Shown here: piece after piece, positions 1 to 45,693 of the stretch
Numbering within the stretch: the first letter of the stretch is position 1
How the letters are laid out: each line of letters starts with the position of its first letter
Origin: a virus
Lineage: Duplodnaviria > Heunggongvirae > Uroviricota > Caudoviricetes
IMG/VR virus record: IMGVR_UViG_2711768011_000016
Direction: 5' to 3' (one strand)
Length of the DNA: 45,693 bases
Notes under the pieces: generated by a model
Told to the model about the DNA's origin: nothing
The model's input: the letters and a program-made list of their open reading frames with translations, nothing else
Database searches by the model: none
Made by a program: the position numbers and the translations under genes

Positions 1-573
1 ATGTTTTGCGAAGAAAAAGTAGCTCAAATGGCTGCATACCTACTTCTTAAGCGAGGTGGGCGCATGGCATATCTGAAATTGATGAAGCTGCTCTATCTGT
101 CTAACCGCAAGTCGATTTTGAAGCATGGCAGGATGATCGGCGAAGATAGCCTTTACTCTATGAAATTTGGTCCAGTCATGTCGAATACGCTGAACTTGAT
201 TCGTGGTAAGGCTGAAGGTATTGGTGACTACTGGTACAACCTGATAGAGACGAACGGGCATGATGTGTTGTTGCGTTCAGATCCGAGGGAAATGGATGCA
301 GACGAGGTCTTTGATGAGTTGAGCCGTGCAGATATCCGGATTTTAGATGAAATCTATTCTCTGTATGGGCATATGAACCGATTTGATCTCGCAAACATGA
401 CGCATTTAGAAAGCGTTTGTCCAGAGTGGCACAATCCTGGCAATTCTCGTAAGCCTATAGACCTGAAAGAAATGCTGATCAGTGAGGGTAAAAGCGAGGA
501 TGAGGCTAATCGTATAATTGGCAAAATGGAAGAATCTCAGAAACTTAAGGAATTTTCTTTGCAATTATCATGA
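1..573 (+). CDS. Panacea (DUF4065)-like phage-associated protein, putative antitoxin; may be 5'-partial since the ORF starts at base 1
   Basis: 190-aa ORF with the KLMKLLYL ... KFGPV signature I associate with DUF4065/Panacea proteins; stop overlaps the start of the next ORF. Confidence 0.5.
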   Translation: MFCEEKVAQMAAYLLLKRGGRMAYLKLMKLLYLSNRKSILKHGRMIGEDSLYSMKFGPVMSNTLNLIRGKAEGIGDYWYNLIETNGHDVLLRSDPREMDADEVFDELSRADIRILDEIYSLYGHMNRFDLANMTHLESVCPEWHNPGNSRKPIDLKEMLISEGKSEDEANRIIGKMEESQKLKEFSLQLS

Positions 574-989
574 CGGATTATCAGCCATACAGGAAAGGAA
601 CTGTGCTTGCCCCAACTGGGCCATGCAATCATCTTCATGTGATTTGTAATGATCCTGTTTATTACCCCGTTAACGATTGTTATTGTGTTTTAGTTGTTAA
701 TATTTCTAGTATCAAGGATGGTGTCCCCCACGATCCGTCTTGCGTCTTGAATTCTGGTGATCATCGCTTTATCAAGCATCCAAGTTATGTTGTTTACGCT
801 GAAGCTATAATTTGGCGAGTGGATAACATGGTTAGAAAGCAGCGATCGGGTGAGATTTCCGTTCATGATGATATGCCAGAAGCTACATTCAATAGAATTC
901 TGGACGGTTTTGATATATCTGATGAAGTTACGCCAAAGAACCTTAAATTTAAAAATAAATATTGCGTATCATCTATTGATGATGAGTAA
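570..989 (+). CDS. hypothetical protein, translationally coupled partner of the Panacea-like gene (candidate toxin)
   Basis: 139-aa ORF whose ATG overlaps the upstream stop (ATGA); no family recognised by eye. Confidence 0.4.
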   Translation: MTDYQPYRKGTVLAPTGPCNHLHVICNDPVYYPVNDCYCVLVVNISSIKDGVPHDPSCVLNSGDHRFIKHPSYVVYAEAIIWRVDNMVRKQRSGEISVHDDMPEATFNRILDGFDISDEVTPKNLKFKNKYCVSSIDDE

Positions 990-1028
990 ACAACAGGAAT
1001 TGTTTCGGTATAGCTTCTGGAGTTTTCT

Positions 1029-1202
1029 ATGGAAGATCAAAAAGCAACCAAGCCACAGGTTAAGTTCGACACAATGAAAGCATTCGCAGGTATGGGTGCT
1101 GCTGTTGAAGTTCTGATGAAGGCTGCTCCTAATGCGTTCACTCACGCTACTGTCTCTGGTAAAGAGCAGCAGGGTAAGCTTCGTCGTCGCAAAGCAGCAT
1201 GA
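1029..1202 (+). CDS. small hypothetical protein (57 aa)
   Basis: Short ORF below the track cutoff, GGAG about 7 nt upstream of the ATG, followed directly by a terminator. Confidence 0.3.
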   Translation: MEDQKATKPQVKFDTMKAFAGMGAAVEVLMKAAPNAFTHATVSGKEQQGKLRRRKAA

Positions 1203-1221
1203 TCATAGCTGGTGCTTTTTG

Positions 1222-1250
1222 AAAACCCGCCTTTAGGCGGGTTTTTTCTT
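1222..1250. terminator. bidirectional rho-independent terminator between convergent genes
   Basis: GC-rich hairpin aacccgcc-ttta-ggcgggtt with an A run upstream and a T run downstream. Confidence 0.6.
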
Positions 1251-1531
1251 TAGTGATGTTCTTTGCCCTTCTGTTTGCCTGTTCTGACCTGTTCCCACTC
1301 GATACGTCCTTCTTCTCGTCTTTTGTCTATGTATTCCGCAAGATCCTGAATATTGATGCAACGTTTTGCTTTTTGTGATGTACCGATGCGATATGTAGGT
1401 ACAGGCAACTTACAAGCGTTTGCTTTTGCTTCTGCTGTGGCTGGACTCATACCAAAGTATTTTTGACTAACTGCTGAGAGTTCAATGTTTGGGGTATTGA
1501 ATTCAGCCATCAGTAAAAACAAGGTATTCAT
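1250..1531 (-). CDS. PrtN-like / excisionase-like small DNA-binding protein
   Basis: 93-aa ORF with GGAG RBS; KLPVPTYRIGTSQKAKRCINIQDLAEYIDKRR resembles the pyocin-activator PrtN family. Confidence 0.45.
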   Translation of the reverse strand: MNTLFLLMAEFNTPNIELSAVSQKYFGMSPATAEAKANACKLPVPTYRIGTSQKAKRCINIQDLAEYIDKRREEGRIEWEQVRTGKQKGKEHH

Positions 1532-1567
1532 ATCATTTCTCCATCATAACCGGCTGCACCCGGTGAG

Positions 1568-2383
1568 TTACTTATTCATTTCAATAATATTATTTTCTAT
1601 CATTGATTTATTTAAAACCAAAGAAGGAGCAAGATGGTTGTCTATTTTAAACAATGCATAACTTTTAAACTGTTGGTGATATCCGTAACTAATAAGGATG
1701 CTAGAAAAATCTCTTAATTCATCTTCTTTTAAAAAATTAAAATGAAATGGGTTGTCACCATTTATGAACAATGAAACATCTATTATGCAGTATTTCTCTC
1801 CGTTGTCATTTGCATAGAAAAAAATATAAGACATTCTGTTTGTTAAGACAATGCCATTAAATTTTCTTATGTCTGTAGCTATTTTGTTTTCCATGTTTGG
1901 TGCTACATATTTATTTTCAGAAATACATTTAATTTCATCTCCAGATGTCGTGATTATATAAAAATGAAACTTATCAGAAATATCTAACTTAACTACGCCA
2001 TCATTATTGTAAAGGCTGCTAAATTTTGGTGGTTCAACTTTTAAAGAATCATAGTTCTTTAAAAGAAGAGGGGAGTCAAATTTAATAACTTGTAGTATCC
2101 CTTTACCTTCAACCTCCATATTGATTGAAGATATAGCAATTGCATTATCTCTTTTATTATTCAGGATTATGGTTGATATATGCATGTCATATATTCTACT
2201 TGCATTTGCTGAATACGACACTGTCACCTTTTTTGATATTTTTTGCACGCCAAAATATATAGTGAAGGCAGCGGCAAGAATAGATAAGAATTTAATGTCA
2301 AATAAGGACCATAGCCACATTAGTTGCTCAATTGCTTCAGAGTTAATCATTTGCTTTACCATTATCGCTGTAATACAACACAT
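1568..2383 (-). CDS. AT-rich membrane-anchored hypothetical protein (early-left moron)
   Basis: Long ORF in visibly AT-rich DNA with an N-terminal hydrophobic helix (WLWSLFDIKFLSILAAAFTIYFGV); start uncertain (first ATG 2383, TTG at 2401). Confidence 0.5.
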   Translation of the reverse strand: MCCITAIMVKQMINSEAIEQLMWLWSLFDIKFLSILAAAFTIYFGVQKISKKVTVSYSANASRIYDMHISTIILNNKRDNAIAISSINMEVEGKGILQVIKFDSPLLLKNYDSLKVEPPKFSSLYNNDGVVKLDISDKFHFYIITTSGDEIKCISENKYVAPNMENKIATDIRKFNGIVLTNRMSYIFFYANDNGEKYCIIDVSLFINGDNPFHFNFLKEDELRDFSSILISYGYHQQFKSYALFKIDNHLAPSLVLNKSMIENNIIEMNK

Positions 2384-2538
2384 GTGTGTATATATACGCA
2401 ATGCAATTATTTTGCAAGTGCTTCATTTACTATCAATAGCTACGTCACGTTATTGTTTAATGGTTCTTTATAGGGGCGGCAATAGTTAAAATTATCGCTT
2501 CCGTAAATGCCCCCGCAGGGGCATTTGCAGTAATGAAA

Positions 2539-3363
2539 TCAGGCGGTGAAAGTACCAATAAAGGTTTCTACTTTGCTGTCTTTGAATTTCTCAACAAGCA
2601 GATCACGAAATTCGTTAGCCATTTCTTCCTGTACCGCTTCCAGCTGAATAATGCGCAGAACCAGTACAGGACGATCGCCAGTGATAATGCTGAGGCGTAA
2701 TTTAAACGGACGTTCTTTCAGACCTTCAAACGGAACGCATTTAAATTCAAATGCCACTGGCATAATGTCTTTGGTCTTCGCTTCGACAGACTCCATCAGG
2801 GAGCGTTTGCCGCTGAAGTCATTATCTTCAAAATCAGCGGTCTGGTTCGCTTCAATTGTGATTTTACGGATCGCCGCAGCCGCTTTGGTTGCCTGAATGG
2901 CGTCACCATTAGCATCAAAGCCCACAAGGTAGTCGGCCCAGTCTTCAATCCATTCTGCCAGTGACTTCTGGGAGTTACGCTCGCCATTAACAGACAACAG
3001 AGCAGAGAACGGAGCTGTCTTTTTCAGTTTGAGAGTGGCGGTGTTATCTGCGTGACCTGGTTCATCAATAGTACCCAGGTTAAGAACACTGACGGCACGC
3101 ATATTATCAGCATCGATAAAGCAGCGGGTGCCTTCATCTGCAAGATCTTTAGAATAACGAGTAAAGTCATCGATGCTGGCAGTGGAAAGCGCACCACGGA
3201 AACGGAAACGATTTAAATTTAATTTTTCCAGATCATGAATGCGGAAATTCTCAGGCAATGCCACAGCATCGGCACCAATCTTACTGATAATTTCATTAAC
3301 ACCCTGAGCAGAAATAAGGGCATGGATTTGATTAATTGCGGTTGCGTCTAAGTTCTGAGACAT
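2539..3363 (-). CDS. yfdQ: YfdQ-like prophage protein (DUF2303 family)
   Basis: 274-aa ORF with GAGGA RBS; sequence and length match my recollection of CPS-53 prophage YfdQ. Confidence 0.6.
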
Positions 3364-3428
3364 AATAAGTCCTCACTATATAAAGATATTCAGTGATGAG
3401 ATAAATAATCGGTTAATTAAGAACGATA

Positions 3429-3791
3429 TTAATGACCTGCTGCGCGGAGTTTTCCGTCAGGTTCACCGGCAAGAGTCAGTAATTGTCCCTGGTCTTCCTG
3501 CAGAATAGTCAGGCGACCACCGCGATTGACATACATCGGCGTTTCGGTGGTGTCTTCTTCGGAAATTTTCCCGCGGTTAGTCGGGCGAACATATGAGAGT
3601 TTGTGTTTGATTTTCACACGGTTCTCATCAAATGGTTCGATTTCCAGGTTGAGTGAGACCTTACCTTTGGTTTTCGTGTTCATCACACCGGAAGCGACTT
3701 CACTGAGAACTGCGCCGATTTTGGTTTCAAATACGCCGCCGTCCAGCTCCCCAATAAATGCCTGCACATCAGTACTGCGTTCGCTAGCCAT
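3429..3791 (-). CDS. yfdP: YfdP-like prophage protein
   Basis: Internal ATG at 3791 preceded by AGGAGC gives 121 aa (MASERSTDVQAF...); the longer upstream extension translates to Cys/Arg/Trp-rich sequence and overlaps hairpins. Confidence 0.5.
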   Translation of the reverse strand: MASERSTDVQAFIGELDGGVFETKIGAVLSEVASGVMNTKTKGKVSLNLEIEPFDENRVKIKHKLSYVRPTNRGKISEEDTTETPMYVNRGGRLTILQEDQGQLLTLAGEPDGKLRAAGH

Positions 3792-4440
3792 TTTGCTGCT
3801 CCTAATCATATCGACCCTGCAAGGTCGGTTGGTTTCTCCACAAAACAGAGAAGAACACCTGCGGTGGCAGCCGCCCGGATGGATTTGGTTATGAGCCCGT
3901 CGTCCGGTGATGCTCTTCTCTGTTTTGTAAAAAGAGCGGTACCAGCCGGAAGCAAGTGTACAAACTGGTACCGCCAAAGCAGTGGCTGTTGTGGTGACCG
4001 GTGCTGATCTCCGGCTTGCGGTTATTTCAGACTCTCACGGGCGTTTAATTGCCCCGCCGAACAGCTCTTTTCCGCATTAGCTGCAATGTCTTTCGCGCAT
4101 CAGCCTGCGCATTCACCACAACGCTGAGAGCACTTAGCCAGTTACGGCACCACACTTTGTCGCGGTTCCATAAATGTCCTCATCGTTGCACCCTGGTCTC
4201 TTCCCAGGCGTCAAACCGAATCGCCACGCTGGTTAGGCGTCTTATCAGCATCATCATTGACTTGCACATTCCGGCTACCTGGTTTGTTTGCCCGAGCAAG
4301 GAGTGGATTGTCCCCTTTAACGTCCCCAGACCGCTAACGACGCATGTGCCATACGCCGTGTTACAACCAAATTTTGTTTAATCTTGCCTGTGCTGTGTTT
4401 CTTTTAGATACATTATGTATCCCAAAGGTACATTGTCAAG

Positions 4441-4468
4441 TATAAAAAAACCTGCCGAAGCAGGTTAT
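4441..4468 (-). terminator. rho-independent terminator downstream of cI
   Basis: On the minus strand acctgc-ttcg-gcaggt followed by a T run, just after the cI stop. Confidence 0.5.
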
Positions 4469-4477
4469 AAATATTGA

Positions 4478-5152
4478 TTAGGCCTTTATTATGTATCTTC
4501 TTGGTTTTCCTGAGAAAATCACTGTACCAATTATAGAGCAATTACCGTTAATCTTAATGTAAGGCTCAGGCCAGTTTGGGTTTAATGCTTTGAGATAACG
4601 CTGTGTTCCATCTTCTATCAACCGCTTGAAGGTGGTTTCGCCTGTATCGTGCATCAATGCAATAACGTCGTCACCGTGGCAGGCAGGGACTTCAGGATCA
4701 ACAAAAATCATGTCTCCCGGGCGGTACTCATCAATCATTGAATCACCAATCACCCGCAAGATATAAGTCATTTCGCCACAGGGTACAGGGCAGGGATAAG
4801 TTTCTGCTGTGCTCAAATCAACCTCAGAATAGCCAACTTCTTTCCATGCTCCGGCCTGTACCCATGATATGACAGGGACTAACGTTATTTGTTTGTTAGT
4901 GATTGAAACGTCAGGTTTTTTTGTGATGTTCGTTGTCTGGTGTTCTTGATCAAGCCATCCGACAGGCAGGTCGAAACATTTTTCGATGTGCCGTGCCATG
5001 CTGTCACCGATATTTTTAGTTGCACCATCTCCCATAAACCTGCTGGTCTGGGTTGGCTCGCGATCAATCATGGTGGCAAAGGAAGAATTCCCGCCAACAC
5101 CATCTCTCAGTTTTCTGGCGTTAGACCGCCGGATGTCATGGACTGTTTTCAT
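4478..5152 (-). CDS. cI: CI-like repressor (HTH plus LexA-type S24 peptidase domain)
   Basis: 224 aa; C-terminal domain has the GDSM serine motif and TFKRL lysine typical of S24 autopeptidases; divergent to a cro-like gene. Confidence 0.8.
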   Translation of the reverse strand: MKTVHDIRRSNARKLRDGVGGNSSFATMIDREPTQTSRFMGDGATKNIGDSMARHIEKCFDLPVGWLDQEHQTTNITKKPDVSITNKQITLVPVISWVQAGAWKEVGYSEVDLSTAETYPCPVPCGEMTYILRVIGDSMIDEYRPGDMIFVDPEVPACHGDDVIALMHDTGETTFKRLIEDGTQRYLKALNPNWPEPYIKINGNCSIIGTVIFSGKPRRYIIKA

Positions 5153-5168
5153 AAAGAAATTAAAACCT

Positions 5169-5239
5169 TTGTACCGATAAGGTACAAGTATCTTGAAGGT
5201 TCATCTCAATCATGTAATATGTATACCGGAGGTACATAT
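5169..5239. promoter_or_regulatory. cI-cro operator/promoter region
   Basis: Perfect palindrome TTGTACCGATAAGGTACAA (5169-5187) and a related GGTAC-core dyad at about 5219-5239; TTGAAG-16nt-TAATAT promoter-like element facing cro. Confidence 0.5.
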
Positions 5240-5242
5240 TGT

Positions 5243-5443
5243 ATGAAAGCGTATTGGGACTCTTTAACCAAAGAACAGCAGGGTGAGTTGGCCGGAAAAG
5301 TTGGCTCAACACCAGGCTACTTACGGCTGGTTTTCAATGGTTATAAAAAAGCCAGTTTTGTGCTGGCTAAAAAACTTGAGCAATGCACGTCAGGTGCAAT
5401 TACGAAATCTGACTTAAGACCGGATATCTATCCGAAAGATTAA
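5243..5443 (+). CDS. cro: Cro-like repressor
   Basis: 66-aa ORF with GGAGG RBS, divergent from cI across the operator region. Confidence 0.6.
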   Translation: MKAYWDSLTKEQQGELAGKVGSTPGYLRLVFNGYKKASFVLAKKLEQCTSGAITKSDLRPDIYPKD

Positions 5444-5474
5444 CAGAACACCTTCAATTTTTAACCACAGAACG

Positions 5475-6038
5475 ATGAGGCTAACCGTGGGTAAGCATCA
5501 CTGGAAAGTAGAAAAACAGCCTGAGTGGTACGTGAAAGCTGTCAGAAAAACTATCGCGGCGTTGCCGGGGGGTTACGCTGAAGCTGCTGAGTGGCTGGAT
5601 GTAACAGAGAACGCTTTATTCAACCGCCTTCGTGCAGATGGCGATCAGATTTTCCCGCTGGGATGGGCAATGATTTTACAGCGCGCGGCTGGCACTCACT
5701 ACATTGCGGATGCTGTCGCACAGTCTGCTGGTGGGGTGTTTGTATCGCTTCCTGAAATTGAGGAAGTAGAGAACGCCGATATAAACCAGCGCCTGCTGGA
5801 AGTCATCGAACAGATCGGGAGTTACTCAAAGCAGATTCGTTCGGCAATCGAAGATGGGGTAGTGGAGCCACACGAGCAGACAGCAATTAATGATGAGTTG
5901 TATCTGTCAATTTCGAAGCTCCAGGAGCATGCAGCACTGGTCTACAAAATCTTTTGCGCTCCAGAAAAGAGTGACGCCCGCGAGTGTGCAGCTCCGGGCG
6001 TCGTGGCGTTTTGTGTCTGTGGAGAAACTAACGCATGA
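5475..6038 (+). CDS. CII-like / YdaT-family regulatory protein
   Basis: 187-aa ORF immediately after cro; position and composition fit CII/YdaT-like proteins. Confidence 0.4.
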   Translation: MRLTVGKHHWKVEKQPEWYVKAVRKTIAALPGGYAEAAEWLDVTENALFNRLRADGDQIFPLGWAMILQRAAGTHYIADAVAQSAGGVFVSLPEIEEVENADINQRLLEVIEQIGSYSKQIRSAIEDGVVEPHEQTAINDELYLSISKLQEHAALVYKIFCAPEKSDARECAAPGVVAFCVCGETNA

Positions 6039-6871
6039 ACAGTTTAACGGCAAATAACCGTTTGTCGCAACAGCTGGTGGTCAGCGTCGCTGAACACCTG
6101 TTGTTACGGCATGAATGCAGATTACCAAATCACCTGGCTGTAAGTAACCACAGAGAACTTTACCTGACTGTGGGGGGCGAGTTGTGCAGGAACTTAACCG
6201 CTGGTTTCGTGACGGAAGAGGACTTTATGTTCATGTTATTCGTTGGGAGCCAGAAACACAGCGCGTTATCTATCTTCGCAAAGACTACCCGCATGAGTGC
6301 TTTAGTCCTTTGTGGAAATTCAGGCGTGATTTTGTTGAGTGTGAAGGACCACCAGCACATTGATTCTGCCATTCCGGGACGTTACACTGTTCAGGCACCT
6401 TATAAAGCGGGTGCCGGGATTGGCGTCCTGGAATTGATCAAGGCGATATATGACGCGCCAGCGTCTTTTTTATCGTCCGCATTTGCTCACATCAAAGTTA
6501 TGGTGGGCTGGGCGGGGGCATCGAAAGATGCGCCGGTTTCCTTGATCACCGGTTACGCCAACCCCGTTCAGTTCACCACCAGCGAAATTGGCGTTTCCGG
6601 TGGTGGAAGTATTTCACCGATCAAGGAGGCTGCCATCATGGCTACTGTCCCAGCCCTCACTCGTCTGAATGATGAAGACTTACATAAACTCAGTTATGTA
6701 ACAACTGCACTACGTGCTCTGCGCAAGGTAACTCTTTCGGATCCGCAGGCACATCAGGTTCTGGTAGAAACCCTTCTTAACTTGCAAGCTGAACGTATTC
6801 GTCTGGCGGATAAGGCTAATTTTCATATTCACCGTCTCCTGAATATCAGCGGAGGGCATCGTCATGCTTAA
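6035..6871 (+). CDS. hypothetical protein (gene model uncertain)
   Basis: Long open frame, but a protein-like 59-codon frame (GTG 6184-6363, GGGGGG RBS) overlaps it and a strong AAGGAGG RBS precedes an internal ATG at 6638. Confidence 0.35.
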   Translation: MNSLTANNRLSQQLVVSVAEHLLLRHECRLPNHLAVSNHRELYLTVGGELCRNLTAGFVTEEDFMFMLFVGSQKHSALSIFAKTTRMSALVLCGNSGVILLSVKDHQHIDSAIPGRYTVQAPYKAGAGIGVLELIKAIYDAPASFLSSAFAHIKVMVGWAGASKDAPVSLITGYANPVQFTTSEIGVSGGGSISPIKEAAIMATVPALTRLNDEDLHKLSYVTTALRALRKVTLSDPQAHQVLVETLLNLQAERIRLADKANFHIHRLLNISGGHRHA

Positions 6872-7100
6872 TCCGTTGATCCTCAATATTTGCCGTTTGC
6901 TTCAGCGTAAAAAAATATCAATTCCTACAGTTGGGCAGTGGTACACCACGCCTGCAGGGCATGTTCTACGTGTTAGCCTGGTTGACCGTGAATGCCAGAA
7001 GGTGATTTGTGAACCGCTGGGCCGTAATTACCGCGTCAGTATGCCGCTTATAGCCTTTCGCTCCGGAAAAAACATGAAGCATCTCGGAGGTGCAGCATGA
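6864..7100 (+). CDS. small hypothetical protein
   Basis: 78-aa ORF overlapping both neighbouring genes. Confidence 0.3.
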   Translation: MLNPLILNICRLLQRKKISIPTVGQWYTTPAGHVLRVSLVDRECQKVICEPLGRNYRVSMPLIAFRSGKNMKHLGGAA

Positions 7101-7915
7101 GTATGGAGCTGATGGTTAAAGCGATGAAAATTCGAGTGGGTAATCCATTGCGAAAACTGGTTCTGATCAAGCTGGCTGATAATGCCAGCGATCAGGGTGA
7201 GTGCTGGCCCAGCTACCAGCATATTGCTGACCAGTGCGAAATTAGCAAACGTTCTGTGATGAATCATATTGCGGCCCTTTGTGAGTCCGGGCTGGTAAAA
7301 AAAGTCACCCGGAAAGGTGAAAAAGGTAACTCAAGTAATATCTATCTCCTTCATCTGGATGGTGCAGGAGATTCACTAGGGGGTAGTGCAAATAATTCAC
7401 TATCTGGTGCAGCAAATTCACCAGGTAGTGCAGGAGTTGCACCAGGGGGTAGTGCAGGAGATTCACCCAGAACCAGTCACTCTTTTGAACCAGTCAAAGA
7501 ACCAGTCAATGAACCAATAGCTGTTGGTGCATCAGTTGATGAGTCCGTGCGAGTTCGTTCAAACCGACCGGAATACTCTCCGGAGTTTGAGCAGGCATGG
7601 CTGGCATATCCCAAACGTGCTGGTGGCAATTCAAAATCTGCAGCCTTCAAAGCCTGGAAAGCCCGTTTGAATGAGGGAGTAAACCCCGAAACCATGCTGG
7701 AAGGTGTGAAACGCTACGCGGGATGGGTATCTGCGATGGGTAACAGCGGCACACAATTTGTGAAACAGGCTGTCACGTTCTTTGGTCCGGATCGTCATTT
7801 CGAAGAATTCTGGGAAGTTCCTGCGGTATCTGCAGCCAGACGCGAGGACCCGTACTTCAAAGCCAGTTACGACAACGTGGACTACAGCCAGATCCCGGCA
7901 GGATTCAGGGGGTGA
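7097..7915 (+). CDS. replication initiator (lambda O-like, N-terminal winged-helix)
   Basis: 272 aa with GGAGG RBS; N-terminal HTH-like region and a Gly/Ser-rich linker encoded by iteron repeats, as in lambda O. Confidence 0.6.
   Translation: MSMELMVKAMKIRVGNPLRKLVLIKLADNASDQGECWPSYQHIADQCEISKRSVMNHIAALCESGLVKKVTRKGEKGNSSNIYLLHLDGAGDSLGGSANNSLSGAANSPGSAGVAPGGSAGDSPRTSHSFEPVKEPVNEPIAVGASVDESVRVRSNRPEYSPEFEQAWLAYPKRAGGNSKSAAFKAWKARLNEGVNPETMLEGVKRYAGWVSAMGNSGTQFVKQAVTFFGPDRHFEEFWEVPAVSAARREDPYFKASYDNVDYSQIPAGFRG
7360..7466. repeat. replication-origin iterons (5 direct repeats) inside the O-like gene
   Basis: 17-mers of the form TRGTGCA..A..TTCAC starting at 7360, 7384, 7405, 7426 and 7450 (21-24 bp period), followed by three GAACCAGTCA repeats. 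Confidence 0.7.
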
Positions 7916-7917
7916 TC

Positions 7918-8406
7918 ATGAGTCTTTTGAATGAAGTTCAGAAATTCATTGAAGCCCATCCGGGGTGTACTTCCGGAGACATTGCGGATGCTTTTGCAGG
8001 TTACTCACGGCAGCGCGTTCTGCAGTCAGCAAGCAAGTTACGTCAGAGTGGGCGTGTGGCTCACCGTTATGAAGGAGATACACGCAGACATTTCCCACGC
8101 CTGACTGAGAGAGCGCAGGAGCCGGAACCACAACCAGTTCGTGAAACCAGACCTGTGCGCAATTTCTATGTCGGCACTAACGATCCCCGGGTGATTTTGT
8201 GCCTGACCCGCCAGGCGGAAGAACTGGAGTCCAGGGGCTTATACCGTCGTGCTGCAACGGTGTGGATGGCGGCATTCCGTGAAAGCCACTCCCAGCCAGA
8301 ACGAAACAATTTTCTGGCGCGTCGTGAGCGGTGCTTACGGAAAAGCAGCAAGCGCGCTGCATCGGGTGAAGAGTGGTATCTGTCAGGGAATTACGTGGGG
8401 GCTTAA
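7918..8406 (+). CDS. PerC/ANR-like regulatory protein
   Basis: About 163 aa; LESRGLYRRAATVWMAA resembles the PerC-family motif. Confidence 0.4.
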   Translation: MSLLNEVQKFIEAHPGCTSGDIADAFAGYSRQRVLQSASKLRQSGRVAHRYEGDTRRHFPRLTERAQEPEPQPVRETRPVRNFYVGTNDPRVILCLTRQAEELESRGLYRRAATVWMAAFRESHSQPERNNFLARRERCLRKSSKRAASGEEWYLSGNYVGA

Positions 8407-9059
8407 TGAGTAATAAATATTGCCAGGCGCTGGTGGAGCTGCGGAACAAACCAGCCCATGAACTGAAGGAAGTGGGCGATCAGTGGCGCACGCCGGATAA
8501 CATTTTCTGGGGAATTAACACCCTGTTTGGCCCGTTTGTTCTGGATCTGTTCACTGATGGTGATAACGCCAAATGTGCCGCTTATTACACTGCGGAAGAC
8601 AACGCGCTGGCGCATGACTGGTCTGAACGTCTTGCGGAGCTTAAAGGTGCTGCCTTTGGTAATCCCCCGTACAGCCGCGCCAGTCAGCATGAAGGGCAAT
8701 ACATCACCGGCATGCGTTACATCATGAAACATGCCAGTGCCATGCGTGATAAGGGCGGACGCTATGTTTTCCTGATCAAAGCTGCCACCAGCGAAGTGTG
8801 GTGGCCGGAAGATGCAGATCATATTGCTTTTATTCGCGGGCGTATTGGTTTTGAACTGCCTGCCTGGTTTATCCCGAAGGACGAGAAGCAGGTGCCGACA
8901 GGCGCTTTCTTCGCTGGTGCTATTGCTGTTTTCGACAAGACCTGGAAGGGACCGGCAATCAGCTACATCGGGCGCGATGAACTTGAGGCATGTGGTGAGG
9001 CGTTTCTGGCGCAGGTTCGCCAGCAGGCGGAAAAACTGGTCAGGGAGATGGCGGCATGA
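8406..9059 (+). CDS. phage Dam-like DNA N6-adenine methyltransferase
   Basis: NPPY motif (AFGNPPYS) and overall resemblance to the phage Dam family; start overlaps the upstream stop (TAATG). Confidence 0.75.
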   Translation: MSNKYCQALVELRNKPAHELKEVGDQWRTPDNIFWGINTLFGPFVLDLFTDGDNAKCAAYYTAEDNALAHDWSERLAELKGAAFGNPPYSRASQHEGQYITGMRYIMKHASAMRDKGGRYVFLIKAATSEVWWPEDADHIAFIRGRIGFELPAWFIPKDEKQVPTGAFFAGAIAVFDKTWKGPAISYIGRDELEACGEAFLAQVRQQAEKLVREMAA

Positions 9060-9382
9060 CGACGTTAACTCAATGCCAGCAGCAGGTGCTGGATATGCTG
9101 ATTTCTTACCAGAAAGAACGTGGCTTCCCGCCAACCAATCAGGAGGTGGCAACCATGCTGGGATACCGTTCAGTGAATGCAGCGGTGGAACATCTTCGCG
9201 CACTGGAGAAAAAAGGCGTCATCACGATAAAGCGTGGCATGGCCCGGGGTATCACTCTTCATACCGCGGTGAAGGACGACGACAGCGAGGCGGTCGGGAT
9301 TATCCGCTCACTGCTTGCCGGTGAGGAAAACGCCAGGCTGCGTGCAACCCACTGGTTACATGAGAGAGGCCTGAAAGTATGA
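9056..9382 (+). CDS. LexA N-terminal-like winged-helix DNA-binding protein (no peptidase domain)
   Basis: 108 aa; QQVLDMLISYQKERGFPPTNQEVATMLGYRSVNAAVEHLRALEKKG resembles the LexA DNA-binding domain. Confidence 0.5.
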   Translation: MTTLTQCQQQVLDMLISYQKERGFPPTNQEVATMLGYRSVNAAVEHLRALEKKGVITIKRGMARGITLHTAVKDDDSEAVGIIRSLLAGEENARLRATHWLHERGLKV

Positions 9383-9768
9383 AGCTGATCCTGCCTTTCC
9401 CGCCCAGCGTGAACACGTACTGGCGACACCCCAACAAAGGGGCATTTGCTGGTAAGAGCCTGATAAGCGCGGCGGGGCGAAAATTTCAGAGCGCGGCGTG
9501 CGCAGCAATAGTTGAGCAGTTACGTCGTCTGCCAAAACCAACGTCGGCACCTGCTTCAGTGGAGATCGTGTTGTTTCCTCCGGATAACCGGATCCGCGAT
9601 CTGGACAACTATAACAAGGCGCTGTTTGACGCCCTGACCCACGCGGGGGTGTGGGAAGACGACAGCCAGGTGAAAAGAATGCTGGTGGAGTGGGGACCGG
9701 TTATCCAGAAAGGGAAGGTCGAGATCACTATCAGTAAGTATGAGAAACCGGCGGGTGCAGCCGCCTGA
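9379..9768 (+). CDS. rusA: RusA Holliday-junction resolvase
   Basis: 129 aa; LPFPPSVNTYWRH ... DLDNYNKALFDAL is characteristic of RusA. Confidence 0.8.
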   Translation: MKLILPFPPSVNTYWRHPNKGAFAGKSLISAAGRKFQSAACAAIVEQLRRLPKPTSAPASVEIVLFPPDNRIRDLDNYNKALFDALTHAGVWEDDSQVKRMLVEWGPVIQKGKVEITISKYEKPAGAAA

Positions 9769-9787
9769 TCAAGAGGAGAAACGAAGT

Positions 9788-10597
9788 ATGAATAATCTGA
9801 TGGTCATTGATGGTATTGAAGTTCGTCGTGATGCTTATGGGCGTTACAGCCTGAACGATCTGCACAGGGCAGCCGGGGGAGAACAAAAAAACCGCCCGAA
9901 ATACTGGCTCTCCAATAAGCAAACCTGTGAATTGATTGAACAACTTTTCACCGAGGGTGGAATTCCGCCTCTGGAACAAAATCAACCAGTTAGCGTCATT
10001 AATGGCGGAAATAACCAGGGGACGTATGTCTGCAAAGAACTGGTGTATGCCTATGCAATGTGGATCAGCCCGTCATTCCATCTGAAGGTGATCCGTACTT
10101 TCGACATGGTAACCAGCGCACCGGAAAAATTATCCGGACAGGCTGCTGACAAGATGCAGGCTGGCGTGATCCTGCTGGACTTTATGCGCCGGGAATTAAA
10201 TCTGTCTAACTCATCAGTGCTTGGAGCCTGTCAGAAGCTTCAGGAGGCTGTTGGCTTACCGAATCTGGCACCGCGCTATGCCATTGATGCTCCTGCTGAC
10301 GCGCCTGATGGCTCAAGTCGCCCCACGCTGTCGCTGAGTGCACTGCTGAAGCAGTATGGTATCCGCCTGACGGCTAATCAGGCATATCACCAGATGGTGA
10401 AGCTGGGGATCGTTGAACAACGCGAACGATACAGCCGTACCGCGATTAACAACATCAAAAAATTCTGGTCGCTGACGGCGAAAGGCTGCATGTTCGGCAA
10501 GAACATCACCAGTCCTGCAAATCCGCGCGAGACGCAGCCGCATTTCTTCGAATCCCGATTCCCTGAGCTGTTAAAGCTGCTCGATACCGTTCATTGA
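9788..10597 (+). CDS. KilA-N domain protein (antirepressor-like)
   Basis: GAGGAG RBS; the N-terminus (MNNLMVIDGIEVRRDAYGRYSLNDLHRAAGG) matches the KilA-N fold signature. Confidence 0.6.
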   Translation: MNNLMVIDGIEVRRDAYGRYSLNDLHRAAGGEQKNRPKYWLSNKQTCELIEQLFTEGGIPPLEQNQPVSVINGGNNQGTYVCKELVYAYAMWISPSFHLKVIRTFDMVTSAPEKLSGQAADKMQAGVILLDFMRRELNLSNSSVLGACQKLQEAVGLPNLAPRYAIDAPADAPDGSSRPTLSLSALLKQYGIRLTANQAYHQMVKLGIVEQRERYSRTAINNIKKFWSLTAKGCMFGKNITSPANPRETQPHFFESRFPELLKLLDTVH

Positions 10598-10598
10598 G

Positions 10599-11594
10599 GT
10601 GACCGTGAGAGCACTACTGACCCCTGAAATTGCCCCGCGTATGGGGATCGTATTGTTCAGGCCAGGTTCAGAGCTGATGCCCCTGTTTATGCAGGGGCGT
10701 GTTCTGCTGGAGCCTGAGCCGGAACGTTATTCATCTTTCGCCAGTGGTGCCGTTCCGGCGGCATCACAACCGCTGGCGGATGATCCTGCCGTTCGGGCCG
10801 TGTTCCGCAATGAGGCAGTGATCCGTCGTGCTGGTGGCGTGGAATGTCTTGAAAGCTGGTTACTTCGTGAAAAAGGCTGCCAGTGGCCTCATTCCGACTG
10901 GCACAGCGAGAACATGACCACAATGCGACACGCTCCGGGCGCAATCCGTCTGTGCTGGCACTGCGATAACCAGCTGCGCGATCAGTTCACGGAACGGCTG
11001 GAATCAATGGCAACGGATAACTGTGCCCGCTGGGTGTTGTCTGTTGTGCGTCGGGATCTCGGTTTTGATGATAGTCACGTTGTGACAATGCCGGAACTGT
11101 GCTGGTGGCTGATTCGTAATGACCTGGCGGATGCCTTACCGGAAAGTGCAGCCCGTAAGGCACTGAGATTACCAAAGCCTGTTGTGCCGTCTGTCACCCG
11201 GGAAAGTGACCTTGTGCCTTCGGTTCCTGCCACCAGCATCATCCAGGATAAGGCAAAAAAGGTGCTGGCGCTGAAAGTGGATCCGGAGTCGCCGGAGTCT
11301 TTTATGTTACGCCCAAAACGCCGCCGCTGGGTTAATGAAAAGTACACGCGCTGGGTTAAGACACAGCCGTGTGCATGTTGTGGAAAGCCTGCTGATGATC
11401 CCCACCACCTGATAGGCCACGGTCAGGGTGGAATGGGTACAAAAGCGCATGACCTCTTTGTGTTGCCTTTGTGCAGAAAGCATCACGACGAGCTGCATGC
11501 GGATACCGTGGCATTTGAAGAGAAGTATGGCTCCCAGCTGGAGCTGATATTTCGTTTTATCGATCGTGCGCTGGCAATTGGCGTATTGGCGTAA
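10599..11594 (+). CDS. DUF968-family (YdfU-like) Cys/His-rich protein
   Basis: GTG start; C-terminal CACCGKPADDPHHLIGHG ... CRKHHDELH cluster typical of DUF968 prophage proteins. Confidence 0.55.
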   Translation: MTVRALLTPEIAPRMGIVLFRPGSELMPLFMQGRVLLEPEPERYSSFASGAVPAASQPLADDPAVRAVFRNEAVIRRAGGVECLESWLLREKGCQWPHSDWHSENMTTMRHAPGAIRLCWHCDNQLRDQFTERLESMATDNCARWVLSVVRRDLGFDDSHVVTMPELCWWLIRNDLADALPESAARKALRLPKPVVPSVTRESDLVPSVPATSIIQDKAKKVLALKVDPESPESFMLRPKRRRWVNEKYTRWVKTQPCACCGKPADDPHHLIGHGQGGMGTKAHDLFVLPLCRKHHDELHADTVAFEEKYGSQLELIFRFIDRALAIGVLA

Positions 11595-11607
11595 GTGGAG
11601 AACGAGC

Positions 11608-12360
11608 ATGAACCTTGAAGCCTTACCAAAATATTACTCCCCAAAATCTCCAAAATTGAGCGATGACGCACCGGCGACAGGCTCAGGTGGTTTAACGATT
11701 ACGGATGTGATGGCTGCGCAGGGGATGGTGCAGTCGAAAGCACCGCTTGGGTTTGCCTTATTCCTGGCAAAAGTTGGTGTTCAGGATCCTCAATTTGCGA
11801 TTGAAGGTCTGCTCAATTACGCGATGGCACTGGATAACCCGACATTGAACAAATTGAGTGAAGAAACCCGGTTACAGATCATCCCTTACCTTGTGAATTT
11901 TGCCTTTGCTGATTATTCCAGGTCTGCGGCAAGTAAGGCTCGCTGTGAGCATTGTGCTGGTACTGGATTTCATAATGTATTGCGCGAAGTGGTGAAACAC
12001 TCCAGAAGCGGGGAATCTGTTATCAAGGAAGAGTGGGTGAAGGAACTATGTCAGCATTGCCATGGTAAGGGAGAAGTCAGCACAGCGTGCAGAGGGTGTA
12101 AGGGTAAAGGTATTGTCCTGGATGAAAAAAGAACCCGGCTTCATGGTGTGCCTGTTTATAAGATTTGTGGGCGTTGCAATGGCAACCGGTTTAGCCGTTT
12201 ACCAACCACACTGGCGCGGCATCATGTCCAGAAACTGGTACCGGACCTGACGGATTATCAGTGGTACAAAGGATATGCAGACGTTATTAATAAACTGGTT
12301 ACAAAGTGCTGGCAGGAAGAAGCGTATGCTGAATCGCAATTGAGAAAAGTGACAAGATAG
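11608..12360 (+). CDS. Q: late-gene antiterminator Q
   Basis: GTGGAG RBS; CxxC zinc-finger pairs; sits immediately upstream of a promoter-terminator pair as expected for Q. Confidence 0.65.
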   Translation: MNLEALPKYYSPKSPKLSDDAPATGSGGLTITDVMAAQGMVQSKAPLGFALFLAKVGVQDPQFAIEGLLNYAMALDNPTLNKLSEETRLQIIPYLVNFAFADYSRSAASKARCEHCAGTGFHNVLREVVKHSRSGESVIKEEWVKELCQHCHGKGEVSTACRGCKGKGIVLDEKRTRLHGVPVYKICGRCNGNRFSRLPTTLARHHVQKLVPDLTDYQWYKGYADVINKLVTKCWQEEAYAESQLRKVTR

Positions 12361-12391
12361 ATAATTTTCGCCGAAGATGTCGACGTGATAC

Positions 12392-12420
12392 TTGCATTTT
12401 TCAAAAAATATGGATAAGAT
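12392..12420 (+). promoter_or_regulatory. late promoter PR'-like (TTGCAT-17nt-TAAGAT)
   Basis: Sigma-70-like hexamers with 17-bp spacing just downstream of Q. Confidence 0.5.
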
Positions 12421-12463
12421 TTTCTCAACGATGGGCCTTGTATGTCTACCGTTGGTAAATGTC

Positions 12464-12491
12464 AAAAACCCGCCGCTGAGCGGGTTTTTTG
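12464..12491 (+). terminator. tR'-like rho-independent terminator
   Basis: Hairpin acccgc-cgctga-gcgggt followed by TTTTTT. Confidence 0.65.
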
Positions 12492-12639
12492 TGCCTGATG
12501 TCTCATGAAACTATGAAATGGATTGGTGCGTTAAACATTTTTTCTTATTATCTTTTAGATTTTGGAGAGATGGTTAACGTCTGTATTCCAGAAACTCGAT
12601 GGTTATTTAATAAATTAGTTTCAATGATGCTTCTAGGTT

Positions 12640-13065
12640 ATGACTGTAATGAAAAAGGTATTAATAGCAGCGATAGGTTTTTGTTTAGTTGGTTGTGCAG
12701 GTATGAAATTACCTGAGTATTCGCAAGTTAAAGCAAGTCCGTATTATACAGATTGCCGTGCGTTTGCCATGGATGTTTATAAAAATGATGGATACAGCAA
12801 AATTGCGAAAACTACTATCCTTAGCATGGATGATGTGAAAGCTAGATATATTGTGACAGGGTGTGTAGTTGCTATGGGGAAAAACACTGTAGAGGAAATC
12901 AAAGCTGATCTCTCTGCTAAAGGGAGTTCTTTTGGGCTTATCAGTGGAGCTTGTTCTAGTGCGGCATGTCGGGTTGATGTAGAGCAGCAAATGAACGCTT
13001 ATGTACTTGGTAGTTATTATGCTGCAAATAAAAAATTCCCGGATAAAATGAAAGCAGAGTTTTAA
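12640..13065 (+). CDS. lipoprotein moron
   Basis: Signal peptide with lipobox (LVGCAG), AT-rich codon usage, flanked by two near-identical terminators; start could be 12640 or 12649. Confidence 0.6.
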   Translation: MTVMKKVLIAAIGFCLVGCAGMKLPEYSQVKASPYYTDCRAFAMDVYKNDGYSKIAKTTILSMDDVKARYIVTGCVVAMGKNTVEEIKADLSAKGSSFGLISGACSSAACRVDVEQQMNAYVLGSYYAANKKFPDKMKAEF

Positions 13066-13141
13066 GCAAACCTTGTTTTCGATTATATGTCGAAGATAAA
13101 TGTTAGTAACGGCATAATAAGTAAATATATAGCTGTGATAG

Positions 13142-13167
13142 CAACCCGCCACTGAGCGGGTTTTTTG
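13142..13167 (+). terminator. rho-independent terminator (near-copy of the tR'-like hairpin)
   Basis: acccgcc-actga-gcgggt followed by TTTTTT. Confidence 0.6.
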
Positions 13168-13288
13168 TACCCGTAAACTTGGTGCAGTACAGTAAACACG
13201 CTGGTGGTCGTGAATACTGACTTTTTATCTTGCTGGCTTTTTAGACAAGAGTTATTGGTATGTCATGTTAACCAGAAGGGAAAAAGAC

Positions 13289-13492
13289 ATGCTAAAACAG
13301 CAAGATATGACAGAAACCGCCGCCGCAGTCCTTCATTTCTTACCTGCTGACAAGTGGGTAACGCCACGCATGATGACGAGAACTACCGGAGTAAGCGAAG
13401 CCCGGTGCCAGTTAATACTGACTCAGTTAGTTCTGGCGGGTCTGGCGAAGGATAACGGCGGGTACGGGAATAAATTCAGACGCTGCCAGTAA
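13289..13492 (+). CDS. small hypothetical protein
   Basis: 67-aa ORF with a purine-rich RBS; no family recognised. Confidence 0.35.
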   Translation: MLKQQDMTETAAAVLHFLPADKWVTPRMMTRTTGVSEARCQLILTQLVLAGLAKDNGGYGNKFRRCQ

Positions 13493-13642
13493 TGGCGGTT
13501 TCCTGCTGTGAAAATGGGCGGCTGGTGGGTGTTGGTAGCACCTGCCAGCCATTCGCTCATGCTTACTGGTCACAAGCGAACCACGGCCCACTGCTTTAGC
13601 GCAAAAGCAGAGTGAGCCTACCAGAGTTACGCTTACTGATCC

Positions 13643-14695
13643 ATGAAAAATACTGTAAAAATAAACAGTGTTGATTTAATCAACGCTGATTGCCTGCATT
13701 TTATTCAGTCCCTGCCTGATGATTCCATTGACCTGATTGTTACCGATCCGCCTTACTTCAAGGTGAAACCCAACGGTTGGGACAATCAGTGGAAAGGGGA
13801 CGAAGATTACCTTAAGTGGCTGGACCACTGTCTGGCCCAGTTCTGGCGGGTGTTGAAACCTGCCGGAAGCCTTTACCTGTTCTGTGGGCATCGCCTGGCA
13901 TCTGATATTGAGATCATGATGCGTGAACGTTTCAACGTGCTTAACCATATCATCTGGGCGAAGCCGTCCGGACGTTGGAATGGGTGTAATAAAGAAAGTC
14001 TGCGCGCATATTTTCCTGCCACAGAGCGCGTTCTGTTTGCTGAACATTACCAGGGGCCATATCGCGGCAAAAGTGACGGCTATGCGGCAAAAGAAAGGGA
14101 ACTCAAACAGCACATAATGGCACCGCTGATATCGTATTTCAGGGATGCTCGTGCCGAACTGGGTATAACGGCAAAACAAATTGCCGAAGCCACAGGTAAG
14201 AAAAATATGGTTTCCCACTGGTTTGGTGCCAGTCAGTGGCAGTTGCCGAATGAGGCTGACTATCGGAAGTTACAGGCACTGTTTTCCCGTATAGCGGCAG
14301 AGAAGTTTCAGGAACAACAACTGGAACAACCACACCACCAGCTGGTGGCATCTTATGATTCACTGAATCGTAAATATTCTGAATTGCTGGATGAGTTTAA
14401 ATCTCTCCGGCGCTATTTCTCCGTATCAGTCTCCGTGCCTTATACCGATGTCTGGATGCATAAACCCGTTCAGTTCTACCCGGGGAAACATCCGTGTGAG
14501 AAACCGGCGGATATGCTCAGGCAAATAATCAATGCCAGTAGTCGACCAGGTGATCTGGTTGCTGATTTTTTTATGGGATCCGGTTCCACAATAAAAGCAG
14601 CAATGGCGCTGGGGCGTCGGGCCTTAGGTGTTGAGCTTGAGTCAGAGCGGTTTAATCAGACAGTGAAAGAGATAAACGAGCTGGTGGGGAAATAA
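13643..14695 (+). CDS. DNA methyltransferase (N6/N4 family, DPPY motif)
   Basis: 350 aa; LIVTDPPYF motif IV near the N-terminus and a C-terminal AdoMet-binding FFMGSGST motif; no restriction endonuclease gene adjacent. Confidence 0.8.
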
Positions 14696-14697
14696 TC

Positions 14698-14726
14698 TGG
14701 TGGCCACGTCAGGTGGCCTTTTTATT
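14698..14726 (+). terminator. hairpin/terminator after the methyltransferase gene
   Basis: ggccac-gtcag-gtggcc followed by TTTTT. Confidence 0.4.
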
Positions 14727-14762
14727 TCCATTACACAGCACCCGCATCTGCGAGGTGGGGTT

Positions 14763-14912
14763 ATGAAATCCATGGATAAGTTAACAACGGGTGTCGCCTA
14801 TGGCACCTCAGCAGGTAGTGCCGGGTACTGGTTTTTACAGTTGCTCGATAAAGTCACGCCCTCACAGTGGGCGGCAATAGGTGTGCTGGGTAGTCTGGTA
14901 TTTGGCTTGCTG
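14763..14912 (+). CDS. phage-21-type pinholin (3'-truncated by gap)
   Basis: [26 protein letters not shown] ... [13 protein letters not shown] closely resembles S21 pinholin including the MKSM dual start; GAGGTGGGG RBS. Confidence 0.75.
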
Positions 14913-15220
14913 NNNNNNNNNNNNNNNNNNNNNNNNNNNNNNNNNNNNNNNNNNNNNNNNNNNNNNNNNNNNNNNNNNNNNNNNNNNNNNNNNNNNNNNN
15001 NNNNNNNNNNNNNNNNNNNNNNNNNNNNNNNNNNNNNNNNNNNNNNNNNNNNNNNNNNNNNNNNNNNNNNNNNNNNNNNNNNNNNNNNNNNNNNNNNNNN
15101 NNNNNNNNNNNNNNNNNNNNNNNNNNNNNNNNNNNNNNNNNNNNNNNNNNNNNNNNNNNNNNNNNNNNNNNNNNNNNNNNNNNNNNNNNNNNNNNNNNNN
15201 NNNNNNNNNNNNNNNNNNNN
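14913..15220. other. assembly gap (run of N)
   Basis: Contiguous N characters. Confidence 1.
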
Positions 15221-15287
15221 TTAAGTCACTGACCGGAACAGATAAACCTGTCCGTGGGCAGAAACCGATAAATCCTGATAAATATCC

Positions 15288-15821
15288 ATGAACGCAAAAA
15301 TCAGATACGGCCTGTCGGCTGCCGTTCTGGCACTGATTGCCGTCGGTGCGCCCGCGCCTGATATTCTCGACCAGTTTCTGGATGAAAAAGAAGGTAACCA
15401 CACAACGGCATACCGCGATGGGTCCGGCATCTGGACCATCTGTCGGGGTGCCACGATGGTGGATGGAAAACCCGTTTTTCCCGGTATGAAACTGTCGAAG
15501 GAAAAATGCGACCAGGTCAACGCCATTGAGCGTGATAAGGCGCTGGCATGGGTGGAGCGCAATATTAAAGTACCACTGACCGAGCCACAAAAAGCGGGTA
15601 TCGCGTCATTTTGTCCCTATAACATTGGCCCCGGTAAGTGTTTTCCGTCGACGTTTTATAAGCGGCTGAATGCTGGTGATCGTAAAGGTGCATGCGAGGC
15701 GATTCGCTGGTGGATAAAAGATGGTGGGCGCGATTGCCGCATACGTTCAAATAACTGCTATGGACAGGTTATTCGTCGTGACCAGGAAAGCGCATTAGCC
15801 TGTTGGGGGATAGATCAGTGA
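15288..15821 (+). CDS. SAR endolysin (lysozyme, phage-21 R-like)
   Basis: 177 aa with an N-terminal weakly hydrophobic Ala/Gly-rich segment and a lysozyme-like body; follows the pinholin. Confidence 0.75.
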
Positions 15822-16285
15822 GCAGAGTCGCCGCGATTATTTATGCTCTGGTTATCTGCATCATCGTCTGCCTGTCGTGGGCGGTCAATCATTACCGTGA
15901 TAACGCCATCGCCTACAAAGAACAGCGTGATAAAAAAGTCAGTGAGCTGAAGCAGGCGACCGCCACCATTACTGACATGCAGCAACGCCAGCGTGCTGCT
16001 GATGTACTCGATGCTAAATACACGAAGGAGTTGGCTGATGCGAAAGCTGAAAATGATGCTCTTCGGCGCAAGCTTGATAATGGTGGTCGGGTGCTCGTCA
16101 AAGGAAAATGCTCTGTGCCATCCTCAGCCGAAACCTCCAGCGCCTCCGGCATGGGCAATGATGCCACCGTCGAACTCTCTCCAGTTGCTGGACGAAACGT
16201 TCTCGGTATCCGGGACGGAATCATCAGAGACCAGACAGCACTGAGAACGCTTCAGGAATATATCAGGACGCAATGCCTTCGATGA
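15818..16285 (+). CDS. Rz: Rz i-spanin
   Basis: GTG start overlapping the endolysin stop (GTGA); N-terminal TM helix then coiled-coil-like region. Confidence 0.7.
16038..16244 (+). CDS. Rz1: Rz1 o-spanin lipoprotein embedded in Rz (+1 frame)
   Basis: AAGGAG RBS; lipobox VVGCSS and a Pro-rich mature region; entirely inside Rz in another frame. Confidence 0.7.
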
Positions 16286-16911
16286 TAGCGATAATTTTAC
16301 TCATCATCCTTCACATTTGGCTCTGTAGACAGGGTGGTGATCACTTCTGGAGTGAATCCAGATTAAACATCTCATTGCTGATGCTTGAAGTTGAGCATCT
16401 GGCGCGCGGTAAGGGGCTGCGTTGAAATAAGAGCCAGTCATTAAAAATACCTGGATTTAGCCTCGCATTCGCGGGGCTTTTTATTGCCATTACAAAAGCC
16501 ACTCCCTACAGAGTGGCTTTGATAATGGCTTATACCCTACACGGGATAACTTAACTGATATCCCTTTTAACGGATAAAGGTATTCAAGCCTGACACATCA
16601 TGCGCTGTATCGTCGCCGTATTCCCGTATTAACAGAGACCGTAGCCCGACGGGGAACTCCTTCTGCGAGAGTGTGCGGGAATAATCAAAAACGATGCACA
16701 CCGGGTTTTTACCGCGTTTATGGTTCGCGGGTTTGTCCCTCATGCTCGCCAGTCCTGTGCGGGGGTGGAAGAAACAGGATACTCACACAGATTCTTGTGG
16801 GCACGATGCTATTCCTTTCTGGATTATCCCGATGCCATTCATGCAAGGCGCTGTATCAGACGTTCGTCATGTCTGTCAGGCTGACGGGTCCTCCCGGTGG
16901 AGTGGCCTGCC

Positions 16912-17010
16912 ACGGGGCGGGAGCGTCGCGGAAAAAGGCTAGTTTTTGAAATTTCATTCGTCATCACCACCACTGTAATAGATTGATATTACAGTGGTTT
17001 TGTTTTTATG
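16912..17010. other. cos site (cosN and cosB-like elements)
   Basis: ACGGGGCGGGAGCGTCGCGG closely resembles the lambda cos junction as I recall it (candidate 12-nt cohesive end 16915-16926); TTCATTCGTCATCAC and an 11-bp inverted repeat lie downstream, about 180 bp before the small terminase gene. Confidence 0.5.
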
Positions 17011-17100
17011 GTGTCGATTTTGATTGTTTTTTGTTCATCACTAACACCGTTTGCCTAAAGTTGTTCGCGAGATGCATGTTTAAAACATTCTGGAGCGGGT

Positions 17101-17595
17101 ATGGATCGAGAGTTAAAAAATCTGACGCTGAATATCAGTCAACTGGCGGCACTGTCAGGTGTACATCGCCAGACTGCTGCGGCAAGGCTGCAAAATCTAC
17201 CCGTTGCAGGGGGGCATGAAAGCAACCTCAAGCTTTATCGGGTGGTTGATATTGTGTCGGCATTTCTGGCATTGCCACCGCCGGTTGCAGAAGGCGAAAT
17301 GGACGCGCATGAGCGCAAAGCCTGGTATCAGTCTGAACGTGAGCGTCTTAAGTTCGAACAGGAAACGGCACAACTCATTCCGGCCAGTGATGTCAGACGG
17401 GAGTTTGCCATCTGGGCAAAAGCGGTCGTGCAGGTGCTGGAGACATTACCGGATATTCTGGAACGTGACTGCGGTCTGCAGCCTGCCGCTGTGAGCCGTG
17501 TTCAGTCCATTATTGATGATCTGCGCGATCAGATAGCCCTGCGGGTGACTGAAGCAGGTGCGGATGATGAGGAGGAATTACAGCAGGAGGAGTAA
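17101..17595 (+). CDS. terminase small subunit (Nu1-like)
   Basis: N-terminal HTH (LTLNISQLAALSGVHRQTAAARLQNL) and acidic C-terminus; immediately precedes the large terminase. Confidence 0.7.
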   Translation: MDRELKNLTLNISQLAALSGVHRQTAAARLQNLPVAGGHESNLKLYRVVDIVSAFLALPPPVAEGEMDAHERKAWYQSERERLKFEQETAQLIPASDVRREFAIWAKAVVQVLETLPDILERDCGLQPAAVSRVQSIIDDLRDQIALRVTEAGADDEEELQQEE

Positions 17596-19697
17596 TGCTG
17601 AATCAGGAAACCGCAAAGGCAGCACGAACCGATTCAGGTTATATCCTTCGCGCACCGAGACGAATGCGGGTTGCTGATGCCGTTGCTCAGTATATGCGGG
17701 TGCCCATGGGGGCAGGGAACTCAGTCCCGTGGGATCCGCTGGTGGCACCGTATGTTATTGAGCCGATGAACTGCCTGGCCTCGCGTGAATACGACGCAGT
17801 GATATTTGTTGGCCCGGCACGAACCGGCAAGACTATCGGCCTGATTGACGGCTGGGTGATTTACAACGTGATTTGCGATCCTGCTGATATGCTGATCATT
17901 CAGATGACGGAGGAAAAAGCCCGCGAACACTCCAAAAAACGACTCGCCAGAACGTTTCGCGTCAGCCCGGAAGTGGTCAGTCGCCTGAGTCCGAACAAAA
18001 ATGACAACAACGTTTATGACAGAACATTCCTTGCTGGTAACTACCTGAAAATCGGCTGGCCGTCAGTCAATATCATGTCCTCATCAGATTATAAATGCGT
18101 CGCGCTGACGGATTATGACCGTTTTCCGGAAGATATTGATGGCGAGGGGGATGCTTTCTCTCTTGCCTCAAAACGTACCACAACATTTATGTCCAGTGGT
18201 ATGACGCTTGTGGAGAGTTCCCCCGGCAGGGATGTGAAGGATGTGAAATGGCGACGGACTTCACCGCATGAGGCTCCACCAACCACGGGGATACTGTCGC
18301 TCTATAACCGTGGCGATCGCCGTCGCTGGTACTGGCCCTGTCCACACTGTGGTGAGTATTTTCAGCCCTGCGGCGATGTGGTTGCTGGTTTCCGTGATAT
18401 TGCCGATCCCGTGCTGGCAAGTGAGGCGGCTTATATTCAGTGTCCTTCCTGTTCAGGACGGATTATGCCTGAACACAAACGTGAGCTGAACGGACGTGGG
18501 GTCTGGTTGCGGGATGGTGAATCCATCAATGCGGATGGCAGTCGTTATGGTGATCCCCGACGCTCACGTATTGCGTCATTCTGGATGGAGGGTCCGGCAG
18601 CTGCTTACCAGACACTCTCGCAACTCGTTTACAAACTGCTTACTGCAGAACAGGAATACGAGACAACCGGAAGTGAAGAAACACTCAAGACGGTTATCAA
18701 TACCGACTGGGGATTACCTTATCTTCCCCGCGCCAGCATGGAGCAACGAAAAAGTGAACTGCTTGAGCAGCGGGCAGAGCCAGTTCCTTCCCGCAGTGTG
18801 CCGGATGGCGTTAATTTCCTTGTGGCGACAGTGGATGTGCAGGCGGGACGTCATCGCCGTTTTGTGGTTCAGGTAACGGGCTATGGCAGCCGTGGCGAAC
18901 GCTGGATTATTGATCGTTACAACATCACGCAGTCATTGCGCGGTGACAGCGACGGGGAGAGCCAGCGAATTGATCCGGCCAGCTATCCGGAAGACTGGGA
19001 TGTCCTGCTGACGGATGTTTTTCATAAAAGCTGGCCGCTGGCCTCCGATCCTTCTCAACAAATGCGACTGATGGCAATGGCGGTGGACTCCGGCGGTGAA
19101 GACGGGGTCACTGATAATGCCTATAAATTCTGGCGTCGTTGCCGTCGTGATGGCCTTGGTAAACGTATTTACCTGTTTAAGGGCGACAGCATCCGGCGCG
19201 CAAAACTGATCACCCGTACATTCCCTGATAACACCGGACGAACGGGCCGACGGGCGCAGGCCGCAGGTGATGTGCCGCTCTGGCTTCTTCAGACGGATGC
19301 ACTGAAAGACCGGGTGAATAACGCGTTATGGCGTGACTCGCCAGGTCCCGGCTATGTGCATTTCCCTGACTGGCTGGGGAGCTGGTTTTACGACGAACTG
19401 ACGTATGAAGAGCGGAGCAGTGACGGGAAATGGAGTAAGCCGGGTCGCGGTGCCAACGAAGCTTTTGACCTGATGGTGTATGCCGAGGCTCTGGTCATTC
19501 TGCATGGATACGAAAAGATCCGCTGGCCGGATGCACCGGAGTGGGCGAGCCGGGAAACCTGGCTGGAGTGTGTCCCGGACAGTACCGAACCGTCACCCTC
19601 ACCGGAACCGGTATCCACGCCTGTTAAAAAACAAAAACGGAAGAAAACAGTAACTGACGATGTTAACCCCTGGCTGACTTCCGGAGGATGGTTATGA
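17595..19697 (+). CDS. terminase large subunit (lambda gpA family)
   Basis: 700 aa; Walker A motif VGPARTGKT; size and position match gpA. Confidence 0.85.
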   Translation: MLNQETAKAARTDSGYILRAPRRMRVADAVAQYMRVPMGAGNSVPWDPLVAPYVIEPMNCLASREYDAVIFVGPARTGKTIGLIDGWVIYNVICDPADMLIIQMTEEKAREHSKKRLARTFRVSPEVVSRLSPNKNDNNVYDRTFLAGNYLKIGWPSVNIMSSSDYKCVALTDYDRFPEDIDGEGDAFSLASKRTTTFMSSGMTLVESSPGRDVKDVKWRRTSPHEAPPTTGILSLYNRGDRRRWYWPCPHCGEYFQPCGDVVAGFRDIADPVLASEAAYIQCPSCSGRIMPEHKRELNGRGVWLRDGESINADGSRYGDPRRSRIASFWMEGPAAAYQTLSQLVYKLLTAEQEYETTGSEETLKTVINTDWGLPYLPRASMEQRKSELLEQRAEPVPSRSVPDGVNFLVATVDVQAGRHRRFVVQVTGYGSRGERWIIDRYNITQSLRGDSDGESQRIDPASYPEDWDVLLTDVFHKSWPLASDPSQQMRLMAMAVDSGGEDGVTDNAYKFWRRCRRDGLGKRIYLFKGDSIRRAKLITRTFPDNTGRTGRRAQAAGDVPLWLLQTDALKDRVNNALWRDSPGPGYVHFPDWLGSWFYDELTYEERSSDGKWSKPGRGANEAFDLMVYAEALVILHGYEKIRWPDAPEWASRETWLECVPDSTEPSPSPEPVSTPVKKQKRKKTVTDDVNPWLTSGGWL

Positions 19698-19906
19698 ACC
19701 AGAATGATATTGAAGCCATGATTCAGCGTTATACGGAAGCTGAAATGGCGGTGCTGGACGGAAAATCCGTCACCTTTAATGGTCAGCAGATGACCATGGA
19801 AAACTTATCTGAGATCCGGCAGGGACGGCAGGAGTGGGAGCGCCGCCTTGCGGCTCTGATTACACGACGACGGGGGCATCCCGGGTACCGGCTGGCGAGG
19901 TTCTGA
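19694..19906 (+). CDS. head-tail joining protein W-like
   Basis: About 70 aa with GGAGG RBS, between terminase and portal; C-terminal RRRGHPGY resembles gpW. Confidence 0.55.
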   Translation: MNQNDIEAMIQRYTEAEMAVLDGKSVTFNGQQMTMENLSEIRQGRQEWERRLAALITRRRGHPGYRLARF

Positions 19907-21414
19907 TGGCAATTCTTGATGATGTGATTGGCGTTTTTTCACCAGGATGGAAAGCGGCAAGGCTGCGTTCCCGTGCGGTGATCCAGGCTTATGAGGCCGT
20001 AAAAACGACGCGGACACACAAAGGCCGGCGGGAAAACCGAACTGCCGACCAGTTAAGCCAGTACGGGGCCGTGTCGTTACGTGAGCAGGCCCGTTACCTT
20101 GATAACAACCACGATCTGGTTATTGGTGTATTTGACAAGCTGGAAGAACGGGTGGTGGGGAAAAACGGGATTATTGTCGAGCCACATCCGGTATTACGCA
20201 ATGGGGCCATTGCCCGTGACCTGGCTGCGGAGATTCGCACCCGATGGAGTGAATGGTCTGTCAGCCCGGAAGTCACCGGGCAGTTTACCCGTCCGATGCT
20301 GGAACGTCTGATGCTGCGTACCTGGCTGCGCGATGGTGAGGTGTTTGCCCAGATGGTTTCCGGGCGCATAAACAGCCTGACGCCTTCTGCCGGTGTTCAT
20401 TTCTGGCTGGAGGCGCTCGAGCCGGACTTTATTCCCATGACCAGTGATGAGAGCAACAGGCTGAATCAGGGCGTGTTTGTTGATGACTGGGGGCGTCCCG
20501 AAAAATATCTGGTGTATAAAAGCCGTCCCGTATCCGGACGGCAGATGGAAACCAAAGAAGTGGATGCAGAGCGAATGCTGCATCTTAAATTTGTTCGCCG
20601 TCTGCACCAGATGCGCGGGACGTCTTTGTTGTCCGGTGTGCTGATCCGCCTCAGTGCCCTGAAAGATTATGAAGATTATGAGCTGACTGCAGCAAGGATC
20701 GCCGCTGCTCTGGGGATGTACATCCGCAAAGGCGACGGGCAGAGCTATGAACCGGATGGTAATGGCAGCAAGGATAAGGAACGCGAGCTTACCATTCAGC
20801 CAGGCATTATTTACGACGATCTGAAACCCGGCGAAGAAATCGGAATGGTGAAGTCGGATCGCCCCAATCCTAACCTTGAAACTTTTCGTAATGGTCAGTT
20901 GCGTGCCGTGGCGGCGGGCAGTCGTCTGAGTTTTTCCAGTACAGCGCGCAACTATAACGGCACTTACAGCGCCCAGCGTCAGGAGCTGGTTGAATCTACT
21001 GATGGCTACCTGATCCTGCAGGACTGGTTTATTGGTGCCGTCACCCGCCCGATGTATCGTGCATGGCTGAAACAGGCTGTGGCATCCGGTGTTATCAGGC
21101 TACCCCGCGATCTTGACCGTTCTTCACTGTATACCGCGGTGTATTCCGGACCGGTGATGCCGTGGATTGACCCTGTTAAGGAGGCTGAGGCCTGGAAAAT
21201 CCAGATTCGTGGTGGAGCGGCGACAGAATCAGACTGGGTACGTGCAGGTGGTCGTAATCCGGATGATGTCAAACGTCGGCGCAAGGCCGAAATTGATGAA
21301 AACCGCAAGCTGGATCTGGTATTTGATACCGATCCGGCCAGTGATAAAGGAGGCAGCAGTGCCGCAACGAAACGACAGGAGCCGCAGCACACCGACGACC
21401 AGTCCGAAGAATAA
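19906..21414 (+). CDS. portal protein (lambda gpB family)
   Basis: About 500 aa, start overlapping the W stop (TGATG); position and size match gpB. Confidence 0.8.
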   Translation: MAILDDVIGVFSPGWKAARLRSRAVIQAYEAVKTTRTHKGRRENRTADQLSQYGAVSLREQARYLDNNHDLVIGVFDKLEERVVGKNGIIVEPHPVLRNGAIARDLAAEIRTRWSEWSVSPEVTGQFTRPMLERLMLRTWLRDGEVFAQMVSGRINSLTPSAGVHFWLEALEPDFIPMTSDESNRLNQGVFVDDWGRPEKYLVYKSRPVSGRQMETKEVDAERMLHLKFVRRLHQMRGTSLLSGVLIRLSALKDYEDYELTAARIAAALGMYIRKGDGQSYEPDGNGSKDKERELTIQPGIIYDDLKPGEEIGMVKSDRPNPNLETFRNGQLRAVAAGSRLSFSSTARNYNGTYSAQRQELVESTDGYLILQDWFIGAVTRPMYRAWLKQAVASGVIRLPRDLDRSSLYTAVYSGPVMPWIDPVKEAEAWKIQIRGGAATESDWVRAGGRNPDDVKRRRKAEIDENRKLDLVFDTDPASDKGGSSAATKRQEPQHTDDQSEE

Positions 21415-21427
21415 TTCCTGGTTCAGG

Positions 21428-23386
21428 ATGCAGGCTGGTCACCAGAGTGACGCGGATATTTATATTTATGACGAGATTGGTTTCTGGGGTGTTACAGCGA
21501 AGCAGTTTATCAGTGATCTGAATGCACTGGGCGATATCACCCACATTAATCTCCATATTAATTCACCGGGTGGCGATGTCTTTGAAGGCATCGCCATTTT
21601 TAATGCGCTGAAAACACATGGTGCGTCCATTACCGTTTATGTCGACGGTGTGGCGGCGTCAATGGCGTCGGTCATTGCGATGGTGGGAAACCCGGTCATT
21701 ATGCCGGAAAACACCTTCATGATGATTCATAAACCATTTGGCTTTACGGGCGGTGATGCGGAGGACATGCGCACCTATGCCGACCTGCTCGATAAGGTTG
21801 AGGCGGTTCTGTTACCCGCTTATGCACAGAAAACCGGGAAAACCACCGATGAAATTGCTGCCATGCTGGCGGATGAGACCTGGATGTCCGGTGCCGAATG
21901 TCTGGCACAGGGATTTGCTGATCAGGTGACGCCAGCCGTTAAGGCAATGGCATGTATTCAGTCAAAACGTACAGAGGAATTTAAAAAGATGCCGGAATCC
22001 ATTCGAAACATGATTACTCCGCCACGCAACAGTGCTCCACGCGTACAGGATGATGAACCTGCAGCCTCCCGGACGCCAGTGCAGGCAGCAGCACCCGTGG
22101 TGGATGAAAACAGTATCCGTGCGCAGGTACTGGCAGAGCAAAAAGCGCGTGTAAACGGTATTAATGATCTGTTTGCCATGTTTGGCGGGCGTTATCAGAC
22201 GCTGCAGGCTCAGTGTCTTGCCGATCCTGAATGTTCGCTGGAGCAGGCCCGCGAAAAGCTGTTGAACGAGATGGGGCGCGAGTCCACGCCATCCAATAAA
22301 AATACCCCGGCTCATATTTATGCCGGAAACGGTAATTTTGTGGGGGACGGGATCCGCCAGGCGCTGATGGCGCGTGCCGGATTTGAAAAAACCGAACGTG
22401 ATAATGTCTACAACGGGATGACCCTGCGTGAATATGCCCGTATGTCACTGACTGAACGGGGTATTGGGGTTTCCAGTTATAACCCGATGCAGATGGTCGG
22501 TGCGGCGTTCACACACAGTACGTCTGACTTCGGTAATATTCTGCTGGATGTTGCGAACAAAGCCATTCTGCAGGGCTGGGAAGATGCCCCTGAAACCTAT
22601 GAACAGTGGACGCGGAAAGGTCAGTTGTCTGATTTTAAAATTGCCCATCGTGTGGGTATGGGGGGCTTCAGTGCTCTGCGTCAGGTGCGTGAAGGGGCGG
22701 AATATAAATACGTCACCACCGGAGATAAACAGGCCACTATTGCACTGGCGACCTATGGCGAGCTGTTCAGTATCACCCGTCAGGCCATTATCAATGATGA
22801 TCTGAATATGCTGACCGATGTCCCGATGAAACTGGGCCGTGCGGCGAAATCCACTATTGCCGATCTGGTTTATGCCATTCTGACGTCTAACCCGAAAATC
22901 TCCACAGATAATGTAAGTCTGTTCGATAAAGCGAAACATGCAAACGTACTGGATAGCGCTGCAATGGACGTGGCATCGCTGGATAAAGCCCGCCAGTTGA
23001 TGCGCGTTCAGAAAGAGGGGGAGCGTCATCTGAATATTCGTCCTGCGTTCGTACTGGTACCGACGGCGATGGAGTCTGTTGCTAACCAGGTCATTCGCTC
23101 CTCAAGTGTCAAGGGGGCCGACATTAACGCCGGTATTATTAACCCGGTGAAAGATTTTGCGACCGTTATTGCAGAGCCTCGTCTTGATGATAACAGCCAG
23201 ACCACCTTCTACCTGGCTGCGTCAAAAGGCTCCGATACGATTGAAGTGGCTTATCTCAACGGTGTGGATACGCCATATATTGATCAGATGGAGGGCTTCA
23301 GTGTGGATGGCGTGACAACGAAAGTGCGTATTGACGCCGGTGTCGCGCCAGTTGATCACCGCGGTCTGGTGAAATGTACGGCGTAA
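21428..23386 (+). CDS. fused prohead protease (ClpP/S49-like) - scaffold - major capsid protein
   Basis: N-terminal region with the SPGGDV ClpP-like motif, Ala/Gln-rich middle, long C-terminal capsid-like domain; single ORF of about 650 aa. Confidence 0.75.
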   Translation: MQAGHQSDADIYIYDEIGFWGVTAKQFISDLNALGDITHINLHINSPGGDVFEGIAIFNALKTHGASITVYVDGVAASMASVIAMVGNPVIMPENTFMMIHKPFGFTGGDAEDMRTYADLLDKVEAVLLPAYAQKTGKTTDEIAAMLADETWMSGAECLAQGFADQVTPAVKAMACIQSKRTEEFKKMPESIRNMITPPRNSAPRVQDDEPAASRTPVQAAAPVVDENSIRAQVLAEQKARVNGINDLFAMFGGRYQTLQAQCLADPECSLEQAREKLLNEMGRESTPSNKNTPAHIYAGNGNFVGDGIRQALMARAGFEKTERDNVYNGMTLREYARMSLTERGIGVSSYNPMQMVGAAFTHSTSDFGNILLDVANKAILQGWEDAPETYEQWTRKGQLSDFKIAHRVGMGGFSALRQVREGAEYKYVTTGDKQATIALATYGELFSITRQAIINDDLNMLTDVPMKLGRAAKSTIADLVYAILTSNPKISTDNVSLFDKAKHANVLDSAAMDVASLDKARQLMRVQKEGERHLNIRPAFVLVPTAMESVANQVIRSSSVKGADINAGIINPVKDFATVIAEPRLDDNSQTTFYLAASKGSDTIEVAYLNGVDTPYIDQMEGFSVDGVTTKVRIDAGVAPVDHRGLVKCTA

Positions 23387-23410
23387 ACGTCGCAGACAAC
23401 AACTCTGATG

Positions 23411-23429
23411 GCCCGTAAGGGCTTTTTTT
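23411..23429 (+). terminator. short rho-independent terminator/attenuator after the capsid gene
   Basis: gccc-gtaa-gggc followed by TTTTTTT. Confidence 0.45.
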
Positions 23430-23472
23430 GTACCTGAAATCAGCCCCTGAACGGGGCTGTGCGGAGACAGTT

Positions 23473-23796
23473 ATGGCAAAGAATTTTGTAGAAGAAGGAA
23501 AAACGGTGGCGATTGTTGCCAGTGCAGCCATCAGCAGCGGAGATCTGGTGCAGGTGGGTGATGTTTTTGCGGTGGCACTGACCGATATTCCACAGGGTGA
23601 AACAGGCGACGGCCTGACCGAAGGTGTGTTTATGCTGCCTAAGCTGAAAACGGATGACATGAAAACGGGTAAGAAGGTTTATCTGAAGTCCGGAAAAGTT
23701 CAGCTGACTAACAGCGGCTCTGATCCGCTGGTCGGGGTTGTCTGGGCAGATGCCGGAACCAGTGCAGAAGAAGTGCCGGTAAAACTCAATGTCTGA
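23473..23796 (+). CDS. DUF2190-like small head protein (putative decoration/cement)
   Basis: About 107 aa following the capsid gene; family assignment by resemblance only. Confidence 0.45.
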   Translation: MAKNFVEEGKTVAIVASAAISSGDLVQVGDVFAVALTDIPQGETGDGLTEGVFMLPKLKTDDMKTGKKVYLKSGKVQLTNSGSDPLVGVVWADAGTSAEEVPVKLNV

Positions 23797-24064
23797 TCCC
23801 TTTTCCCGGCTGGCAGCGCGTATGGATGCGATCACGGTCAGAAAGATGGGAAAGACAGCCTCGATTAATGATGTCGATATGACTGTGATCCCGGGAGAAA
23901 CACTGGCAGAGCTGAATGCTCTGTCCGGACCTGCGGTCTCTCTGGTGGTGTTTTCTTCGGGATACCGCCCACGGCGCGGGGATCGCGTTGTTTATGACGG
24001 ACAACAATGGACGGTCACACGGCATGAACGCTTTAACGGTAAGCCAATGATCTTTATTGAGTAA
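23789..24064 (+). CDS. head-tail connector protein
   Basis: 91-aa ORF overlapping the upstream stop, in the head-tail joining block. Confidence 0.45.
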   Translation: MSDPFSRLAARMDAITVRKMGKTASINDVDMTVIPGETLAELNALSGPAVSLVVFSSGYRPRRGDRVVYDGQQWTVTRHERFNGKPMIFIE

Positions 24065-24075
24065 AGAGGTGTGGG

Positions 24076-24654
24076 ATGAAGGGGCTTGAGAATGCCATCC
24101 GCAATCTGAACAGCCTTGATACCCGTATGGTGCCACAGGCCAGCGCATGGGCGATAAACCGTGTGGCACAGAAAGCGGTCTCGGTTGCCACCCGGCAGGT
24201 TGCCGGGAATACCGTTGCGGGAGATAACCAGGTGAAAGGGATCCCCCTGAAACTGGTACGTCAGCGTGTCCGGGTGTTTAAAGCCAGTCCGTCAGGAAAA
24301 ATGACGGCCAGGATCCGCGTTAACCGGGGCAATCTGCCCGCCATTAAGCTGGGGACAGCCCGGGTCAGACTGGCCCGGCGTGGTGGAAAACTGCAGTACC
24401 GTGGCAGTGTGCTGAAGGTGGGTAAATATCTTTTCCGGGATGCGTTTATTCAGCAACTGGCGAATGGTCGCTGGCATGTGATGCGGCGTATTGATGGCAA
24501 AAATCGTTACCCCATTGATGTGGTGAAAATCCCGCTGTCCGGACCGCTGACACAGGCATTTGAAGATGCCCGCGACCGCATCATTGCTGCGGAAATGCCG
24601 AAACAGCTGGGGTATGCACTGAAACAACAACTGAGGTTATGGCTGACCCGATGA
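24076..24654 (+). CDS. tail completion protein (gpZ-like)
   Basis: 192 aa, the same length as lambda Z, located before the U and V homologues. Confidence 0.5.
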   Translation: MKGLENAIRNLNSLDTRMVPQASAWAINRVAQKAVSVATRQVAGNTVAGDNQVKGIPLKLVRQRVRVFKASPSGKMTARIRVNRGNLPAIKLGTARVRLARRGGKLQYRGSVLKVGKYLFRDAFIQQLANGRWHVMRRIDGKNRYPIDVVKIPLSGPLTQAFEDARDRIIAAEMPKQLGYALKQQLRLWLTR

Positions 24655-25052
24655 ACCGACATACACAAATCCGCCAGGTCGTACTGGCACGCCTTCGGGA
24701 ACAGTGTGGAGACAGCGCCACGTTTTTTGACGGGCTTCCGGCATTTGTTGATGCGCAGGAACTGCCTGCCGTGGCGGTGTGGCTGAGTGATGCTCAGTAC
24801 ACCGGAAAAATGACGGATGAAGATGACTGGCAGGCTGTTCTGCATATTGCTGTCTTCATCCGGGCACAGGCACCGGATTCAGAGCTGGATATGTGGATGG
24901 AGAGCACCATTTTCCCGGCCTTGAATGATGTACCAGCACTTTCCGGACTCATCGACACCCTGATCCCACTCGGTTTTAACTATCAACGTGATAATGAGAT
25001 GGCCACCTGGGCGATGGCGGAAATCACGTACCAGATCACGTACACGAATTAA
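24639..25052 (+). CDS. U: minor tail protein U-like (tail terminator)
   Basis: About 135 aa immediately upstream of the major tail protein. Confidence 0.55.
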   Translation: MADPMNRHTQIRQVVLARLREQCGDSATFFDGLPAFVDAQELPAVAVWLSDAQYTGKMTDEDDWQAVLHIAVFIRAQAPDSELDMWMESTIFPALNDVPALSGLIDTLIPLGFNYQRDNEMATWAMAEITYQITYTN

Positions 25053-25062
25053 GGAGGTGGTA

Positions 25063-25806
25063 ATGACCACACCAAATCCACTGGCAAAAACGAAAGGTGC
25101 GGGAACGACGTTCTGGATGTATACCGGCAAGGGCGATGCGTTTGCGAACCCTTTATCGGACACTGACTGGCTGCGTCTTGCGATGGTGAAGGATCTGCAA
25201 CCTGGCGAAATGACCGCTGATGCAGAAGATGACACTTATCTCGATGATGAAGATGCAGACTGGAAAACGACAACCCAGGGGCAGAAATCCGTTGGTGATA
25301 CTTCGGCGACGCTGGCCTGGCGTCCGGGTGACAGCGGGCAGAAAAAACTGGTTCAGTTGTTCGACTCCGGTGAAGTCTGCGCGTTTCGTATCAAATATCC
25401 CAACGGTACTGTTGATGTTTTCCGTGGCTGGCTGAGTTCACTGGGTAAAACCATTGCCTCAAAAGACGTGATGACCCGCACAGTGAAAATCAGCGGTGTG
25501 GGGCGTCCGTATCTGGCAGAGGAAGGCACTGAAACAGTGAGCGTTACCGGGCTGACGGTGGCACCGGCATCTGCCAGTGTAAAAGTGGGAGCAACCACCA
25601 CGCTGACCTTTACAGTAAAACCTGACGGAGCCAGTGACAAAGCGATCAGTGTGCATTCGACAGATCCACAGACTGCCACGGTGACCCTGAACGGGCTTGT
25701 GGCCACGGTGAAAGGCGTGAAGCAGGGCAGTGTCAGCATTGTGGGCATGACCGCTGACGGGAATTTTGTGGCAGTGGCTACGGTGACTGTCAGCGCAGCA
25801 GGTTAA
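25063..25806 (+). CDS. V: major tail protein V with C-terminal Ig-like (Big_2) domain
   Basis: AAGGAGG RBS; C-terminal Thr/Val-rich beta-strand region (VTGLTVAPASASVKVGATTTLTFTVKPDG) typical of Big_2. Confidence 0.75.
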   Translation: MTTPNPLAKTKGAGTTFWMYTGKGDAFANPLSDTDWLRLAMVKDLQPGEMTADAEDDTYLDDEDADWKTTTQGQKSVGDTSATLAWRPGDSGQKKLVQLFDSGEVCAFRIKYPNGTVDVFRGWLSSLGKTIASKDVMTRTVKISGVGRPYLAEEGTETVSVTGLTVAPASASVKVGATTTLTFTVKPDGASDKAISVHSTDPQTATVTLNGLVATVKGVKQGSVSIVGMTADGNFVAVATVTVSAAG

Positions 25807-25863
25807 CAGGACGATACTCATCATTTGCCCCGGTTATTCGGGGCTTTTTTACAGGTGGAGAAC

Positions 25864-26253
25864 ATGATGTTTCTGAAACAGGACACGTTTAATTATGAAA
25901 AACAGTCCGTGGTGCTCAGTGAGCTGTCCGGGCTGCAGAGAATTGAATATCTGACGTTTGTTCAGCAGCGAACGGCAAAGTTTGATGCCGGGGAGGGAGA
26001 ACTGCCGGAGGCTGAACGACAGATTGCTTTTCTGCGGATGGGGATGGATATCAATGCCTGGCTGGTTTCCCGCTCACTGTGGAATGCGGAACAGTCTCAG
26101 GATGTTGAGACGCTTTACGCATCCGTTATTACAACATGGTCGTATGATGCCCTGGGTGCGGGGGCGGAGATGGTTCTGTCGCTGAGCGGTATGGGGGCCA
26201 TTGATAATGCCGGGGATTTGGAGCATGAGGGGCTGACGCCGGAAAAGTCCTGA
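25864..26253 (+). CDS. G: tail assembly chaperone G
   Basis: MFLKQDTF ... VLSELSGLQRIEYL resembles lambda gpG; AGGTGGAG RBS. Confidence 0.75.
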   Translation: MMFLKQDTFNYEKQSVVLSELSGLQRIEYLTFVQQRTAKFDAGEGELPEAERQIAFLRMGMDINAWLVSRSLWNAEQSQDVETLYASVITTWSYDALGAGAEMVLSLSGMGAIDNAGDLEHEGLTPEKS

Positions 26254-26591
26254 CGCGGGAAATGCAGTTTGTCATGCGGCTTGCCCGGGAGTTCCGGCGG
26301 GCAGACTGGCGGCGGATGCTGTCGGAAATGTCGGCCACTGAGCTTGGTCAGTGGGGCGATTATTTCCGGATGCAGAGCTTCAGTGATGTGTGGATGGATG
26401 CGCAGTTTGCCTCGCTGAAGGCATTGATCGTGAGAATGGTGTCCGGCAGCAGTGATGCTGCGGTGGCTGATTTCAGCCTTTTACCGGAAGAGAACGGGAT
26501 ACCGGAGCGAACGGACGAAGAACTGATGCATCTTGGGGAAGGTATTTCCGGAGGTGTGCGTTATGGACCAGATAGCCAACCTGGTCATTGA
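26229..26591 (+). CDS. T: tail assembly chaperone T segment (expressed as G-T fusion by -1 frameshift)
   Basis: The -1 frame opens at 26229, overlaps the end of G and runs to 26591, overlapping the tape-measure start, as in lambda G/GT. Confidence 0.5.
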   Translation, partial: GADAGKVLTREMQFVMRLAREFRRADWRRMLSEMSATELGQWGDYFRMQSFSDVWMDAQFASLKALIVRMVSGSSDAAVADFSLLPEENGIPERTDEELMHLGEGISGGVRYGPDSQPGH

Positions 26592-29500
26592 TTTGGGGAT
26601 TGATGCGGCAGAGTTTAAAAATGAAATTCCCCGTATCAAAAACCTTCTGAATGGTGCAGCCAGCGATGCAGAACGGTCTTCTGCCCGTATGCAGCGTTTT
26701 ATGGAGCGTCAGACTCAGGCCGCCCGGCAGACAACGCAGGCGGCTTCTTCGGCTGCAACAGCCGCATCCGTCCATGCGCAGACGGTGGAGAAGAACGCAC
26801 AGGCTCATGAACGCATGTCCCGCGAGGTGGAGAAAACCCGCCAGCGCATGGAGGCACTGAGCCAGAAAATGCGCGAGGAACAGGCGCAGGCCATGGCTCT
26901 GGCGGAGGCTCAGGATAAAGCGGCTGCTGCGTTTTATCGTCAGATTGACAGTGTGAAACAGGCCAGTGCGGGGCTGCAGGAATTACAGCGTATTCAGCAG
27001 CAGATCCGACAGGCCAGAAACAGTGGCGGGATTGGTCAGCAGGATTATCTGGCGCTGATTTCTGAGGTTACGGCGAAAACCCGTGTTCTTACACAGGCTG
27101 AGGAAGAGGCTACCCGACAGAAAGTGGCGTTTATCCGTCAGCTTAAAGAGCAGGCAACCCGCCAGAATCTTTCATCTTCTGAGTTGCTTCGTGCTAAGGC
27201 TGCCCAGCTGGGGGTAAGCAGTGCTGCAGAAGTGTATATCCGCAAAATGGAGCAGGCAGGAAAAGCCACGCATTCGCTGGGTCTGAAAAGTGCAGCAGCC
27301 CGCCAGGAGATAGGCGTTCTGATAGGTGAACTGGCCCGCGGCAATTTAGGGGCGCTGAGGGGGTCCGGAATAACGCTGGCTAACCGTGCCGGATGGATAG
27401 ACACACTGATGTCACCGAAAGGCATGATGCTGGGCGGGGTTATTGGCGGTATTGCCGCGGCTGTCTATGGTCTGGGTAAAGCCTGGTATGACGGTCAGAA
27501 GGAGGGGGAAGAATTTAACCGCCAGTTGTCGCTGACGGGGCATTATGCCGGAGTCACTGCCGGGCAGCTGTGGACGCTCAGTCGTGCTATTTCCGGGAAT
27601 GGTATTACGCAACATGCTGCAGCCGGTGCGCTGGCTCAGGTGGTGGGGAGTGGTGCATTTCGTGGAAACGATATCGGTATGGTGGCGAGAGCTGCCGCAC
27701 AGATGGAGCGATCGGTTGGCCAGTCGGTCAGCGATACCATAAATCAGTTTAAGCGGCTGAAGGATGATCCTGTAAATGCCGCGAAGGCTCTGGACAATGA
27801 GCTGCATTTTCTTACTGCCACTCAGCTTGAGCAGATACGCGTCCTTGGGGAACAGGGGCGGTCCAGTGATGCGGCACGGATAGCCATGTCTGCACTGGCA
27901 GAGGAAACCGGTCGGCGTACTGCGGATATTGATAATAACCTCAATGCGCTGGGCAGTACGCTGAAGTATCTGTCTGATTTATGGAGTCGTTTCTGGGATG
28001 CGGCCATGAATATTGGTCGTGAAGACTCGCTGGATGAACAGATTTCCGCTTTACAGGAGAAAGTGTCGCGGGCGAAAAGACTCCCCTGGACGGCATCATC
28101 TTCTCAGGTTGAGTACGATCAGCAGCGTCTTAACGAGCTTCAGGAGAAAAAACGCCAGAAGGATTTGCAGGATGCAAAAGAGCAGGCAGAGCGGAATTAT
28201 CAGGAGCAACAGAAACGCCGTAATGCTGAAAATGCTGCACTGAACCGGATGAATGAAACGGAAGCAGCACGACATCAGCGTGAAATTGCGCGTATTAATT
28301 CCATGCAGTACGCCGATCAGGCTGTCAGGGATGCGGCGATACAACGTGAAAATGAACGTTACGAGAAAGCCCTGGCATCCGGTAAGAAAAAAACACGCGA
28401 ACCCCGTAATGATGAGGCCACCCGGTTATTGCTGCAGTACAGTCAGCAACAGGCACAGGTGGAAGGACAGATTGCTGCTGCCAGACAGTCAGCAGGCATT
28501 GCCACGGAAAGGATGACAGAAGCGCATAAACAGCTTCTGGCTCTGCAGCAGCGCATCAGCGACCTGGACGGGAAAAAACTGACGGCAGATGAAAAGAGTG
28601 TGCTGGCCCGTAAAGATGAACTGATTCAGGCACTGACGCTGCTGGATGTAAAACAGCAGGAGCTTCAGAAACAGACGGCACTCAACGAGCTGAAGAAAAA
28701 AACAATTCAGCTGACCAGTCAACTGGCTGAAGAAGAGCGCGCTCAGCGTCAGCAACATGACCTGGATATCGCCACGGTGGGTATGGGTGATCAGCAGCGG
28801 CAGCGATATCAGGTACAACTGAGTCTTCGCCAGAAATACCAGCAACAGCTGGAGCAGTTGAGGCGGGATAGTGAGCAGAAAGGAACATATAACACGGATG
28901 ACTACAGAAAGGCCGAGCAGGCGCTGACGGAGAGCCTGAACCGACAACTGAATGAGAATCGCCGTTACTGGCAACAGCTTGAAGTTGTGCAGGGTAACTG
29001 GAAAAACGGAGTCCTGCGTGCATTTCAGGATTTTACCGTGGATGCAGATAATACGGCAGGAACAGCAGAACAGGTGTTCTCGTCAGCCTTCAGCAACATG
29101 GGAAATGGCCTGGCAACTTTTGTCACTACCGGCAAACTCAATTTCAAATCCTTCACCTCTTCTGTGCTGTCAGATATGGCGAAAATCCTGGCGCAGGCAA
29201 CCATGATGAAATCGATAAAAGGGATTGGCAGTGTACTGGGATTTGATCTCAGCAGCCTTTCCCTGAATGCCAATGGGGGGATTTATCAGTCTGCTGATTT
29301 GAGTCGTTACAGTGGCACGGTGGTTAACCGTCCGACGTTTTTTGCTTTTGCAAAAGGCGCGGGTGTGATGGGGGAAGCGGGACCTGAAGCCATTCTGCCA
29401 CTGCGTCGTGGTGCTGACGGTAAGCTGGGGGTTGTGGCGGATATTGGTGGTTCAGGTATGGCGATGTTTGCCCCGCAGTACAACATCGAGATCAATAACG

Positions 29501-29628
29501 ATGGCACGAACGGGCAGATAGGTCCGGCTGCCCTGAAGGTGGTTTATGACCTTGGGAAAAAAGCGGCAGCGGACTTTATGCAACAGCAGGCCCGTGATGG
29601 TGGTCGGTTAAGTGGAGCATATCGGTAA
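26563..29628 (+). CDS. H: tail tape measure protein (gpH-like)
   Basis: About 1020 aa, coiled-coil-rich, GGAGG RBS; followed by M, L, K, I. Confidence 0.85.
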   Translation: MDQIANLVIDLGIDAAEFKNEIPRIKNLLNGAASDAERSSARMQRFMERQTQAARQTTQAASSAATAASVHAQTVEKNAQAHERMSREVEKTRQRMEALSQKMREEQAQAMALAEAQDKAAAAFYRQIDSVKQASAGLQELQRIQQQIRQARNSGGIGQQDYLALISEVTAKTRVLTQAEEEATRQKVAFIRQLKEQATRQNLSSSELLRAKAAQLGVSSAAEVYIRKMEQAGKATHSLGLKSAAARQEIGVLIGELARGNLGALRGSGITLANRAGWIDTLMSPKGMMLGGVIGGIAAAVYGLGKAWYDGQKEGEEFNRQLSLTGHYAGVTAGQLWTLSRAISGNGITQHAAAGALAQVVGSGAFRGNDIGMVARAAAQMERSVGQSVSDTINQFKRLKDDPVNAAKALDNELHFLTATQLEQIRVLGEQGRSSDAARIAMSALAEETGRRTADIDNNLNALGSTLKYLSDLWSRFWDAAMNIGREDSLDEQISALQEKVSRAKRLPWTASSSQVEYDQQRLNELQEKKRQKDLQDAKEQAERNYQEQQKRRNAENAALNRMNETEAARHQREIARINSMQYADQAVRDAAIQRENERYEKALASGKKKTREPRNDEATRLLLQYSQQQAQVEGQIAAARQSAGIATERMTEAHKQLLALQQRISDLDGKKLTADEKSVLARKDELIQALTLLDVKQQELQKQTALNELKKKTIQLTSQLAEEERAQRQQHDLDIATVGMGDQQRQRYQVQLSLRQKYQQQLEQLRRDSEQKGTYNTDDYRKAEQALTESLNRQLNENRRYWQQLEVVQGNWKNGVLRAFQDFTVDADNTAGTAEQVFSSAFSNMGNGLATFVTTGKLNFKSFTSSVLSDMAKILAQATMMKSIKGIGSVLGFDLSSLSLNANGGIYQSADLSRYSGTVVNRPTFFAFAKGAGVMGEAGPEAILPLRRGADGKLGVVADIGGSGMAMFAPQYNIEINNDGTNGQIGPAALKVVYDLGKKAAADFMQQQARDGGRLSGAYR

Positions 29629-29957
29629 TGGAGACGTTTCACTGGAAAGTGCGCCCGGATATGAATGTGGTATCAGAGCCGAAAGTGGTGACAGTGAAGC
29701 TGGGCGATGGTTATGAACAGCGTCGTGCGGCGGGACTGAATAACCAGTTGTCGACTTACAGCGTGACGATACGTGTTCGTAAATGTGAACACCCATCTTT
29801 AAAAGCCTTTCTGGAACGGCACGGTGGCGTCCGCGCATTTCAGTGGACGCCACCTTATGACTGGAAGCCGATCAGGGTGGTTTGTCGTAAATGGTCGGCA
29901 AGCGTGGGGGCGTTGTGGGTAACCATAACGGCAGATTTTGAACAGGTCGTGGCATAG
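29628..29957 (+). CDS. M: minor tail protein M
   Basis: 109 aa, the same length as lambda M; start overlaps the H stop (TAATG). Confidence 0.85.
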   Translation: METFHWKVRPDMNVVSEPKVVTVKLGDGYEQRRAAGLNNQLSTYSVTIRVRKCEHPSLKAFLERHGGVRAFQWTPPYDWKPIRVVCRKWSASVGALWVTITADFEQVVA

Positions 29958-29966
29958 GAGTCTCTG

Positions 29967-30665
29967 ATGCAGGATATTCCACAGGAAACACATCATGAGA
30001 CGACACGCCTCACTCAGTCAGCCCAGGTGGTGCTCTGGGAAATCGATCTGACAGAGGTCGGTGGAGAACGTTATTTTTTCTGTAATGAGCAGAACGAAAA
30101 AGGTGAGCCGGTCACCTGGCAGGGGCGACAGTATCAGGCGTATCCCATTCAGGGGACGGGATTTGAACTGAACGGCAAGGGCAGTGCTGCCCGTCCGACA
30201 CTGACGGTTTCTAACCTGCACGGCATGGTCACCGGGATGGCGGAAGATCTGCAGAGTCTGGTCGGCGGAACGGTGGTCCGGCGTAAGGTTTACGCCCGTT
30301 TTCTGGATGCGGTGAACTTCGTCAACGGAAACAGTGACGCCGATCCGGAGCAGGAGGTGATCAGCCGCTGGCGCATCGAGCAGTGCAGCGAACTGAGCGC
30401 GGTGAGTGCCTCTTTTGTACTGTCCACGCCGACGGAAACGGACGGTGCCGTTTTTCCGGGACGTATCATGCTGGCCAACACCTGCACCTGGACCTATCGC
30501 GGCGATGAGTGCGGTTATCACGGTCCGGCGGTCGCGGATGAATATGATCAGCCGACGTCCGATATCACGAAGGATAAATGCAGCAAATGCCTGAGCGGCT
30601 GTAAGTTTCGCAATAACGTCGGCAACTTTGGCGGCTTCCTTTCCATTAACAAACTTTCGCAGTAA
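29967..30665 (+). CDS. L: minor tail protein L
   Basis: 232 aa with the C-terminal Cys cluster (DKCSKCLSGCKF) typical of lambda L. Confidence 0.85.
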   Translation: MQDIPQETHHETTRLTQSAQVVLWEIDLTEVGGERYFFCNEQNEKGEPVTWQGRQYQAYPIQGTGFELNGKGSAARPTLTVSNLHGMVTGMAEDLQSLVGGTVVRRKVYARFLDAVNFVNGNSDADPEQEVISRWRIEQCSELSAVSASFVLSTPTETDGAVFPGRIMLANTCTWTYRGDECGYHGPAVADEYDQPTSDITKDKCSKCLSGCKFRNNVGNFGGFLSINKLSQ

Positions 30666-30670
30666 ATCCC

Positions 30671-31414
30671 ATGACAGAGACAGAATCAGCGATTCTGGCG
30701 CACGCCCGGCGATGTGCGCCAGCGGAGTCGTGCGGCTTCGTGGTGAGAACACCGGAGGGGGAAAGATATTTTCCCTGCGTGAATATCTCCGGTGAGCCGG
30801 AGGAGTATTTCCGGATGTCGCCGGAGGACTGGCTGCGGGCAGAGATGCAGGGTGAGATTGTGGCGCTGGTCCACAGCCACCCCGGTGGTCTGCCCTGGCT
30901 GAGTGAGGCCGACCGGCGGCTGCAGGTGCAGAGTGATTTGCCGTGGTGGCTGGTCTGCCGGGGGGCGATTCACAAGTTCCGCTGTGTGCCACATCTTACC
31001 GGGCGGCGCTTTGAGCACGGGGTGACGGACTGTTACACGCTGTTCCGGGATGCTTACCATCTGGCGGGGATTGAGATGCCGGATTTTCATCGCGGGGATG
31101 ACTGGTGGCGTCACGGTCAGAATCTCTATCTGGATAATCTGGAGGCTACAGGGCTGTATCAGGTGCCGTTGTCAGCGGCGCAGCCGGGCGATGTGCTGCT
31201 GTGCTGTTTTGGTTCATCGGTGCCGAATCATGCCGCCATTTACTGTGGTGACGGCGAGCTGCTGCACCATATTCCTGAACAACTGAGCAAACGAGAGAGG
31301 TATACCGACAAATGGCAGCGACGCACACACTCCCTCTGGCGTCACCGGGCATGGCACGCATCTGCCTTTACGGGGATTTACAACGATTTGGCCGCCGCAT
31401 CGACCTTCGAGTGA
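30671..31414 (+). CDS. K: tail assembly protein K (JAB/MPN plus NlpC/P60-like)
   Basis: 247 aa; HSHP motif (LVHSHPGG) of the JAB domain. Confidence 0.85.
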   Translation: MTETESAILAHARRCAPAESCGFVVRTPEGERYFPCVNISGEPEEYFRMSPEDWLRAEMQGEIVALVHSHPGGLPWLSEADRRLQVQSDLPWWLVCRGAIHKFRCVPHLTGRRFEHGVTDCYTLFRDAYHLAGIEMPDFHRGDDWWRHGQNLYLDNLEATGLYQVPLSAAQPGDVLLCCFGSSVPNHAAIYCGDGELLHHIPEQLSKRERYTDKWQRRTHSLWRHRAWHASAFTGIYNDLAAASTFE

Positions 31415-31959
31415 AAACGGGGTCCGAAGCCATCCGGGCGCTGGCCATGCAGATCCCGGCGTTTCGTCAGAAACTGAATGAGGGCTGGTATCAGGTGCGC
31501 ATTGCCGGGCGTGATGCAGGCGAAAATGAATTATCTGCCCGTCTTAATGAGCCGCTGGCAAATGGTGCCGTGATCCACATCGTGCCGCGTCTGGCGGGAG
31601 CTAAAAGTGGCGGTGTGTTTCAGGTGGTGCTTGGGGCGGCGCTGATTGCGGTGGCATGGTGGAACCCTGTGGGCTGGCTGGGGGCCGCGGCTGTATCGGG
31701 CATGTATGCGGCAGGGGCCAGTATGATCCTGGGCGGAGTGGCGCAGATGCTGGCACCGAAAGCCAGGACGCCCACGGCAGCCAGTACAGATAACGGCAAA
31801 CAGAACACCTATTTCTCCTCACTGGATAACATGGTTGCCCAGGGCAATGTTCTGCCTGTTCTGTACGGTGAAATGCGTGTGGGGTCACGGGTGGTTTCTC
31901 AGGAGATCAGCACGGCAGACGAAGGGGATGGTGGTCAGGTTGTGGTGATTGGTCGCTGA
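31312..31959 (+). CDS. I: tail assembly protein I
   Basis: Near-identical to lambda gpI as I recall it (MAATHTLPLASPGMARICLYGDLQRFGRRIDLRV ...); overlaps K. Confidence 0.85.
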   Translation: MAATHTLPLASPGMARICLYGDLQRFGRRIDLRVKTGSEAIRALAMQIPAFRQKLNEGWYQVRIAGRDAGENELSARLNEPLANGAVIHIVPRLAGAKSGGVFQVVLGAALIAVAWWNPVGWLGAAAVSGMYAAGASMILGGVAQMLAPKARTPTAASTDNGKQNTYFSSLDNMVAQGNVLPVLYGEMRVGSRVVSQEISTADEGDGGQVVVIGR

Positions 31960-32019
31960 TGCAAAATGTTTTATGTGAAACCGCCTCCGGGCGGTTTTGT
32001 CGTTTATGGAGCGTGAGGA

Positions 32020-35000
32020 ATGGGTAAAGGCAGCAGTAAGGGGCATACCCCGCGCGAAGCGAAAGATAACCTGAAATCCACGCAGTTACTGAGTGTGATT
32101 GATGCCATCAGCGAAGGGCCGGTTGAAGGTCCGGTGGATGGATTAAAAAGCGTGCTGCTGAACAGTACGCCGGTGCTGGACAGTGAGGGGAATACCAACA
32201 TCTCTGGTGTCACGGTGGTGTTCCGGGCAGGTGAGCAGGAACAGACACCGCCGGAGGGATTTGAATCATCAGGTTCCGAGACGGTACTGGGTACGGAAGT
32301 GAAATACGACACGCCGATCACCCGGACCATCACGTCGGCAAACATTGACCGTCTGCGCTTTACCTTCGGTGTGCAGGCACTGGTGGAAACCACCTCAAAG
32401 GGGGACAGGAATCCGTCGGAAGTCCGCCTGCTGGTTCAGATACAACGTAATGGTGGCTGGGTGACGGAAAAAGACATCACCATTAAGGGCAAAACCACCT
32501 CGCAGTATCTGGCCTCGGTGGTGGTGGGTAACCTGCCGCCGCGCCCGTTCAATATACGGATGCGCAGGATGACGCCGGACAGCACCACAGACCAGCTGCA
32601 GAACAAAACGCTCTGGTCGTCATACACCGAAATCATCGATGTGAAACAGTGCTACCCGAACACGGCACTGGTCGGCGTGCAGGTGGATTCGGAGCAGTTC
32701 GGCAGCCAGCAGGTGAGCCGTAATTATCATCTGCGCGGGCGCATTCTGCAGGTGCCGTCGAGCTATAACCCGCAGACGCGGCAATACAGCGGTATCTGGG
32801 ACGGAACGTTTAAGCCAGCATACAGCAACAACATGGCCTGGTGTCTGTGGGATATGCTGACCCATCCGCGCTACGGCATGGGGAAACGTCTTGGTGCGGC
32901 GGATGTGGACAAATGGGCGCTGTATGTCATCGGCCAGCATTGCGATCAGTCGGTGCCGGACGGTTTTGGCGGCACGGAGCCGCGCATCACCTGTAATGCG
33001 TACCTGACCACACAGCGCAAGGCGTGGGATGTGCTCAGTGATTTCTGCTCGGCGATGCGCTGTATGCCGGTATGGAACGGGCAGACGCTGACGTTCGTGC
33101 AGGACCGACCATCAGATAAGGTGTGGACCTATAACCGCAGTAATGTGGTGATGCCGGATGATGGTGCGCCGTTCCGCTACAGCTTCAGCGCCCTGAAGGA
33201 CCGCCATAATGCCGTTGAGGTGAACTGGATTGACCCGAATAACGGCTGGGAGACGGCGACAGAGCTTGTGGAGGACACGCAGGCCATTGCCCGTTACGGT
33301 CGTAACGTCACGAAGATGGATGCTTTTGGCTGTACCAGCCGGGGGCAGGCACACCGCGCCGGGCTGTGGCTGATTAAAACAGAACTGCTGGAAACGCAGA
33401 CCGTGGACTTCAGCGTGGGTGCCGAAGGGCTTCGCCATGTACCGGGCGATGTCATTGAAATCTGCGATGATGACTATGCCGGTATCCGCACCGGCGGGCG
33501 CGTGCTGGCGGTAAACAGCCAGACCCGGACGCTGACGCTCGACCGTGAAATCACGCTGCCATCTTCCGGCACCACGCTGATAAGCCTGGTTGACGGGCAG
33601 GGGAGTCCGGTCAGCGTGGAGGTTCAGTCCGTCACCGACGGCGTGAAGGTGAAAGTGAGCCGTGTTCCTGACGGCGTTGCTGAATACAGCGTATGGGGGC
33701 TGAAGCTGCCGACGCTGCGCCAGCGCCTGTTCCGCTGCGTGAGTATCCGTGAGAACGACGACGGCACGTATGCCATCACTGCCGTGCAGCATGTACCGGA
33801 AAAAGAGGCCATCGTGGATAACGGGGCGCACTTTGACGGCGACCAGAGCGGCACGGTAAATGGTGTCACGCCGCCAGCGGTGCAGCACCTGACCGCAGAA
33901 GTCACCGCAGACAGCGGGGAATACCAGGTGCTGGCCCGCTGGGACACGCCGAAGGTGGTGAAGGGCGTGAGCTTCCTGCTTCGCCTGACCGTGGCAGCGG
34001 ATGACGGCCGTGAGCGGCTGGTCAGCACGGCCCGGACGACGGAAACCACTTACCGCTTCACACAACTGGCGCTGGGGAACTACAGGCTGACAGTCCGGGC
34101 AGTAAATGCGTGGGGGCAGCAGGGCGATCCGGCGTCGGTATCGTTCCGGATTGCCGCACCGGCAGCGCCGTCGCGGATTGAGCTGACGCCGGGCTATTTT
34201 CAGATAACCGCCACGCCGCATCTTGCGGTTTATGACCCGACGGTACAGTTTGAGTTCTGGTTCTCGGAAAAACGGATTGCGGATATCAGGCAGGTTGAAA
34301 CCACAGCCCGCTACCTTGGCACGGGGCTGTACTGGATAGCCGCCAGTATCAATATTAAGCCGGGCCATGATTATTACTTTTATATCCGCAGTGTGAACAC
34401 CGTCGGCAAATCAGCATTCGTGGAGGCTGTCGGTCGGGCGAGCGATGATGCGGAAGGTTACCTGGATTTTTTCAAAGGCCAGATAACCGAATCCCATCTC
34501 GGCCAGGAGCTGCTGGAAAAAGTCGACCTGACGGAGGATAACGCCAGCAGACTGGAGGAGTTTTCGAAAGAGTGGAAGGACGCCAACGATAAGTGGAATG
34601 CCATGTGGGGCGTCAAAATTGAGCAGACCAAAGACGGCAAACATTATGTCGCGGGTATTGGCCTCAGCATGGAGGACACGGAGGAAGGCAAACTGAGCCA
34701 GTTTCTGGTTGCCGCTAACCGTATCGCGTTTATTGACCCGGCAAACGGGAATGAAACGCCGATGTTTGTGGCGCAGGGCAACCAGATATTCATGAATGAC
34801 GTGTTCCTGAAACGCCTGACGGCTCCCACCATTACCAGCGGTGGAAATCCGCCGGCATTTTCCCTGACACCAGACGGAAAGCTGACCGCTAAAAATGCGG
34901 ATATCAGCGGTAATGTGAATGCAAATTCAGGGACGCTCAACAATGTCACGATTAACCAGAACTGTACGATTAAGGGCATGCTGGAGGCGACCCAGGTCAG

Positions 35001-35433
35001 AGGAGATTTCGTTAAAGCTGTATCAAAAGCCTTCCCGAAAAAAGTCGGTACGTGGGGTAACACGGAAACACCAAACGGTACGGTTACAGTCACCATCAGC
35101 GATGATCATAACTTTGACCGCCAGATTATTATTCCGCCCATTATTTTTAACGGTATAGCGTATGACGATCCGGGGAGCGGAAATAACCCGGGAGGCACGC
35201 GATACACGGGTTATGGTTTTGAAGTTCGCAAAAACGGCGTATTAATCGCATCCAGAGAAACTAAAGGGGCCATTCCCGGTAGTTACAGTGCAGTTATTGA
35301 TATGCCGAGTGGCAGGGGAAGCGTCACTCTGGAGTTTAAGATTTTCCAGAAAGGCAATCAGGGGGCAGGCAATATCACCGACTGTACGGTGATTGTGACC
35401 AAAAAAGCCGCTTCCGGCATCAGTATTCGTTGA
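32020..35433 (+). CDS. J: host specificity (central tail fibre) protein J
   Basis: 1137 aa, lambda J-like length and position. Confidence 0.9.
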
Positions 35434-35455
35434 AATATTTATAACCCCAATAAAG

Positions 35456-35480
35456 GGCGTCAGGAATGACGCCTTTTTTA
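35456..35480 (+). terminator. rho-independent terminator after J
   Basis: ggcgtca-ggaa-tgacgcc followed by TTTTTT. Confidence 0.6.
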
Positions 35481-35503
35481 TTGCAGAAAAGCGAGAGGTA
35501 ATT

Positions 35504-36103
35504 ATGCGTAAAGTTTGTGCAGCAATTTTGTCCGCAGCCATTTGTCTGGCCGTATCCGGTGCGCCTGCATGGGCGTCTGAACATCAGTCCACGCTGAGCG
35601 CGGGGTATCTTCATGCCTCGACGAACGTCCCCGGCAGTGATGATCTGAACGGGATTAACGTGAAATACCGTTATGAGTTTACGGACACACTGGGGCTGGT
35701 GACGTCATTCAGCTATGCAGGAGACAAGAATCGCCAGCTGACCCGTTACAGCGATACCCGCTGGCATGAAGATTCCGTTCGTAACCGCTGGTTCAGCGTA
35801 ATGGCGGGGCCGTCTGTGCGCGTGAATGAATGGTTCAGCGCGTATGCGATGGCGGGTGTGGCTTACAGCCGTGTGTCGACTTTCTCCGGGGATTATCTTC
35901 GCGTAACTGACAACAAGGGGAAAACGCACGATGTGCTGACCGGAAGTGATGACGGTCGCCACAGCAACACGTCTCTGGCGTGGGGAGCTGGCGTGCAGTT
36001 TAACCCGACCGAATCCGTGGCCATTGATATTGCTTATGAAGGCTCCGGCAGTGGCGACTGGCGCACTGACGGTTTCATCGTGGGTGTCGGTTATAAATTC
36101 TGA
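35504..36103 (+). CDS. lom: Lom outer-membrane protein (Ail/Lom family)
   Basis: Signal peptide, beta-barrel-like alternation, C-terminal GYKF; lambda lom position. Confidence 0.85.
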   Translation: MRKVCAAILSAAICLAVSGAPAWASEHQSTLSAGYLHASTNVPGSDDLNGINVKYRYEFTDTLGLVTSFSYAGDKNRQLTRYSDTRWHEDSVRNRWFSVMAGPSVRVNEWFSAYAMAGVAYSRVSTFSGDYLRVTDNKGKTHDVLTGSDDGRHSNTSLAWGAGVQFNPTESVAIDIAYEGSGSGDWRTDGFIVGVGYKF

Positions 36104-36130
36104 TTAGCCAGGTAACACAGTGTTATGACA

Positions 36131-36156
36131 GCCCGCCGGTTCAGGCGGGCTTTTTT
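36131..36156 (+). terminator. rho-independent terminator after lom
   Basis: gcccgcc-ggttca-ggcgggc followed by TTTTTT. Confidence 0.65.
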
Positions 36157-36167
36157 GTGGGGTGAAT

Positions 36168-39100
36168 ATGGCAGTAAAGATTTCAGGTGTACTGAAAGAC
36201 GGCACAGGAAAACCGGTACAGAACTGCACAATCCAGCTGAAAGCAAAACGTAACAGCACCACGGTGGTGGTGAACACGCTGGCCTCAGAAAATCCGGATG
36301 AAGCCGGGCGTTACAGCATGGACGTTGAGTACGGTCAGTACAGCGTTATTCTGTTGGTGGAAGGATTCCCGCCGTCACATGCCGGGACCATCACCGTGTA
36401 TGAAGATTCCCGACCCGGTACGCTGAATGATTTTCTCGGTGCCATGACGGAGGATGATGCCCGTCCTGAGGCACTGCGCCGCTTTGAACTGATGGTGGAA
36501 GAGGTGGCGCGTAACGCGTCCGCGGTGGCACAGAACACGGCAGCCGCGAAGAAATCAGCCAGCGATGCCAGCACATCAGCCCGTGAGGCGGCAACCCGTG
36601 CGACTGATGCTGCAGGCTCAGCACGAGCAGCCAGCACGTCAGCCGGACAGGCCGCTTCGTCGGCTCAGTCTGCGTCTTCCAGCGCAGGAACGGCATCAGC
36701 AAAGGCCACTGAAGCATCAAAAAGTGCTGCCGCTGCAGAGTCCTCAAAAAGCGCGGCGGCCACCAGTGCCGGTGCGGCGAAAACGTCAGAAACGAATGCG
36801 GCAGCGTCACAACAATCAGCTGCCACTTCTGCATCCACCGCGACCACGAAAGCGTCAGAAGCAGCCACCTCAGCCAGAGATGCGTCGGCTTCAAAAGAGG
36901 CGGCAAAATTATCAGAAACGAGCGCAGCTTCGAGCGCCAGTAATGCCGCTTCCTCGGCAACGGCGGCAGGAAATTCCGCGAAGGCGGCAAAGACGTCTGA
37001 GACAAACGCTAAGTCCTCTGAAACGGCAGCAGCACAGAGTGCCTCCGCAGCAGCAGGCTCAAAAACAGCGGCTGCGTCGTCTGCCAGTGCAGCGTCAACA
37101 AGTGCCGGGCAGGCCTCAGCCAGTGCTAGCGCCGCCGGAAAATCGGCAGAAAGCGCCGCATCGTCCGCTTCAACAGCCACAACGAAGGCTGGCGAAGCCA
37201 CTGAACAGGCCAGTGCAGCAGCGAGGTCTGCTTCCGCAGCGAAGACATCGGAGACGAACGCGAAAGCGTCGGAGACCAGCGCAGAATCCTCAAAAACGGC
37301 TGCCGCATCGTCCGCCAGTTCGGCGGCGTCATCGGCATCATCGGCGTCTGCTTCAAAAGATGAGGCGACCAGACAAGCGTCCGCAGCGAAGGGCAGCGCC
37401 ACGACAGCATCCACGAAGGCGACAGAGGCTGCTGGCAGTGCGACGGCGGCAGCACAGAGCAAAAGTACGGCGGAATCCGCGGCAACGCGCGCCGAGACAG
37501 CGGCAAAACGTGCAGAGGATATTGCATCCGCCGTGGCGCTTGAGGATGCGAGCACGACGAAAAAGGGGATAGTACAGCTCAGTAGTGCGACTAATAGCAC
37601 GTCTGAAACGCTGGCGGCAACGCCAAAGGCAGTAAAAGCAGCCAATGACAATGCTGAGAAACGTCTGCAGAAAGACCAGAACGGCGCTGATATACCCGAT
37701 AAGGGACGCTTCCTGAACAACATTAACGCGGTCAGTAAAACAGACTTTGCTGATAAGCGTGGTATGCGTTATGTGCGGGTTAACGCTCCTGCAGGTGCAA
37801 CATCTGGAAAATATTACCCTGTTGTTGTTATGCGTTCTGCTGGCTCAGTAAGCGAACTGGCATCAAGGGTCATTATCACCACGGCAACGCGAATCGCAGG
37901 CGATCCGATGAATAACTGCGAGTTTAACGGATTTGTTATGCCTGGTGGCTGGACTGACAGGGGGCGTTATGCTTATGGAATGTTCTGGCAATATCAAAAC
38001 AATGAACGAGCCATCCACTCAATAATGATGAGTAATAAGGGCGATGATTTGCGCTCTGTGTTCTATGTTGATGGCGCTGCTTTCCCTGTTTTTGCGTTTC
38101 TCGAAGATGGCCTGTCAATATCCGCACCTGGTGCTGATCTCGTTGTTAATGATACGACCTATAAGTTTGGGGCAACAAATCCGGCGACTGAATGTATCGC
38201 GGCGGACGTTATCCTTGATTTTAAGAGTGGGCGTGGTTTTTATGAGTCTCATTCGTTAATCGTTAACGATAACTTGTCGTGCAAAAAACTTTTTGCCACA
38301 GACGAAATTGTAGCGCGTGGTGGTAATCAGATTCGAATGATAGGTGGGGAGTATGGTGCATTATGGCGTAATGATGGCGCTAAAACTTACCTGCTGCTTA
38401 CCAATCAAGGTGATGTTTATGGTGGCTGGAATACATTAAGACCGTTTGTTATTGATAACGCAACCGGCGAACTGGTTATTGGAACCAAACTGTCTGCAAG
38501 TCTGAACGGTAACGCATTGACAGCAACAAAGCTGCAAACGCCAAGACTGGTTTCTGGTGTTGAGTTTGATGGTTCCAAAGATATTACTTTAACCGCCGCG
38601 CATGTGGCTGCTTTTGCCAGAAGGGCAACGGATACATATGCCGATGCGGATGGTGGCGTTCCATGGAATGCCGAATCAGGCGCTTACAATGTCACCCGCT
38701 CTGGCAACAGCTATATTCTGGTTAACTTCTATACCGGAGTCGGAAGTTGCCGGACCTTGCAGATGAAGGCGCATTACAGAAATGGTGGTCTGTTCTACCG
38801 TTCTTCAAGAGACGGTTATGGTTTTGAGGAAGACTGGGCAGAAGTTTATACCTCGAAAAATCTTCCACCAGAAAGCTACCCAGTCGGTGCACCAATCCCG
38901 TGGCCATCAGATACCGTTCCGTCTGGTTATGCCCTGATGCAGGGACAGACTTTTGACAAATCTGCTTACCCGAAACTTGCAGCCGTTTATCCGTCAGGTG
39001 TGATCCCTGATATGCGTGGCTGGACGATTAAGGGCAAACCTGCCAGTGGTCGGGCCGTATTGTCTCAGGAACAGGACGGCATTAAATCGCATACCCACAG

Positions 39101-39566
39101 CGCCAGCGCATCCAGTACGGATTTGGGGACGAAAACCACATCGTCGTTTGATTACGGCACTAAATCCACGAATAACACTGGTGCGCATACCCATAGTTTA
39201 AGTGGCAGCACGAATGCAGCTGGTAATCACAGCCATAGAGATGGCCGTCGATTTAACCCCAGTGTTTTTAAAGATACTTATCAATATGGTTATACAAGCT
39301 CAGGTCAAAATACCTGGGGTGTACAAGGCTCAGTAGGTATGTCTACGGGGTGGTTAGCGAATACCAGTACAGATGGTAATCATAGCCACTCACTGTCCGG
39401 CACAGCAGCATCTGCAGGTGCACACGCGCATACTGTCGGTATTGGTGCTCATACGCACTCCGTTGCGATTGGTTCACATGGACATACCATCACCGTTAAC
39501 GCTGCGGGTAACGCGGAAAACACCGTCAAAAACATCGCATTTAACTATATTGTGAGGCTTGCATAA
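36168..39566 (+). CDS. stf: side tail fibre protein Stf
   Basis: [27 protein letters not shown]-terminus, Ala/Ser/Thr-rich tail-fibre repeats (AAKTSETNA x4), C-terminal HxH repeats. Confidence 0.85.
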
Positions 39567-40143
39567 TGGCATTCAGAATGAGTGAACAACCACGGACCAT
39601 AAAAATTTATAATCTGCTGACCGGAACTAATGAATTTATTGGTGAAGGTGACGCATATATTCCGCCTCATACAGGTCTGCCAGCAAACAGTACCTATATT
39701 GCACCGCCAGATATTCCGGCTGGCTTTGTGGCTGTTTTCAACAGTGATGAGGCATCGTGGCATCTCGTTGAAGACCATCGGGGTAAAACGGTTTATGACG
39801 TAGCGTCAGGGGACGCGTTATTTATTTCTGAACTCGGTCCGTTACCGGAAAATGTTACCTGGTTATCCCCGGAAGGGGAGTTTCAGAAGTGGAACGGCAC
39901 AGCCTGGGTGAAGGATACGGAAGCAGAAAAACTGTTCCGGATCCGGGAGGCGGAAGAAACAAAAAACAGCCTGATGCAGGTAGCCAGTGAGCATATAGCG
40001 CCACTTCAGGATGCTGTAGATCTGGAGATCGCAACGGAGGAAGAAAACTCGTTGCTGGAAGCCTGGAAGAAGTATCGGGTGTTGCTGAACCGTGTTGATA
40101 CATCAACTGCACCTGATATTGAGTGGCCTGCGGTCCCTGTTAT
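39566..40143 (+). CDS. tfa: tail fibre assembly protein Tfa (3' end lost in gap)
   Basis: Start overlaps the stf stop (TAATG); 192 codons read before the N run. Confidence 0.8.
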
Positions 40144-40555
40144 NNNNNNNNNNNNNNNNNNNNNNNNNNNNNNNNNNNNNNNNNNNNNNNNNNNNNNNNN
40201 NNNNNNNNNNNNNNNNNNNNNNNNNNNNNNNNNNNNNNNNNNNNNNNNNNNNNNNNNNNNNNNNNNNNNNNNNNNNNNNNNNNNNNNNNNNNNNNNNNNN
40301 NNNNNNNNNNNNNNNNNNNNNNNNNNNNNNNNNNNNNNNNNNNNNNNNNNNNNNNNNNNNNNNNNNNNNNNNNNNNNNNNNNNNNNNNNNNNNNNNNNNN
40401 NNNNNNNNNNNNNNNNNNNNNNNNNNNNNNNNNNNNNNNNNNNNNNNNNNNNNNNNNNNNNNNNNNNNNNNNNNNNNNNNNNNNNNNNNNNNNNNNNNNN
40501 NNNNNNNNNNNNNNNNNNNNNNNNNNNNNNNNNNNNNNNNNNNNNNNNNNNNNNN
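40144..40555. other. assembly gap (run of N)
   Basis: Contiguous N characters. Confidence 1.
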
Positions 40556-40601
40556 TTGTGATATGCCGCAGCAACTTGTCATGGCAGGATACTGCGGCTG
40601 A
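40556..40601 (+). CDS. 3' end of an unidentified CDS interrupted by the gap
   Basis: Open frame reading ...CDMPQQLVMAGYCG then TGA; the stop sits inside a hairpin (gccgcag ... ctgcggc). Confidence 0.25.
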
Positions 40602-40662
40602 TTTGTGAATTTAAATAGTGTGTTTATTGCTTTATATATAAAGGATTTAATGGATTACATAT

Positions 40663-42033
40663 CTATGATATCCCTGAAATGTCCTCTTCAAGCTCTTTTA
40701 CTGATTTCGCAATTTTAAATTTAAATTTTCTCTCTATTTCACTATTGCTAAGTTTTTTTTCATTCTCTTTCCCTATCCACATAGAAACAATTTCTCGTTT
40801 CTGAGATATATGTAGATTGTCAAAGTTAGGTATGTATTTAAAAGTCTCCGCTCTACCCCTGCGGAGTTCATAGAAAGTTTTAATCAAAGACTTTGGTTTT
40901 ATTTCTGATGAAAGGCCGAATCGGCGGATAAGATTATTGATCGTATGATTAACAGCTCGAAGTTGAGCTGTTGACGTTATTTGTGAGAAGTACGATACCC
41001 ATCCCAATCGTTTACCTTCAAACACACATCCCGTAATTCTAAGATTTAGTTTCCACTGACAATATGCAACAGCTCGTTCTTTATCGCGCTTATTTTTAGC
41101 TTGTAGTAGAGCGTGTCTATATGCAGTAAAAATTTTTGCTAAGGATGACTCAAATCTAAGAATGCTCTCATGTTTTATCAATAATTCTCGATTTTTTATG
41201 TGGTAGCCCAAAAAGTTGAAACTTTCATCCAAGCTGCCTACTTTGGATTTTGAGTTCTCTTCATTTAATGGATGTGGGTTTAAATTTAATGATTGAAGCT
41301 TATCAATGATATGAGAAGCTATTTTTGTTGCTTGATATTTTGGTGTTAAAATAAGAATGTCATCAACGTATCGCATGTACCATATGTCATGCATTTTATT
41401 GATTTCATCATCGAAATTAGATAGTGATATTTCAGCTAAAATGTTTGATATCGCTAATCCCTGAGGTACTCCTCTGGTATTATTAGGGATACCTTTGCTT
41501 CCTGTGGTTCCACTTACAGTAGGCACGATTAATGATGATGTTATTAACTGTCTAATTTCTTTTTTTCTAATTTTATTTTTTATTGCATTAATTATCAATT
41601 TATGTTCAATTGAAGGATAGAAACTTTTAAGATCTATTTTTGCATATTCAGCATATAGACTGTTGTTTAATGCTTCTTTCAATGAGTCAATTACTGTATG
41701 TGGTAGTTTTAATCTGGACTTAGGATATATTTCCGTAAGGCATTCACAGAGAGCTCTAAGAGTAATTCTGTCCCTAGCAGTTGGTATGGAAATCTGTCTG
41801 GGTGTAGAGTTAGCGCCTTTAGATATTAATTTTTCTTTATATGCTGTAAATTTGTAATTGCCAGAATTAACCTTTTCAAAAATGAAAGTGATCTCATTTT
41901 TTATTGTCAAATCAAGTTTTGATGGGCGAATCCGATCTATGCCAATCGCTCCTGATTCTTTGATTTTTTCAGAGTATACTTTTAGAAGATTTTTTTTCGA
42001 GAATGACTTTTTAAAAATTCTGCTTGCAGTCAT
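40663..42033 (-). CDS. reverse transcriptase (defence-associated, UG/Abi- or retron-like; family unassigned)
   Basis: RT motifs readable in the translation: RQISIPTARDRITLRAL, IDLKSFYPSI, GVPQGLAISNILAEI, YMRYVDDILIL (YVDD), FLGYHI; about 200-aa C-terminal extension; visibly AT-rich; first ATG at 42033 (TTG at 42039). Confidence 0.8.
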   Translation of the reverse strand: MTASRIFKKSFSKKNLLKVYSEKIKESGAIGIDRIRPSKLDLTIKNEITFIFEKVNSGNYKFTAYKEKLISKGANSTPRQISIPTARDRITLRALCECLTEIYPKSRLKLPHTVIDSLKEALNNSLYAEYAKIDLKSFYPSIEHKLIINAIKNKIRKKEIRQLITSSLIVPTVSGTTGSKGIPNNTRGVPQGLAISNILAEISLSNFDDEINKMHDIWYMRYVDDILILTPKYQATKIASHIIDKLQSLNLNPHPLNEENSKSKVGSLDESFNFLGYHIKNRELLIKHESILRFESSLAKIFTAYRHALLQAKNKRDKERAVAYCQWKLNLRITGCVFEGKRLGWVSYFSQITSTAQLRAVNHTINNLIRRFGLSSEIKPKSLIKTFYELRRGRAETFKYIPNFDNLHISQKREIVSMWIGKENEKKLSNSEIERKFKFKIAKSVKELEEDISGIS

Positions 42034-42562
42034 AGTCAATCCAAAGATATATTAATGGGAGTATATAAAGTGCGGCAGTAATAAATATTCGAAGTAATAT
42101 CCATAAAATAACAATTATTTTTTCTTTTTGTGTGGGGATCCTCGTCTTAAGTCCAACTTGAGTTACCCTTGAAATTTTATCATCTATGTCACGGTGATTC
42201 TCAACCTCATTGAGCAAATTAAAATATTTTTCTTTCTGTTCAAGAGATAACTGTTGACTGGTGGTAATGTCAAAATAGAGTCGCTGTAGTGCAATATAAT
42301 TCCTTCTCATGGCTATTGCTCGACCACGAAAATCTAGGTTAGATACGATCAGAGAAATACCCAGTAGAGCCACTGAAAGTATCGCCGCAACGACATCTGT
42401 ATTATCTCCTAGAACCTTTGGAAATCGCAACGTTACAATTGAAAGTACCGCACTCAATATAGCATACCAAACGAGGATAAATTGAGAGTGTTTTTCAAGC
42501 CATTCTAGTCGATGGTGCGCTTGGATACGTGCTTTATATGTAAACCAAATATTGTCATGCAT
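42011..42562 (-). CDS. multi-pass membrane protein, SLATT-like (putative effector partner of the RT)
   Basis: 183 aa with at least two hydrophobic helices after a short basic N-terminus and another near the C-terminus; 3' end overlaps the RT start. Confidence 0.55.
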   Translation of the reverse strand: MHDNIWFTYKARIQAHHRLEWLEKHSQFILVWYAILSAVLSIVTLRFPKVLGDNTDVVAAILSVALLGISLIVSNLDFRGRAIAMRRNYIALQRLYFDITTSQQLSLEQKEKYFNLLNEVENHRDIDDKISRVTQVGLKTRIPTQKEKIIVILWILLRIFITAALYILPLIYLWIDYDCKQNF

Positions 42563-42784
42563 AAAAGATCCTTTTTAAAAGCGGAAGGGGCAGGATATAT
42601 TGGAACCGTTGAACATCCTGCCCGGCAGGATCAGTGAGCATAAGCTCAACAGTAAAATATTACTGTTCATTATCAGAGCCGCCCTTGCATGCGCAAGAGG
42701 AAAAACCTGCCCCATCCCTTTGAATTATTACAATTTAATGATCTTAAAGTCAATACAAGTGAATGGTGTCCAGAGATGATGAAC

Positions 42785-43033
42785 TTAATGAACAAACCAC
42801 TCGTCAGCAGACTCCCAGGTATCTTTCAGAGTCTCCTGAACAAAAGTTTTAGCTGAATCTTTATCAGCGGTGCGCGTAACAGAAAGGCCATCGTTGCTGG
42901 TGGCTTTTACGATCACTTCTACATCGTCATAACGTTTACTGATGCGTCGGGTTAATTCTTCCTTTAACGCATCCACAGCACCGGTTGGCATTTTAGTCAT
43001 TTTTTCTTTGGCTATGCAGATTTCAATACGCAT
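42785..43033 (-). CDS. dinI: DinI-like SOS-inducible protein
   Basis: 82 aa; MRIEICIAK ... [15 protein letters not shown] matches the DinI family end to end. Confidence 0.75.
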
Positions 43034-43045
43034 AAAAGTCCCCTA

Positions 43046-43098
43046 CACTGTATTTGTATACAGTATTATTTTTAACTGTATGGATAAACAGTGTCAAG
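43046..43098 (-). promoter_or_regulatory. SOS promoter with two LexA boxes upstream of the dinI-like gene
   Basis: CTGT-N8-ACAG boxes at 43046-43065 and 43074-43093; on the minus strand TTGACA-17nt-TAAAAT with the boxes in the spacer and just downstream of the -10. Confidence 0.7.
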
Positions 43099-44191
43099 AG
43101 GTCTTATTTCTGCTCCTTTGGAGTTCTTCAAAACGATTATGTAAAGATTTCGGATACAGTTCGGTATATACCTGCCATAGCACGTTTAATGAACGATGCC
43201 CTGTAACCTGAGCGACTTCCTCAATACTAAAACCAGCCTCAAATAAGCGACTTGCCCCTTCTCTACGCAAATCATGGTATCTCAGATCTTTAATACCTAA
43301 TTTGCTTCTTACCCTCTGAAATCCTGCGGTAACAGAAGTGCTGTTATATGGAAAAATGAATTCTGATTTTTTGGGTTGTCGCTGGACGATATCCCAGGCT
43401 TCCCCAAGCAAGGCAACTTTCATATGGTTGCCTTCCTTTTTACGTGGATCTTTCCTGTCTCTTACTAGTATAGATTTTTGTTCCTGGTCGAGATCTTCCC
43501 ATCGTAACCGGCATACTTCTCCGATTCGCATACAGGACCACACAGAAAATTTGAGGATATCAACGAACGGAATTTTTGAGCATTTATGAGTAGATCGTTG
43601 TTGAAGGCCTTCAATGAGCATGTTCAGTTCATCAGATGCTGGTCTACGATTACGACGGTTTGATTTACCAATCAAACCGAGTTTAAGTAGATATGGACGA
43701 GCGCTTTTCGCCGGGTTTGATGTGTAATTGATTCCGTATACAGGTTTTGCCGCATCCAGAACACTGCCAAGATAACTAACATCGTGGCTGACTGTTGCTG
43801 GGCCTGCACCAGCGTTGTTTCTTAGCCTGCAATGTTCAATTACGTCATTTTCTGTCAGTTCAGATAGTTTGATCGCGGAGATGTCACTATCCATAAGCAG
43901 TTCCAGCACATATCTTTTAGTACGGCCTGCTTTACCTCCGGCATTTGGGTCATTTAAATATTTGTGTAGTAAGTCACGGACTGTAAGTCCGTCAACAGCA
44001 TTTGATGATGGAATGCCATATAGATCTAATTCCATCACTTTCTGTGCGCCCCATGTTTTGGCATGAGCATGTTTAGGGAATGTTTTGCTTTCCCTGTAAG
44101 TGATAACACCTTTTTCTTTGATAATCACATTACAGCGATAGCGTGGTGTGCCATCGGATTTTAGTCGTTTCTCTATGTTATAGTACGCCAT
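43094..44191 (-). CDS. int: tyrosine integrase (dusA-associated phage integrase)
   Basis: 365 aa with the C-terminal catalytic region (HDLRR ... LNVLWQVY); GAGG RBS; directly abuts the 5' end of dusA. Confidence 0.85.
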   Translation of the reverse strand: MAYYNIEKRLKSDGTPRYRCNVIIKEKGVITYRESKTFPKHAHAKTWGAQKVMELDLYGIPSSNAVDGLTVRDLLHKYLNDPNAGGKAGRTKRYVLELLMDSDISAIKLSELTENDVIEHCRLRNNAGAGPATVSHDVSYLGSVLDAAKPVYGINYTSNPAKSARPYLLKLGLIGKSNRRNRRPASDELNMLIEGLQQRSTHKCSKIPFVDILKFSVWSCMRIGEVCRLRWEDLDQEQKSILVRDRKDPRKKEGNHMKVALLGEAWDIVQRQPKKSEFIFPYNSTSVTAGFQRVRSKLGIKDLRYHDLRREGASRLFEAGFSIEEVAQVTGHRSLNVLWQVYTELYPKSLHNRFEELQRSRNKTS

Positions 44192-44279
44192 TACACGACC
44201 TCGTTATTTCGGGTTCCCATAAAGCGTGGGAACCTGTGCGGGAACCTAACGCGAGAAAAATAGCCTGAAATGTTCAAAA

Positions 44280-45317
44280 ATGCACGATAATCCTGAAACA
44301 CAGAAAACTAATCAAACCAGCGTGATGCCTGAAAAAACTGGCGCTTACTGGAGTTCTCGGTTTAGCATTGCTCCTATGCTCGACTGGACGGACAGACATT
44401 GCCGCTATTTCTTGCGTCTGCTTTCCCGCAATACGTTGCTGTATACCGAAATGGTGACCACAGGGGCGATTATTCACGGTAAAGGTGATTACCTGGCGTA
44501 CAGTGAAGAAGAACATCCGGTAGCGTTGCAACTCGGCGGTAGCGATCCGGCGGCGCTGGCACAGTGTGCGAAGCTGGCAGAAGCGCGTGGATATGATGAG
44601 ATCAACCTGAATGTCGGCTGCCCGTCTGACCGGGTGCAGAACGGCATGTTTGGTGCGTGTCTGATGGGTAATGCGCAGCTGGTTGCCGACTGCGTGAAAG
44701 CGATGCGCGATGTGGTGTCGATTCCAGTGACGGTGAAAACGCGTATTGGCATCGATGACCAGGACAGCTATGAATTTCTCTGCGATTTCATCAACACCGT
44801 TTCCGGCAAAGGCGAGTGTGAGATGTTTATCATCCACGCACGTAAAGCCTGGCTTTCGGGGTTAAGCCCGAAAGAAAACCGTGAAATCCCGCCACTCGAT
44901 TATCCGCGTGTGTATCAACTGAAGCGTGACTTTCCGCATCTGACAATGTCGATTAACGGTGGTATCAAGTCGCTGGAAGAGGCCAAAGCACACCTGCAAC
45001 ATATGGATGGCGTGATGGTCGGGCGCGAGGCGTATCAGAATCCGGGTATTCTGGCGGCGGTAGACCGGGAGATCTTTGGTTCCTCGGATACCGATGCCGA
45101 TCCGGTGGCGGTAGTGCGCGCCATGTATCCGTACATTGAGCGTGAACTCAGCCAGGGGACGTATCTCGGCCATATTACCCGGCATATGTTGGGCTTGTTC
45201 CAGGGTATTCCTGGCGCGCGGCAGTGGCGGCGTTATTTAAGTGAAAATGCCCATAAAGCGGGTGCAGACATTAATGTGCTGGAACACGCGCTCAAACTGG
45301 TGGCGGATAAGCGTTAA
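44280..45317 (+). CDS. dusA: tRNA-dihydrouridine synthase A (host gene, 5' end likely prophage-derived)
   Basis: 345-aa ORF; from about residue 30 onward it matches E. coli DusA as I recall it ([16 protein letters not shown] ...). Confidence 0.9.
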
Positions 45318-45399
45318 CTTTTCACCAAAAAGTAGTCAAATTCACCACGCCCTGCGCACCGTCGCGGGGCGTTTTGCTGTTAAATCAATAGATTATTTT

Positions 45400-45416
45400 T
45401 GGCATGATTCTTGTAA
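45400..45416 (+). promoter_or_regulatory. candidate sigma-54 (-24/-12) promoter of pspG
   Basis: TGGCATGATTCTTGTAA resembles TGGCAC-N5-TTGCA, about 35 nt upstream of the pspG start. Confidence 0.4.
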
Positions 45417-45450
45417 TGCCAGCAAGAGATTTCATATTTGGGAGAGCATC

Positions 45451-45693
45451 ATGCTGGAACTACTTTTTGTGATTGGCTTTTTTGTCATGCTGATGGTCAC
45501 CGGCGTTTCGTTGCTGGGCATTATCGCCGCGCTGGTTGTGGCGACGGCCATTATGTTCCTCGGCGGTATGCTGGCATTGATGATTAAGTTGCTGCCGTGG
45601 TTACTACTGGCGATTGCGGTGGTGTGGGTTATTAAGGCGATTAAAGCACCAAAAGTGCCGAAATATCAGCGTTATGACCGCTGGCGTTACTAA
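45451..45693 (+). CDS. pspG: phage shock protein G
   Basis: 80-aa very hydrophobic protein (MLELLFVIGFFVMLMVTGVSLLGIIAALVV ...) with GGAGAG RBS, downstream of dusA as in E. coli. Confidence 0.85.
   Translation: MLELLFVIGFFVMLMVTGVSLLGIIAALVVATAIMFLGGMLALMIKLLPWLLLAIAVVWVIKAIKAPKVPKYQRYDRWRY

Follow-up and report, generated by a model that had tools for sequence, protein, structure and literature searches.

What occupies the long interval between the repressor gene and the first early-left gene in a lambdoid prophage without an N gene, and how could the operon behind it be expressed? The question is raised by a stretch of 45,693 nucleotides from a tailed phage (IMG/VR record IMGVR_UViG_2711768011_000016), here called the window. 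In it, a cI-like ORF (Peptidase_S24) ending at 4478 is separated by 686 bp (3792-4477) from the first early-left gene, a yfdP-like gene on the minus strand with its ATG at 3791-3789 and a Shine-Dalgarno AGGAG at 3799-3803. An earlier, sequence-only reading had described this gap as a structured non-coding leader of about 690 bp with no convincing minus-strand ORF and no N-like gene, and had proposed for it either a nut- or put-like antitermination element or a prophage sRNA. The description holds, and of the two proposals the sRNA is supported while the antitermination element is not. On the minus strand, the gap forms the untranslated leader of the early-left genes and is composed, mosaic-like, of non-coding modules that follow one another from PL to yfdP as OL/PL, A1 and A2, cassette B, tL and hairpin C (Table 1).

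A small protein, N-like or other, is one alternative, and the gap does contain minus-strand ORFs of 39, 36 and 49 aa, none longer than 49 aa. Furthermore, the 49-aa ORF matches phrog_33599 (an unannotated PHROG) and some phage records annotate "hypothetical proteins" at this place. However, the RefSeq records that align to the gap mostly carry no annotation there, a Pfam search of the minus-strand ORFs of the gap gave no match, and none of these ORFs matches the N family, while a control N from the related contig L040 matches phrog_271. Indels break the frames between relatives, that of the 49-aa ORF being interrupted in phiNP and Eeyore, and its substitutions per codon phase (14/18/14, 15/16/10 and 17/15/11) show no codon phase and no third-position excess. 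The ORFs are also cut through by the module boundaries. A protein product seems very improbable. As RNA, the minus strand of the whole leader folds with a z of -3.6 versus -2.2 for the plus strand, both relative to shuffles.

Table 1. Features of the cI-yfdP gap, in the order of minus-strand transcription
Feature	Position	Strand	Description and basis
OL/PL module	4379-4477		first module in minus-strand leader order
Intrinsic terminator of the cI transcript	4449-4466	minus	AACCUGC-UUCG-GCAGGUU, then UUUUUAU; terminator scan and sequence
PL promoter	4412-4439	minus	TTGACA, 16 nt, CATAAT; promoter scan, 11/12 matches
OL operator	4415-4433	none	ATGTATCCCAAAGGTACAT; pattern search; motif identical to OR
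Module A1	4190-4378	minus	conserved non-coding RNA leader; invariant core CCAGGUAGCCGGAAUGUGCAAG at 4261-4282
Module A2	4125-4189	minus	hairpin closed by CAACGAUGAGGACAUUUA / UAAGUGCUCUCAGCGUUG; alignments, fold centroid, family statistics
Cassette B	3986-4124	minus	body of sRNA-17, 139 nt, cloverleaf-like; covariance model R1, covariation
Published sRNA-17	3930-4124	minus	cassette B, 12-nt spacer and terminator; primers, probe and supplementary alignment of PMC7719688
Intrinsic terminator tL	3929-3974	minus	GCGGUACCAG, 19-nt loop, CUGGUACCGC, then UCUUUUUAC
Module C	3840-3928	minus	long 5'-UTR hairpin, 18-bp A/U-rich stem; conserved apical part CGACGGGCUCAU..CC.AAUCCA.CCGG
Small GC-rich hairpin	3810-3829	minus	weak candidate just upstream of the yfdP Shine-Dalgarno; 74% of cells paired

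At the PL end of the leader, the terminator that had been noticed just after cI lies directly upstream of PL. The GGTAC-core operator-like half-sites described at about 4400-4440 are real, since the 45.7-kb window contains the exact 19-bp motif ATGTAT-N7-GTACAT at two places, OL and OR (5219-5237), and at no others, against 0.11 expected. Transcription from PL would start near 4405, and a promoter scan of the minus strand from 4410 to 3792 found no promoter-like site besides PL.

The next module, A1, together with hairpin A2 forms about 250 nt of conserved non-coding RNA (4125-4378), with a mosaic boundary at its PL-side edge (4378-4381). A1 is mobile: it is found in the ban operon of phage P1, between tRNA-Ile and ban, and upstream of tRNA-Arg in O157 typing phage 9. 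When three types of A1 are compared, no reading frame is retained, substitutions are flat by codon phase, and two hairpins show compensatory changes. The long-range pairs predicted by RNAalifold are without covariation and, because all are invariant in the sample, they are neither supported nor refuted.

Cassette B, with mosaic boundaries at 4125 and 3976/7, has a closing stem P1 (GUUGUGGUG / CACCACAAC). Its 5' strand is followed by an AAU linker, a hairpin P2 (GCGCA-GGCUGA-UGCGC), a variable middle and a hairpin P4 (GCCGG-AGAUCAGCA-CCGG(U)), and the loops of P2 and P4 are complementary (GCUGA / UCAGC). The covariance model R1 scores the cassette at 86.9 bits, its sole match in the window. Among the matches listed, 94.4% of the cells of the family alignment are paired and 39 cells carry double changes against 12.4 in shuffles, with none of 500 shuffles as high. 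Also among these matches, three independent GCUGA to GCCGA variants of the 5' loop are all accompanied by the matching change of the 3' loop from UCAGC to (U/A)CGGC, and there is one case of an ACUGA / UCAGU pair. The predicted scaffold thus covaries, its loop-loop contact included. The exact 24-nt core of the cassette is found, among the matches listed, in phages and genomes of several proteobacterial classes, across which the scaffold is invariant; the family was gathered by exact-pattern scans, so that the pattern region is conserved by design of the sample. Such invariance exceeds what an ordinary Hfq sRNA needs and hints at a partner or function beyond that. A terminator-like site follows within 130 nt of the cassette at 55 of the 149 loci listed, the corresponding counts being 22 for upstream controls and 1 for shuffles. 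A hammerhead-like CUGAUG..GAAA was rejected by eye, as the GAAA is not conserved and Rfam yields no match.

The identity of this RNA follows from published reagents. sRNA-17 of E. coli K1 RS218, with a reported role in blood survival, is an RNA of 193 nt by 5' and 3' RACE (Front Microbiol 2020, PMC7719688). Its full-length forward primer (Table S2 of that paper) equals window 3930-3961 on the plus strand, the reverse primer is the reverse complement of window 4092-4124, and the RACE primers and supplementary alignment rows match the window as well. The RNA lies on the minus strand, since the Northern probe carries the plus-strand sequence of 4014-4063. Cassette B with its terminator is by this correspondence sRNA-17, and the earlier suggestion of a prophage sRNA is borne out on the minus strand from 4124 to 3930. 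RACE and Northern blot showed it as a discrete RNA in a lysogen (PMC7719688). In a lysogen PL should be repressed, and detection of the sRNA there speaks against an origin at PL. Other prophage sRNAs, svsR, Pas and HnrS, were rejected as candidates, being located elsewhere (cI 3' end or late region), and a full-text literature search for the scaffold sequence found no paper. The Rfam search that had been advised for the repeat region gave, even at permissive E-values over 3300-5500, chance-level matches only, none of them on the modules.

Behind the cassette lie the two inverted repeats of the sequence-only reading. Both exist: the arms of the longer one, module C (3840-3864 / 3904-3928, 25 nt), are 84% complementary and its fold reaches -48.3 kcal/mol (z -7.2 versus shuffles), while those of the shorter one (3936-3945 / 3965-3974) are complementary at 10/10 positions, with a stem of 10-13 bp and a fold of -21.2 kcal/mol (z -4.3). 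Both are conserved and covary in related phages, the property on which the earlier reading had let its case depend. Their interpretation as antitermination elements is not supported, for the GGTACC repeat is an intrinsic terminator and the longer one a 5'-UTR hairpin, neither with antiterminator features. The terminator, tL, is a GC-rich hairpin directly followed by a U-tract on the transcribed strand, and was missed by a simple terminator scan because its loop exceeds 8 nt; this 19-nt loop could make it weak or strong. It lies between PL and yfdP and forms the 3' end of sRNA-17. Termination at tL does occur, because the published 3' RACE end falls within its U-tract. The structure is kept in ST64B, Eeyore and typing phage 9, where the stem sequences differ and the tail CUUUUUAC is the same, and it is present in all 80 yfdP-linked leaders examined. 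Module C, which precedes the yfdP ribosome-binding site, has 91% of its cells paired in five phages, with double changes at six pairs; the stem of the small hairpin behind it differs in sequence in ST64B, phiNP and Eeyore. Disruption of the equivalent of 3980-4096 in RS218 has been reported to raise yfdP about 95-fold, which fits a cis-acting gate before yfdP, and which the inserted cassette could itself cause.

The slot between A2 and tL is not always filled by the same RNA. The Rfam model STnc100 (RF02076) recognises nothing in the window at its gathering threshold of 47 bits, and nothing within 3300-5500 when matches up to E<=10 are admitted. In two related phages it does recognise this slot, in SfV with 39.5 bits (E 1e-5, over the full length) and in ST64B with 35.1 bits; there an STnc100-like RNA sits between the same stem arms and before the same terminator, upstream of yfdP. 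Copies in SfV, ST64B and P1 reach 33.9-39.5 bits, and one P1 copy (L005 3702-3830) is recognised by both R1 and STnc100. One slot, with common stem arms and terminator, can hold three cargos: B, STnc100-like and Ayreon-type. The STnc100 type makes up 30 of the 80 yfdP-linked leaders; it lacks A1 yet retains the terminator. The yfdP-locus search gave identical proteins only, and its loci were used for mosaic mapping and not for covariation. Typing phage 9 has A1, A2, tRNA-Arg and terminator in this order, and the 5' end of this tRNA lies 4 nt from the position of the sRNA-17 RACE 5' end.

Taken together, the gap is probably a PL leader of about 615 untranslated nucleotides in an N-less lambdoid prophage of the SfV/mEp460 type, serving as a stable-RNA expression unit in front of the yfdP operon. 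Transcription would start at PL, and in the lysogen some may also arrive by read-through of the cI terminator. The polymerase would pass A1 and A2 and then the cloverleaf-like cassette, and most complexes would stop at tL, giving the 3' end of the sRNA. A processing step on the longer transcript would create its 5' end at the base of the cassette stem, a position that in a related phage is the start of a genuine tRNA-Arg. The RNA so formed would be sRNA-17, a trans-acting sRNA of an STnc100 superfamily with a conserved scaffold and a hypervariable "cargo" segment. Read-through of tL would yield the yfdP-yfdQ mRNA, the 5' UTR of which carries the conserved hairpin C, probably as a stability or processing element.

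Three other explanations have to be weighed against this one. sRNA-17 could be an independent gene with its own ArcA-repressed sigma-70 promoter within 4125-4372, everything upstream of 4124 being promoter DNA. The 5' RACE end at about 4124, the ArcA-dependent expression and the promoter fragment 4125-4372 (PMC7719688) all plead for this, as does the existence in other phages of cassettes directly behind a -10 box of their own, 7-8 nt before the stem. However, the RACE procedure described cannot tell primary 5' ends from processed ones, and the promoter scan found no promoter-like hexamer pair on the minus strand of 4125-4372. This segment instead has the character of a conserved RNA module, its hairpins showing compensatory changes, and it also stands after a tRNA in P1 and before one in typing phage 9. 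Furthermore, the authors' own qRT-PCR amplicon, with primers at window 4372 and 3977, spans A1 to B and thus begins upstream of their 5' end, implying a longer precursor (PMC7719688). An independent gene is on balance unlikely. Still less probable is a working BoxA in A2, recruiting NusB/NusE and shielding the untranslated transcript from Rho. The 3' strand of A2, which extends into the first bases of the cassette stem, holds UGCUCUCA (4125-4132), a motif that resembles the BoxA of rrn operons (UGCUCUUUAACAA) and of lambda (CGCUCUUA). An 8-nt BoxA core has been described (PMC3177189). Of the 183 distinct loci among the matches listed, 32 have the strict form UGCUCUUU ahead of the cassette, and an untranslated leader of about 600 nt would be a natural Rho target. 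Yet any BoxA-like form is found in just 58 of these 183 loci, the counterpart varying or being absent in the other 125, and variants such as AGUCCCCAGCCGU occupy the same place elsewhere. In the fold, 4125-4132 is paired with 4171-4182, and the motif looks like one strand of a helix, because a complementary AAGAGCA lies upstream in 47 of the 58 BoxA-bearing loci listed. In addition, lambda-like contigs carry a separate consensus BoxA further upstream, and the leader, richer in G than in C (plus-strand GC skew -0.15 to -0.26 across 4000-4300) and heavily folded, would for these reasons be a poor rut substrate. The working BoxA was downgraded on these family statistics.

The same low probability attaches to A1 or the scaffold being a cis-acting RNA, put-like but non-homologous, that makes polymerase terminator-resistant and so allows read-through of tL and later terminators without N. 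This idea draws on the lack of an N gene, on a terminator standing between PL and every early-left gene, on the position of A1 directly after the transcription start, like putL, and on the invariance of the scaffold across proteobacterial classes, as expected if it bound a universally conserved machine; the first A1 hairpin is even briefly colinear with putL (CGGCG..AUGCGUCG..AGCG). Against it, a profile of 13 put sequences, aligned by hand and run with nhmmer as a sequence-level comparison, recovered the controls HK022 putL and putR at 74.5 and 56 bits and matched neither the leader nor A1 homologues, its best window match being at 2664-2685 (E 5.7). A BLAST comparison of put with the leader gave at best a 9-mer (E 0.39). 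There is no PR-side copy, the A1 core and cassette B each occurring once in the window, and the mapped 3' end of sRNA-17 lies at tL. The cassette is not a substitute for N, since it co-occurs with a classical nutL and N in lambda-like contigs; it is also found as a stand-alone promoter-cassette-terminator unit, and STnc100-type leaders lack A1 and yet have the terminator. The earlier nut- or put-like proposal is consequently not upheld.

On the preferred reading, sRNA-17 becomes the terminated and presumably processed end of a prophage PL leader. This placement means that its regulation by repressor, induction and ArcA, and also the roughly 95-fold rise of yfdP, are to be read differently. Phages of the SfV, ST64B and mEp460 types, which about half of complete E. 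coli genomes carry at least in part, would have an exchangeable sRNA slot together with a conserved terminator at the place of lambda's N, so that early-left expression without N becomes a directly testable question. sRNA-17, STnc100 and, through STnc100, PasD would be tied to one scaffold with a testable tertiary contact and a reach far beyond enteric bacteria. For annotation, the same RNAs underlie annotated ORFs in P1 and in many other phage records. It could even be imagined, although we consider this doubtful, that the scaffold represents an unrecognised pan-proteobacterial class of structured phage RNA with a tRNA-like layout, exchangeable for a tRNA and carrying a hypervariable cargo, of which STnc100, PasD and sRNA-17 are local branches. 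Such a class would be marked by a covarying closing stem and two near-invariant hairpins with base-paired loops. That its sequence stays invariant between Enterobacterales and the Beta- and Alphaproteobacteria would be explained if it bound a universal machine of the host, for example RNase P, RNA polymerase or the translation apparatus, and the cassette with A1-A2 would be a transferable "stable-RNA expression cassette", exchanged among phages through recombination at the stem arms.

In certain aspects the leader is reminiscent of known antitermination systems. Like HK022 with putL and putR, this N-less lambdoid phage has a structured RNA close behind PL; unlike put, the leader has no profile match, is present in a single copy, is 3 to 6 times longer and is followed by a terminator where the sRNA-17 transcript demonstrably ends. 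In lambda-like contigs the cassette is found downstream of nutL and ahead of the N start codon, enclosed in an extended stem, with a separate GCGCUGAAGAAGCGC upstream of it. The N-leader stem of lambda itself occupies this same position; it was rejected as a homologue of the cassette, whose model gives no match in lambda. Unlike lambda nutL, the window has no N, no clear consensus BoxA and no boxB-like hairpin: next to the BoxA-like motif, a boxB with a GNRA-like pentaloop was not found, the next hairpin being P2, whose 6-nt loop pairs with that of P4.

The closest known RNA is sRNA-17 itself, with the same sequence and strand, in an mEp460-like prophage and with its 3' end at the GGTACC terminator. 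It was described as a gene on its own, under ArcA control and without relatives in Rfam, and was not placed in a PL leader; the paper gives no fold, terminator gate for yfdP, cassette swapping or wider family (PMC7719688). By its scaffold, cassette B is a sister of Rfam STnc100 (RF02076). The P2/P4 hairpin sequences of the window RNA differ from it, complementary loops were not seen in STnc100-type copies, and the core of the window RNA is found well beyond Gammaproteobacteria. Shared with STnc100 are UGGUGAAU and a hairpin, followed by a variable region, by a CCGG hairpin directly adjoining CACCA and by a terminator. The same logic (NNUGGUG-AAU, hairpin, variable region, CCGG hairpin flush with CACCANN, terminator) is common to STnc100 and its relative PasD, both Hfq-associated prophage sRNAs (bioRxiv 10.64898/2026.05.13.724894). 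Finally, there is a likeness to tRNA. ARAGORN and the Rfam tRNA model detect no tRNA in the window, and the cassette, unlike a tRNA, is without T-loop or D-loop consensus and without an anticodon arm; its "ACCA" ends were rejected as a tRNA-like CCA because they are part of the extended helix in lambda-like contigs. Nevertheless, the layout recalls a cloverleaf, with a closing stem and a linker of 2-3 nt, then a 5' hairpin, next a variable arm and lastly a 3' hairpin that directly abuts the closing stem, the loops being in contact, and the cassette, which often adjoins tRNAs, is interchangeable in position with a real tRNA-Arg.

The 686 bases between the cI-like repressor gene and the yfdP-like gene, downstream of which lies a DUF2303 yfdQ-like gene, hold a near-consensus promoter (PL) and a series of structured RNA elements. 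Comparison of sequences suggests several new traits: a putative terminator gate in front of yfdP, a probable location of the published sRNA-17 within the PL leader, a leader that seems modular with swappable parts, a covariation-supported cassette fold with a predicted loop-loop contact, an apparent distribution of this cassette far beyond E. coli, and a likely kinship with STnc100. The elements that a sequence-only reading had noticed here are real: the cI terminator, the operator sites and both inverted repeats were found, and the repeats fold far below shuffled sequences. The operator has two sites only in the window, OL and OR.

Features in and around the cI-yfdP gap
Feature	Position	Strand	Remark
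Operator ATGTAT-N7-GTACAT, 19 bp	4415-4433 (OL), 5219-5237 (OR)		Pattern search of window
cI-like repressor gene	4478-5152	minus	Peptidase_S24
cI terminator	4466-4449	minus	
Near-consensus promoter (PL)	4439-4412	minus	TTGACA-16-CATAAT
Module OL/PL			First module, PL to yfdP
Modules A1 + A2	4125-4378		
Module A1	4190-4378		Invariant core
Cassette module	3977-4125		
Cassette B	3986-4124		Single R1 match in window, 86.9 bits
Terminator + hairpin C module	3792-3976		
Shorter-repeat hairpin	3936-3974		-21.2 kcal/mol, z -4.3 vs shuffles (folding)
Hairpin C	3840-3928		-48.3 kcal/mol, z -7.2 vs shuffles (folding)
yfdP-like gene, ATG	3791-3789	minus	

The earlier description of the gap as a structured non-coding leader without N stands. 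Its longest minus-strand ORF has 49 amino acids, a Pfam search of the minus-strand leader ORFs gave no match, and none of the leader ORFs matches the N family, which does recover the lambda-N-like protein of a related contig as a positive control. The 49-aa ORF (3809-3955, minus strand) spans the terminator and hairpin C, and matches the unannotated phrog_33599 (E 1.5e-16). In both phiNP and Eeyore its frame is disrupted by indels, and substitutions fall evenly on the codon phases; on comparative evidence it appears to be non-coding, and phrog_33599 was probably assembled from over-called ORFs. Likewise, among three sequence types of A1, the largest module, the frame is not kept and substitutions are flat by codon phase.

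Some further elements were observed. Weak Rfam matches to STnc370 and STnc50 (4403-4476, plus strand, 22-25 bits, E about 1-2) cover the cI terminator and PL, and are probably chance matches driven by a bidirectional hairpin. On the early-left side, past yfdQ and one ORF, lies a PrtN/pyocin-activator family protein (1253-1531, minus). Rfam isrK and C4 antisense RNA, both above gathering, are matched at 6395-6471 and 6496-6583 (plus) within a 278-aa ORF (6035-6871), the product of which is called 'immunity region' protein in the SfV and Ayreon records; this locus resembles the immI antirepressor control module of P1/P7, here set in a lambdoid prophage. IS009 is matched at 39909-40107 (plus) with 224.6 bits, far over the gathering score.

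The GGTACC repeat is an intrinsic terminator, tL, which on the minus strand consists of GCGGUACCAG, a 19-nt loop and CUGGUACCGC, then UCUUUUUAC. The design is kept with other stems in ST64B (GUCGGCGUC..GACGCCGAC-CUUUUUAC), Eeyore (GCCCAUC..GGUGGGC-ACCUUUUUUAC) and typing phage 9 (GGCGGUGAU..AUCACCGCC-CUUUUUAC), and a terminator is present in 80 of the 80 yfdP-linked leaders examined. Since a minus-strand promoter scan from the terminator to yfdP revealed no promoter-like site, the early-left genes appear to need read-through.

In E. coli K1 RS218, a mEp460-like prophage encodes sRNA-17, an RNA of 193 nt that was mapped by RACE at both ends and by Northern blot (PMC7719688). The published full-length and RACE primers and the probe fall on 3930-4124 and place the RNA on the minus strand; its 3' end is the U-tract of tL. 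The suggestion that the leader contains a prophage sRNA is thus supported by primer and probe match, for an RNA that was already published (PMC7719688). The authors' promoter fragment corresponds to 4125-4372, that is, to modules A1-A2, while their qRT-PCR amplicon (4372 to 3977) reaches upstream of their own sRNA-17 5' end (PMC7719688). A promoter scan of 4125-4372 gave no promoter-like site. In the RS218 deletion, in which about 3980-4096 was swapped for a resistance cassette, yfdP is up 2^6.6 (PMC7719688); this rise could reflect a cis element before yfdP, and an outward-reading promoter of the resistance cassette could explain it equally.

On the basis of anatomy and comparison, it can be proposed that transcription starts from PL, that a stop at tL combined with 5' processing would give rise to sRNA-17, and that read-through of tL would yield the yfdP mRNA. 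The best hint for processing from a longer PL transcript may come from typing phage 9, where A1, A2, tRNA-Arg and terminator follow each other as in the window, with the tRNA replacing the cassette and its 5' end only 4 nt from that of sRNA-17. The same order hints that A1-A2 might be a generic leader for stable RNAs. At least 120 IMG/VR contigs carry the invariant A1 core, of which the window has a single copy. A1 lies either downstream of lambdoid PL promoters, or in phage P1 directly after tRNA-Ile and ahead of ban, or in Uetakevirus-type phages ahead of tRNA-Arg. Two A1 hairpins show compensatory changes; predicted long-range pairs are invariant among the sequences sampled.

The gap is 88-100% conserved in cdtI, Ayreon, mEp460, several Stx2 phages and SfV (BLAST against phages), and part of it or more is present, mostly unannotated, in 2663 of 5426 complete E. 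coli genomes. It is also long in ST64B (815 nt) and phiNP (about 990 nt). When 74 different leaders that precede identical yfdP-like genes are compared with the window, their similarity to it ends at four recurrent points (3976/7, 4004, 4125 and 4378-81), which set the module limits. Hairpin C, formed by the longer repeat, always occurs together with the terminator and a yfdP-like gene, and is conserved in SfV, ST64B, phiNP and Eeyore. Among five sequences 91% of its cells are paired, versus 43-53% with partners slid, and double changes affect six pairs, a number reached by 4 of 500 shuffles; its apical sequence does not vary, and a small hairpin follows immediately ahead of the Shine-Dalgarno sequence. 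Hairpin C may act in the 5' UTR on stability, processing or translation, with modest support from five sequences.

The proposal of a nut- or put-like antitermination element found no support. A profile built from seven putL and six putR sequences gave no match in the leader and the A1 homologues and strongly recovered HK022 putL and putR as controls; the first A1 hairpin is in part colinear with putL, a resemblance that is not significant. The BoxA-like motif UGCUCUCA (4125-4132) forms the 3' side of the A2 hairpin. Its BoxA-like form is present in 58 of 183 family loci, with a complementary upstream strand in 47 of these 58, and other sequences occupy the position elsewhere. Neither a boxB-like hairpin nor N was found in the leader. 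RNA-based antitermination is a minor possibility, and so is Nus-dependent anti-Rho protection of the leader. Among IMG/VR put RNAs (L411-L447), a short 5' helix of putL, known from cryo-EM, shows a compensatory swap (AGACG/CGUCU versus UGUCG/CGACA), and putR is almost invariant.

The cassette occurs with its own -10 box 7-8 nt ahead of the stem, downstream of tRNAs or tRNA-like T-arms, in tandem arrays in the phage P1 ban operon, or, in lambda-like contigs, within an extended stem from classical nutL to the start of an N-like gene. A role as N substitute was rejected because the cassette is found together with nutL and N. In five IMG/VR contigs of this lambda-like type (L040, L022, L119, L053, L086), the scaffold lies between nutL (boxA + boxB) and the N-like start codon, at the site of lambda's N-leader stem; a search of lambda itself with R1, the covariance model built for the scaffold, gave no match. 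A terminator-like site follows the cassette within 130 nt at 55 of 149 loci (upstream controls 22, shuffles 1). The family in phage P1 (L004, AF234172) comprises RNAs at 1806-1911 and 2067-2194 (67.9 and 35.7 bits, ban-operon strand), which sit under or beside the opposite-strand CDSs plp and upl; both genes may have been over-called in what would be an ncRNA array with tRNA-Asn, tRNA-Thr and a 'dicF-like region' as further members. An exact 24-nt core, TGRTGAATGCGCAGGCTGATGCGC, is present in 84 species-representative genomes (L327-L410, genome contig scan), from Enterobacterales, Aeromonas, Pseudomonas, many Betaproteobacteria and some Alphaproteobacteria to one Geobacteraceae and one Phycisphaerales MAG. 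An ordinary base-pairing sRNA does not account for this breadth, and the invariance is unusually deep for an sRNA.

Two segments flanking a variable middle, GUUGUGGUGAAUGCGCAGGCUGAUGCGC and GCCGGAGAUCAGCACCGGYCACCACAAC, are common to such unrelated phages as Klebsiella 6991, swi2 (a siphovirus, genus Swiduovirus), Magnus (Ackermannviridae) and a P1 variant. The exact 24-nt pattern gathered at least 120 IMG/VR contigs, with 96 distinct versions among the matches listed and a middle of about 20 to 200 nt. When 50 sequences are aligned, 94.4% of cells are paired and 39 show double changes, against 12.4 for shuffles, of which none among 500 comes as high; these changes lie in closing stem P1 and 3' hairpin P4. 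The 5' hairpin P2 and its loop are set by the search pattern, so that this alignment is no test of them and loop variants were scanned separately: three of three GCUGA to GCCGA variants carry the matching UCAGC to (U/A)CGGC in the other loop, one ACUGA/UCAGU pair was found, and two G to U variants are both without compensation. The predicted fold has a cloverleaf-like layout: the closing stem leads through an AAU linker to the 5' hairpin and a variable arm, the 3' hairpin abuts that stem directly, and the two loops pair with each other.

R1 also matches weaker copies in phage P1 and SfV, and one P1-variant copy matches Rfam STnc100 (33.9 bits) at the same place. Two further STnc100 matches occupy the leader slot, a full-length one in SfV with 39.5 bits (E 1e-5) and one in ST64B with 35.1 bits; neither reaches the 47-bit gathering score. 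This slot holds three cargo types, B (window, mEp460), STnc100-like (SfV, ST64B) and a third (Ayreon, cdtI), with common stem arms (GCGUUGUGGU..CACCACAAC) and a common terminator. A preprint ties STnc100 to the Hfq-associated sRNA PasD (bioRxiv 10.64898/2026.05.13.724894). The STnc100 consensus has the same scaffold as the cassette: caUGGUGAAU, a hairpin, a variable region and then CCGGGAGGCACCCGG-CACCAug.

Follow-up and report, generated by a model that had tools for sequence, protein, structure and literature searches.

Lipoproteins that exclude phages by blocking FhuA are encoded by phi80, N15 and HK022 (Cor) and by T5 (Llp), and the cor and llp genes adjoin the tail or receptor-binding genes that they match. 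Spackle, a small helical protein of the periplasm, is made by phage T4 and blocks the lysozyme in the tail of a superinfecting phage. The morons of HK97 and HK022 are defined as extra DNA that carries its own promoter and terminator and deviates in GC content (PMC3594210). The lambda Bor/Iss protein, an outer-membrane lipoprotein encoded by a moron near the lysis genes, is associated with serum resistance in the work of Barondess and Beckwith (1995), as cited in PMC3594210.

The cassette described here was found in a stretch of phage DNA of 45,693 nucleotides (hereafter, the window), in which a lipoprotein gene stands directly 3' of the antiterminator gene Q. We read it as a moron in which a single lipoprotein gene has a leader of about 150 nt before it and a terminator of its own (t2) after it, inserted directly 3' of the resident late terminator tR' (t1); the lipoprotein would act on the cell envelope and would be dispensable for the phage. 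We assign this reading a probability of about 0.72. As in the morons of HK97 and HK022, extra DNA of deviating (low) GC content, absent from close relatives, carries a single gene followed by its own predicted intrinsic terminator, and is placed between functional modules. It differs from those morons in that its promoter is only a candidate, in that its terminator is a near-copy of the adjacent resident late terminator, and in that it lies inside a Q-antiterminated unit, so that late expression would be expected as well.

Results and discussion

Setting in the prophage

The source of the window is a lambdoid prophage of E. coli: over 11600-13700, several E. coli chromosomes match it at 100% identity, and phages mEp460 and Ayreon do so at 98%. 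The features around the cassette are listed in Table 1. Q is conserved at 96-100% identity in SfV, Ayreon, vB_EcoM-720R4 (720R4), 2H10 and Lys8385Vzw. Across 12400-13200 the GC content falls to 0.315-0.39, compared with 0.44-0.56 on either side.

Table 1. Coordinates of the lipoprotein cassette and of the neighboring features in the window
Feature	Coordinates	Strand	Remarks
KilA-N protein	9740-10597		
DUF968/HNH protein	10599-11594		
Antiterminator Q gene	11629-12360	+	Pfam PF03589 Antiterm, E = 4.7e-54; also a DnaJ-type zinc finger
Presumed late promoter pR'	12392-12420	+	TTGCAT-17 nt-TAAGAT, 7/12 consensus
t1, resident tR', upstream repeat copy	12464-12495	+	Hairpin and T-run; sole copy in cassette-less relatives
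Inserted cassette (leader, lipoprotein gene, 3' UTR, t2), 676 bp	12496-13171	+	Absent from SfV and 720R4
Candidate sigma-70 promoter of the cassette	12523-12551	+	TTGGTG-17 nt-TATTAT, 8/12 consensus
Lipoprotein gene	12640-13065	+	Longest ORF 141 aa; conserved start 12649; lipobox LVGC at 12685-12696
t2, predicted cassette terminator, downstream repeat copy	13143-13171	+	Top terminator-like site in the pattern scan
Winged-helix-like ORF (orf75), 75 aa	13265-13492		
N6/N4 DNA methylase	13643-14695		
Holin			Between methylase and endolysin
Endolysin	15288-15821		
Rz	15803-16285		
Rz1, embedded in Rz	15993-16244		Lipobox VVGC; proline-rich

Two near-identical terminators

Only one long direct repeat exists in the interval 12000-13700: positions 12467-12495 and 13143-13171 are identical at 27 of 29 nt, with a spacing of 676, and no further copy with three or fewer mismatches was found on either strand of the 45.7-kb window. 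Both copies fold into a GC-rich hairpin followed by T6, with free energies of -13.9 kcal/mol (t1) and -11.2 kcal/mol (t2) and z-scores of about -2.5 relative to shuffled sequences. t1 is missing from the list produced by the terminator pattern scan, yet it folds equally well and is an annotated terminator in phages Ayreon and SfV. The original prediction of an AT-rich lipoprotein gene bracketed by almost identical terminators therefore describes the locus correctly; the GC content between the copies is 31-39%, compared with about 50% outside. A duplication extending beyond the 29 nt was considered and rejected; the downstream flanks are 41% identical in register at offset 677, and their local alignment score of 17 was reached by 176 of 500 shuffles.

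In all of the complete E. coli loci that were examined, the two copies lie at the same distances (-174 and +80), and they vary in different ways. Among the 38 E. coli loci that have both, t1 is polymorphic (loop G in 24 and loop A in 14, with T6 or T7), and its alleles co-vary with the haplotype of the Q module. t2 is nearly invariant, with loop A and T6, and with GTACC in 36 of the 38 loci; it is kept together with the gene where the downstream module differs, the homology to the window stopping at 13166, 13207, 13277, 13464 or 13561. The first of these breakpoints coincides with the end of the t2 T-run. Phages that have the same Q and other cargo part from the window at 12490-12501, that is, at the end of t1. 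Because t1 varies with the Q module, t2 stays with the gene, and the phages with other cargo diverge where t1 ends, t1 is, on this comparative evidence, the resident tR' of the Q/pR' module, and t2, a predicted terminator, is the cassette's own and moves with the gene.

Filled and empty sites in a variable cargo slot

Diverse genes are found behind this same Q/tR' module: cspF/cspB in 2H10, and stx1A/B, right after the terminator, in Lys8385Vzw. In HannyBb, the slot after tR' holds a run of small annotated ORFs, and in SfV and 720R4 orf75 and the methylase alone follow tR'. In Stx2k and Stx2c phages the cassette itself lies between pR' and stx2, in the order Q-t1-lipoprotein-t2-...-stx2. Judged by these breakpoints, the terminator hairpin is a mosaic junction of a variable cargo slot. 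The cassette had been predicted to occupy the position after Q and the late promoter where Stx phages carry their toxin genes, and both stx1 of Lys8385Vzw and the place of the cassette upstream of stx2 in the Stx2k and Stx2c phages bear this out. The cassette thus shares with the stx1 and stx2 cargo the slot that extends from pR'-tR' to the lysis genes; it differs from them in encoding a predicted envelope lipoprotein instead of a toxin, and in adding a terminator to the Q-dependent unit.

Two phages, SfV and 720R4, have the same DUF968-Q-pR' region as the window and the same orf75 and methylase downstream, with one terminator between. They are short of precisely the 676-677 bp that lie between the repeats, a difference equal to the repeat spacing, and their sequence resumes right after t2. 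These comparisons reproduce the moron insertion footprint that had been postulated from the window. A duplicated terminator in relatives devoid of the gene, which would have counted against it, was not found: SfV, 720R4, 2H10, Lys8385Vzw and HannyBb each carry a single one.

Both states of the site are represented among 5426 complete genomes of E. coli. The cassette (probe, 12496-13142) is present in 215 of them at full length and with at least 95% identity, and the uninterrupted junction is present in 277 (probe, 271 bp across the uninterrupted 720R4 junction, counted if at least 80% of it was matched). A 2.1-kb query containing Q gave matches in 3018 of the 5426 genomes, mostly through its Q part. 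The carriers of the cassette include ExPEC strains such as JJ1886, together with O157:H7 and O111:H8 genomes. The exact E. coli sequence occurs on at least 1000 contigs, and the Salmonella variants likewise on at least 1000.

Homologues in other contexts

The homologue in Salmonella enterica (74-76% amino acid identity) stands in a syntenic arrangement, in which a t1-like hairpin (AGCCCGCCACTGAGCGGGTT) at -172 precedes a homologous leader and the gene; the hairpin downstream of the gene is related to that of the window but distinct from it, and after it comes a shortened remnant of the methylase. The Q gene upstream belongs to a different family (PF06530/DUF1133), and the nucleotide homology begins exactly at the hairpin. 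Other homologues have quite different neighbors. It lies in the early-left region, divergent from vapBC, in S. diarizonae and in a related locus, and the copy in one further locus (L063) is antisense to the genes for terminase and Rz. The homologue of Buttiauxella is carried by a plasmid. In two species of Serratia it forms a single-gene islet flanked by emrAB and yfiF-trxC; in a third, its neighbors are pip and holE-ftnA. These distant homologues have the coding sequence alone in common, without the terminators, and in such contexts the gene would therefore require its own promoter.

A second lipoprotein of 99 aa (phrog_7666) follows the gene in loci that include L063, L009 and the Buttiauxella plasmid. 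It was rejected as a conserved partner, since neither the window nor the majority of loci contain it, and also as a paralogue, the hhalign probability being 28% and the match consisting mostly of the signal peptide. With homologues at other prophage positions, on a plasmid and in islets of Serratia, the gene appears to act autonomously. From its distribution it is a stand-alone unit that has no conserved partner and is not bound to one stage of the phage cycle, as would be expected for an accessory gene that benefits the host.

Origin of the two-terminator arrangement

The resemblance of t2 to t1 is most likely due to recombination within or at the terminator hairpin, by which the junction would have been formed. 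The single terminators of the empty sites are not all of one type. That of 720R4 is of the t2 type, both in its alleles (loop A, T6 and GTACC) and in its downstream flank. That of SfV has the t1 alleles and is followed by GTGCCTTGATGT, similar to the 11 nt with which the cassette begins (GTGCCTGATGT), and then by the downstream flank; this short stretch is possibly a junction scar, although our confidence in this is low. Empty sites could have arisen as deletions between the 29-nt repeats, and 720R4 fits such an origin, its terminator being exactly the expected product of a t1-t2 crossover.

It may be asked, then, whether the two-terminator arrangement is ancestral and all of the single-terminator relatives are secondary deletions between the repeats. 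The E. coli and Salmonella arrangements, which are syntenic and old (as their amino acid identity and homologous downstream flanks indicate), speak for this history, as does the 720R4 terminator. We nevertheless consider it rather doubtful. By its GC content the segment stands out as foreign DNA in this region, and the distant homologues are without the terminators, so that the gene must have been acquired at some point; together, the foreign GC content and the sharing of the coding sequence alone argue for acquisition of the cassette DNA. Moreover, the SfV terminator is of the t1 type with a different short junction, and many other cargoes begin at the same breakpoint. An ancestral duplication would in any case concern only the history of the locus, and the moron reading would stay intact.

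Promoters and proposed regulation

The sequence at 12392-12420 is invariant in all four aligned phages that have this Q, and is placed between Q and a short leader consisting of a hairpin and a terminator, as in the lambdoid pR'/tR' layout. It is likely to be pR'; because it agrees with the consensus at only seven of 12 positions, we infer its promoter function from this conservation and placement. The leader from pR' to t1 contains a 5' hairpin, and the terminated leader RNA would be about 65-70 nt long. A search of Rfam with this leader and the cassette gave nothing above the gathering scores, and matches of about 20-26 bits to Trp and Leu leaders, RNAI and STnc130 were discarded as generic terminator-like. 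Two ORFs of the leader region, 12392-12508 and 12489-12716 (annotated in some phage records; phrog_37626), have frame-breaking indels and are replaced by differing ORFs in the Salmonella cassette; because they are not conserved there, they were rejected as genes.

No promoter match of 9/12 or better was found on the plus strand between t1 and the ATG, where the best site is the one at 12523-12551 (8/12). It aligns with a site of 9/12, TTGGTA-18-TATCAT, in the Salmonella cassette; both sites bear on the promoter that a moron is defined to have. Since promoter-like matches are no commoner here than in shuffled sequence, the site at 12523-12551 is a candidate only. Comparison of E. coli with Salmonella shows 87-93% identity in the t1 hairpin and about 73% in two leader blocks, one of which (12534-12558) covers the candidate -10 element, at a distance at which synonymous sites are saturated (dS about 2.4).

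These data may also be read to mean that the gene is late-only cargo, which in the phage has no promoter of its own and is expressed, like stx, by Q-dependent read-through of t1, t2 being a by-product of acquisition. The best plus-strand site reaching no more than 8/12 agrees with this, the gene is the first ORF of the late transcript, and in the Stx2c and Stx2k phages it belongs to the same Q-dependent unit as stx2. Late-only expression nevertheless seems unlikely to us. It could not operate for the homologues that are divergent from vapBC, antisense to late genes or in Serratia islets, where late read-through is impossible; the leader blocks are conserved despite the saturation of synonymous sites; and it is hard to see what use a terminator would have between a late-only gene and the lysis genes.

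The moron reading, with 12523-12551 as the candidate promoter of the cassette, leads to the following scheme. In the lysogen, constitutive transcripts from pR' would end at t1, and the candidate promoter would drive a lipoprotein mRNA that is stopped by t2, which would keep the downstream methylase, holin and endolysin silent. If this promoter is real, the job of t2 would be to block transcription of the moron from entering these three genes. Upon induction, the Q-modified polymerase would pass both t1 and t2, and the lipoprotein would then also be the first product of the late operon.

The lipoprotein and its family

The start codon conserved with the Salmonella homologue is the ATG at 12649, which gives a protein of 138 aa, and the ATG at 12640 is not conserved. 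The N-terminus is a lipoprotein signal (MKKVLIAAIGFCLVG, followed by C) whose lipobox, L-V-G-C, agrees with the pattern [LVI][ASTVI][GAS]C of bacterial lipoproteins of the Lgt/LspA pathway. G18 and C19 are invariant in eight homologues, and the Gly-Cys pair is also present in a distant one (P0015). The family also keeps four other Cys residues without exception (39, 75, 105 and 110), and these may form two disulfides in the periplasm. At +2 the protein has Ala, with Ser or Val occurring in homologues; Asp is not seen at this position. By the Lol rule of E. coli, lipoproteins without Asp at +2 go to the outer membrane, and the protein should therefore be sorted there and face the periplasm from the inner leaflet.

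An AlphaFold2 model of the protein, which has a mature part of about 122 aa, is a bundle of four to five helices (pLDDT 79 and pTM 0.75, from an alignment of eight sequences only). The product would thus be a Sec/LspA-processed lipoprotein that Lol places in the inner leaflet of the outer membrane, with a periplasmic helix bundle that is probably held by two disulfides. In an ungapped alignment over the mature part of nine homologues (from E. coli, Salmonella enterica, S. diarizonae, Serratia and the Buttiauxella plasmid), dN/dS was 0.06-0.29, with dS saturated in most pairs, and by this measure the ORF is real and under purifying selection.

A homology and structure search had been proposed as the check on the mature lipoprotein. 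It yielded a match to a PHROGs family, phrog_4748, whose function is unknown, but neither a functional family nor a significant structural match. Specifically, a Pfam scan, the Bor family profile included, gave no family at E ≤ 0.1; NCBIfam gave no match; and the PADLOC protein models of anti-phage defence gave none at E ≤ 0.1. Comparison of the structural model gave no significant match. Profile matches in the PDB, the best being mitoribosomal uL14 and a leucine-rich-repeat protein, were marginal (E about 0.01) and were taken as chance. A word-indexed search of 5.8 billion proteins returned nine clusters, and an exhaustive profile search of 1.84 billion representative proteins returned eight family members. 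The family is narrow, its named members being solely Enterobacterales (E. coli, Salmonella, Serratia and Buttiauxella), and is common within that range. The source databases name the product 'hypothetical protein' or 'Lipoprotein'. We found no description of the gene in the published literature, the papers on mEp460 and Stx2c phages containing only genome-survey mentions.

Its place in the late operon, upstream of the holin and the endolysin, might suggest a housekeeping lipoprotein of lysis or of the virion, such as an o-spanin-like protein or a lysis-timing factor. We regard this as highly improbable. A complete Rz/Rz1 spanin pair is encoded downstream of the endolysin, and since Rz and Rz1 are thus located elsewhere in the window, the cassette protein, which is helical, has about 122 aa and is encoded upstream of the holin, is not the o-spanin; it is also unlike the short, proline-rich Rz1. 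The same surrounding genes occur without the lipoprotein gene in SfV and 720R4 (both deposited as complete) and in the 277 E. coli genomes with an empty site, and the gene is found with unrelated lysis modules and outside prophages. The protein is therefore neither a lysis lipoprotein of the phage nor a structural one, either of which would have counted against the moron reading. A spurious ORF beside a chance repeat match has a negligible probability: AT-rich DNA rarely but sometimes yields long ORFs and the databases say 'hypothetical protein', but the low dN/dS across nine homologues (with dS saturated), the invariant lipobox and Cys pattern, the uniqueness of the 27/29 match in 45.7 kb and its recurrence at -174 and +80 all contradict it.

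Possible function

We propose that the lipoprotein works alone on the cell envelope, to the benefit of the cell, and that it would be dispensable for the phage. Superinfection exclusion or a host-interaction factor had been suggested from the window, both as guesses. Our own best guess is protection of the lysogen's envelope, either by exclusion of other phages at an outer-membrane or periplasmic step or by neutralisation of a lytic enzyme or toxin that acts in the periplasm; we give these two possibilities roughly equal weight.

A virulence role like that of Bor is less likely. The cassette gene resembles bor/iss in being an accessory gene of a prophage that encodes a small lipoprotein of the outer membrane (here by prediction) and lies in the late region near the lysis cassette. 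The proteins differ in having no sequence relationship by Pfam, and the genes differ in position, bor being downstream of Rz and the cassette gene upstream of the holin, after tR'.

Cor and Llp, which are also small, phage-encoded outer-membrane lipoproteins (predicted as such here) that act alone, provide a model for the idea of exclusion. The cassette protein differs from them in being larger (about 122 aa in its mature form) and helical, and in that its gene is linked to Q and combined with different late modules. No homology to Cor or Llp was found in Pfam or among the annotated PHROGs, and the gene is not linked to a receptor module. Tied to the Q module, the cassette is accompanied by different lysis modules, the downstream lysins being either 33-34% or 96-100% identical to that of the window. 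As the cassette is linked to Q and not to a tail or receptor module, these data lend no support to a Cor-like self-exclusion matched to the phage's own receptor. T4 Spackle, like the cassette protein small, mainly helical and periplasmic (the latter by prediction), shows a possible route to envelope protection.

A far-reaching proposal, which we judge to be quite improbable as a whole, is that the family is a new and narrow one of envelope-protecting proteins with a fold unrepresented among solved structures and predicted viral structures; that lysogens, including Stx2c and Stx2k STEC, would by its means resist other phages or periplasm-acting lytic enzymes; that the shared hairpin would be a portable recombination site for exchanging cargo in the slot from pR' to the lysis genes; and that t2 would tune the amount of Q-dependent transcription arriving at stx2.

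Conclusions

The cassette is an ordinary moron of an already well-known kind; the lipoprotein itself is uncharacterised, strongly constrained and widespread. The locus documents the tR' hairpin as a module junction for the exchange of cargo, namely the lipoprotein cassette, stx1, cold-shock genes and the orf75/methylase pair. With breakpoints resolved to within a 29-nt repeat, and with filled and empty sites both common in E. coli, it constitutes a clean textbook example. The protein is worth testing, and in the Stx2c and Stx2k phages it is encoded between the late promoter and the toxin genes. If it protects the envelope or alters read-through into the toxin genes, it would be of practical relevance; otherwise, it would be one more accessory gene.

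Late-region junctions and terminators

In SfV, a relative lacking the lipoprotein cassette, a single terminator is followed by GTGCCTTGATGT (L002, about 2395-2425), and the sequence past this stretch joins that found after t2, the cassette's own terminator, in the window. In the window (12490-12506), the cassette opens with 11 nt reading GTGCCTGATGT, similar to the SfV stretch, which may represent a junction scar. The ORF downstream of t2 encodes 75 amino acids and shares 100% identity with its counterpart in 720R4 (another cassette-less relative), 59% in the Stx2k phage (in which stx2 follows the cassette) and 49% in SfV, with nearly identical flanks; this ORF looks like a hyper-variable allele located beside the methylase gene.

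A third intrinsic terminator is annotated in the Ayreon record (L001, 4593-4632), with the methylase on one side and the holin on the other. Its counterpart in the window would lie at roughly 14690-14730, as placed by the offset from Ayreon. Based on this annotation, the Q-dependent unit would contain at least three terminators ahead of the lysis genes. In one E. coli genome (H57; NZ_OZ501612.1, 4147455-4150333), an IS1B element splits the region of Q, the cassette and the methylase, and the match is composed of two pieces across 2879 bp (versus the 2101-bp query).

Features of the window and of the compared loci
Feature	Location	Annotation
75-aa ORF after t2	window 13265-13492	phrog_331; weak MarR/TrmB-like helix-turn-helix match
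N run, 308 bases	window 14913-15220	masks part of holin region
J tip-attachment gene	window 32020-35433	
Ail/Lom outer-membrane protein gene, full-length	window 35504-36103	PF06316, E = 1.5e-122
Side tail fibre gene	window 36162-39566	
N run, 412 bases	window 40144-40555	masks part of gene after tail fibre
Reverse transcriptase (RVT_1, 458 aa) and SLATT_5 two-transmembrane effector protein (183 aa), genes overlapping	window 40663-42562 (- strand)	
Tyrosine integrase	window 43094-44191 (- strand)	
Dihydrouridine synthase (Dus family) gene	window 44280-45317	
Methylase fragment downstream of Salmonella cassette	L008 5479-5808	C-terminal 110 codons only, 72% identical
Second 99-aa lipoprotein, immediately after homologue	L063 3437-3736; L009 5446-5745	phrog_7666, function not assigned
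Serratia homologues, single-gene islets among chromosomal core genes	L014/L015 3001-3417; L013 3001-3414	

Other probable accessory genes and the likely integration site

The Ail/Lom gene, found between the J and side tail fibre genes, is similar to lambda lom, and is therefore probably another accessory (moron-type) gene. The reverse transcriptase/SLATT_5 pair, with the tail-fibre genes on one side and the integrase on the other, looks like a retron or a defence-associated reverse transcriptase system, a further accessory module of this prophage. The integrase gene directly adjoins the gene of the Dus family (window 43094-45317), which suggests that the prophage has inserted 5' of a dus gene. 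ORFs across the two N runs translate as strings of X.

Homologues outside the E. coli late region

In two distant contexts, the L063 locus and the Buttiauxella plasmid (L009), the second lipoproteins are 77% identical to each other; this protein is absent from the window and has no detectable paralogy to the homologue that precedes it. The Serratia islets are flanked by emrA/emrB and yfiF-trxC in two species (L014 and L015) and by pip and holE-ftnA in a third (L013), and no phage genes were found within 3 kb of any of them. In the Salmonella prophage, the methylase fragment is a deletion remnant and demonstrates a common ancestry of the arrangements in Salmonella and E. coli, despite their Q genes being from different families.

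Follow-up and report, generated by a model that had tools for sequence, protein, structure and literature searches.

Two overlapping genes on the minus strand of a viral record of 45,693 nucleotides (IMG/VR IMGVR_UViG_2711768011_000016; this whole stretch of DNA is called the window) raise the question of what a reverse transcriptase (RT) and a membrane protein are doing together at the end of a prophage. Our analysis suggests, with a probability of about 0.93, that they belong to a complete tripartite DRT10 (UG17) anti-phage system of the Eco3DRT10 type, carried as prophage cargo. DRT10, in which a membrane protein acts together with an RT that makes long tandem-repeat DNA from a short RNA template, has already been characterised in three preprints (Tang 2025, PMC12632851; Sanchez-Nieto 2026, 10.64898/2026.04.29.721553; Ramirez 2026, 10.64898/2026.06.29.735271), and the window locus represents no novel type of system. 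The family is of high current interest as a telomerase-like, protein-primed, repeat-adding immune RT and as a proposed bacterial relative of TERT, the evolutionary link between DRT10 and TERT being a claim of the published authors.

The two genes, coding for the RT and a SLATT_5 membrane protein, lie between tfa and dinI-int-dusA, and in E. coli genomes with 100% identity at the locus the annotation identifies the host element as a lambdoid prophage adjoining dusA. The sequence-only reading had placed two overlapping minus-strand genes between tfa and the dinI/int end in an AT-rich island, and both points are borne out by the ORFs, by this annotation and by the GC content (0.345 across 40556-42784 and 0.511 in the remaining window). 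Its description of the site as a hotspot holds loosely; cargo in the slot between tfa and integrase does vary, but non-defence genes are included. The RT ORF (40663..42039, minus strand) would encode 458 aa from a TTG start, whereas the ATG at 42033 is the start in homologues and in RefSeq and gives a protein of 456 aa. The overlap of the two genes is 23 nt with the ATG and 29 nt with the TTG. A run of 412 N (40144-40555) extends from within the end of tfa to a point 107 nt short of the RT stop codon, masking the content of the source genome downstream of that stop; a further run of N lies at 14913-15220. In RefSeq the two products carry no more specific names than 'reverse transcriptase domain-containing protein' and 'SLATT domain-containing protein', with no annotation for the ncRNA described below.

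Family assignment rests mainly on the RT. Its YVDD and PQG motifs (the latter at residue 190) had been recognised earlier, and it matches Pfam RVT_1 with an E-value of 7e-21. The PADLOC family RT_UG17 covers it over profile positions 1-429 of 429 (E 1.1e-158, 526.6 bits), while the runner-up is Drt3a (E 3e-38); Drt2 (E 1e-24) and Drt9 (E 6.6e-20, partial) also match. Over the 399 residues available, 391 are identical (98%) to the Eco3DRT10 RT (OKX54664). The functionally required residues YVDD, R371, K385, Y388 and S456 are invariant among 28 homologues. The pair had not been placed in a named family from sequence alone, and the profile searches of both proteins (Pfam and PADLOC) then proposed now place the RT in RT_UG17 and its partner in SLATT_5/RTasSLATT, with no placement in an intron clade. 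Two neighbouring DRT types were considered and rejected: DRT3 (UG3+UG8), as a single RT ORF is found between tfa and dinI and the Drt3a match is far below that of UG17, and DRT9 (UG28), for which the PADLOC match is partial and Loop B is without a U-tract. The roughly 200-aa C-terminal extension 'with no obvious thumb' of the sequence-only reading does not stand. An AF2 model of the RT (pLDDT 84) aligns with full-length group II intron RT, G2L4 RT and DRT9 RT over 420-460 columns, and the published DRT10 cryo-EM shows fingers, palm and thumb as well as a C-terminal domain.

The partner of 183 aa is recognised by Pfam SLATT_5 with 100.1 bits (cut-off 29.5; E 1.3e-28) and by PADLOC RTasSLATT with an E-value of 1.5e-56. 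It is identical to the Eco3DRT10 SLATT at 178 of 183 positions (97%, 5 aa differ). The earlier suggestion of an anti-phage pair of RT and SLATT membrane effector was right. Kyte-Doolittle analysis gives three hydrophobic segments at about residues 25-48, 54-79 and 146-175, in agreement with the SLATT-like character proposed earlier; the 'basic N-terminus' is basic by a narrow margin, as its first 26 residues hold 4 K/R and 3 D/E. An ORF of SLATT size ending at the RT start is present in 39 of 41 related loci.

What the two-gene view had left unrecognised, in what it called the native upstream DNA, is the essential template ncRNA of 137 nt, which from its sequence is predicted to be the third component of the locus. 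Its promoter (10 of 12 matches plus the extended -10 TG in a promoter scan) is invariant across 7 E. coli alleles and probably serves the whole operon too; its +1 coincides with nt 1 in the published 137-nt numbering. The RNA folds with an MFE of -57.2 kcal/mol (z -4.58), and a covariance model (R1) matches upstream of SLATT in all 27 loci with an RT at least 50% identical. The alignment, itself fitted to the model, has 96.3% of its cells paired, compared with about 50% in slid controls, and compensatory changes on both sides are seen in 24 of 37 pairs; the covariation was matched by none of 500 shuffles. The published landmarks U43, G44, G86, G104, U105-106, C107, G111, C116, U119 and A120-U123 (PMC12632851; 10.64898/2026.06.29.735271) all fall in register. 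The SLATT start codon lies 18 nt past the 3' end of the ncRNA and is preceded by the Shine-Dalgarno sequence AAAGGA. A permissive search of 39500-44400 assigned the ncRNA to no Rfam 15 family, the lone real match in that interval being IS009, within tfa. On the opposite strand of the ncRNA region the model gives a weak echo of 25 bits.

Table 1. Features of the DRT10 locus in the window. Positions in the ncRNA (RNA nt) are converted to window coordinates as 42718 minus the RNA position.
Feature	Window position	Strand	Basis or remark
Sigma-70 promoter of ncRNA	42724..42753	-	TTGACT, 18-nt spacer with TG, AATAAT; +1 at 42717
DRT10 ncRNA, 137 nt (predicted)	42581..42717	-	Fold energy, covariance model, published landmarks
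ncRNA stem-loops (RNA nt)			SL1 1-12/124-135, SL2 19-36, SL3 51-70, SL4 71-82, SL5 87-103
ncRNA loops (RNA nt)			Loop A 37-50, Loop B 104-123
Predicted template A-B, RNA nt 107-115, 5'-CAACGGUUC-3'	42603..42611	-	Same register as Eco3DRT10 template
Realignment segment A', RNA nt 116-119, CAAU	42599..42602	-	Invariant in E. coli alleles; role from PMC12632851, 10.64898/2026.06.29.735271
SLATT_5 membrane effector gene	42011..42562	-	183 aa; Pfam SLATT_5, PADLOC RTasSLATT
RT gene, UG17 (DRT10)	40663..42033	-	456 aa plus stop; PADLOC RT_UG17, Eco3DRT10 RT identity, AF2 model
Catalytic YVDD, residues 222-225	41359-41370	-	Translation; invariant in 28 homologues
C-terminal Ser456, conserved tail ELEEDISGIS	40666..40668	-	Same in all 28 homologues (identities down to 59%); priming role from PMC12632851

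The closest characterised system is Eco3DRT10 of E. coli 703491 (PMC12632851, 10.64898/2026.06.29.735271), which has the same gene order of ncRNA, SLATT and RT. Its ncRNA was reconstructed from the CE10 allele, the RT of which is identical to the Eco3 RT over the 397 residues available. On this comparison the ncRNAs share their length of 137 nt and their numbering, and SL1, SL3, SL4, SL5 and Loop A are identical in sequence. A' (CAAU) and the residues S456, YVDD, R371, K385 and Y388 are common to both systems, and SL2 differs by one loop or stem-end change. The Eco3-like CE10 allele has dinI as a neighbour, as in the window, and Tang et al. reported a tyrosine recombinase next to two of the three E. 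coli systems that they studied (PMC12632851).

Protein-linked tandem-repeat ssDNA has been demonstrated for Eco3DRT10 (PMC12632851), and phage defence needing RT, SLATT and ncRNA for Eco1-3DRT10 and the E3659 system (10.64898/2026.04.29.721553). We extrapolate from the 97-98% identical Eco3DRT10 that the window allele would likewise be expressed, synthesise cDNA and defend its host, the predicted product being protein-linked tandem-repeat ssDNA. The SLATT and RT genes would be transcribed by read-through from the ncRNA promoter, and RT translation would be coupled to that of SLATT through the 23-nt overlap. Following the published scheme for Eco3DRT10, two RT monomers would bind each ncRNA, and the monomer at Loop B would prime DNA from its own C-terminal Ser456, opposite C116. 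Copying of the template would run as far as C107 and be halted there by the SL5 anchor (G86-G104, touched by R371); the cDNA 3' end would then re-pair with A' and the cycle would repeat, yielding kilobase-long single-stranded tandem repeats covalently attached to the RT. The monomer at Loop A would give only a short abortive product. In the published models, the level of cDNA, set by constitutive synthesis, host ExoI (SbcB) and a phage SSB-like protein, would gate SLATT so that infection is aborted. The published accounts of two groups conflict as to whether infection raises or lowers the amount of cDNA.

The window allele departs from Eco3 in the template itself, which is CAACGGUUC in place of CAAUGAUUC owing to two linked substitutions, C for U at nt 110 and G for A at nt 112. 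U110C and A112G turn the predicted repeat of Eco3, (GAATCATTG)n, into (GAACCGTTG)n. The pattern A-B-A' reads CAA-CGGUUC-CAA at nt 107-118, three nt past SL5, and by script 19 of 20 distinct template loops of homologues were found to contain a direct repeat of 3 nt or more. Perfect homology between A and A' shrinks from 4 nt in Eco3 to 3 nt plus a wobble in the window, where a dG:rU wobble would replace the A:U pair at the fourth position. The same substitutions lengthen an upstream repeat, so that GUUC stands at both nt 104-107 and nt 112-115, and this competing 4-nt repeat, GUUC-AACG-GUUC, makes the repeat unit uncertain. It is possible, though improbable, that the locus is a DRT10 working in another register, with the RT making either (CGTTGAAC)n, which has a unit of 8 nt, or mixed and imprecise repeats. 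The period-8 repeat is the longest direct repeat of Loop B in the window as well as in Xenorhabdus (L008) and Photorhabdus (L033), and the precision of Eco1DRT10 falls through cryptic re-annealing sites. However, Eco3 has UUC...UUC at the same place, and its product is nonetheless a precise 9-mer. SL5 fixes the 5' stop geometrically at C107, U105-U106 are an uncopied linker and G104 is Hoogsteen-paired with G86. Moreover, C116 is the published priming position (PMC12632851; 10.64898/2026.06.29.735271), and a cDNA 3' end of ...GTTG meets CAA at nt 116-118 only. These points argue for (GAACCGTTG)n as the predicted repeat of the window allele.

That the two linked substitutions are functionally meaningful, and not neutral, we regard as rather unlikely. 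They are predicted to alter the repeat DNA and to weaken or alter A/A' realignment, and they create the competing 8-nt register, so that natural reprogramming could take place at the template loop. Such reprogramming might, for example, evade a phage factor recognising the repeat, and alleles would then differ measurably in product, processivity or phage range. As U110C and A112G preserve an AAY-G-RUU symmetry, compensation for self-pairing of the cDNA was a candidate reason for them, and it was rejected: for both products, a stretch of eight repeats folds less stably than its shuffles do (MFE -3.9 and 0 kcal/mol; z +3.5 and +4.8), and homologues do not keep the symmetry. Co-variation of the template with SLATT found no support; the ST131 haplotype has the window template, yet 20 of its SLATT residues differ.

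A decayed, non-functional remnant sitting passively in a defective prophage is a very unlikely reading. Neighbouring prophages do carry a frameshifted dinI (ST131 type) or a frameshifted rusA (L052), and a search of a phage database with the locus matched no sequenced phage record. However, both ORFs are intact despite DNA of 34% GC that is rich in stop codons, the catalytic, anchoring and priming residues are all retained, and ncRNA and promoter are intact. Synonymous changes relative to the CE10 allele also exceed non-synonymous ones (26:11 in the RT, 9:4 in SLATT).

A retron, in which the RT would make msDNA from an msr/msd RNA and the membrane protein would be the effector, has a broadly alike layout of ncRNA, RT and effector, and several homologues bear the database name 'retron-type reverse transcriptase'. 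Nevertheless, RT_UG17 is ahead of any other PADLOC family by about 120 orders of magnitude, no retron RT model is among the best 25 PADLOC families listed, and no Rfam retron msr family was found in 39500-44400 at E<=10. The ncRNA is a closed five-stem fold with a 9-nt internal template, and not an msr-msd with a1/a2 repeats; furthermore, a close relative primes from a protein serine and not from the 2'-OH of a branching G. We therefore give the retron hardly any credence. The msDNA extraction suggested by the sequence-only reading is the wrong assay, as the published DRT10 product is a protein-primed tandem-repeat ssDNA.

A PDB sequence search with the RT gave no DRT10 chain in the copy used and group II intron RTs as the nearest entries (6ar1, E 4e-14), which Foldseek gave likewise as the nearest solved structures, with DRT9 chains among its top matches. 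An RT of a group II intron or other mobile retroelement, which these structures and a weak Pfam GIIM match (E 0.029) might suggest, is nonetheless scarcely conceivable, as was anticipated earlier, since the GIIM score of 14.8 bits falls short of the cut-off of 23, both strands of 39500-44400 hold no Rfam intron RNA domains at E<=10, the RT is without an endonuclease domain, its gene is consistently paired with SLATT and ncRNA in related loci, and a single copy per genome occupies a single site.

In its features the window locus also resembles the UG17-A system of Escherichia sp. E3659 (10.64898/2026.04.29.721553), with overlapping genes in the order SLATT-RT in Pseudomonadota, an ncRNA of about 140 nt with its own promoter just upstream of SLATT, tandem-repeat cDNA and, for the window by extrapolation, dependence on SbcB. 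The E3659 system differs in an RT of 445 aa, a six-stem ncRNA and a 7-nt repeat (AGTAATA) between ACU motifs. The H120 RT-SLATT locus (UG17-B; Rousset et al. 2020, 10.1101/2020.05.25.114553), which makes sbcB essential, also combines a UG17 RT with SLATT_5 in a prophage of a pathogenic E. coli. It was rejected as the same system, being of another subtype, in another prophage and with the gene order reversed (RT then SLATT).

Like DRT10, the class 2 UG RTs DRT9 (UG28) and DRT2 (UG2) make repetitive ncRNA-templated cDNA. DRT9 further resembles DRT10 in its protein priming and in the shape of its ncRNA, but it makes poly-dA from a U-tract, primes from tyrosine and forms a hexamer, whereas DRT2 copies a 120-nt template by rolling circle. 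The published analogy with telomerase (TERT plus TR) extends to the short internal template, the alignment segment, the structured 5' template boundary and repeat-addition processivity. In contrast to telomerase, DRT10 primes from protein and not from a chromosome end, has an RT of 456 aa, binds its RNA 2:1 and serves defence.

The locus is present in 188-197 of 5426 complete E. coli genomes, so that about 3.5% of them have DRT10 as prophage cargo adjoining dusA, with one copy per genome at a single site. In 17 complete genomes its copy is intact and matches the window at 100% identity; the CE10 allele differs from the window by 2.4-2.8% in nucleotides and, at the protein level, at 11 RT and 4 SLATT residues. 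Among the 188 complete genomes carrying the ncRNA, the template region has the window version in at least 82 and the Eco3 version in 34. The experimentally studied Eco3 template is thus a minority allele in E. coli, and the window locus is a natural template variant that is directly comparable with Eco3 for product and defence range.

The locus is, by sequence comparison, a near-identical allele of DRT10, a published anti-phage system that has been characterised both mechanistically and structurally. The RT matches the PADLOC family RT_UG17 over the full profile (E 1.1e-158; next-best family E 3e-38) and its partner matches RTasSLATT (E 1.5e-56). UG17 was characterised as DRT10 by Tang et al. 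in October 2025 (PMC12632851), Sanchez-Nieto et al. in April 2026 (10.64898/2026.04.29.721553) and Ramirez et al. in June 2026 (10.64898/2026.06.29.735271). The pair, which the sequence-only reading could not place in a named family, hence has one; the general idea in that reading of an RT plus membrane-effector defence was right. Comparison with Eco3DRT10 of E. coli (RT OKX54664; sequences in the supplement of PMC12632851) shows identity at 391 of the 399 RT residues compared and at 178 of 183 SLATT residues. According to that supplement, the database record of the Eco3DRT10 RT has two spurious N-terminal residues, which is exactly the TTG/ATG case of the window. Residues R371, K385 and Y388, reported as essential for boundary setting in the Eco3-type RT, and S456, reported as essential for priming, are invariant in 28 homologues. 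What is new is limited to a natural template variant and its frequency.

Two overlapping minus-strand genes in AT-rich DNA between tfa and the dinI/int end had been described earlier, and ORFs, base composition (GC 0.345 in 40556-42784 vs 0.511 in the remaining window) and annotation bear this out. In E. coli genomes 100% identical over the locus, the annotated order is tail fibre, tfa, RT, SLATT, DinI-like protein, tyrosine integrase and dusA, at the end of a lambdoid prophage. Because the ATG start of the RT is shared by all homologues and the RefSeq annotation, the protein is taken as 456 aa and its gene overlaps the upstream SLATT gene by 23 nt. The RT motifs YVDD and PQG noticed before are both present in the translation (Pfam RVT_1, E 7e-21), and the SLATT-like membrane protein matches Pfam SLATT_5 far over the curated cut-off, with three hydrophobic segments.

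Features of the locus, of its ncRNA (numbered from nt 1 = 42717) and of the cargo slot in related dusA prophages
Feature	Position	Strand	Details
RT ORF	40663..42039	-	458 aa counted from TTG
RT gene, ATG start	start at 42033	-	456 aa
SLATT gene	42011..42562	-	183 aa
Promoter	ends at 42724, within 42563-42784	-	TTGACT, 18-nt spacer with TG, AATAAT
ncRNA (predicted)	42717..42581	-	137 nt, after promoter
Matched ncRNA landmarks	U15, U62; U43, G44		poly-U tracts; Loop A
Matched ncRNA landmarks	G86/G104; U105-U106; C107; G111		pair; linker; template edge; G111
Matched ncRNA landmarks	C116; U119; A120-U123		priming position; U119; linker
Slot content, strain 319	L054 1843-3840		three DUF1076 genes
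Slot content, KC-Dl-1	L056 3530-3859		YkgJ-family cysteine-cluster gene
Slot content, WCHEC025985	L055 3885-4001		no cargo

The RT stop is separated by 107 nt (40556-40662) from a run of N. Within this segment GCCGCAG...CTGCGGC forms an inverted repeat, with T-rich sequence after it on the + strand; this may be a terminator common to the convergent tfa and RT genes. The window has two such runs, 14913-15220 (308 N) and 40144-40555 (412 N); they look like scaffold gaps or masks because their lengths disagree with the references, a near-identical prophage having 417 nt at the first (essD/ydfR region) and genomes 100% identical on both flanks having 12 nt (tfa end plus 5 nt) at the second. The tfa gene also contains a full-length match to the Rfam IS009 sRNA family (39909-40107, +; 224.6 bits, gathering score 117).

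DRT10 requires an ncRNA encoded upstream of SLATT (PMC12632851), and this third component, overlooked when the locus was described as having two, is indicated in the window by promoter, fold and covariance model. The predicted RNA folds into a closing stem and four stem-loops (-57.2 kcal/mol, z -4.58 vs shuffles), and all landmarks reported for the Eco3 ncRNA land on the same base. A covariance model built on four E. coli alleles matches at full length directly upstream of the SLATT ORF in 27/27 fetched loci with RTs 50-83% identical, from Xenorhabdus, Photorhabdus, Buttiauxella, Pseudomonas, Stenotrophomonas and Bordetella. It has no match in fetched loci with RT at 31-34% identity, in agreement with the published remark that such models are valid only inside a subtype. 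Standard pairs make up 96.3% of cells in the alignment, vs about 50% with slid partners; both sides have changed in 24 of 37 pairs, and 0/500 shuffles attain the observed pairing values. Fitting the alignment to the model biases these figures towards the structure, but they still exceed the slid controls by a wide margin. The ncRNA ends, with its closing stem and UUUU, just 18 nt before the start codon of SLATT (interval 42562-42581, -), and the promoter scan found no further promoter-like site between them. Therefore, read-through of the ncRNA, beyond its closing stem and U4 tail, is probably the sole route by which both the RT and the toxic effector are expressed.

Eco3 has CAAUGAUUC as the copied template A-B (nt 107-115) and CAAU as the realignment segment A' (nt 116-119), and makes (GAATCATTG)n (PMC12632851). 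The window has CAACGGUUC followed by CAAU. Provided that priming occurs at C116 and the geometric stop at C107 applies, its product would be (GAACCGTTG)n. On realignment, the cDNA end ...GTTG would pair with C116-A118 and the following base would form dG:rU with U119; the fourth A/A' position is tolerant of mismatch in the Eco3DRT10 work (PMC12632851). Two of the three ncRNA differences from CE10, an E. coli allele standing in for the Eco3 type, lie inside the 9-nt template, in keeping with published work in which the template tolerated mutation. The substitutions also extend an upstream direct repeat to GUUC...GUUC, so that the RT might use this period of 8 instead of the 9-nt unit. We rate this as a minor rival because Eco3, with UUC...UUC at the same place, makes a clean 9-mer product and nt 104-106 serve as anchor and linker.

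By extrapolation of published Eco3-type work to the window allele, the ncRNA would scaffold two RT monomers. The monomer at Loop B, cycling through copying, release and realignment, would synthesise kilobase-long single-stranded tandem repeats linked to serine, and that at Loop A a short abortive product and nothing longer. SLATT is required for DRT10 defence in published work. Tang et al. (PMC12632851) report that cDNA drops upon infection and propose that it restrains SLATT; Sanchez-Nieto et al. (10.64898/2026.04.29.721553) report that cDNA increases upon infection, with toxicity in the absence of SbcB, and identify an SSB-like phage trigger.

An AF2 model of the RT (28 homologues, mean pLDDT 84) aligns over 420-460 columns with the full-length group II intron RT, G2L4 RT and DRT9 RT. 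In this model, therefore, the palm is followed by a thumb-like helical domain, where the sequence-only reading had seen no obvious thumb, and then by a C-terminal helix (430-452) and a terminal serine. The cryo-EM description of the DRT10 RT (10.64898/2026.06.29.735271) agrees with this layout; no DRT10 entry was found in the PDB copy searched. A decayed, non-functional remnant is unlikely because the ORFs are intact, key residues are conserved in the 28 homologues and synonymous changes exceed non-synonymous ones vs CE10. The retron and group II intron readings, the second already dismissed earlier, both fail their defining tests (Pfam, PADLOC, Rfam).

The dinI-int module adjoining dusA is present in 723 genomes at a coverage of at least 80%, with DRT10 in 188-197. 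Related dusA prophages with the same module have DUF1076 genes, a YkgJ-family gene or nothing in this place. The slot, called a hotspot earlier, is thus one of variable cargo but is not defence-specific.

The ncRNA occurs in 188 of 5426 complete E. coli genomes and some part of the locus in 197; all copies are chromosomal, nearly always one per genome. A search of 50,697 deposited phage genomes gave no match to the DRT10 locus, even at blastn sensitivity, yet prophages in ~3.5% of complete E. coli genomes carry it. The 60-mer running from SL5 to the 3' end has exactly the window sequence in 82 genomes and that of the CE10/Eco3 type in 34; sampled members of the other 72 are of the ST131 type, with the window template and one SL5-loop change. 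CE10 RT is identical to Eco3 RT over the 397 residues compared. Between CE10 and the window, 2.8% of RT nucleotides and 2.4% of SLATT nucleotides differ, mostly synonymously. The ST131 haplotype has the same template as the window and a SLATT differing at 20 of 183 residues, so co-variation of template and SLATT is not supported. Its SLATT codon changes (L058, a fetched locus of strain 4993, 1539-2090) are more often non-synonymous (20) than synonymous (12). In the loci of this haplotype (L058 and L005-L007) the adjoining dinI is annotated as frameshifted.

What the first reader, a model, noticed from the sequence alone, without database searches (positions are those of the whole stretch)
42590..42725. 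Inverted-repeat-rich leader upstream of the RT operon: candidate ncRNA or operator
The 220-bp region between the dinI-like gene and the membrane-protein start carries GGGGCAGG (42596-42603) and its complement CCTGCCCC (42706-42713) about 100 nt apart. Between them are a perfect 17-bp palindrome ATCCTGCCCGGCAGGAT (about 42614-42634), an extra GCAGGAT copy and a short hairpin (cttgc-atgc-gcaag). Flanking inverted repeats around a structured core are what a retron msr/msd looks like, although the span is short for one and it lies upstream of the membrane gene rather than next to the RT. The alternative is a repressor operator controlling the module.
Basis: seen in the sequence. Interest (0 to 1): 0.6.

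Follow-up and report, generated by a model that had tools for sequence, protein, structure and literature searches.

The report
DRT10 reverse-transcriptase template RNA gene
The repeat-rich spacer is the gene for the small structured RNA that a known phage-defence reverse transcriptase (DRT10/UG17) copies over and over into tandem-repeat DNA, so it is a real element of an already described kind, not a retron RNA or a repressor binding site.

Summary
All genes here are on the minus strand: dinI, a 222-bp spacer, a SLATT_5 membrane gene, then a 456-aa UG17 reverse transcriptase (RT). That is the published DRT10 defence system.

The spacer encodes the DRT10 noncoding RNA, about 137 nt (window 42717-42581, minus strand). 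GGGGCAGG/CCTGCCCC is the closing stem SL1. The "hairpin" is SL2. The "17-bp palindrome" is SL5, the template-boundary stem. The 20 nt after SL5 are the template loop.

- **Structure:** in 28 homologues from four bacterial groups, 98.4% of pair cells are paired, against 48-56% in slid controls. Sixteen of 33 pairs show compensatory changes.
- **Independent detection:** a covariance model built without E. coli sequences finds one hit in the 45.7-kb window, 42583-42716 minus strand (E 2e-26).
- **Link to the published system:** an E. coli allele 98% identical carries CAAUGAUUC-CAAU, the exact complement of the published Eco3DRT10 repeat GAATCATTG. Every published nucleotide number fits.

This window carries the commoner allele, CAACGGUUC-CAAU (154 versus 34 genomes). 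I predict it makes (GAACCGTTG)n. The retron and operator readings are rejected. Already known; low interest.

The parts
42724..42753 (-). Sigma-70-type promoter of the ncRNA: -35 TTGACT (42753-42748), 18-nt spacer, TG-extended -10 AATAAT (42729-42724). The inferred start is G42717, 7 nt downstream.
   Evidence: Promoter scan, 10/12 match with TG. A TAnnnT hexamer ends 5-8 nt before the first SL1 pair in 19 of the 26 loci printed (window AATAAT hexamer not matched by that pattern). The start itself is inferred, not mapped.
42581..42717 (-). DRT10 (UG17) noncoding RNA, Eco3DRT10 type, about 137 nt. Nucleotide n corresponds to window coordinate 42718 - n.
   Evidence: Covariance-model hit at 42583-42716 minus strand, E 2.3e-26. 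The ends are inferred from the published 137-nt species, because U43, G44, G86, G104, U105-U106, C107, G111, C116 and A120-U123 all fall on the right bases with nt 1 = 42717.
42706..42717 (-). SL1 (basal stem), 5' arm GGAUGGGGCAGG.
   Evidence: Inverted repeat I1. 8 of its 10 pairs show compensatory changes. 75% GC, as published for Eco3 SL1.
42583..42594 (-). SL1 (basal stem), 3' arm CCUGCCCCUUCC. It is followed by GC-UUUU.
42679..42701 (-). SL2 (UCCUCUUGC-GCAU-GCAAGGGCGG).
   Evidence: 8 consensus pairs, 2 of them with compensatory changes. Two U-G pairs are invariant in 28/28 sequences and fix the strand.
42668..42678 (-). Loop A (CUCUGAUAAUG, nt 40-50), nearly invariant across homologues. 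In published Eco3DRT10 it is the second RT monomer's template and gives only a ~10-nt abortive product (U43, G44).
   Evidence: Conservation in alignment A3. The role is taken from 10.64898/2026.06.29.735271 and was not tested here.
42648..42667 (-). SL3 (AACAGUAA-UAUU-UUACUGUU), 25% GC.
   Evidence: Inverted repeat I7. 6 consensus pairs, 3 with compensatory changes, 100% paired.
42636..42647 (-). SL4 (GAGC-UUAU-GCUC).
   Evidence: 4 consensus pairs, 2 with compensatory changes.
42615..42631 (-). SL5, the template-boundary stem-loop. It is flanked by G86 (42632) and G104 (42614).
   Evidence: Inverted repeat I6. The five basal pairs AUCCN/NGGAU are kept in 28/28 sequences, while the apical UGCC/GGCA extension is specific to E. 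coli and Xenorhabdus.
42595..42614 (-). Loop B (template loop), 20 nt counting G104: G-UU-CAAC-GGUUC-CAAU-AUAU.
   Evidence: Read from the sequence. Aligned with the Eco3-type allele GUUCAAUGAUUCCAAUAUAU.
42603..42611 (-). Template A-B = CAAC-GGUUC (nt 107-115). The predicted cDNA repeat is 5'-GAACCGTTG-3'.
   Evidence: Positional homology with the Eco3DRT10 template CAAUGAUUC, whose product GAATCATTG is published. The product of this allele is a prediction.
42599..42602 (-). Realignment segment A' = CAAU (nt 116-119). C116 is the published priming position.
   Evidence: Here A and A' match at 3 of 4 bases, and the fourth would be a dG-rU wobble.
42011..42562 (-). SLATT_5 two-transmembrane effector gene (183 aa).
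   Evidence: Pfam SLATT_5, 1.3e-28. PADLOC RTasSLATT, 1.5e-56.
40663..42033 (-). UG17/DRT10 reverse transcriptase gene (456 aa from the ATG at 42033). It overlaps the SLATT gene by 23 nt.
   Evidence: PADLOC RT_UG17, 1.1e-158. RefSeq annotates 456 aa in identical loci. YVDD 222-225, R371, K385, Y388 and the C-terminal S456 are invariant in 23 homologues.

Best explanation
The spacer is the gene for the DRT10 (UG17) noncoding RNA of the Eco3DRT10 type.

**Expression and fold.** It is transcribed from its own promoter on the minus strand, starting at about 42717. The RNA is about 137 nt. Its two ends pair to form SL1, which closes a ring carrying SL2, SL3, SL4 and SL5 and two single-stranded loops, A and B.

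**Mechanism, by homology with the published system.** Two copies of the downstream RT bind this one RNA. The RT sitting on Loop B primes on its own C-terminal serine (S456) opposite C116. It copies the 9-nt template C115 to C107 and stops at a fixed distance from the SL5 anchor. The new DNA end then slips back onto the CAAU segment just downstream, and the cycle repeats. The product is kilobase-long single-stranded tandem repeats covalently attached to the RT. This allele is predicted to make (GAACCGTTG)n. The repeat DNA is thought to control the SLATT membrane effector that executes defence.

**What is shown here.**
- The element's position and strand.
- The conserved fold, with covariation.
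- Correspondence with the published RNA at every numbered base.
- The presence of all required protein residues.

**What is inferred.** Transcription, the exact RNA ends, the product sequence and the defence function.
For: **Gene context**
- RT_UG17 at 1e-158 and RTasSLATT at 1.5e-56; SLATT_5.
- Two independent preprints show that UG17+SLATT systems carry an RT-bound ncRNA in the spacer upstream of SLATT, and that it is required for defence (PMC12632851; 10.64898/2026.04.29.721553).

**Conserved structure**
- RNAalifold on a plain MAFFT alignment of 28 homologues recovers five helices with 33 pairs. The homologues come from Enterobacterales, Pseudomonas/Stutzerimonas, Stenotrophomonas and Bordetella.
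- 98.4% of cells are paired, against 47.7-56.3% with partners slid by 1-3 columns.
- 16 pairs and 86 cells have changes on both sides, against 4-7 pairs and 7-13 cells when slid.
- 0 of 500 shuffles reach the observed value on four of the five measures.
- U-G pairs invariant in 28/28 sequences fix the strand.

**Independent detection**
- Model R1, built from 24 non-E. coli sequences, gives a single hit in the window at 42583-42716 minus strand, 109.6 bits, E 2.3e-26.

**Identity with Eco3DRT10**
- The allele in E. coli Z0117EC0051 is 98.2% identical over the spacer. Its RT and SLATT proteins are each 98% identical to the window's. It has CAATGATTC-CAAT in the loop, the exact reverse complement of the published motif GAATCATTG plus its A'.
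- With nt 1 = 42717, the published U43, G44, G86, G104, U105-U106, C107, G111, C116 and A120-U123 all match. So do the 4-nt SL1-SL2 linker, the 75% GC of SL1 and the 25% GC of SL3.
- The RT is 456 aa, as published. S456, R371, K385, Y388 and YVDD are invariant.

**Promoter**
- A promoter-like site ends 7 nt before nt 1. Its position is conserved in homologues.
Against: - There are no expression, RIP-seq or cDNA data for this particular allele or strain.
- The RNA ends are transferred from the published relative and were not mapped here.
- In this allele A (CAAC) and A' (CAAU) match at only 3 of 4 bases. A second direct repeat, GUUC...GUUC with period 8, also lies in the loop, so the product register is not certain.
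- For a single 20-nt loop, an A-B-A' repeat of this size is not statistically unusual (shuffle p about 0.2). The support comes from its conserved position across homologues and from the literature.
- I could not retrieve the Eco3DRT10 sequence itself. The supplementary tables held are truncated. Identity with Eco3 therefore rests on the motif and the numbering, not on a direct alignment.
- Rfam 15 has no family for this RNA.
Confidence: 0.93

Rival explanations
1. The palindrome and its third half-site are operators for a repressor, phage or host, that controls the SLATT-RT operon at the DNA level.
For: A perfect 8+1+8 palindrome and a third GGCAGGAT copy 35 bp away. The element lies between a promoter-like site and the SLATT start codon.
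Against: The TGCC/GGCA part of the palindrome is missing in Pseudomonas, Stenotrophomonas, Bordetella, Buttiauxella and Photorhabdus homologues. There only ATCC-loop-GGAT pairing persists, with loops of varying length. Pairs change by compensation and through G-U intermediates, which makes no sense for a DNA site. The third copy is simply the 3' arm of SL1. Published SL5 sequence inversion keeps defence. No repressor gene lies next to the module.
Confidence: 0.02
2. The element is a retron msr/msd. The outer inverted repeats would be a1/a2, and the core would be reverse transcribed into branched msDNA.
For: Flanking inverted repeats around a structured core, close to an RT gene. Several database homologues of the RT are loosely named 'retron-type RT'.
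Against: The RT matches UG17 at 1e-158, and the 25 best PADLOC matches shown are DRT, UG or Cas-associated RTs; none is named as a retron RT. The core holds four short hairpins and two loops instead of a long msd stem. No Rfam RNA family matches. In the characterised 98%-identical system the product is protein-primed tandem-repeat ssDNA whose mobility is unaffected by RNase, copied from only 9 nt.
Confidence: 0.01
3. The structure is only a cis-acting leader. It would act as a terminator or attenuator that ends dinI transcription or gates read-through and translation of SLATT-RT, and would have no trans-acting RNA role.
For: SL1 is followed by GC-UUUU. No other terminator is predicted between dinI and SLATT. 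A transcript reading through from dinI is predicted to adopt a different pairing, with the SL5 3' arm paired to the SL1 3' arm.
Against: The terminator scan finds nothing on the minus strand here. The SLATT ribosome-binding site AAGGA (42573-42569) stays unpaired in the predicted folds. Conservation covers the unpaired Loop A and the position of the loop repeats, which a terminator does not need. Published work shows the RNA acts in trans and binds the RT. A terminator function for SL1 could coexist with the main explanation.
Confidence: 0.04

Closest known systems
Eco3DRT10 ncRNA (Tang et al., bioRxiv 2025, PMC12632851; Ramirez et al., bioRxiv 2026, 10.64898/2026.06.29.735271)
   Same: Same locus layout: ncRNA, then SLATT, then a 456-aa UG17 RT. 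Same 137-nt numbering, five stem-loops, Loop A with U43/G44, G86/G104 flanking SL5, the UU and AUAU linkers, A' = CAAU, and RT residues S456, R371, K385 and Y388. A 98%-identical E. coli allele carries the exact published template.
   Different: Two substitutions inside the 9-nt template (U110C and A112G) and one in SL2 (U25C). The predicted repeat is GAACCGTTG instead of GAATCATTG. A and A' share 3 bases plus a G-U wobble instead of 4. This is the commoner E. coli allele (154 versus 34 genomes), and it is shared with Xenorhabdus, so it is probably ancestral.
UG17-A ncRNA of Escherichia sp. E3659 (Sanchez-Nieto et al., bioRxiv 2026, 10.64898/2026.04.29.721553)
   Same: Same system type and the same position upstream of SLATT. 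Its own promoter, an essential basal stem SL1, and a single-stranded template with a flanking triplet repeat.
   Different: That RNA is about 143 nt with six stem-loops, and its template ACUUAUUACU gives 7-nt AGTAATA repeats. No sequence from that system was compared here; by stem-loop number it looks more like the Eco1 type (six stem-loops) than the window's five-stem-loop Eco3 type, but its clade was not tested.
DRT9 (UG28) and DRT2 (UG2) ncRNAs
   Same: Class 2 UG RTs that repeatedly copy a short internal template of a structured ncRNA. The published work notes that the DRT9 RNA resembles the DRT10 RNA.
   Different: DRT9 uses a poly-U template to make poly-dA and primes on tyrosine. DRT2 makes rolling-circle concatemers that encode a gene. 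The window's RT matches their models only weakly (Drt9 6.6e-20, Drt2 1.2e-24, against UG17 1e-158).
Telomerase RNA
   Same: It works alike: a short template plus an alignment segment (A-B-A') next to a structured 5' template-boundary element, with repeat addition by slippage and realignment (legend of Fig. 4).
   Different: DRT10 is protein-primed rather than primed on a chromosome end. The RNA is unrelated in sequence. The link is analogy plus a proposed RT phylogeny, and I did not test it here.
Retron msr/msd
   Same: An RT-associated structured RNA with terminal inverted repeats that serves as a template.
   Different: Different RT clade, no msd stem, no branching-G priming, and a different product. 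See the membership test.

Membership tests
DRT10 (UG17) tripartite defence system, ncRNA component | RT of the UG17 clade with an intact YVDD active site | tested here: met
   PADLOC RT_UG17 at 1.1e-158 over the full model length; next best 3e-38. YVDD at 222-225, invariant in 23 homologues.
DRT10 (UG17) tripartite defence system, ncRNA component | Adjacent SLATT-5 gene, translationally coupled or overlapping with the RT (SLATT-RT order) | tested here: met
   Pfam SLATT_5 at 1.3e-28 and PADLOC RTasSLATT at 1.5e-56. The SLATT stop codon ends at 42011 and the RT ATG is at 42033, a 23-nt overlap.
DRT10 (UG17) tripartite defence system, ncRNA component | Structured ncRNA in the spacer upstream of SLATT on the same strand, detectable with a clade-specific covariance model | tested here: met
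   A model built from 24 non-E. coli homologues gives a single window hit at 42583-42716 minus strand, 109.6 bits, E 2.3e-26. It gives no hit in distant alphaproteobacterial loci, in line with the published clade specificity.
DRT10 (UG17) tripartite defence system, ncRNA component | A basal stem formed by the two RNA ends, plus internal stem-loops, supported by covariation | tested here: met
   Five helices with 33 pairs; 98.4% paired; 16 pairs with compensatory changes; slid controls 48-56% paired.
DRT10 (UG17) tripartite defence system, ncRNA component | An A-B-A' direct repeat in the single-stranded loop just 3' of the last stem-loop | tested here: met
   CAA(C)-GGUUC-CAA(U) at nt 107-119, in the same register as Eco3. 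The match is weaker than in Eco3 (3 nt plus a wobble), and it is not significant for a single loop by shuffling (p about 0.2).
DRT10 (UG17) tripartite defence system, ncRNA component | C-terminal priming residue and RNA-anchoring residues in the RT (S456, R371, K385, Y388 in Eco3) | tested here: met
   All are present and invariant in the 23-sequence alignment.
DRT10 (UG17) tripartite defence system, ncRNA component | The RNA is expressed, is bound by the RT, and templates protein-primed tandem-repeat cDNA | not testable with these tools
   Shown for Eco1-3DRT10 and for the E3659 system in the literature. Only predicted for this allele.
DRT10 (UG17) tripartite defence system, ncRNA component | Phage defence that depends on the RNA, SLATT and the RT | not testable with these tools
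   Literature only.
Retron (msr/msd ncRNA) | RT of the retron clade | tested here: not met
   The best model is UG17, and the strongest other matches are DRT3, UG4, DRT2 and similar.
Retron (msr/msd ncRNA) | a1/a2 inverted repeats enclosing msr hairpins and one long msd stem-loop that is copied into DNA | tested here: not met
   Outer repeats exist, but the core is four short hairpins (4-8 bp) plus two conserved loops. No Rfam family matches.
Retron (msr/msd ncRNA) | 2'-5' branched RNA-DNA product primed from a conserved G | not testable with these tools
   In the 98%-identical published system, RNase treatment does not change product mobility, the product is linked to protein, and priming is on S456.
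Repressor operator | Half-site sequence conserved across homologous loci | tested here: not met
   Only the pairing of the palindrome is conserved. The apical TGCC/GGCA is clade-specific and loop length varies.

The most novel reading that the evidence does not exclude
The natural two-base template polymorphism in E. coli may be functionally meaningful rather than neutral. 154 genomes carry CAACGGUUC and 34 carry CAAUGAUUC, in systems that are otherwise 98% identical. The majority allele here would make a different repeat, GAACCGTTG. It would realign through a 3-nt match plus a G-U wobble. It also carries a competing 8-nt GUUC...GUUC register. Its product could therefore differ in sequence, precision or yield, and so change the activation threshold of SLATT or the sensitivity to phage ssDNA-binding triggers.

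A second speculative layer concerns the SOS response. Two LexA boxes lie upstream of dinI and no terminator follows it, so SOS-induced read-through transcripts might fold into the alternative SL5/SL1 pairing and fail to make a functional RNA.
Probability: 0.1. Interest if true: 0.5.

Novelty: already known. Interest (0 to 1): 0.2.

Why it matters
The result turns an unannotated spacer into a named functional RNA gene. RefSeq lists no feature under it in any of the 20 listed hits among the 188 E. coli genomes that carry it, and Rfam 15 has no family for it. It completes a DRT10 defence module carried by a dusA-integrated lambdoid prophage. The practical value is for annotation, plus one concrete testable prediction: this allele should make (GAACCGTTG)n. 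It also documents that the commonest E. coli allele is not the one studied in the laboratory. It does not reveal a new kind of system.

Tried and rejected
- **Rfam.** Permissive search of 40500-43300 and gathering-threshold search of the whole window. Only chance-level eukaryotic matches fall in the region, and there is no DRT or retron family.
- **Eco3DRT10 sequence.** Searching the supplements of PMC12632851 failed. The tables held are truncated and only Eco1-type rows are stored. I linked the element to Eco3 through the published 9-nt motif and nucleotide numbering instead.
- **Shuffle test of A-B-A' repeats in single loops.** Not significant (p about 0.2 for most). I do not count it as independent evidence.
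- **Model R1 on distant UG17 loci** (alphaproteobacteria, RT 31-34% identical). No hits, so nothing can be said here about those subtypes.
- **Alternative conformer** (SL5 3' arm paired with the SL1 3' arm, repeat I3). It is the minimum-energy fold only for the full 222-nt spacer. For the 137-nt RNA it is 3.3 kcal/mol worse, with about 2% pair probability. I reject it as the main fold.
- **Plus-strand transcript.** It folds almost as well (z = -4.78). It is excluded by the invariant U-G pairs and by the strand of the covariance-model hit.
- **PDB sequence search with the RT.** No DRT10 entry by sequence. The nearest are group II intron RTs, retron-type RTs and Drt3a.

Full report
**1. What is in the sequence**

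All relevant genes are on the minus strand:
- integrase, 44191-43094
- dinI, 43033-42785
- a 222-bp spacer, 42784-42563
- a 183-aa SLATT_5 membrane protein, 42562-42011
- a reverse transcriptase (RT), 42033-40663, overlapping the SLATT gene

dusA lies beyond the integrase on the plus strand.

- GGGGCAGG is at 42587-42594, not 42596-42603.
- CCTGCCCC is at 42707-42714. The arms extend to 12 nt with 11/12 complementarity.
- The 17-bp palindrome is at 42615-42631.
- The extra GGCAGGAT is at 42589-42596.
- The cttgc-atgc-gcaag hairpin is at 42684-42697.

Two further hairpins were missed, at 42648-42667 and 42636-42647. The minus-strand RNA folds far better than shuffles (z = -5.06). The plus strand does nearly as well, so folding alone does not choose the strand.

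**2. The neighbours identify the system**

The RT matches the PADLOC model RT_UG17 end to end (1.1e-158; next best 3e-38). The membrane protein matches the RT-associated SLATT model (1.5e-56). UG17 plus SLATT is the system now called DRT10.

Three preprints describe it:
- PMC12632851
- 10.64898/2026.04.29.721553
- 10.64898/2026.06.29.735271

They show the following:
- The spacer upstream of SLATT encodes a structured ncRNA, 137 nt in Eco3DRT10, which the RT binds.
- A short A-B-A' segment in a loop after the last stem-loop is copied repeatedly into tandem-repeat single-stranded DNA.
- Synthesis is primed on the RT's C-terminal serine.
- RNA, SLATT and RT are all required for phage defence.

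**3. Independent test of the RNA here**

I collected 44 loci that encode relatives of the RT. I anchored on the conserved SLATT N-terminus and extracted the upstream DNA.

A plain MAFFT alignment of 28 sequences was folded with RNAalifold, which recovered five helices with 33 pairs. The sequences come from E. coli, Xenorhabdus, Photorhabdus, Buttiauxella, Pseudomonas, Stutzerimonas, Stenotrophomonas, Bordetella and metagenome-assembled genomes (MAGs).

Explicit pair counts:

| Measure | Observed | Partners slid by 1-3 columns |
|---|---|---|
| Cells paired | 98.4% | 47.7-56.3% |
| Pairs with changes on both sides | 16 | 4-7 |
| Cells with changes on both sides | 86 | 7-13 |

None of 500 shuffles reached the observed value on four of the five measures. 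Two U-G pairs in SL2 are invariant in 28/28 sequences. On the opposite strand these would be A-C mismatches, so the functional strand is that of SLATT and the RT.

A covariance model built from 24 sequences, excluding E. coli and Xenorhabdus, finds exactly one hit in the whole 45.7-kb window. It lies at 42583-42716 on the minus strand (109.6 bits, E 2.3e-26).

**4.

- The outer GGGGCAGG/CCTGCCCC repeat is the basal stem SL1, formed by the two ends of the RNA.
- The cttgc hairpin is SL2.
- The 17-bp palindrome is SL5.
- The extra GGCAGGAT copy is the SL1 3' arm plus its first loop bases.

In homologues only the basal ATCC/GGAT pairing of SL5 persists. The apical TGCC/GGCA part and the loop vary. 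That argues against an operator. It also matches the published result that inverting the SL5 sequence keeps defence while shuffling it abolishes defence.

**5. Identity with Eco3DRT10**

I could not obtain the Eco3 sequence, because the supplementary tables held are truncated. The link is nevertheless tight.

The same spacer occurs in 188 of 5426 complete E. coli genomes. In strain Z0117EC0051 it is 98.2% identical, and its loop reads GUUCAAUGAUUCCAAUAUAU. CAAUGAUUC is the exact reverse complement of the published Eco3 repeat GAATCATTG. The next four bases, CAAU, repeat its first four, as published.

If nt 1 is set to window 42717, every published position falls on the right base:
- U43 and G44 in Loop A
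- G86 and G104 flanking SL5
- U105-U106
- C107
- G111
- C116
- A120-U123

Other published properties also match:
- a 4-nt SL1-SL2 linker
- SL1 at 75% GC and SL3 at 25% GC
- an RT of 456 aa from the ATG that RefSeq uses
- S456, R371, K385, Y388 and YVDD invariant in 23 homologues

The window's RT and SLATT proteins are each 98% identical to those of the Z0117EC0051 allele.

**6. Expression signals**

A sigma-70-type promoter lies at 42753-42724: TTGACT, an 18-nt spacer, then a TG-extended AATAAT. It ends 7 nt before nt 1. In 19 of the 26 loci printed a TAnnnT hexamer ends 5-8 nt before the first SL1 pair, often in the form TGTAGAAT or TGTAAGAT. SL1 is followed by GC-UUUU. The start and end of the RNA are inferred, not mapped.

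**7. This allele's template**

The window reads CAAC-GGUUC-CAAU at nt 107-119. It differs from the Eco3-type allele at U110C and A112G.

Thirty-base probes across the loop split the 188 genomes cleanly. 154 carry the window's allele and 34 carry the Eco3-type allele. The window's version is shared with E. coli IAI39 and with Xenorhabdus; Photorhabdus caribbeanensis carries the same 9-nt CAACGGUUC followed by UCAAU rather than CAAU, so it is probably ancestral.

The template boundary is set by distance from the SL5 anchor. I therefore predict the same 9-nt register, giving (GAACCGTTG)n. Realignment would use three matched bases plus a dG-rU wobble. A competing 8-nt direct repeat, GUUC...GUUC, also exists in the loop. 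The published Eco1 system shows that cryptic realignment sites lower precision, so this is a genuine uncertainty.

**8. Rivals**

- **Retron msr/msd:** wrong RT clade, no msd stem, no Rfam match, and the close relative makes a protein-primed product.
- **Operator:** the sequence is not conserved, and covariation runs through G-U intermediates.
- **Pure cis leader or terminator:** no terminator is called, the SLATT ribosome-binding site stays open, and unpaired Loop A is conserved. SL1 plus the U-run may still help define the 3' end.
- **Alternative pairing of the SL5 and SL1 3' arms:** it is the minimum-energy fold only for the full spacer. For the 137-nt RNA it is 3.3 kcal/mol worse.

**9. 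Verdict**

The element is the ncRNA of a known, experimentally characterised system and essentially an allele of Eco3DRT10.

Novelty: already known. Interest is low, apart from the natural template polymorphism and the fact that genome annotation and Rfam still miss this RNA.

Noticed in passing
window 42599-42611 (minus strand); E. coli genomes: Only two template-loop alleles occur in complete E. coli genomes. CAACGGUUC-CAAU (this window) is in 154 genomes and CAAUGAUUC-CAAU (the laboratory Eco3DRT10 type) is in 34, which together make up all 188 carriers. Two of the three differences between the two 137-nt RNAs fall inside the 9-nt template.
   Followed up: partly
window 43046-43065 and 43074-43093: Two LexA-box-like sites, CACTGTATTTGTATACAGTA and AACTGTATGGATAAACAGTG, lie just upstream of dinI. 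No terminator is predicted between dinI and the ncRNA promoter. SOS-induced read-through into the DRT10 module is therefore conceivable. The read-through transcript is predicted to fold differently.
   Followed up: partly
window 40144-40555: A 412-base run of N (masked or unsequenced) lies between the tail-fibre assembly gene and the 3' end of the RT gene. ORFs that run through it are artefacts.
   Followed up: no
window 6395-6471 and 6496-6583 (+ strand): Rfam gathering-level matches to the isrK Hfq-binding RNA (64 bits) and the C4 antisense RNA (82 bits), next to each other in the early region of the prophage.
   Followed up: no
window 39909-40107 (+ strand): Strong Rfam match to IS009 (224.6 bits, full length) inside the ORF 39566-40561 that follows the tail-fibre gene (probably tail-fibre assembly), just before the N run.
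   Followed up: no
L001 (E. coli IAI39), L002 (Z0117EC0051), L003 (AR434): The same dinI-ncRNA-SLATT-RT block sits in two chromosomal contexts. In the window and in AR434 it is next to an integrase and dusA. In IAI39 and Z0117EC0051 it is next to prfC with no integrase, and dinI is frameshifted in IAI39. RefSeq annotates no feature over the ncRNA in any of the 20 listed hits.
   Followed up: partly
window 42668-42678 (minus strand), alignment A3 columns 47-57: Loop A (CUCUGAUAAUG) is much more conserved across genera than the template-bearing Loop B. Yet the literature assigns it only an abortive ~10-nt product. The reason for this strong conservation is not obvious.
   Followed up: no
window 42033-42039: The mechanical ORF for the RT starts at a TTG (42039, 458 aa). 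RefSeq and the published 456-aa length point to the ATG at 42033, which makes the conserved priming serine residue 456.
   Followed up: yes
L030-L045: Alphaproteobacterial UG17-like loci (RT 31-34% identical) give no hit with the gammaproteobacterial ncRNA model. This is in line with the published statement that the ncRNA models work only within subtypes.
   Followed up: no

Follow-up and report, generated by a model that had tools for sequence, protein, structure and literature searches.

A DRT10 reverse transcriptase cassette nested in the LexA-type dinI unit of a lambdoid prophage, and its candidate exposure to SOS read-through

The sequence considered here (the window, by which we mean the whole 45,693-nt stretch of IMG/VR record IMGVR_UViG_2711768011_000016) includes one end, at the attachment site, of a lambdoid prophage that resembles mEp460 and is inserted at dusA. 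On the reading that we favour, and think rather probable, this end carries a composite 'moron', in which an SOS-regulated dinI unit encloses the defence system DRT10 and SOS-induced transcription can run on from dinI into the defence genes. Since no terminator separates dinI from DRT10, and the junction between them is present in 182 of the 188 complete E. coli genomes that carry the cassette, such read-through is structurally likely, and DNA damage would probably raise transcription of DRT10 as well. Its likeliest origin is one insertion into a slot that takes varied cargo.

The first gene of the unit (42785-43033, minus strand) specifies a protein of 82 aa that bears the PGAP name 'DinI-like family protein'. 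Chromosomal E. coli dinI is LexA-regulated. The first-pass annotation had called this ORF a DinI homologue, and three comparisons agree with it: the Pfam DinI profile (PF06183) is matched at 70.9 bits against a cut-off of 24.2 (1.1e-19), with residues 16-80 corresponding to profile positions 1-63 of 63; alignment with E. coli DinI (1GHH) is full-length (residues 1-81; E 3.7e-13, about 46% identity); and phrog_189 is matched at 5.7e-31. The acidic C-terminal helix that contacts RecA, TWESAD(E/D)WFV, is conserved, aligning to ETWESADDWFV of 1GHH. As the prophage CI (4478-5152) possesses an S24 autocleavage domain (Peptidase_S24), it is possible that the prophage DinI modulates the RecA-dependent cleavage of CI, and the signal that fires the dinI promoter (PdinI) should also induce the prophage. 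In Gifsy prophages, deletions of dinI were without effect on induction (PMC3121763).

Immediately upstream of dinI, and co-directional with it, is the gene for a dusA-type tyrosine integrase (43094-44191, minus strand), whose stop codon TGA (43096-43094) falls within the -35 hexamer of PdinI. This hexamer, TTGACA (43092-43097, minus strand), is a perfect match, and the promoter is also annotated in the mEp460 GenBank record. The -10 element (43068-43074, minus strand) can be taken as TAAAAA with a 17-nt spacer or as AAAAAT with an 18-nt spacer; the promoter had previously been written TTGACA-17-TAAAAT, which is correct for the -35 element and incorrect for the -10, where one A had been dropped. 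Two LexA boxes had also been proposed to overlap this minus-strand promoter, and both were found there by a palindrome search and by the scoring of 20-mers. The distal box, AACTGTATGGATAAACAGTG (43074-43093, no strand assigned; core 43076-43091, CTGTATGGATAAACAG), runs from the end of the -35 element across the spacer and takes in the first base of the -10, while the proximal box, CACTGTATTTGTATACAGTA (43046-43065, likewise unstranded; core 43048-43063, CTGTATTTGTATACAG), begins 3 nt past the -10 and, short of the ribosome-binding site, covers the point (near 43061) at which transcription is expected to begin. This second box matches TACTG(TA)5CAGTA at 17 of 20 positions and the distal box at 15 of 20.

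The palindrome CTGT-N8-ACAG occurs four times in the whole 45.7-kb window against 0.65 expected, a number reached in none of 100 shuffles. When all 20-mers were given an approximate score resembling a heterology index, trained on some 20 LexA sites of E. coli, the two top-scoring 20-mers of the window were the two dinI boxes (2.95 and 5.09, where training sites scored 0.4-9.6); 50 shuffled windows yielded none that scored as well. Both boxes could be recognised in all 14 of the other dinI modules that were read out, some with substitutions: in phi330 (L020) both are degenerate, the distal one having CTGG for CTGT and the proximal one a gap of 7 nt instead of 8 between its half-sites, and the distal box of L025 has CCAG at its end. 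PdinI is therefore a LexA-type promoter with its boxes placed on the promoter core, at which the binding of LexA is presumed by analogy with Gifsy dinI. That the palindromes might be non-functional as LexA sites, leaving dinI constitutive, is scarcely credible given their rank among window and shuffled sites, their position over the promoter core, their recognisability in all the dinI modules examined, at several attachment sites, and the LexA control of the homologous Gifsy promoters.

Two other features of the window may be mentioned in connection with LexA. A third good LexA-like site, TACTGTAAAAATAAACAGTG (13651-13670), scores 5.28, much as the distal box of dinI does; it overlaps codons 3-9 of an ORF for a DNA methyltransferase (13643-14695, plus strand), and could be either a working site or a chance product of the coding sequence. 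Also in this prophage, in its nin region, a 108-aa protein (9056-9382, plus strand) has a LexA DNA-binding domain and nothing else (Pfam LexA_DNA_bind, 2e-19); it matches phrog_362, 'transcriptional repressor', and is without the S24 cleavage domain. A non-cleavable LexA-like protein of this kind could act on boxes such as those of PdinI during lytic growth.

The genes downstream of dinI, previously referred to simply as an RT and membrane-protein module, are those of DRT10, which was described in 2025-26 as comprising a UG17 reverse transcriptase (RT) and a SLATT_5 membrane protein. The two-transmembrane SLATT_5 effector (42011-42562, minus strand) was recognised by Pfam (SLATT_5, 1.3e-28) and by PADLOC (RTasSLATT, 1.5e-56). 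The RT gene (40663-42039, minus strand) matches the full-length PADLOC RT_UG17 profile (1.1e-158) and Pfam RVT_1, and its translation includes the YVDD motif in the context RYVDDILIL. The two genes overlap by 29 nt, and the order SLATT then RT is that of subtype A. DRT10 is tripartite, the third component being a structured ncRNA of 137-143 nt with its own promoter, and the RT makes protein-primed, tandem-repeat cDNA (Tang et al., 2025, PMC12632851; Sanchez-Nieto et al., 2026, bioRxiv 10.64898/2026.04.29.721553); both the synthesis of tandem-repeat cDNA and phage defence have been shown experimentally for other E. coli DRT10 homologues. The system makes ssDNA with free 3' ends, tolerance of which needs ExoI, and the known inputs to its activation threshold are constitutive cDNA synthesis, ExoI and an SSB-like trigger from phage. 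Near-identical E. coli RT and SLATT proteins are listed in the part of the Tang et al. (2025) dataset that was searched, and the exact ncRNA of the window and its LexA box were not found in the searched part of the supplement.

Where, then, is the third component? The 222-nt gap between dinI and the SLATT gene had been taken in the first-pass annotation as empty, which it is not: it holds the promoter of the RT module and a structured ncRNA. The promoter (42724-42753, minus strand) reads TTGACT, 18 nt, (TG)TAATAAT; it is 100% conserved among the E. coli lineages, and 11 loci from six genera share a -10 motif, TGTAnAAT, ahead of the ncRNA. The ncRNA itself (putative ends 42581-42717, minus strand) is about 137 nt long, and agrees in position and size with the published DRT10 ncRNA. 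An alignment of the window gap with 10 further DRT10 loci, from Xenorhabdus, Photorhabdus, Buttiauxella, Pseudomonas and Stutzerimonas, gave 29 consensus pairs, nine of them with compensatory changes (alignments A1 and A2, 11 loci): a basal stem, in which GCAGG (42710-42706) pairs with CCUGC (42594-42590), is followed by four internal stem-loops and a tail, UUCCGCUUUU. Folding of the single sequence reproduced this architecture. With both promoter and ncRNA of its own, DRT10 here appears not to depend on PdinI. Rfam 15 has no family for the DRT10 ncRNA: a scan of 40000-45693 at E<=1 otherwise returned only a match to IS009 (see below) and two chance miRNA matches.

A template loop can be placed at 42595-42614 (minus strand), with the sequence GUUCAACGGUUCCAAUAUAU. 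It offers two candidate A-B-A' arrangements, CAA-CGGUUC-CAA (a 9-nt repeat) and GUUC-AACG-GUUC (an 8-nt repeat), and the corresponding loops of relatives conserve (U)CAA-N6-(U)CAA; the repeat cDNA is thus predicted to be the complement of CAACGGUUC or GUUCAACG. If +1 of the ncRNA is at 42717, then C116, A117 and U119 would match the critical positions of Eco3DRT10. The spacer also has inverted repeats, GGGGCAGG and CCTGCCCC, that suggested a retron msr-msd; this was rejected because the RT is of the UG17/DRT10 kind by PADLOC and the RNA fits the architecture of a DRT10 ncRNA. No match to the published Eco1-type ncRNA was found in E. coli genomes by blastn. A Gifsy-like antirepressor ORF downstream of dinI was also considered: the sole ORFs in the spacer are of 40-46 aa and lie within the ncRNA, so that none is plausible and the spacer is better understood as covarying RNA. 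In the approximately 20 nt between the ncRNA and the SLATT gene, a sequence scan revealed no promoter-like site.

The manner in which DRT10 lies within the dinI unit became evident from ten modules that lack it (those of mEp460, Lys8385Vzw, 2H10, phi330, CP-1639 and PhiR63_1, and of E. coli prophages at dusA, prfC and yecD). In all ten, the cargo-free unit consists of the promoter with its two LexA boxes, dinI, a 3'UTR of about 65 nt, and a strong terminator hairpin, which in mEp460, 2H10, PhiR63_1 and L028 (a DRT10-free dusA prophage) is followed by five T residues to make a classic intrinsic terminator. In the window, a 2.18-kb DRT10 cassette (42784 to about 40601) exactly replaces the UTR between the dinI stop codon and the hairpin. 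At the left edge (42754-42784, minus strand), homology to the cargo-free modules ends exactly at the stop codon of dinI, and there is no hairpin and no T-run. Likewise, similarity to a phage collection starts exactly at the dinI stop (42785), and extends to the -35 element (43097-43102) in the dinI-only modules of Stx phages, 2H10 and CP-1639, and on through the dusA-type integrase in mEp460 and its relatives. At the right edge (40565-40598, minus strand) is a hairpin, GCCGCAG...CTGCGGC (-17.5 kcal/mol), whose stem is the homologue of the terminator stem in the cargo-free units, being nearly identical to that of L028, and the same hairpin follows the RT gene in every DRT10 carrier examined. 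Because the UTR is missing and the hairpin reappears past the RT gene, it follows that DRT10 is nested in the dinI transcription unit, between stop codon and terminator. When 50,697 phage records were searched by tblastn with the RT, none matched at 1e-20, and this lineage of the DRT10 cassette has been seen in prophages only.

The first-pass annotation had seen no clear intrinsic terminator between dinI and the RT module, a point borne out by two scans. One, with a terminator-scan tool, found no minus-strand terminator in 40400-44400; the other found none from the dinI stop to the SLATT start, while detecting the dinI terminators of mEp460 and 2H10, which served as positive controls. With the UTR replaced by the cassette and the terminator now downstream of the RT gene, the case for read-through is stronger than the annotation had made it.

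The tail of the displaced hairpin varies among alleles. It is CATATCAC, with no T-run, in the window, L003, L023 and L025, and TTTTTAT in L024 and L026 (in which DRT10 is at prfC) and in L028. Since the T-run has been lost from the window allele, transcripts from PdinI and the DRT10 promoter may run antisense into the convergent late genes tfa and stf. The tfa region has two peculiarities of its own. A run of 413 Ns (40143-40555) has identical flanks in CP016546, where the interval measures about 12 nt and, with the sequence AACGATTACTCC, forms the end of tfa, from which it appears that the Ns are a mask or an assembly gap rather than a hidden sequence of 413 nt. Further in, the Rfam IS009 family (RF02111) is matched at 40000-40107 (plus strand) at 117.7 bits, against a gathering score of 117; the match is inside the 3' part of this tail-fibre assembly gene, and is clipped at the edge of the scanned region.

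These features can be assembled into a scheme in which regulation of the locus has two layers. In an undamaged lysogen, LexA would occupy both boxes, and DRT10 would be transcribed from its own promoter, giving constitutive cDNA synthesis of the kind reported for DRT10. Upon DNA damage, activated RecA (RecA*) would drive self-cleavage of LexA, PdinI would fire, and DinI would be made; RNA polymerase, meeting no terminator, could proceed via the ncRNA into the SLATT and RT genes, adding an SOS-inducible layer to the expression of DRT10. The absence of a promoter between the ncRNA and the SLATT gene means that the 3' end of the ncRNA must already be leaky, so it should let PdinI transcripts through too.

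The most serious competitor to this scheme, which we regard as appreciably less probable but by no means negligible, is that dinI and DRT10 are adjacent without being coupled: DRT10 would be expressed from its own promoter only, and PdinI transcripts would be terminated, occluded or non-functional, the junction being simply the scar of an insertion and SOS leaving defence unaltered. There are several ways in which read-through might come to nothing. Some transcripts could end at the basal stem of the ncRNA with its tail UUCCGCUUUU, Rho may act in the 222-nt untranslated stretch, and a 5'-extended ncRNA might be non-functional. The conserved promoter and ncRNA of DRT10 fit such independence, as does the independent transcription of the published ncRNA. 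Set against this are the lack of any terminator from dinI to the cassette, the displacement of the ancestral one past the RT gene, and the consideration that expression of SLATT and RT needs read-through of the ncRNA 3' end in any case.

The distribution of the cassette also bears on the question. It is present in 188 of 5426 complete E. coli genomes (about 3.5%), at 96-100% identity, whereas dinI modules are found in about 30% of E. coli genomes (about 1750) and in many lambdoid and Stx phages, those without DRT10 being some ten times commoner than those with it (1758 vs 182 genomes). The carriers have their prophages at three attachment sites, dusA, prfC and yecD, with an identical junction sequence, so that the junction seems to have arisen once and then to have spread by recombination among lambdoid prophages; that there is a single junction allele is a point in favour of adjacency without coupling. 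So is the variability of the slot that separates dinI from the tail-fibre genes, which is empty in some prophages and in others occupied by a hypothetical gene, an invertase with ynaE, a serine acetyltransferase or an SDH protease. PADLOC gave no matches for three other cargo genes found there; the slot takes variable cargo without being a demonstrable hotspot of defence.

Outside E. coli, no DinI homologue was found within 2.4-4 kb upstream of the SLATT gene at 14 loci of other genera or at most of the diverged IMG/VR loci, and only two non-E. coli loci had a LexA box upstream of DRT10, about 2 kb away. In two more distant IMG/VR loci, with an RT of 78% identity, a LexA box does accompany a DinI homologue of 44% identity (L053, 6974-7238; L054, 5768-6032); this dinI is 1.4-2.6 kb downstream of the RT gene and on the same strand, the reverse of the order in the window.

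Within E. coli, the arrangement has begun to fall apart in places. In the L023/L025 lineage, comprising at least 54 E. coli carriers of DRT10, dinI is a pseudogene (5708-5927 in both L023 and L025), with a +1 frameshift, an in-frame TAG and an 8-nt deletion at the stop codon; it differs from the window dinI at 12.4% of positions, while the RT gene differs at about 3%. The -35, -10 and LexA boxes of PdinI are still recognisable in this lineage (divergence from the window 4.6% in L023 and 12.3% in L025, which, with just two lineages compared, allows no firm conclusion on selection), and this is a point against adjacency without coupling. In some genomes, IS2 has come to lie between PdinI/dinI and an intact DRT10; in L056 (about 918-2260), the only one in which the site was mapped, it is 5 nt past the dinI stop (window 42779-42783), with a target duplication GTTCA. 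Four hits (H18-H21) are insertion alleles that part PdinI from an intact DRT10, the element in H18 being ISKox3.

Because dinI and DRT10 are 0 nt apart, the conservation of their linkage cannot be read as selection, and this zero-distance linkage, the decay of dinI and the absence of the arrangement from other genera all argue for an evolutionary accident, whether or not it has regulatory consequences. SOS coupling is probably an add-on and not an intrinsic requirement of DRT10, since other genera mostly lack an upstream dinI or LexA box, dinI has decayed, and IS2 has separated the two.

Might the arrangement have been turned to use? SOS may conceivably boost DRT10 at the time when all resident lambdoid prophages are induced, making of it a weapon against co-induced or superinfecting rivals, or there may be a feedback loop, in which cDNA would activate RecA, leading through cleavage of LexA and firing of PdinI to more DRT10, with DinI tuning the RecA filament. 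We think either of these unlikely; were it so, DRT10 would be the first RT of a defence system to come under SOS control. More improbable still is a partnership at the protein level, according to which DinI is kept beside DRT10 because the repeat ssDNA would load RecA, so that DinI would tune the SOS signal or protect the lysogen. The free 3' ends of DRT10 ssDNA, the need for ExoI, the conserved RecA-binding helix of the window DinI and the E. coli adjacency itself are what might be expected of such a partnership, but it is difficult to reconcile with the pseudogenes and their faster divergence, with the DRT10 systems elsewhere that have no upstream dinI, and with the great excess of dinI modules lacking DRT10; moreover, the publications name just three DRT10 components as required for defence, never dinI.

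The nested unit, to return to it, means that the DRT10 lineage of about 3.5% of complete E. coli genomes sits within an SOS-controlled unit, making DNA damage a candidate input to DRT10. The published descriptions of DRT10 make no mention of dinI, LexA, SOS or RecA, and nothing relevant was found in a search of the literature for effects of SOS or mitomycin at RT-SLATT loci. Natural controls exist in the alleles uncoupled by IS2, those with a dinI pseudogene and those with a T5 terminator, and promoter context may matter when 'native flanks' of DRT10 are cloned. Examples of the first are in CP082087, CP182198 and OW848980, of the second in CP049085 and CP054940, and of the third, at prfC, in CP122685; further natural carriers are E. 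coli O25b:H4 (CP015085), strain 6409 (CP010371) and O177:H21 (CP016546). Phages sensitive to DRT10 include Bas18 and Bas52. If SOS is without effect, the locus is one more case of the accretion of cargo in a slot like that of the lambda b region.

How does the locus compare with known systems? Its nearest relatives are dinI modules that lambdoid and Stx phages carry (among them mEp460 gp21, CP-1639 dinI, 2H10 and YYZ-2008), which have the same two-box promoter and an 82-aa protein of 96-100% identity in the same place, between tail-fibre genes and attachment site, with, in mEp460, the same dusA-type integrase; these modules retain the UTR and hairpin after dinI, where the window has the DRT10 cassette instead. 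Chromosomal E. coli dinI encodes a full-length homologue that shares the acidic C-terminal helix, and the window gene differs from it in being prophage-borne, with two strong boxes and no terminator of its own.

The closest regulatory parallel is the dinI-antirepressor-irsA operon of the Gifsy prophages (Lemire et al., 2011, PMC3121763), where, as in the window, a LexA box lies over the promoter of a prophage dinI that is first in a longer unit. Gifsy dinI genes are SOS-induced experimentally (PMC3121763, PMC8072944), by 4.5- to 23-fold with nalidixic acid (PMC8072944), and SOS reaches the downstream cargo through PdinI (PMC3121763). The Gifsy promoter has one LexA box and the window two, and the Gifsy cargo is a small antirepressor, whereas that of the window is a defence system with its own promoter. 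The Gifsy pairing of an antirepressor downstream of dinI with a non-cleavable repressor is absent from the window, whose CI has an S24 autocleavage domain, so that induction, unlike that of Gifsy, needs no antirepressor.

The published DRT10 systems (Tang et al., 2025; Sanchez-Nieto et al., 2026) have the same order of ncRNA, SLATT_5 and UG17 RT, with overlapping genes, and an ncRNA with a basal stem, four stem-loops and a template loop, as in the window; they are described as autonomous modules, whereas the DRT10 of the window sits behind an SOS promoter. The mEp460 dinI module with its promoter, the SOS control of Salmonella prophage dinI, and DRT10 itself are thus all already known. What appears to be new is the nesting of DRT10 inside an SOS unit, which would be a modest variant of a known arrangement.
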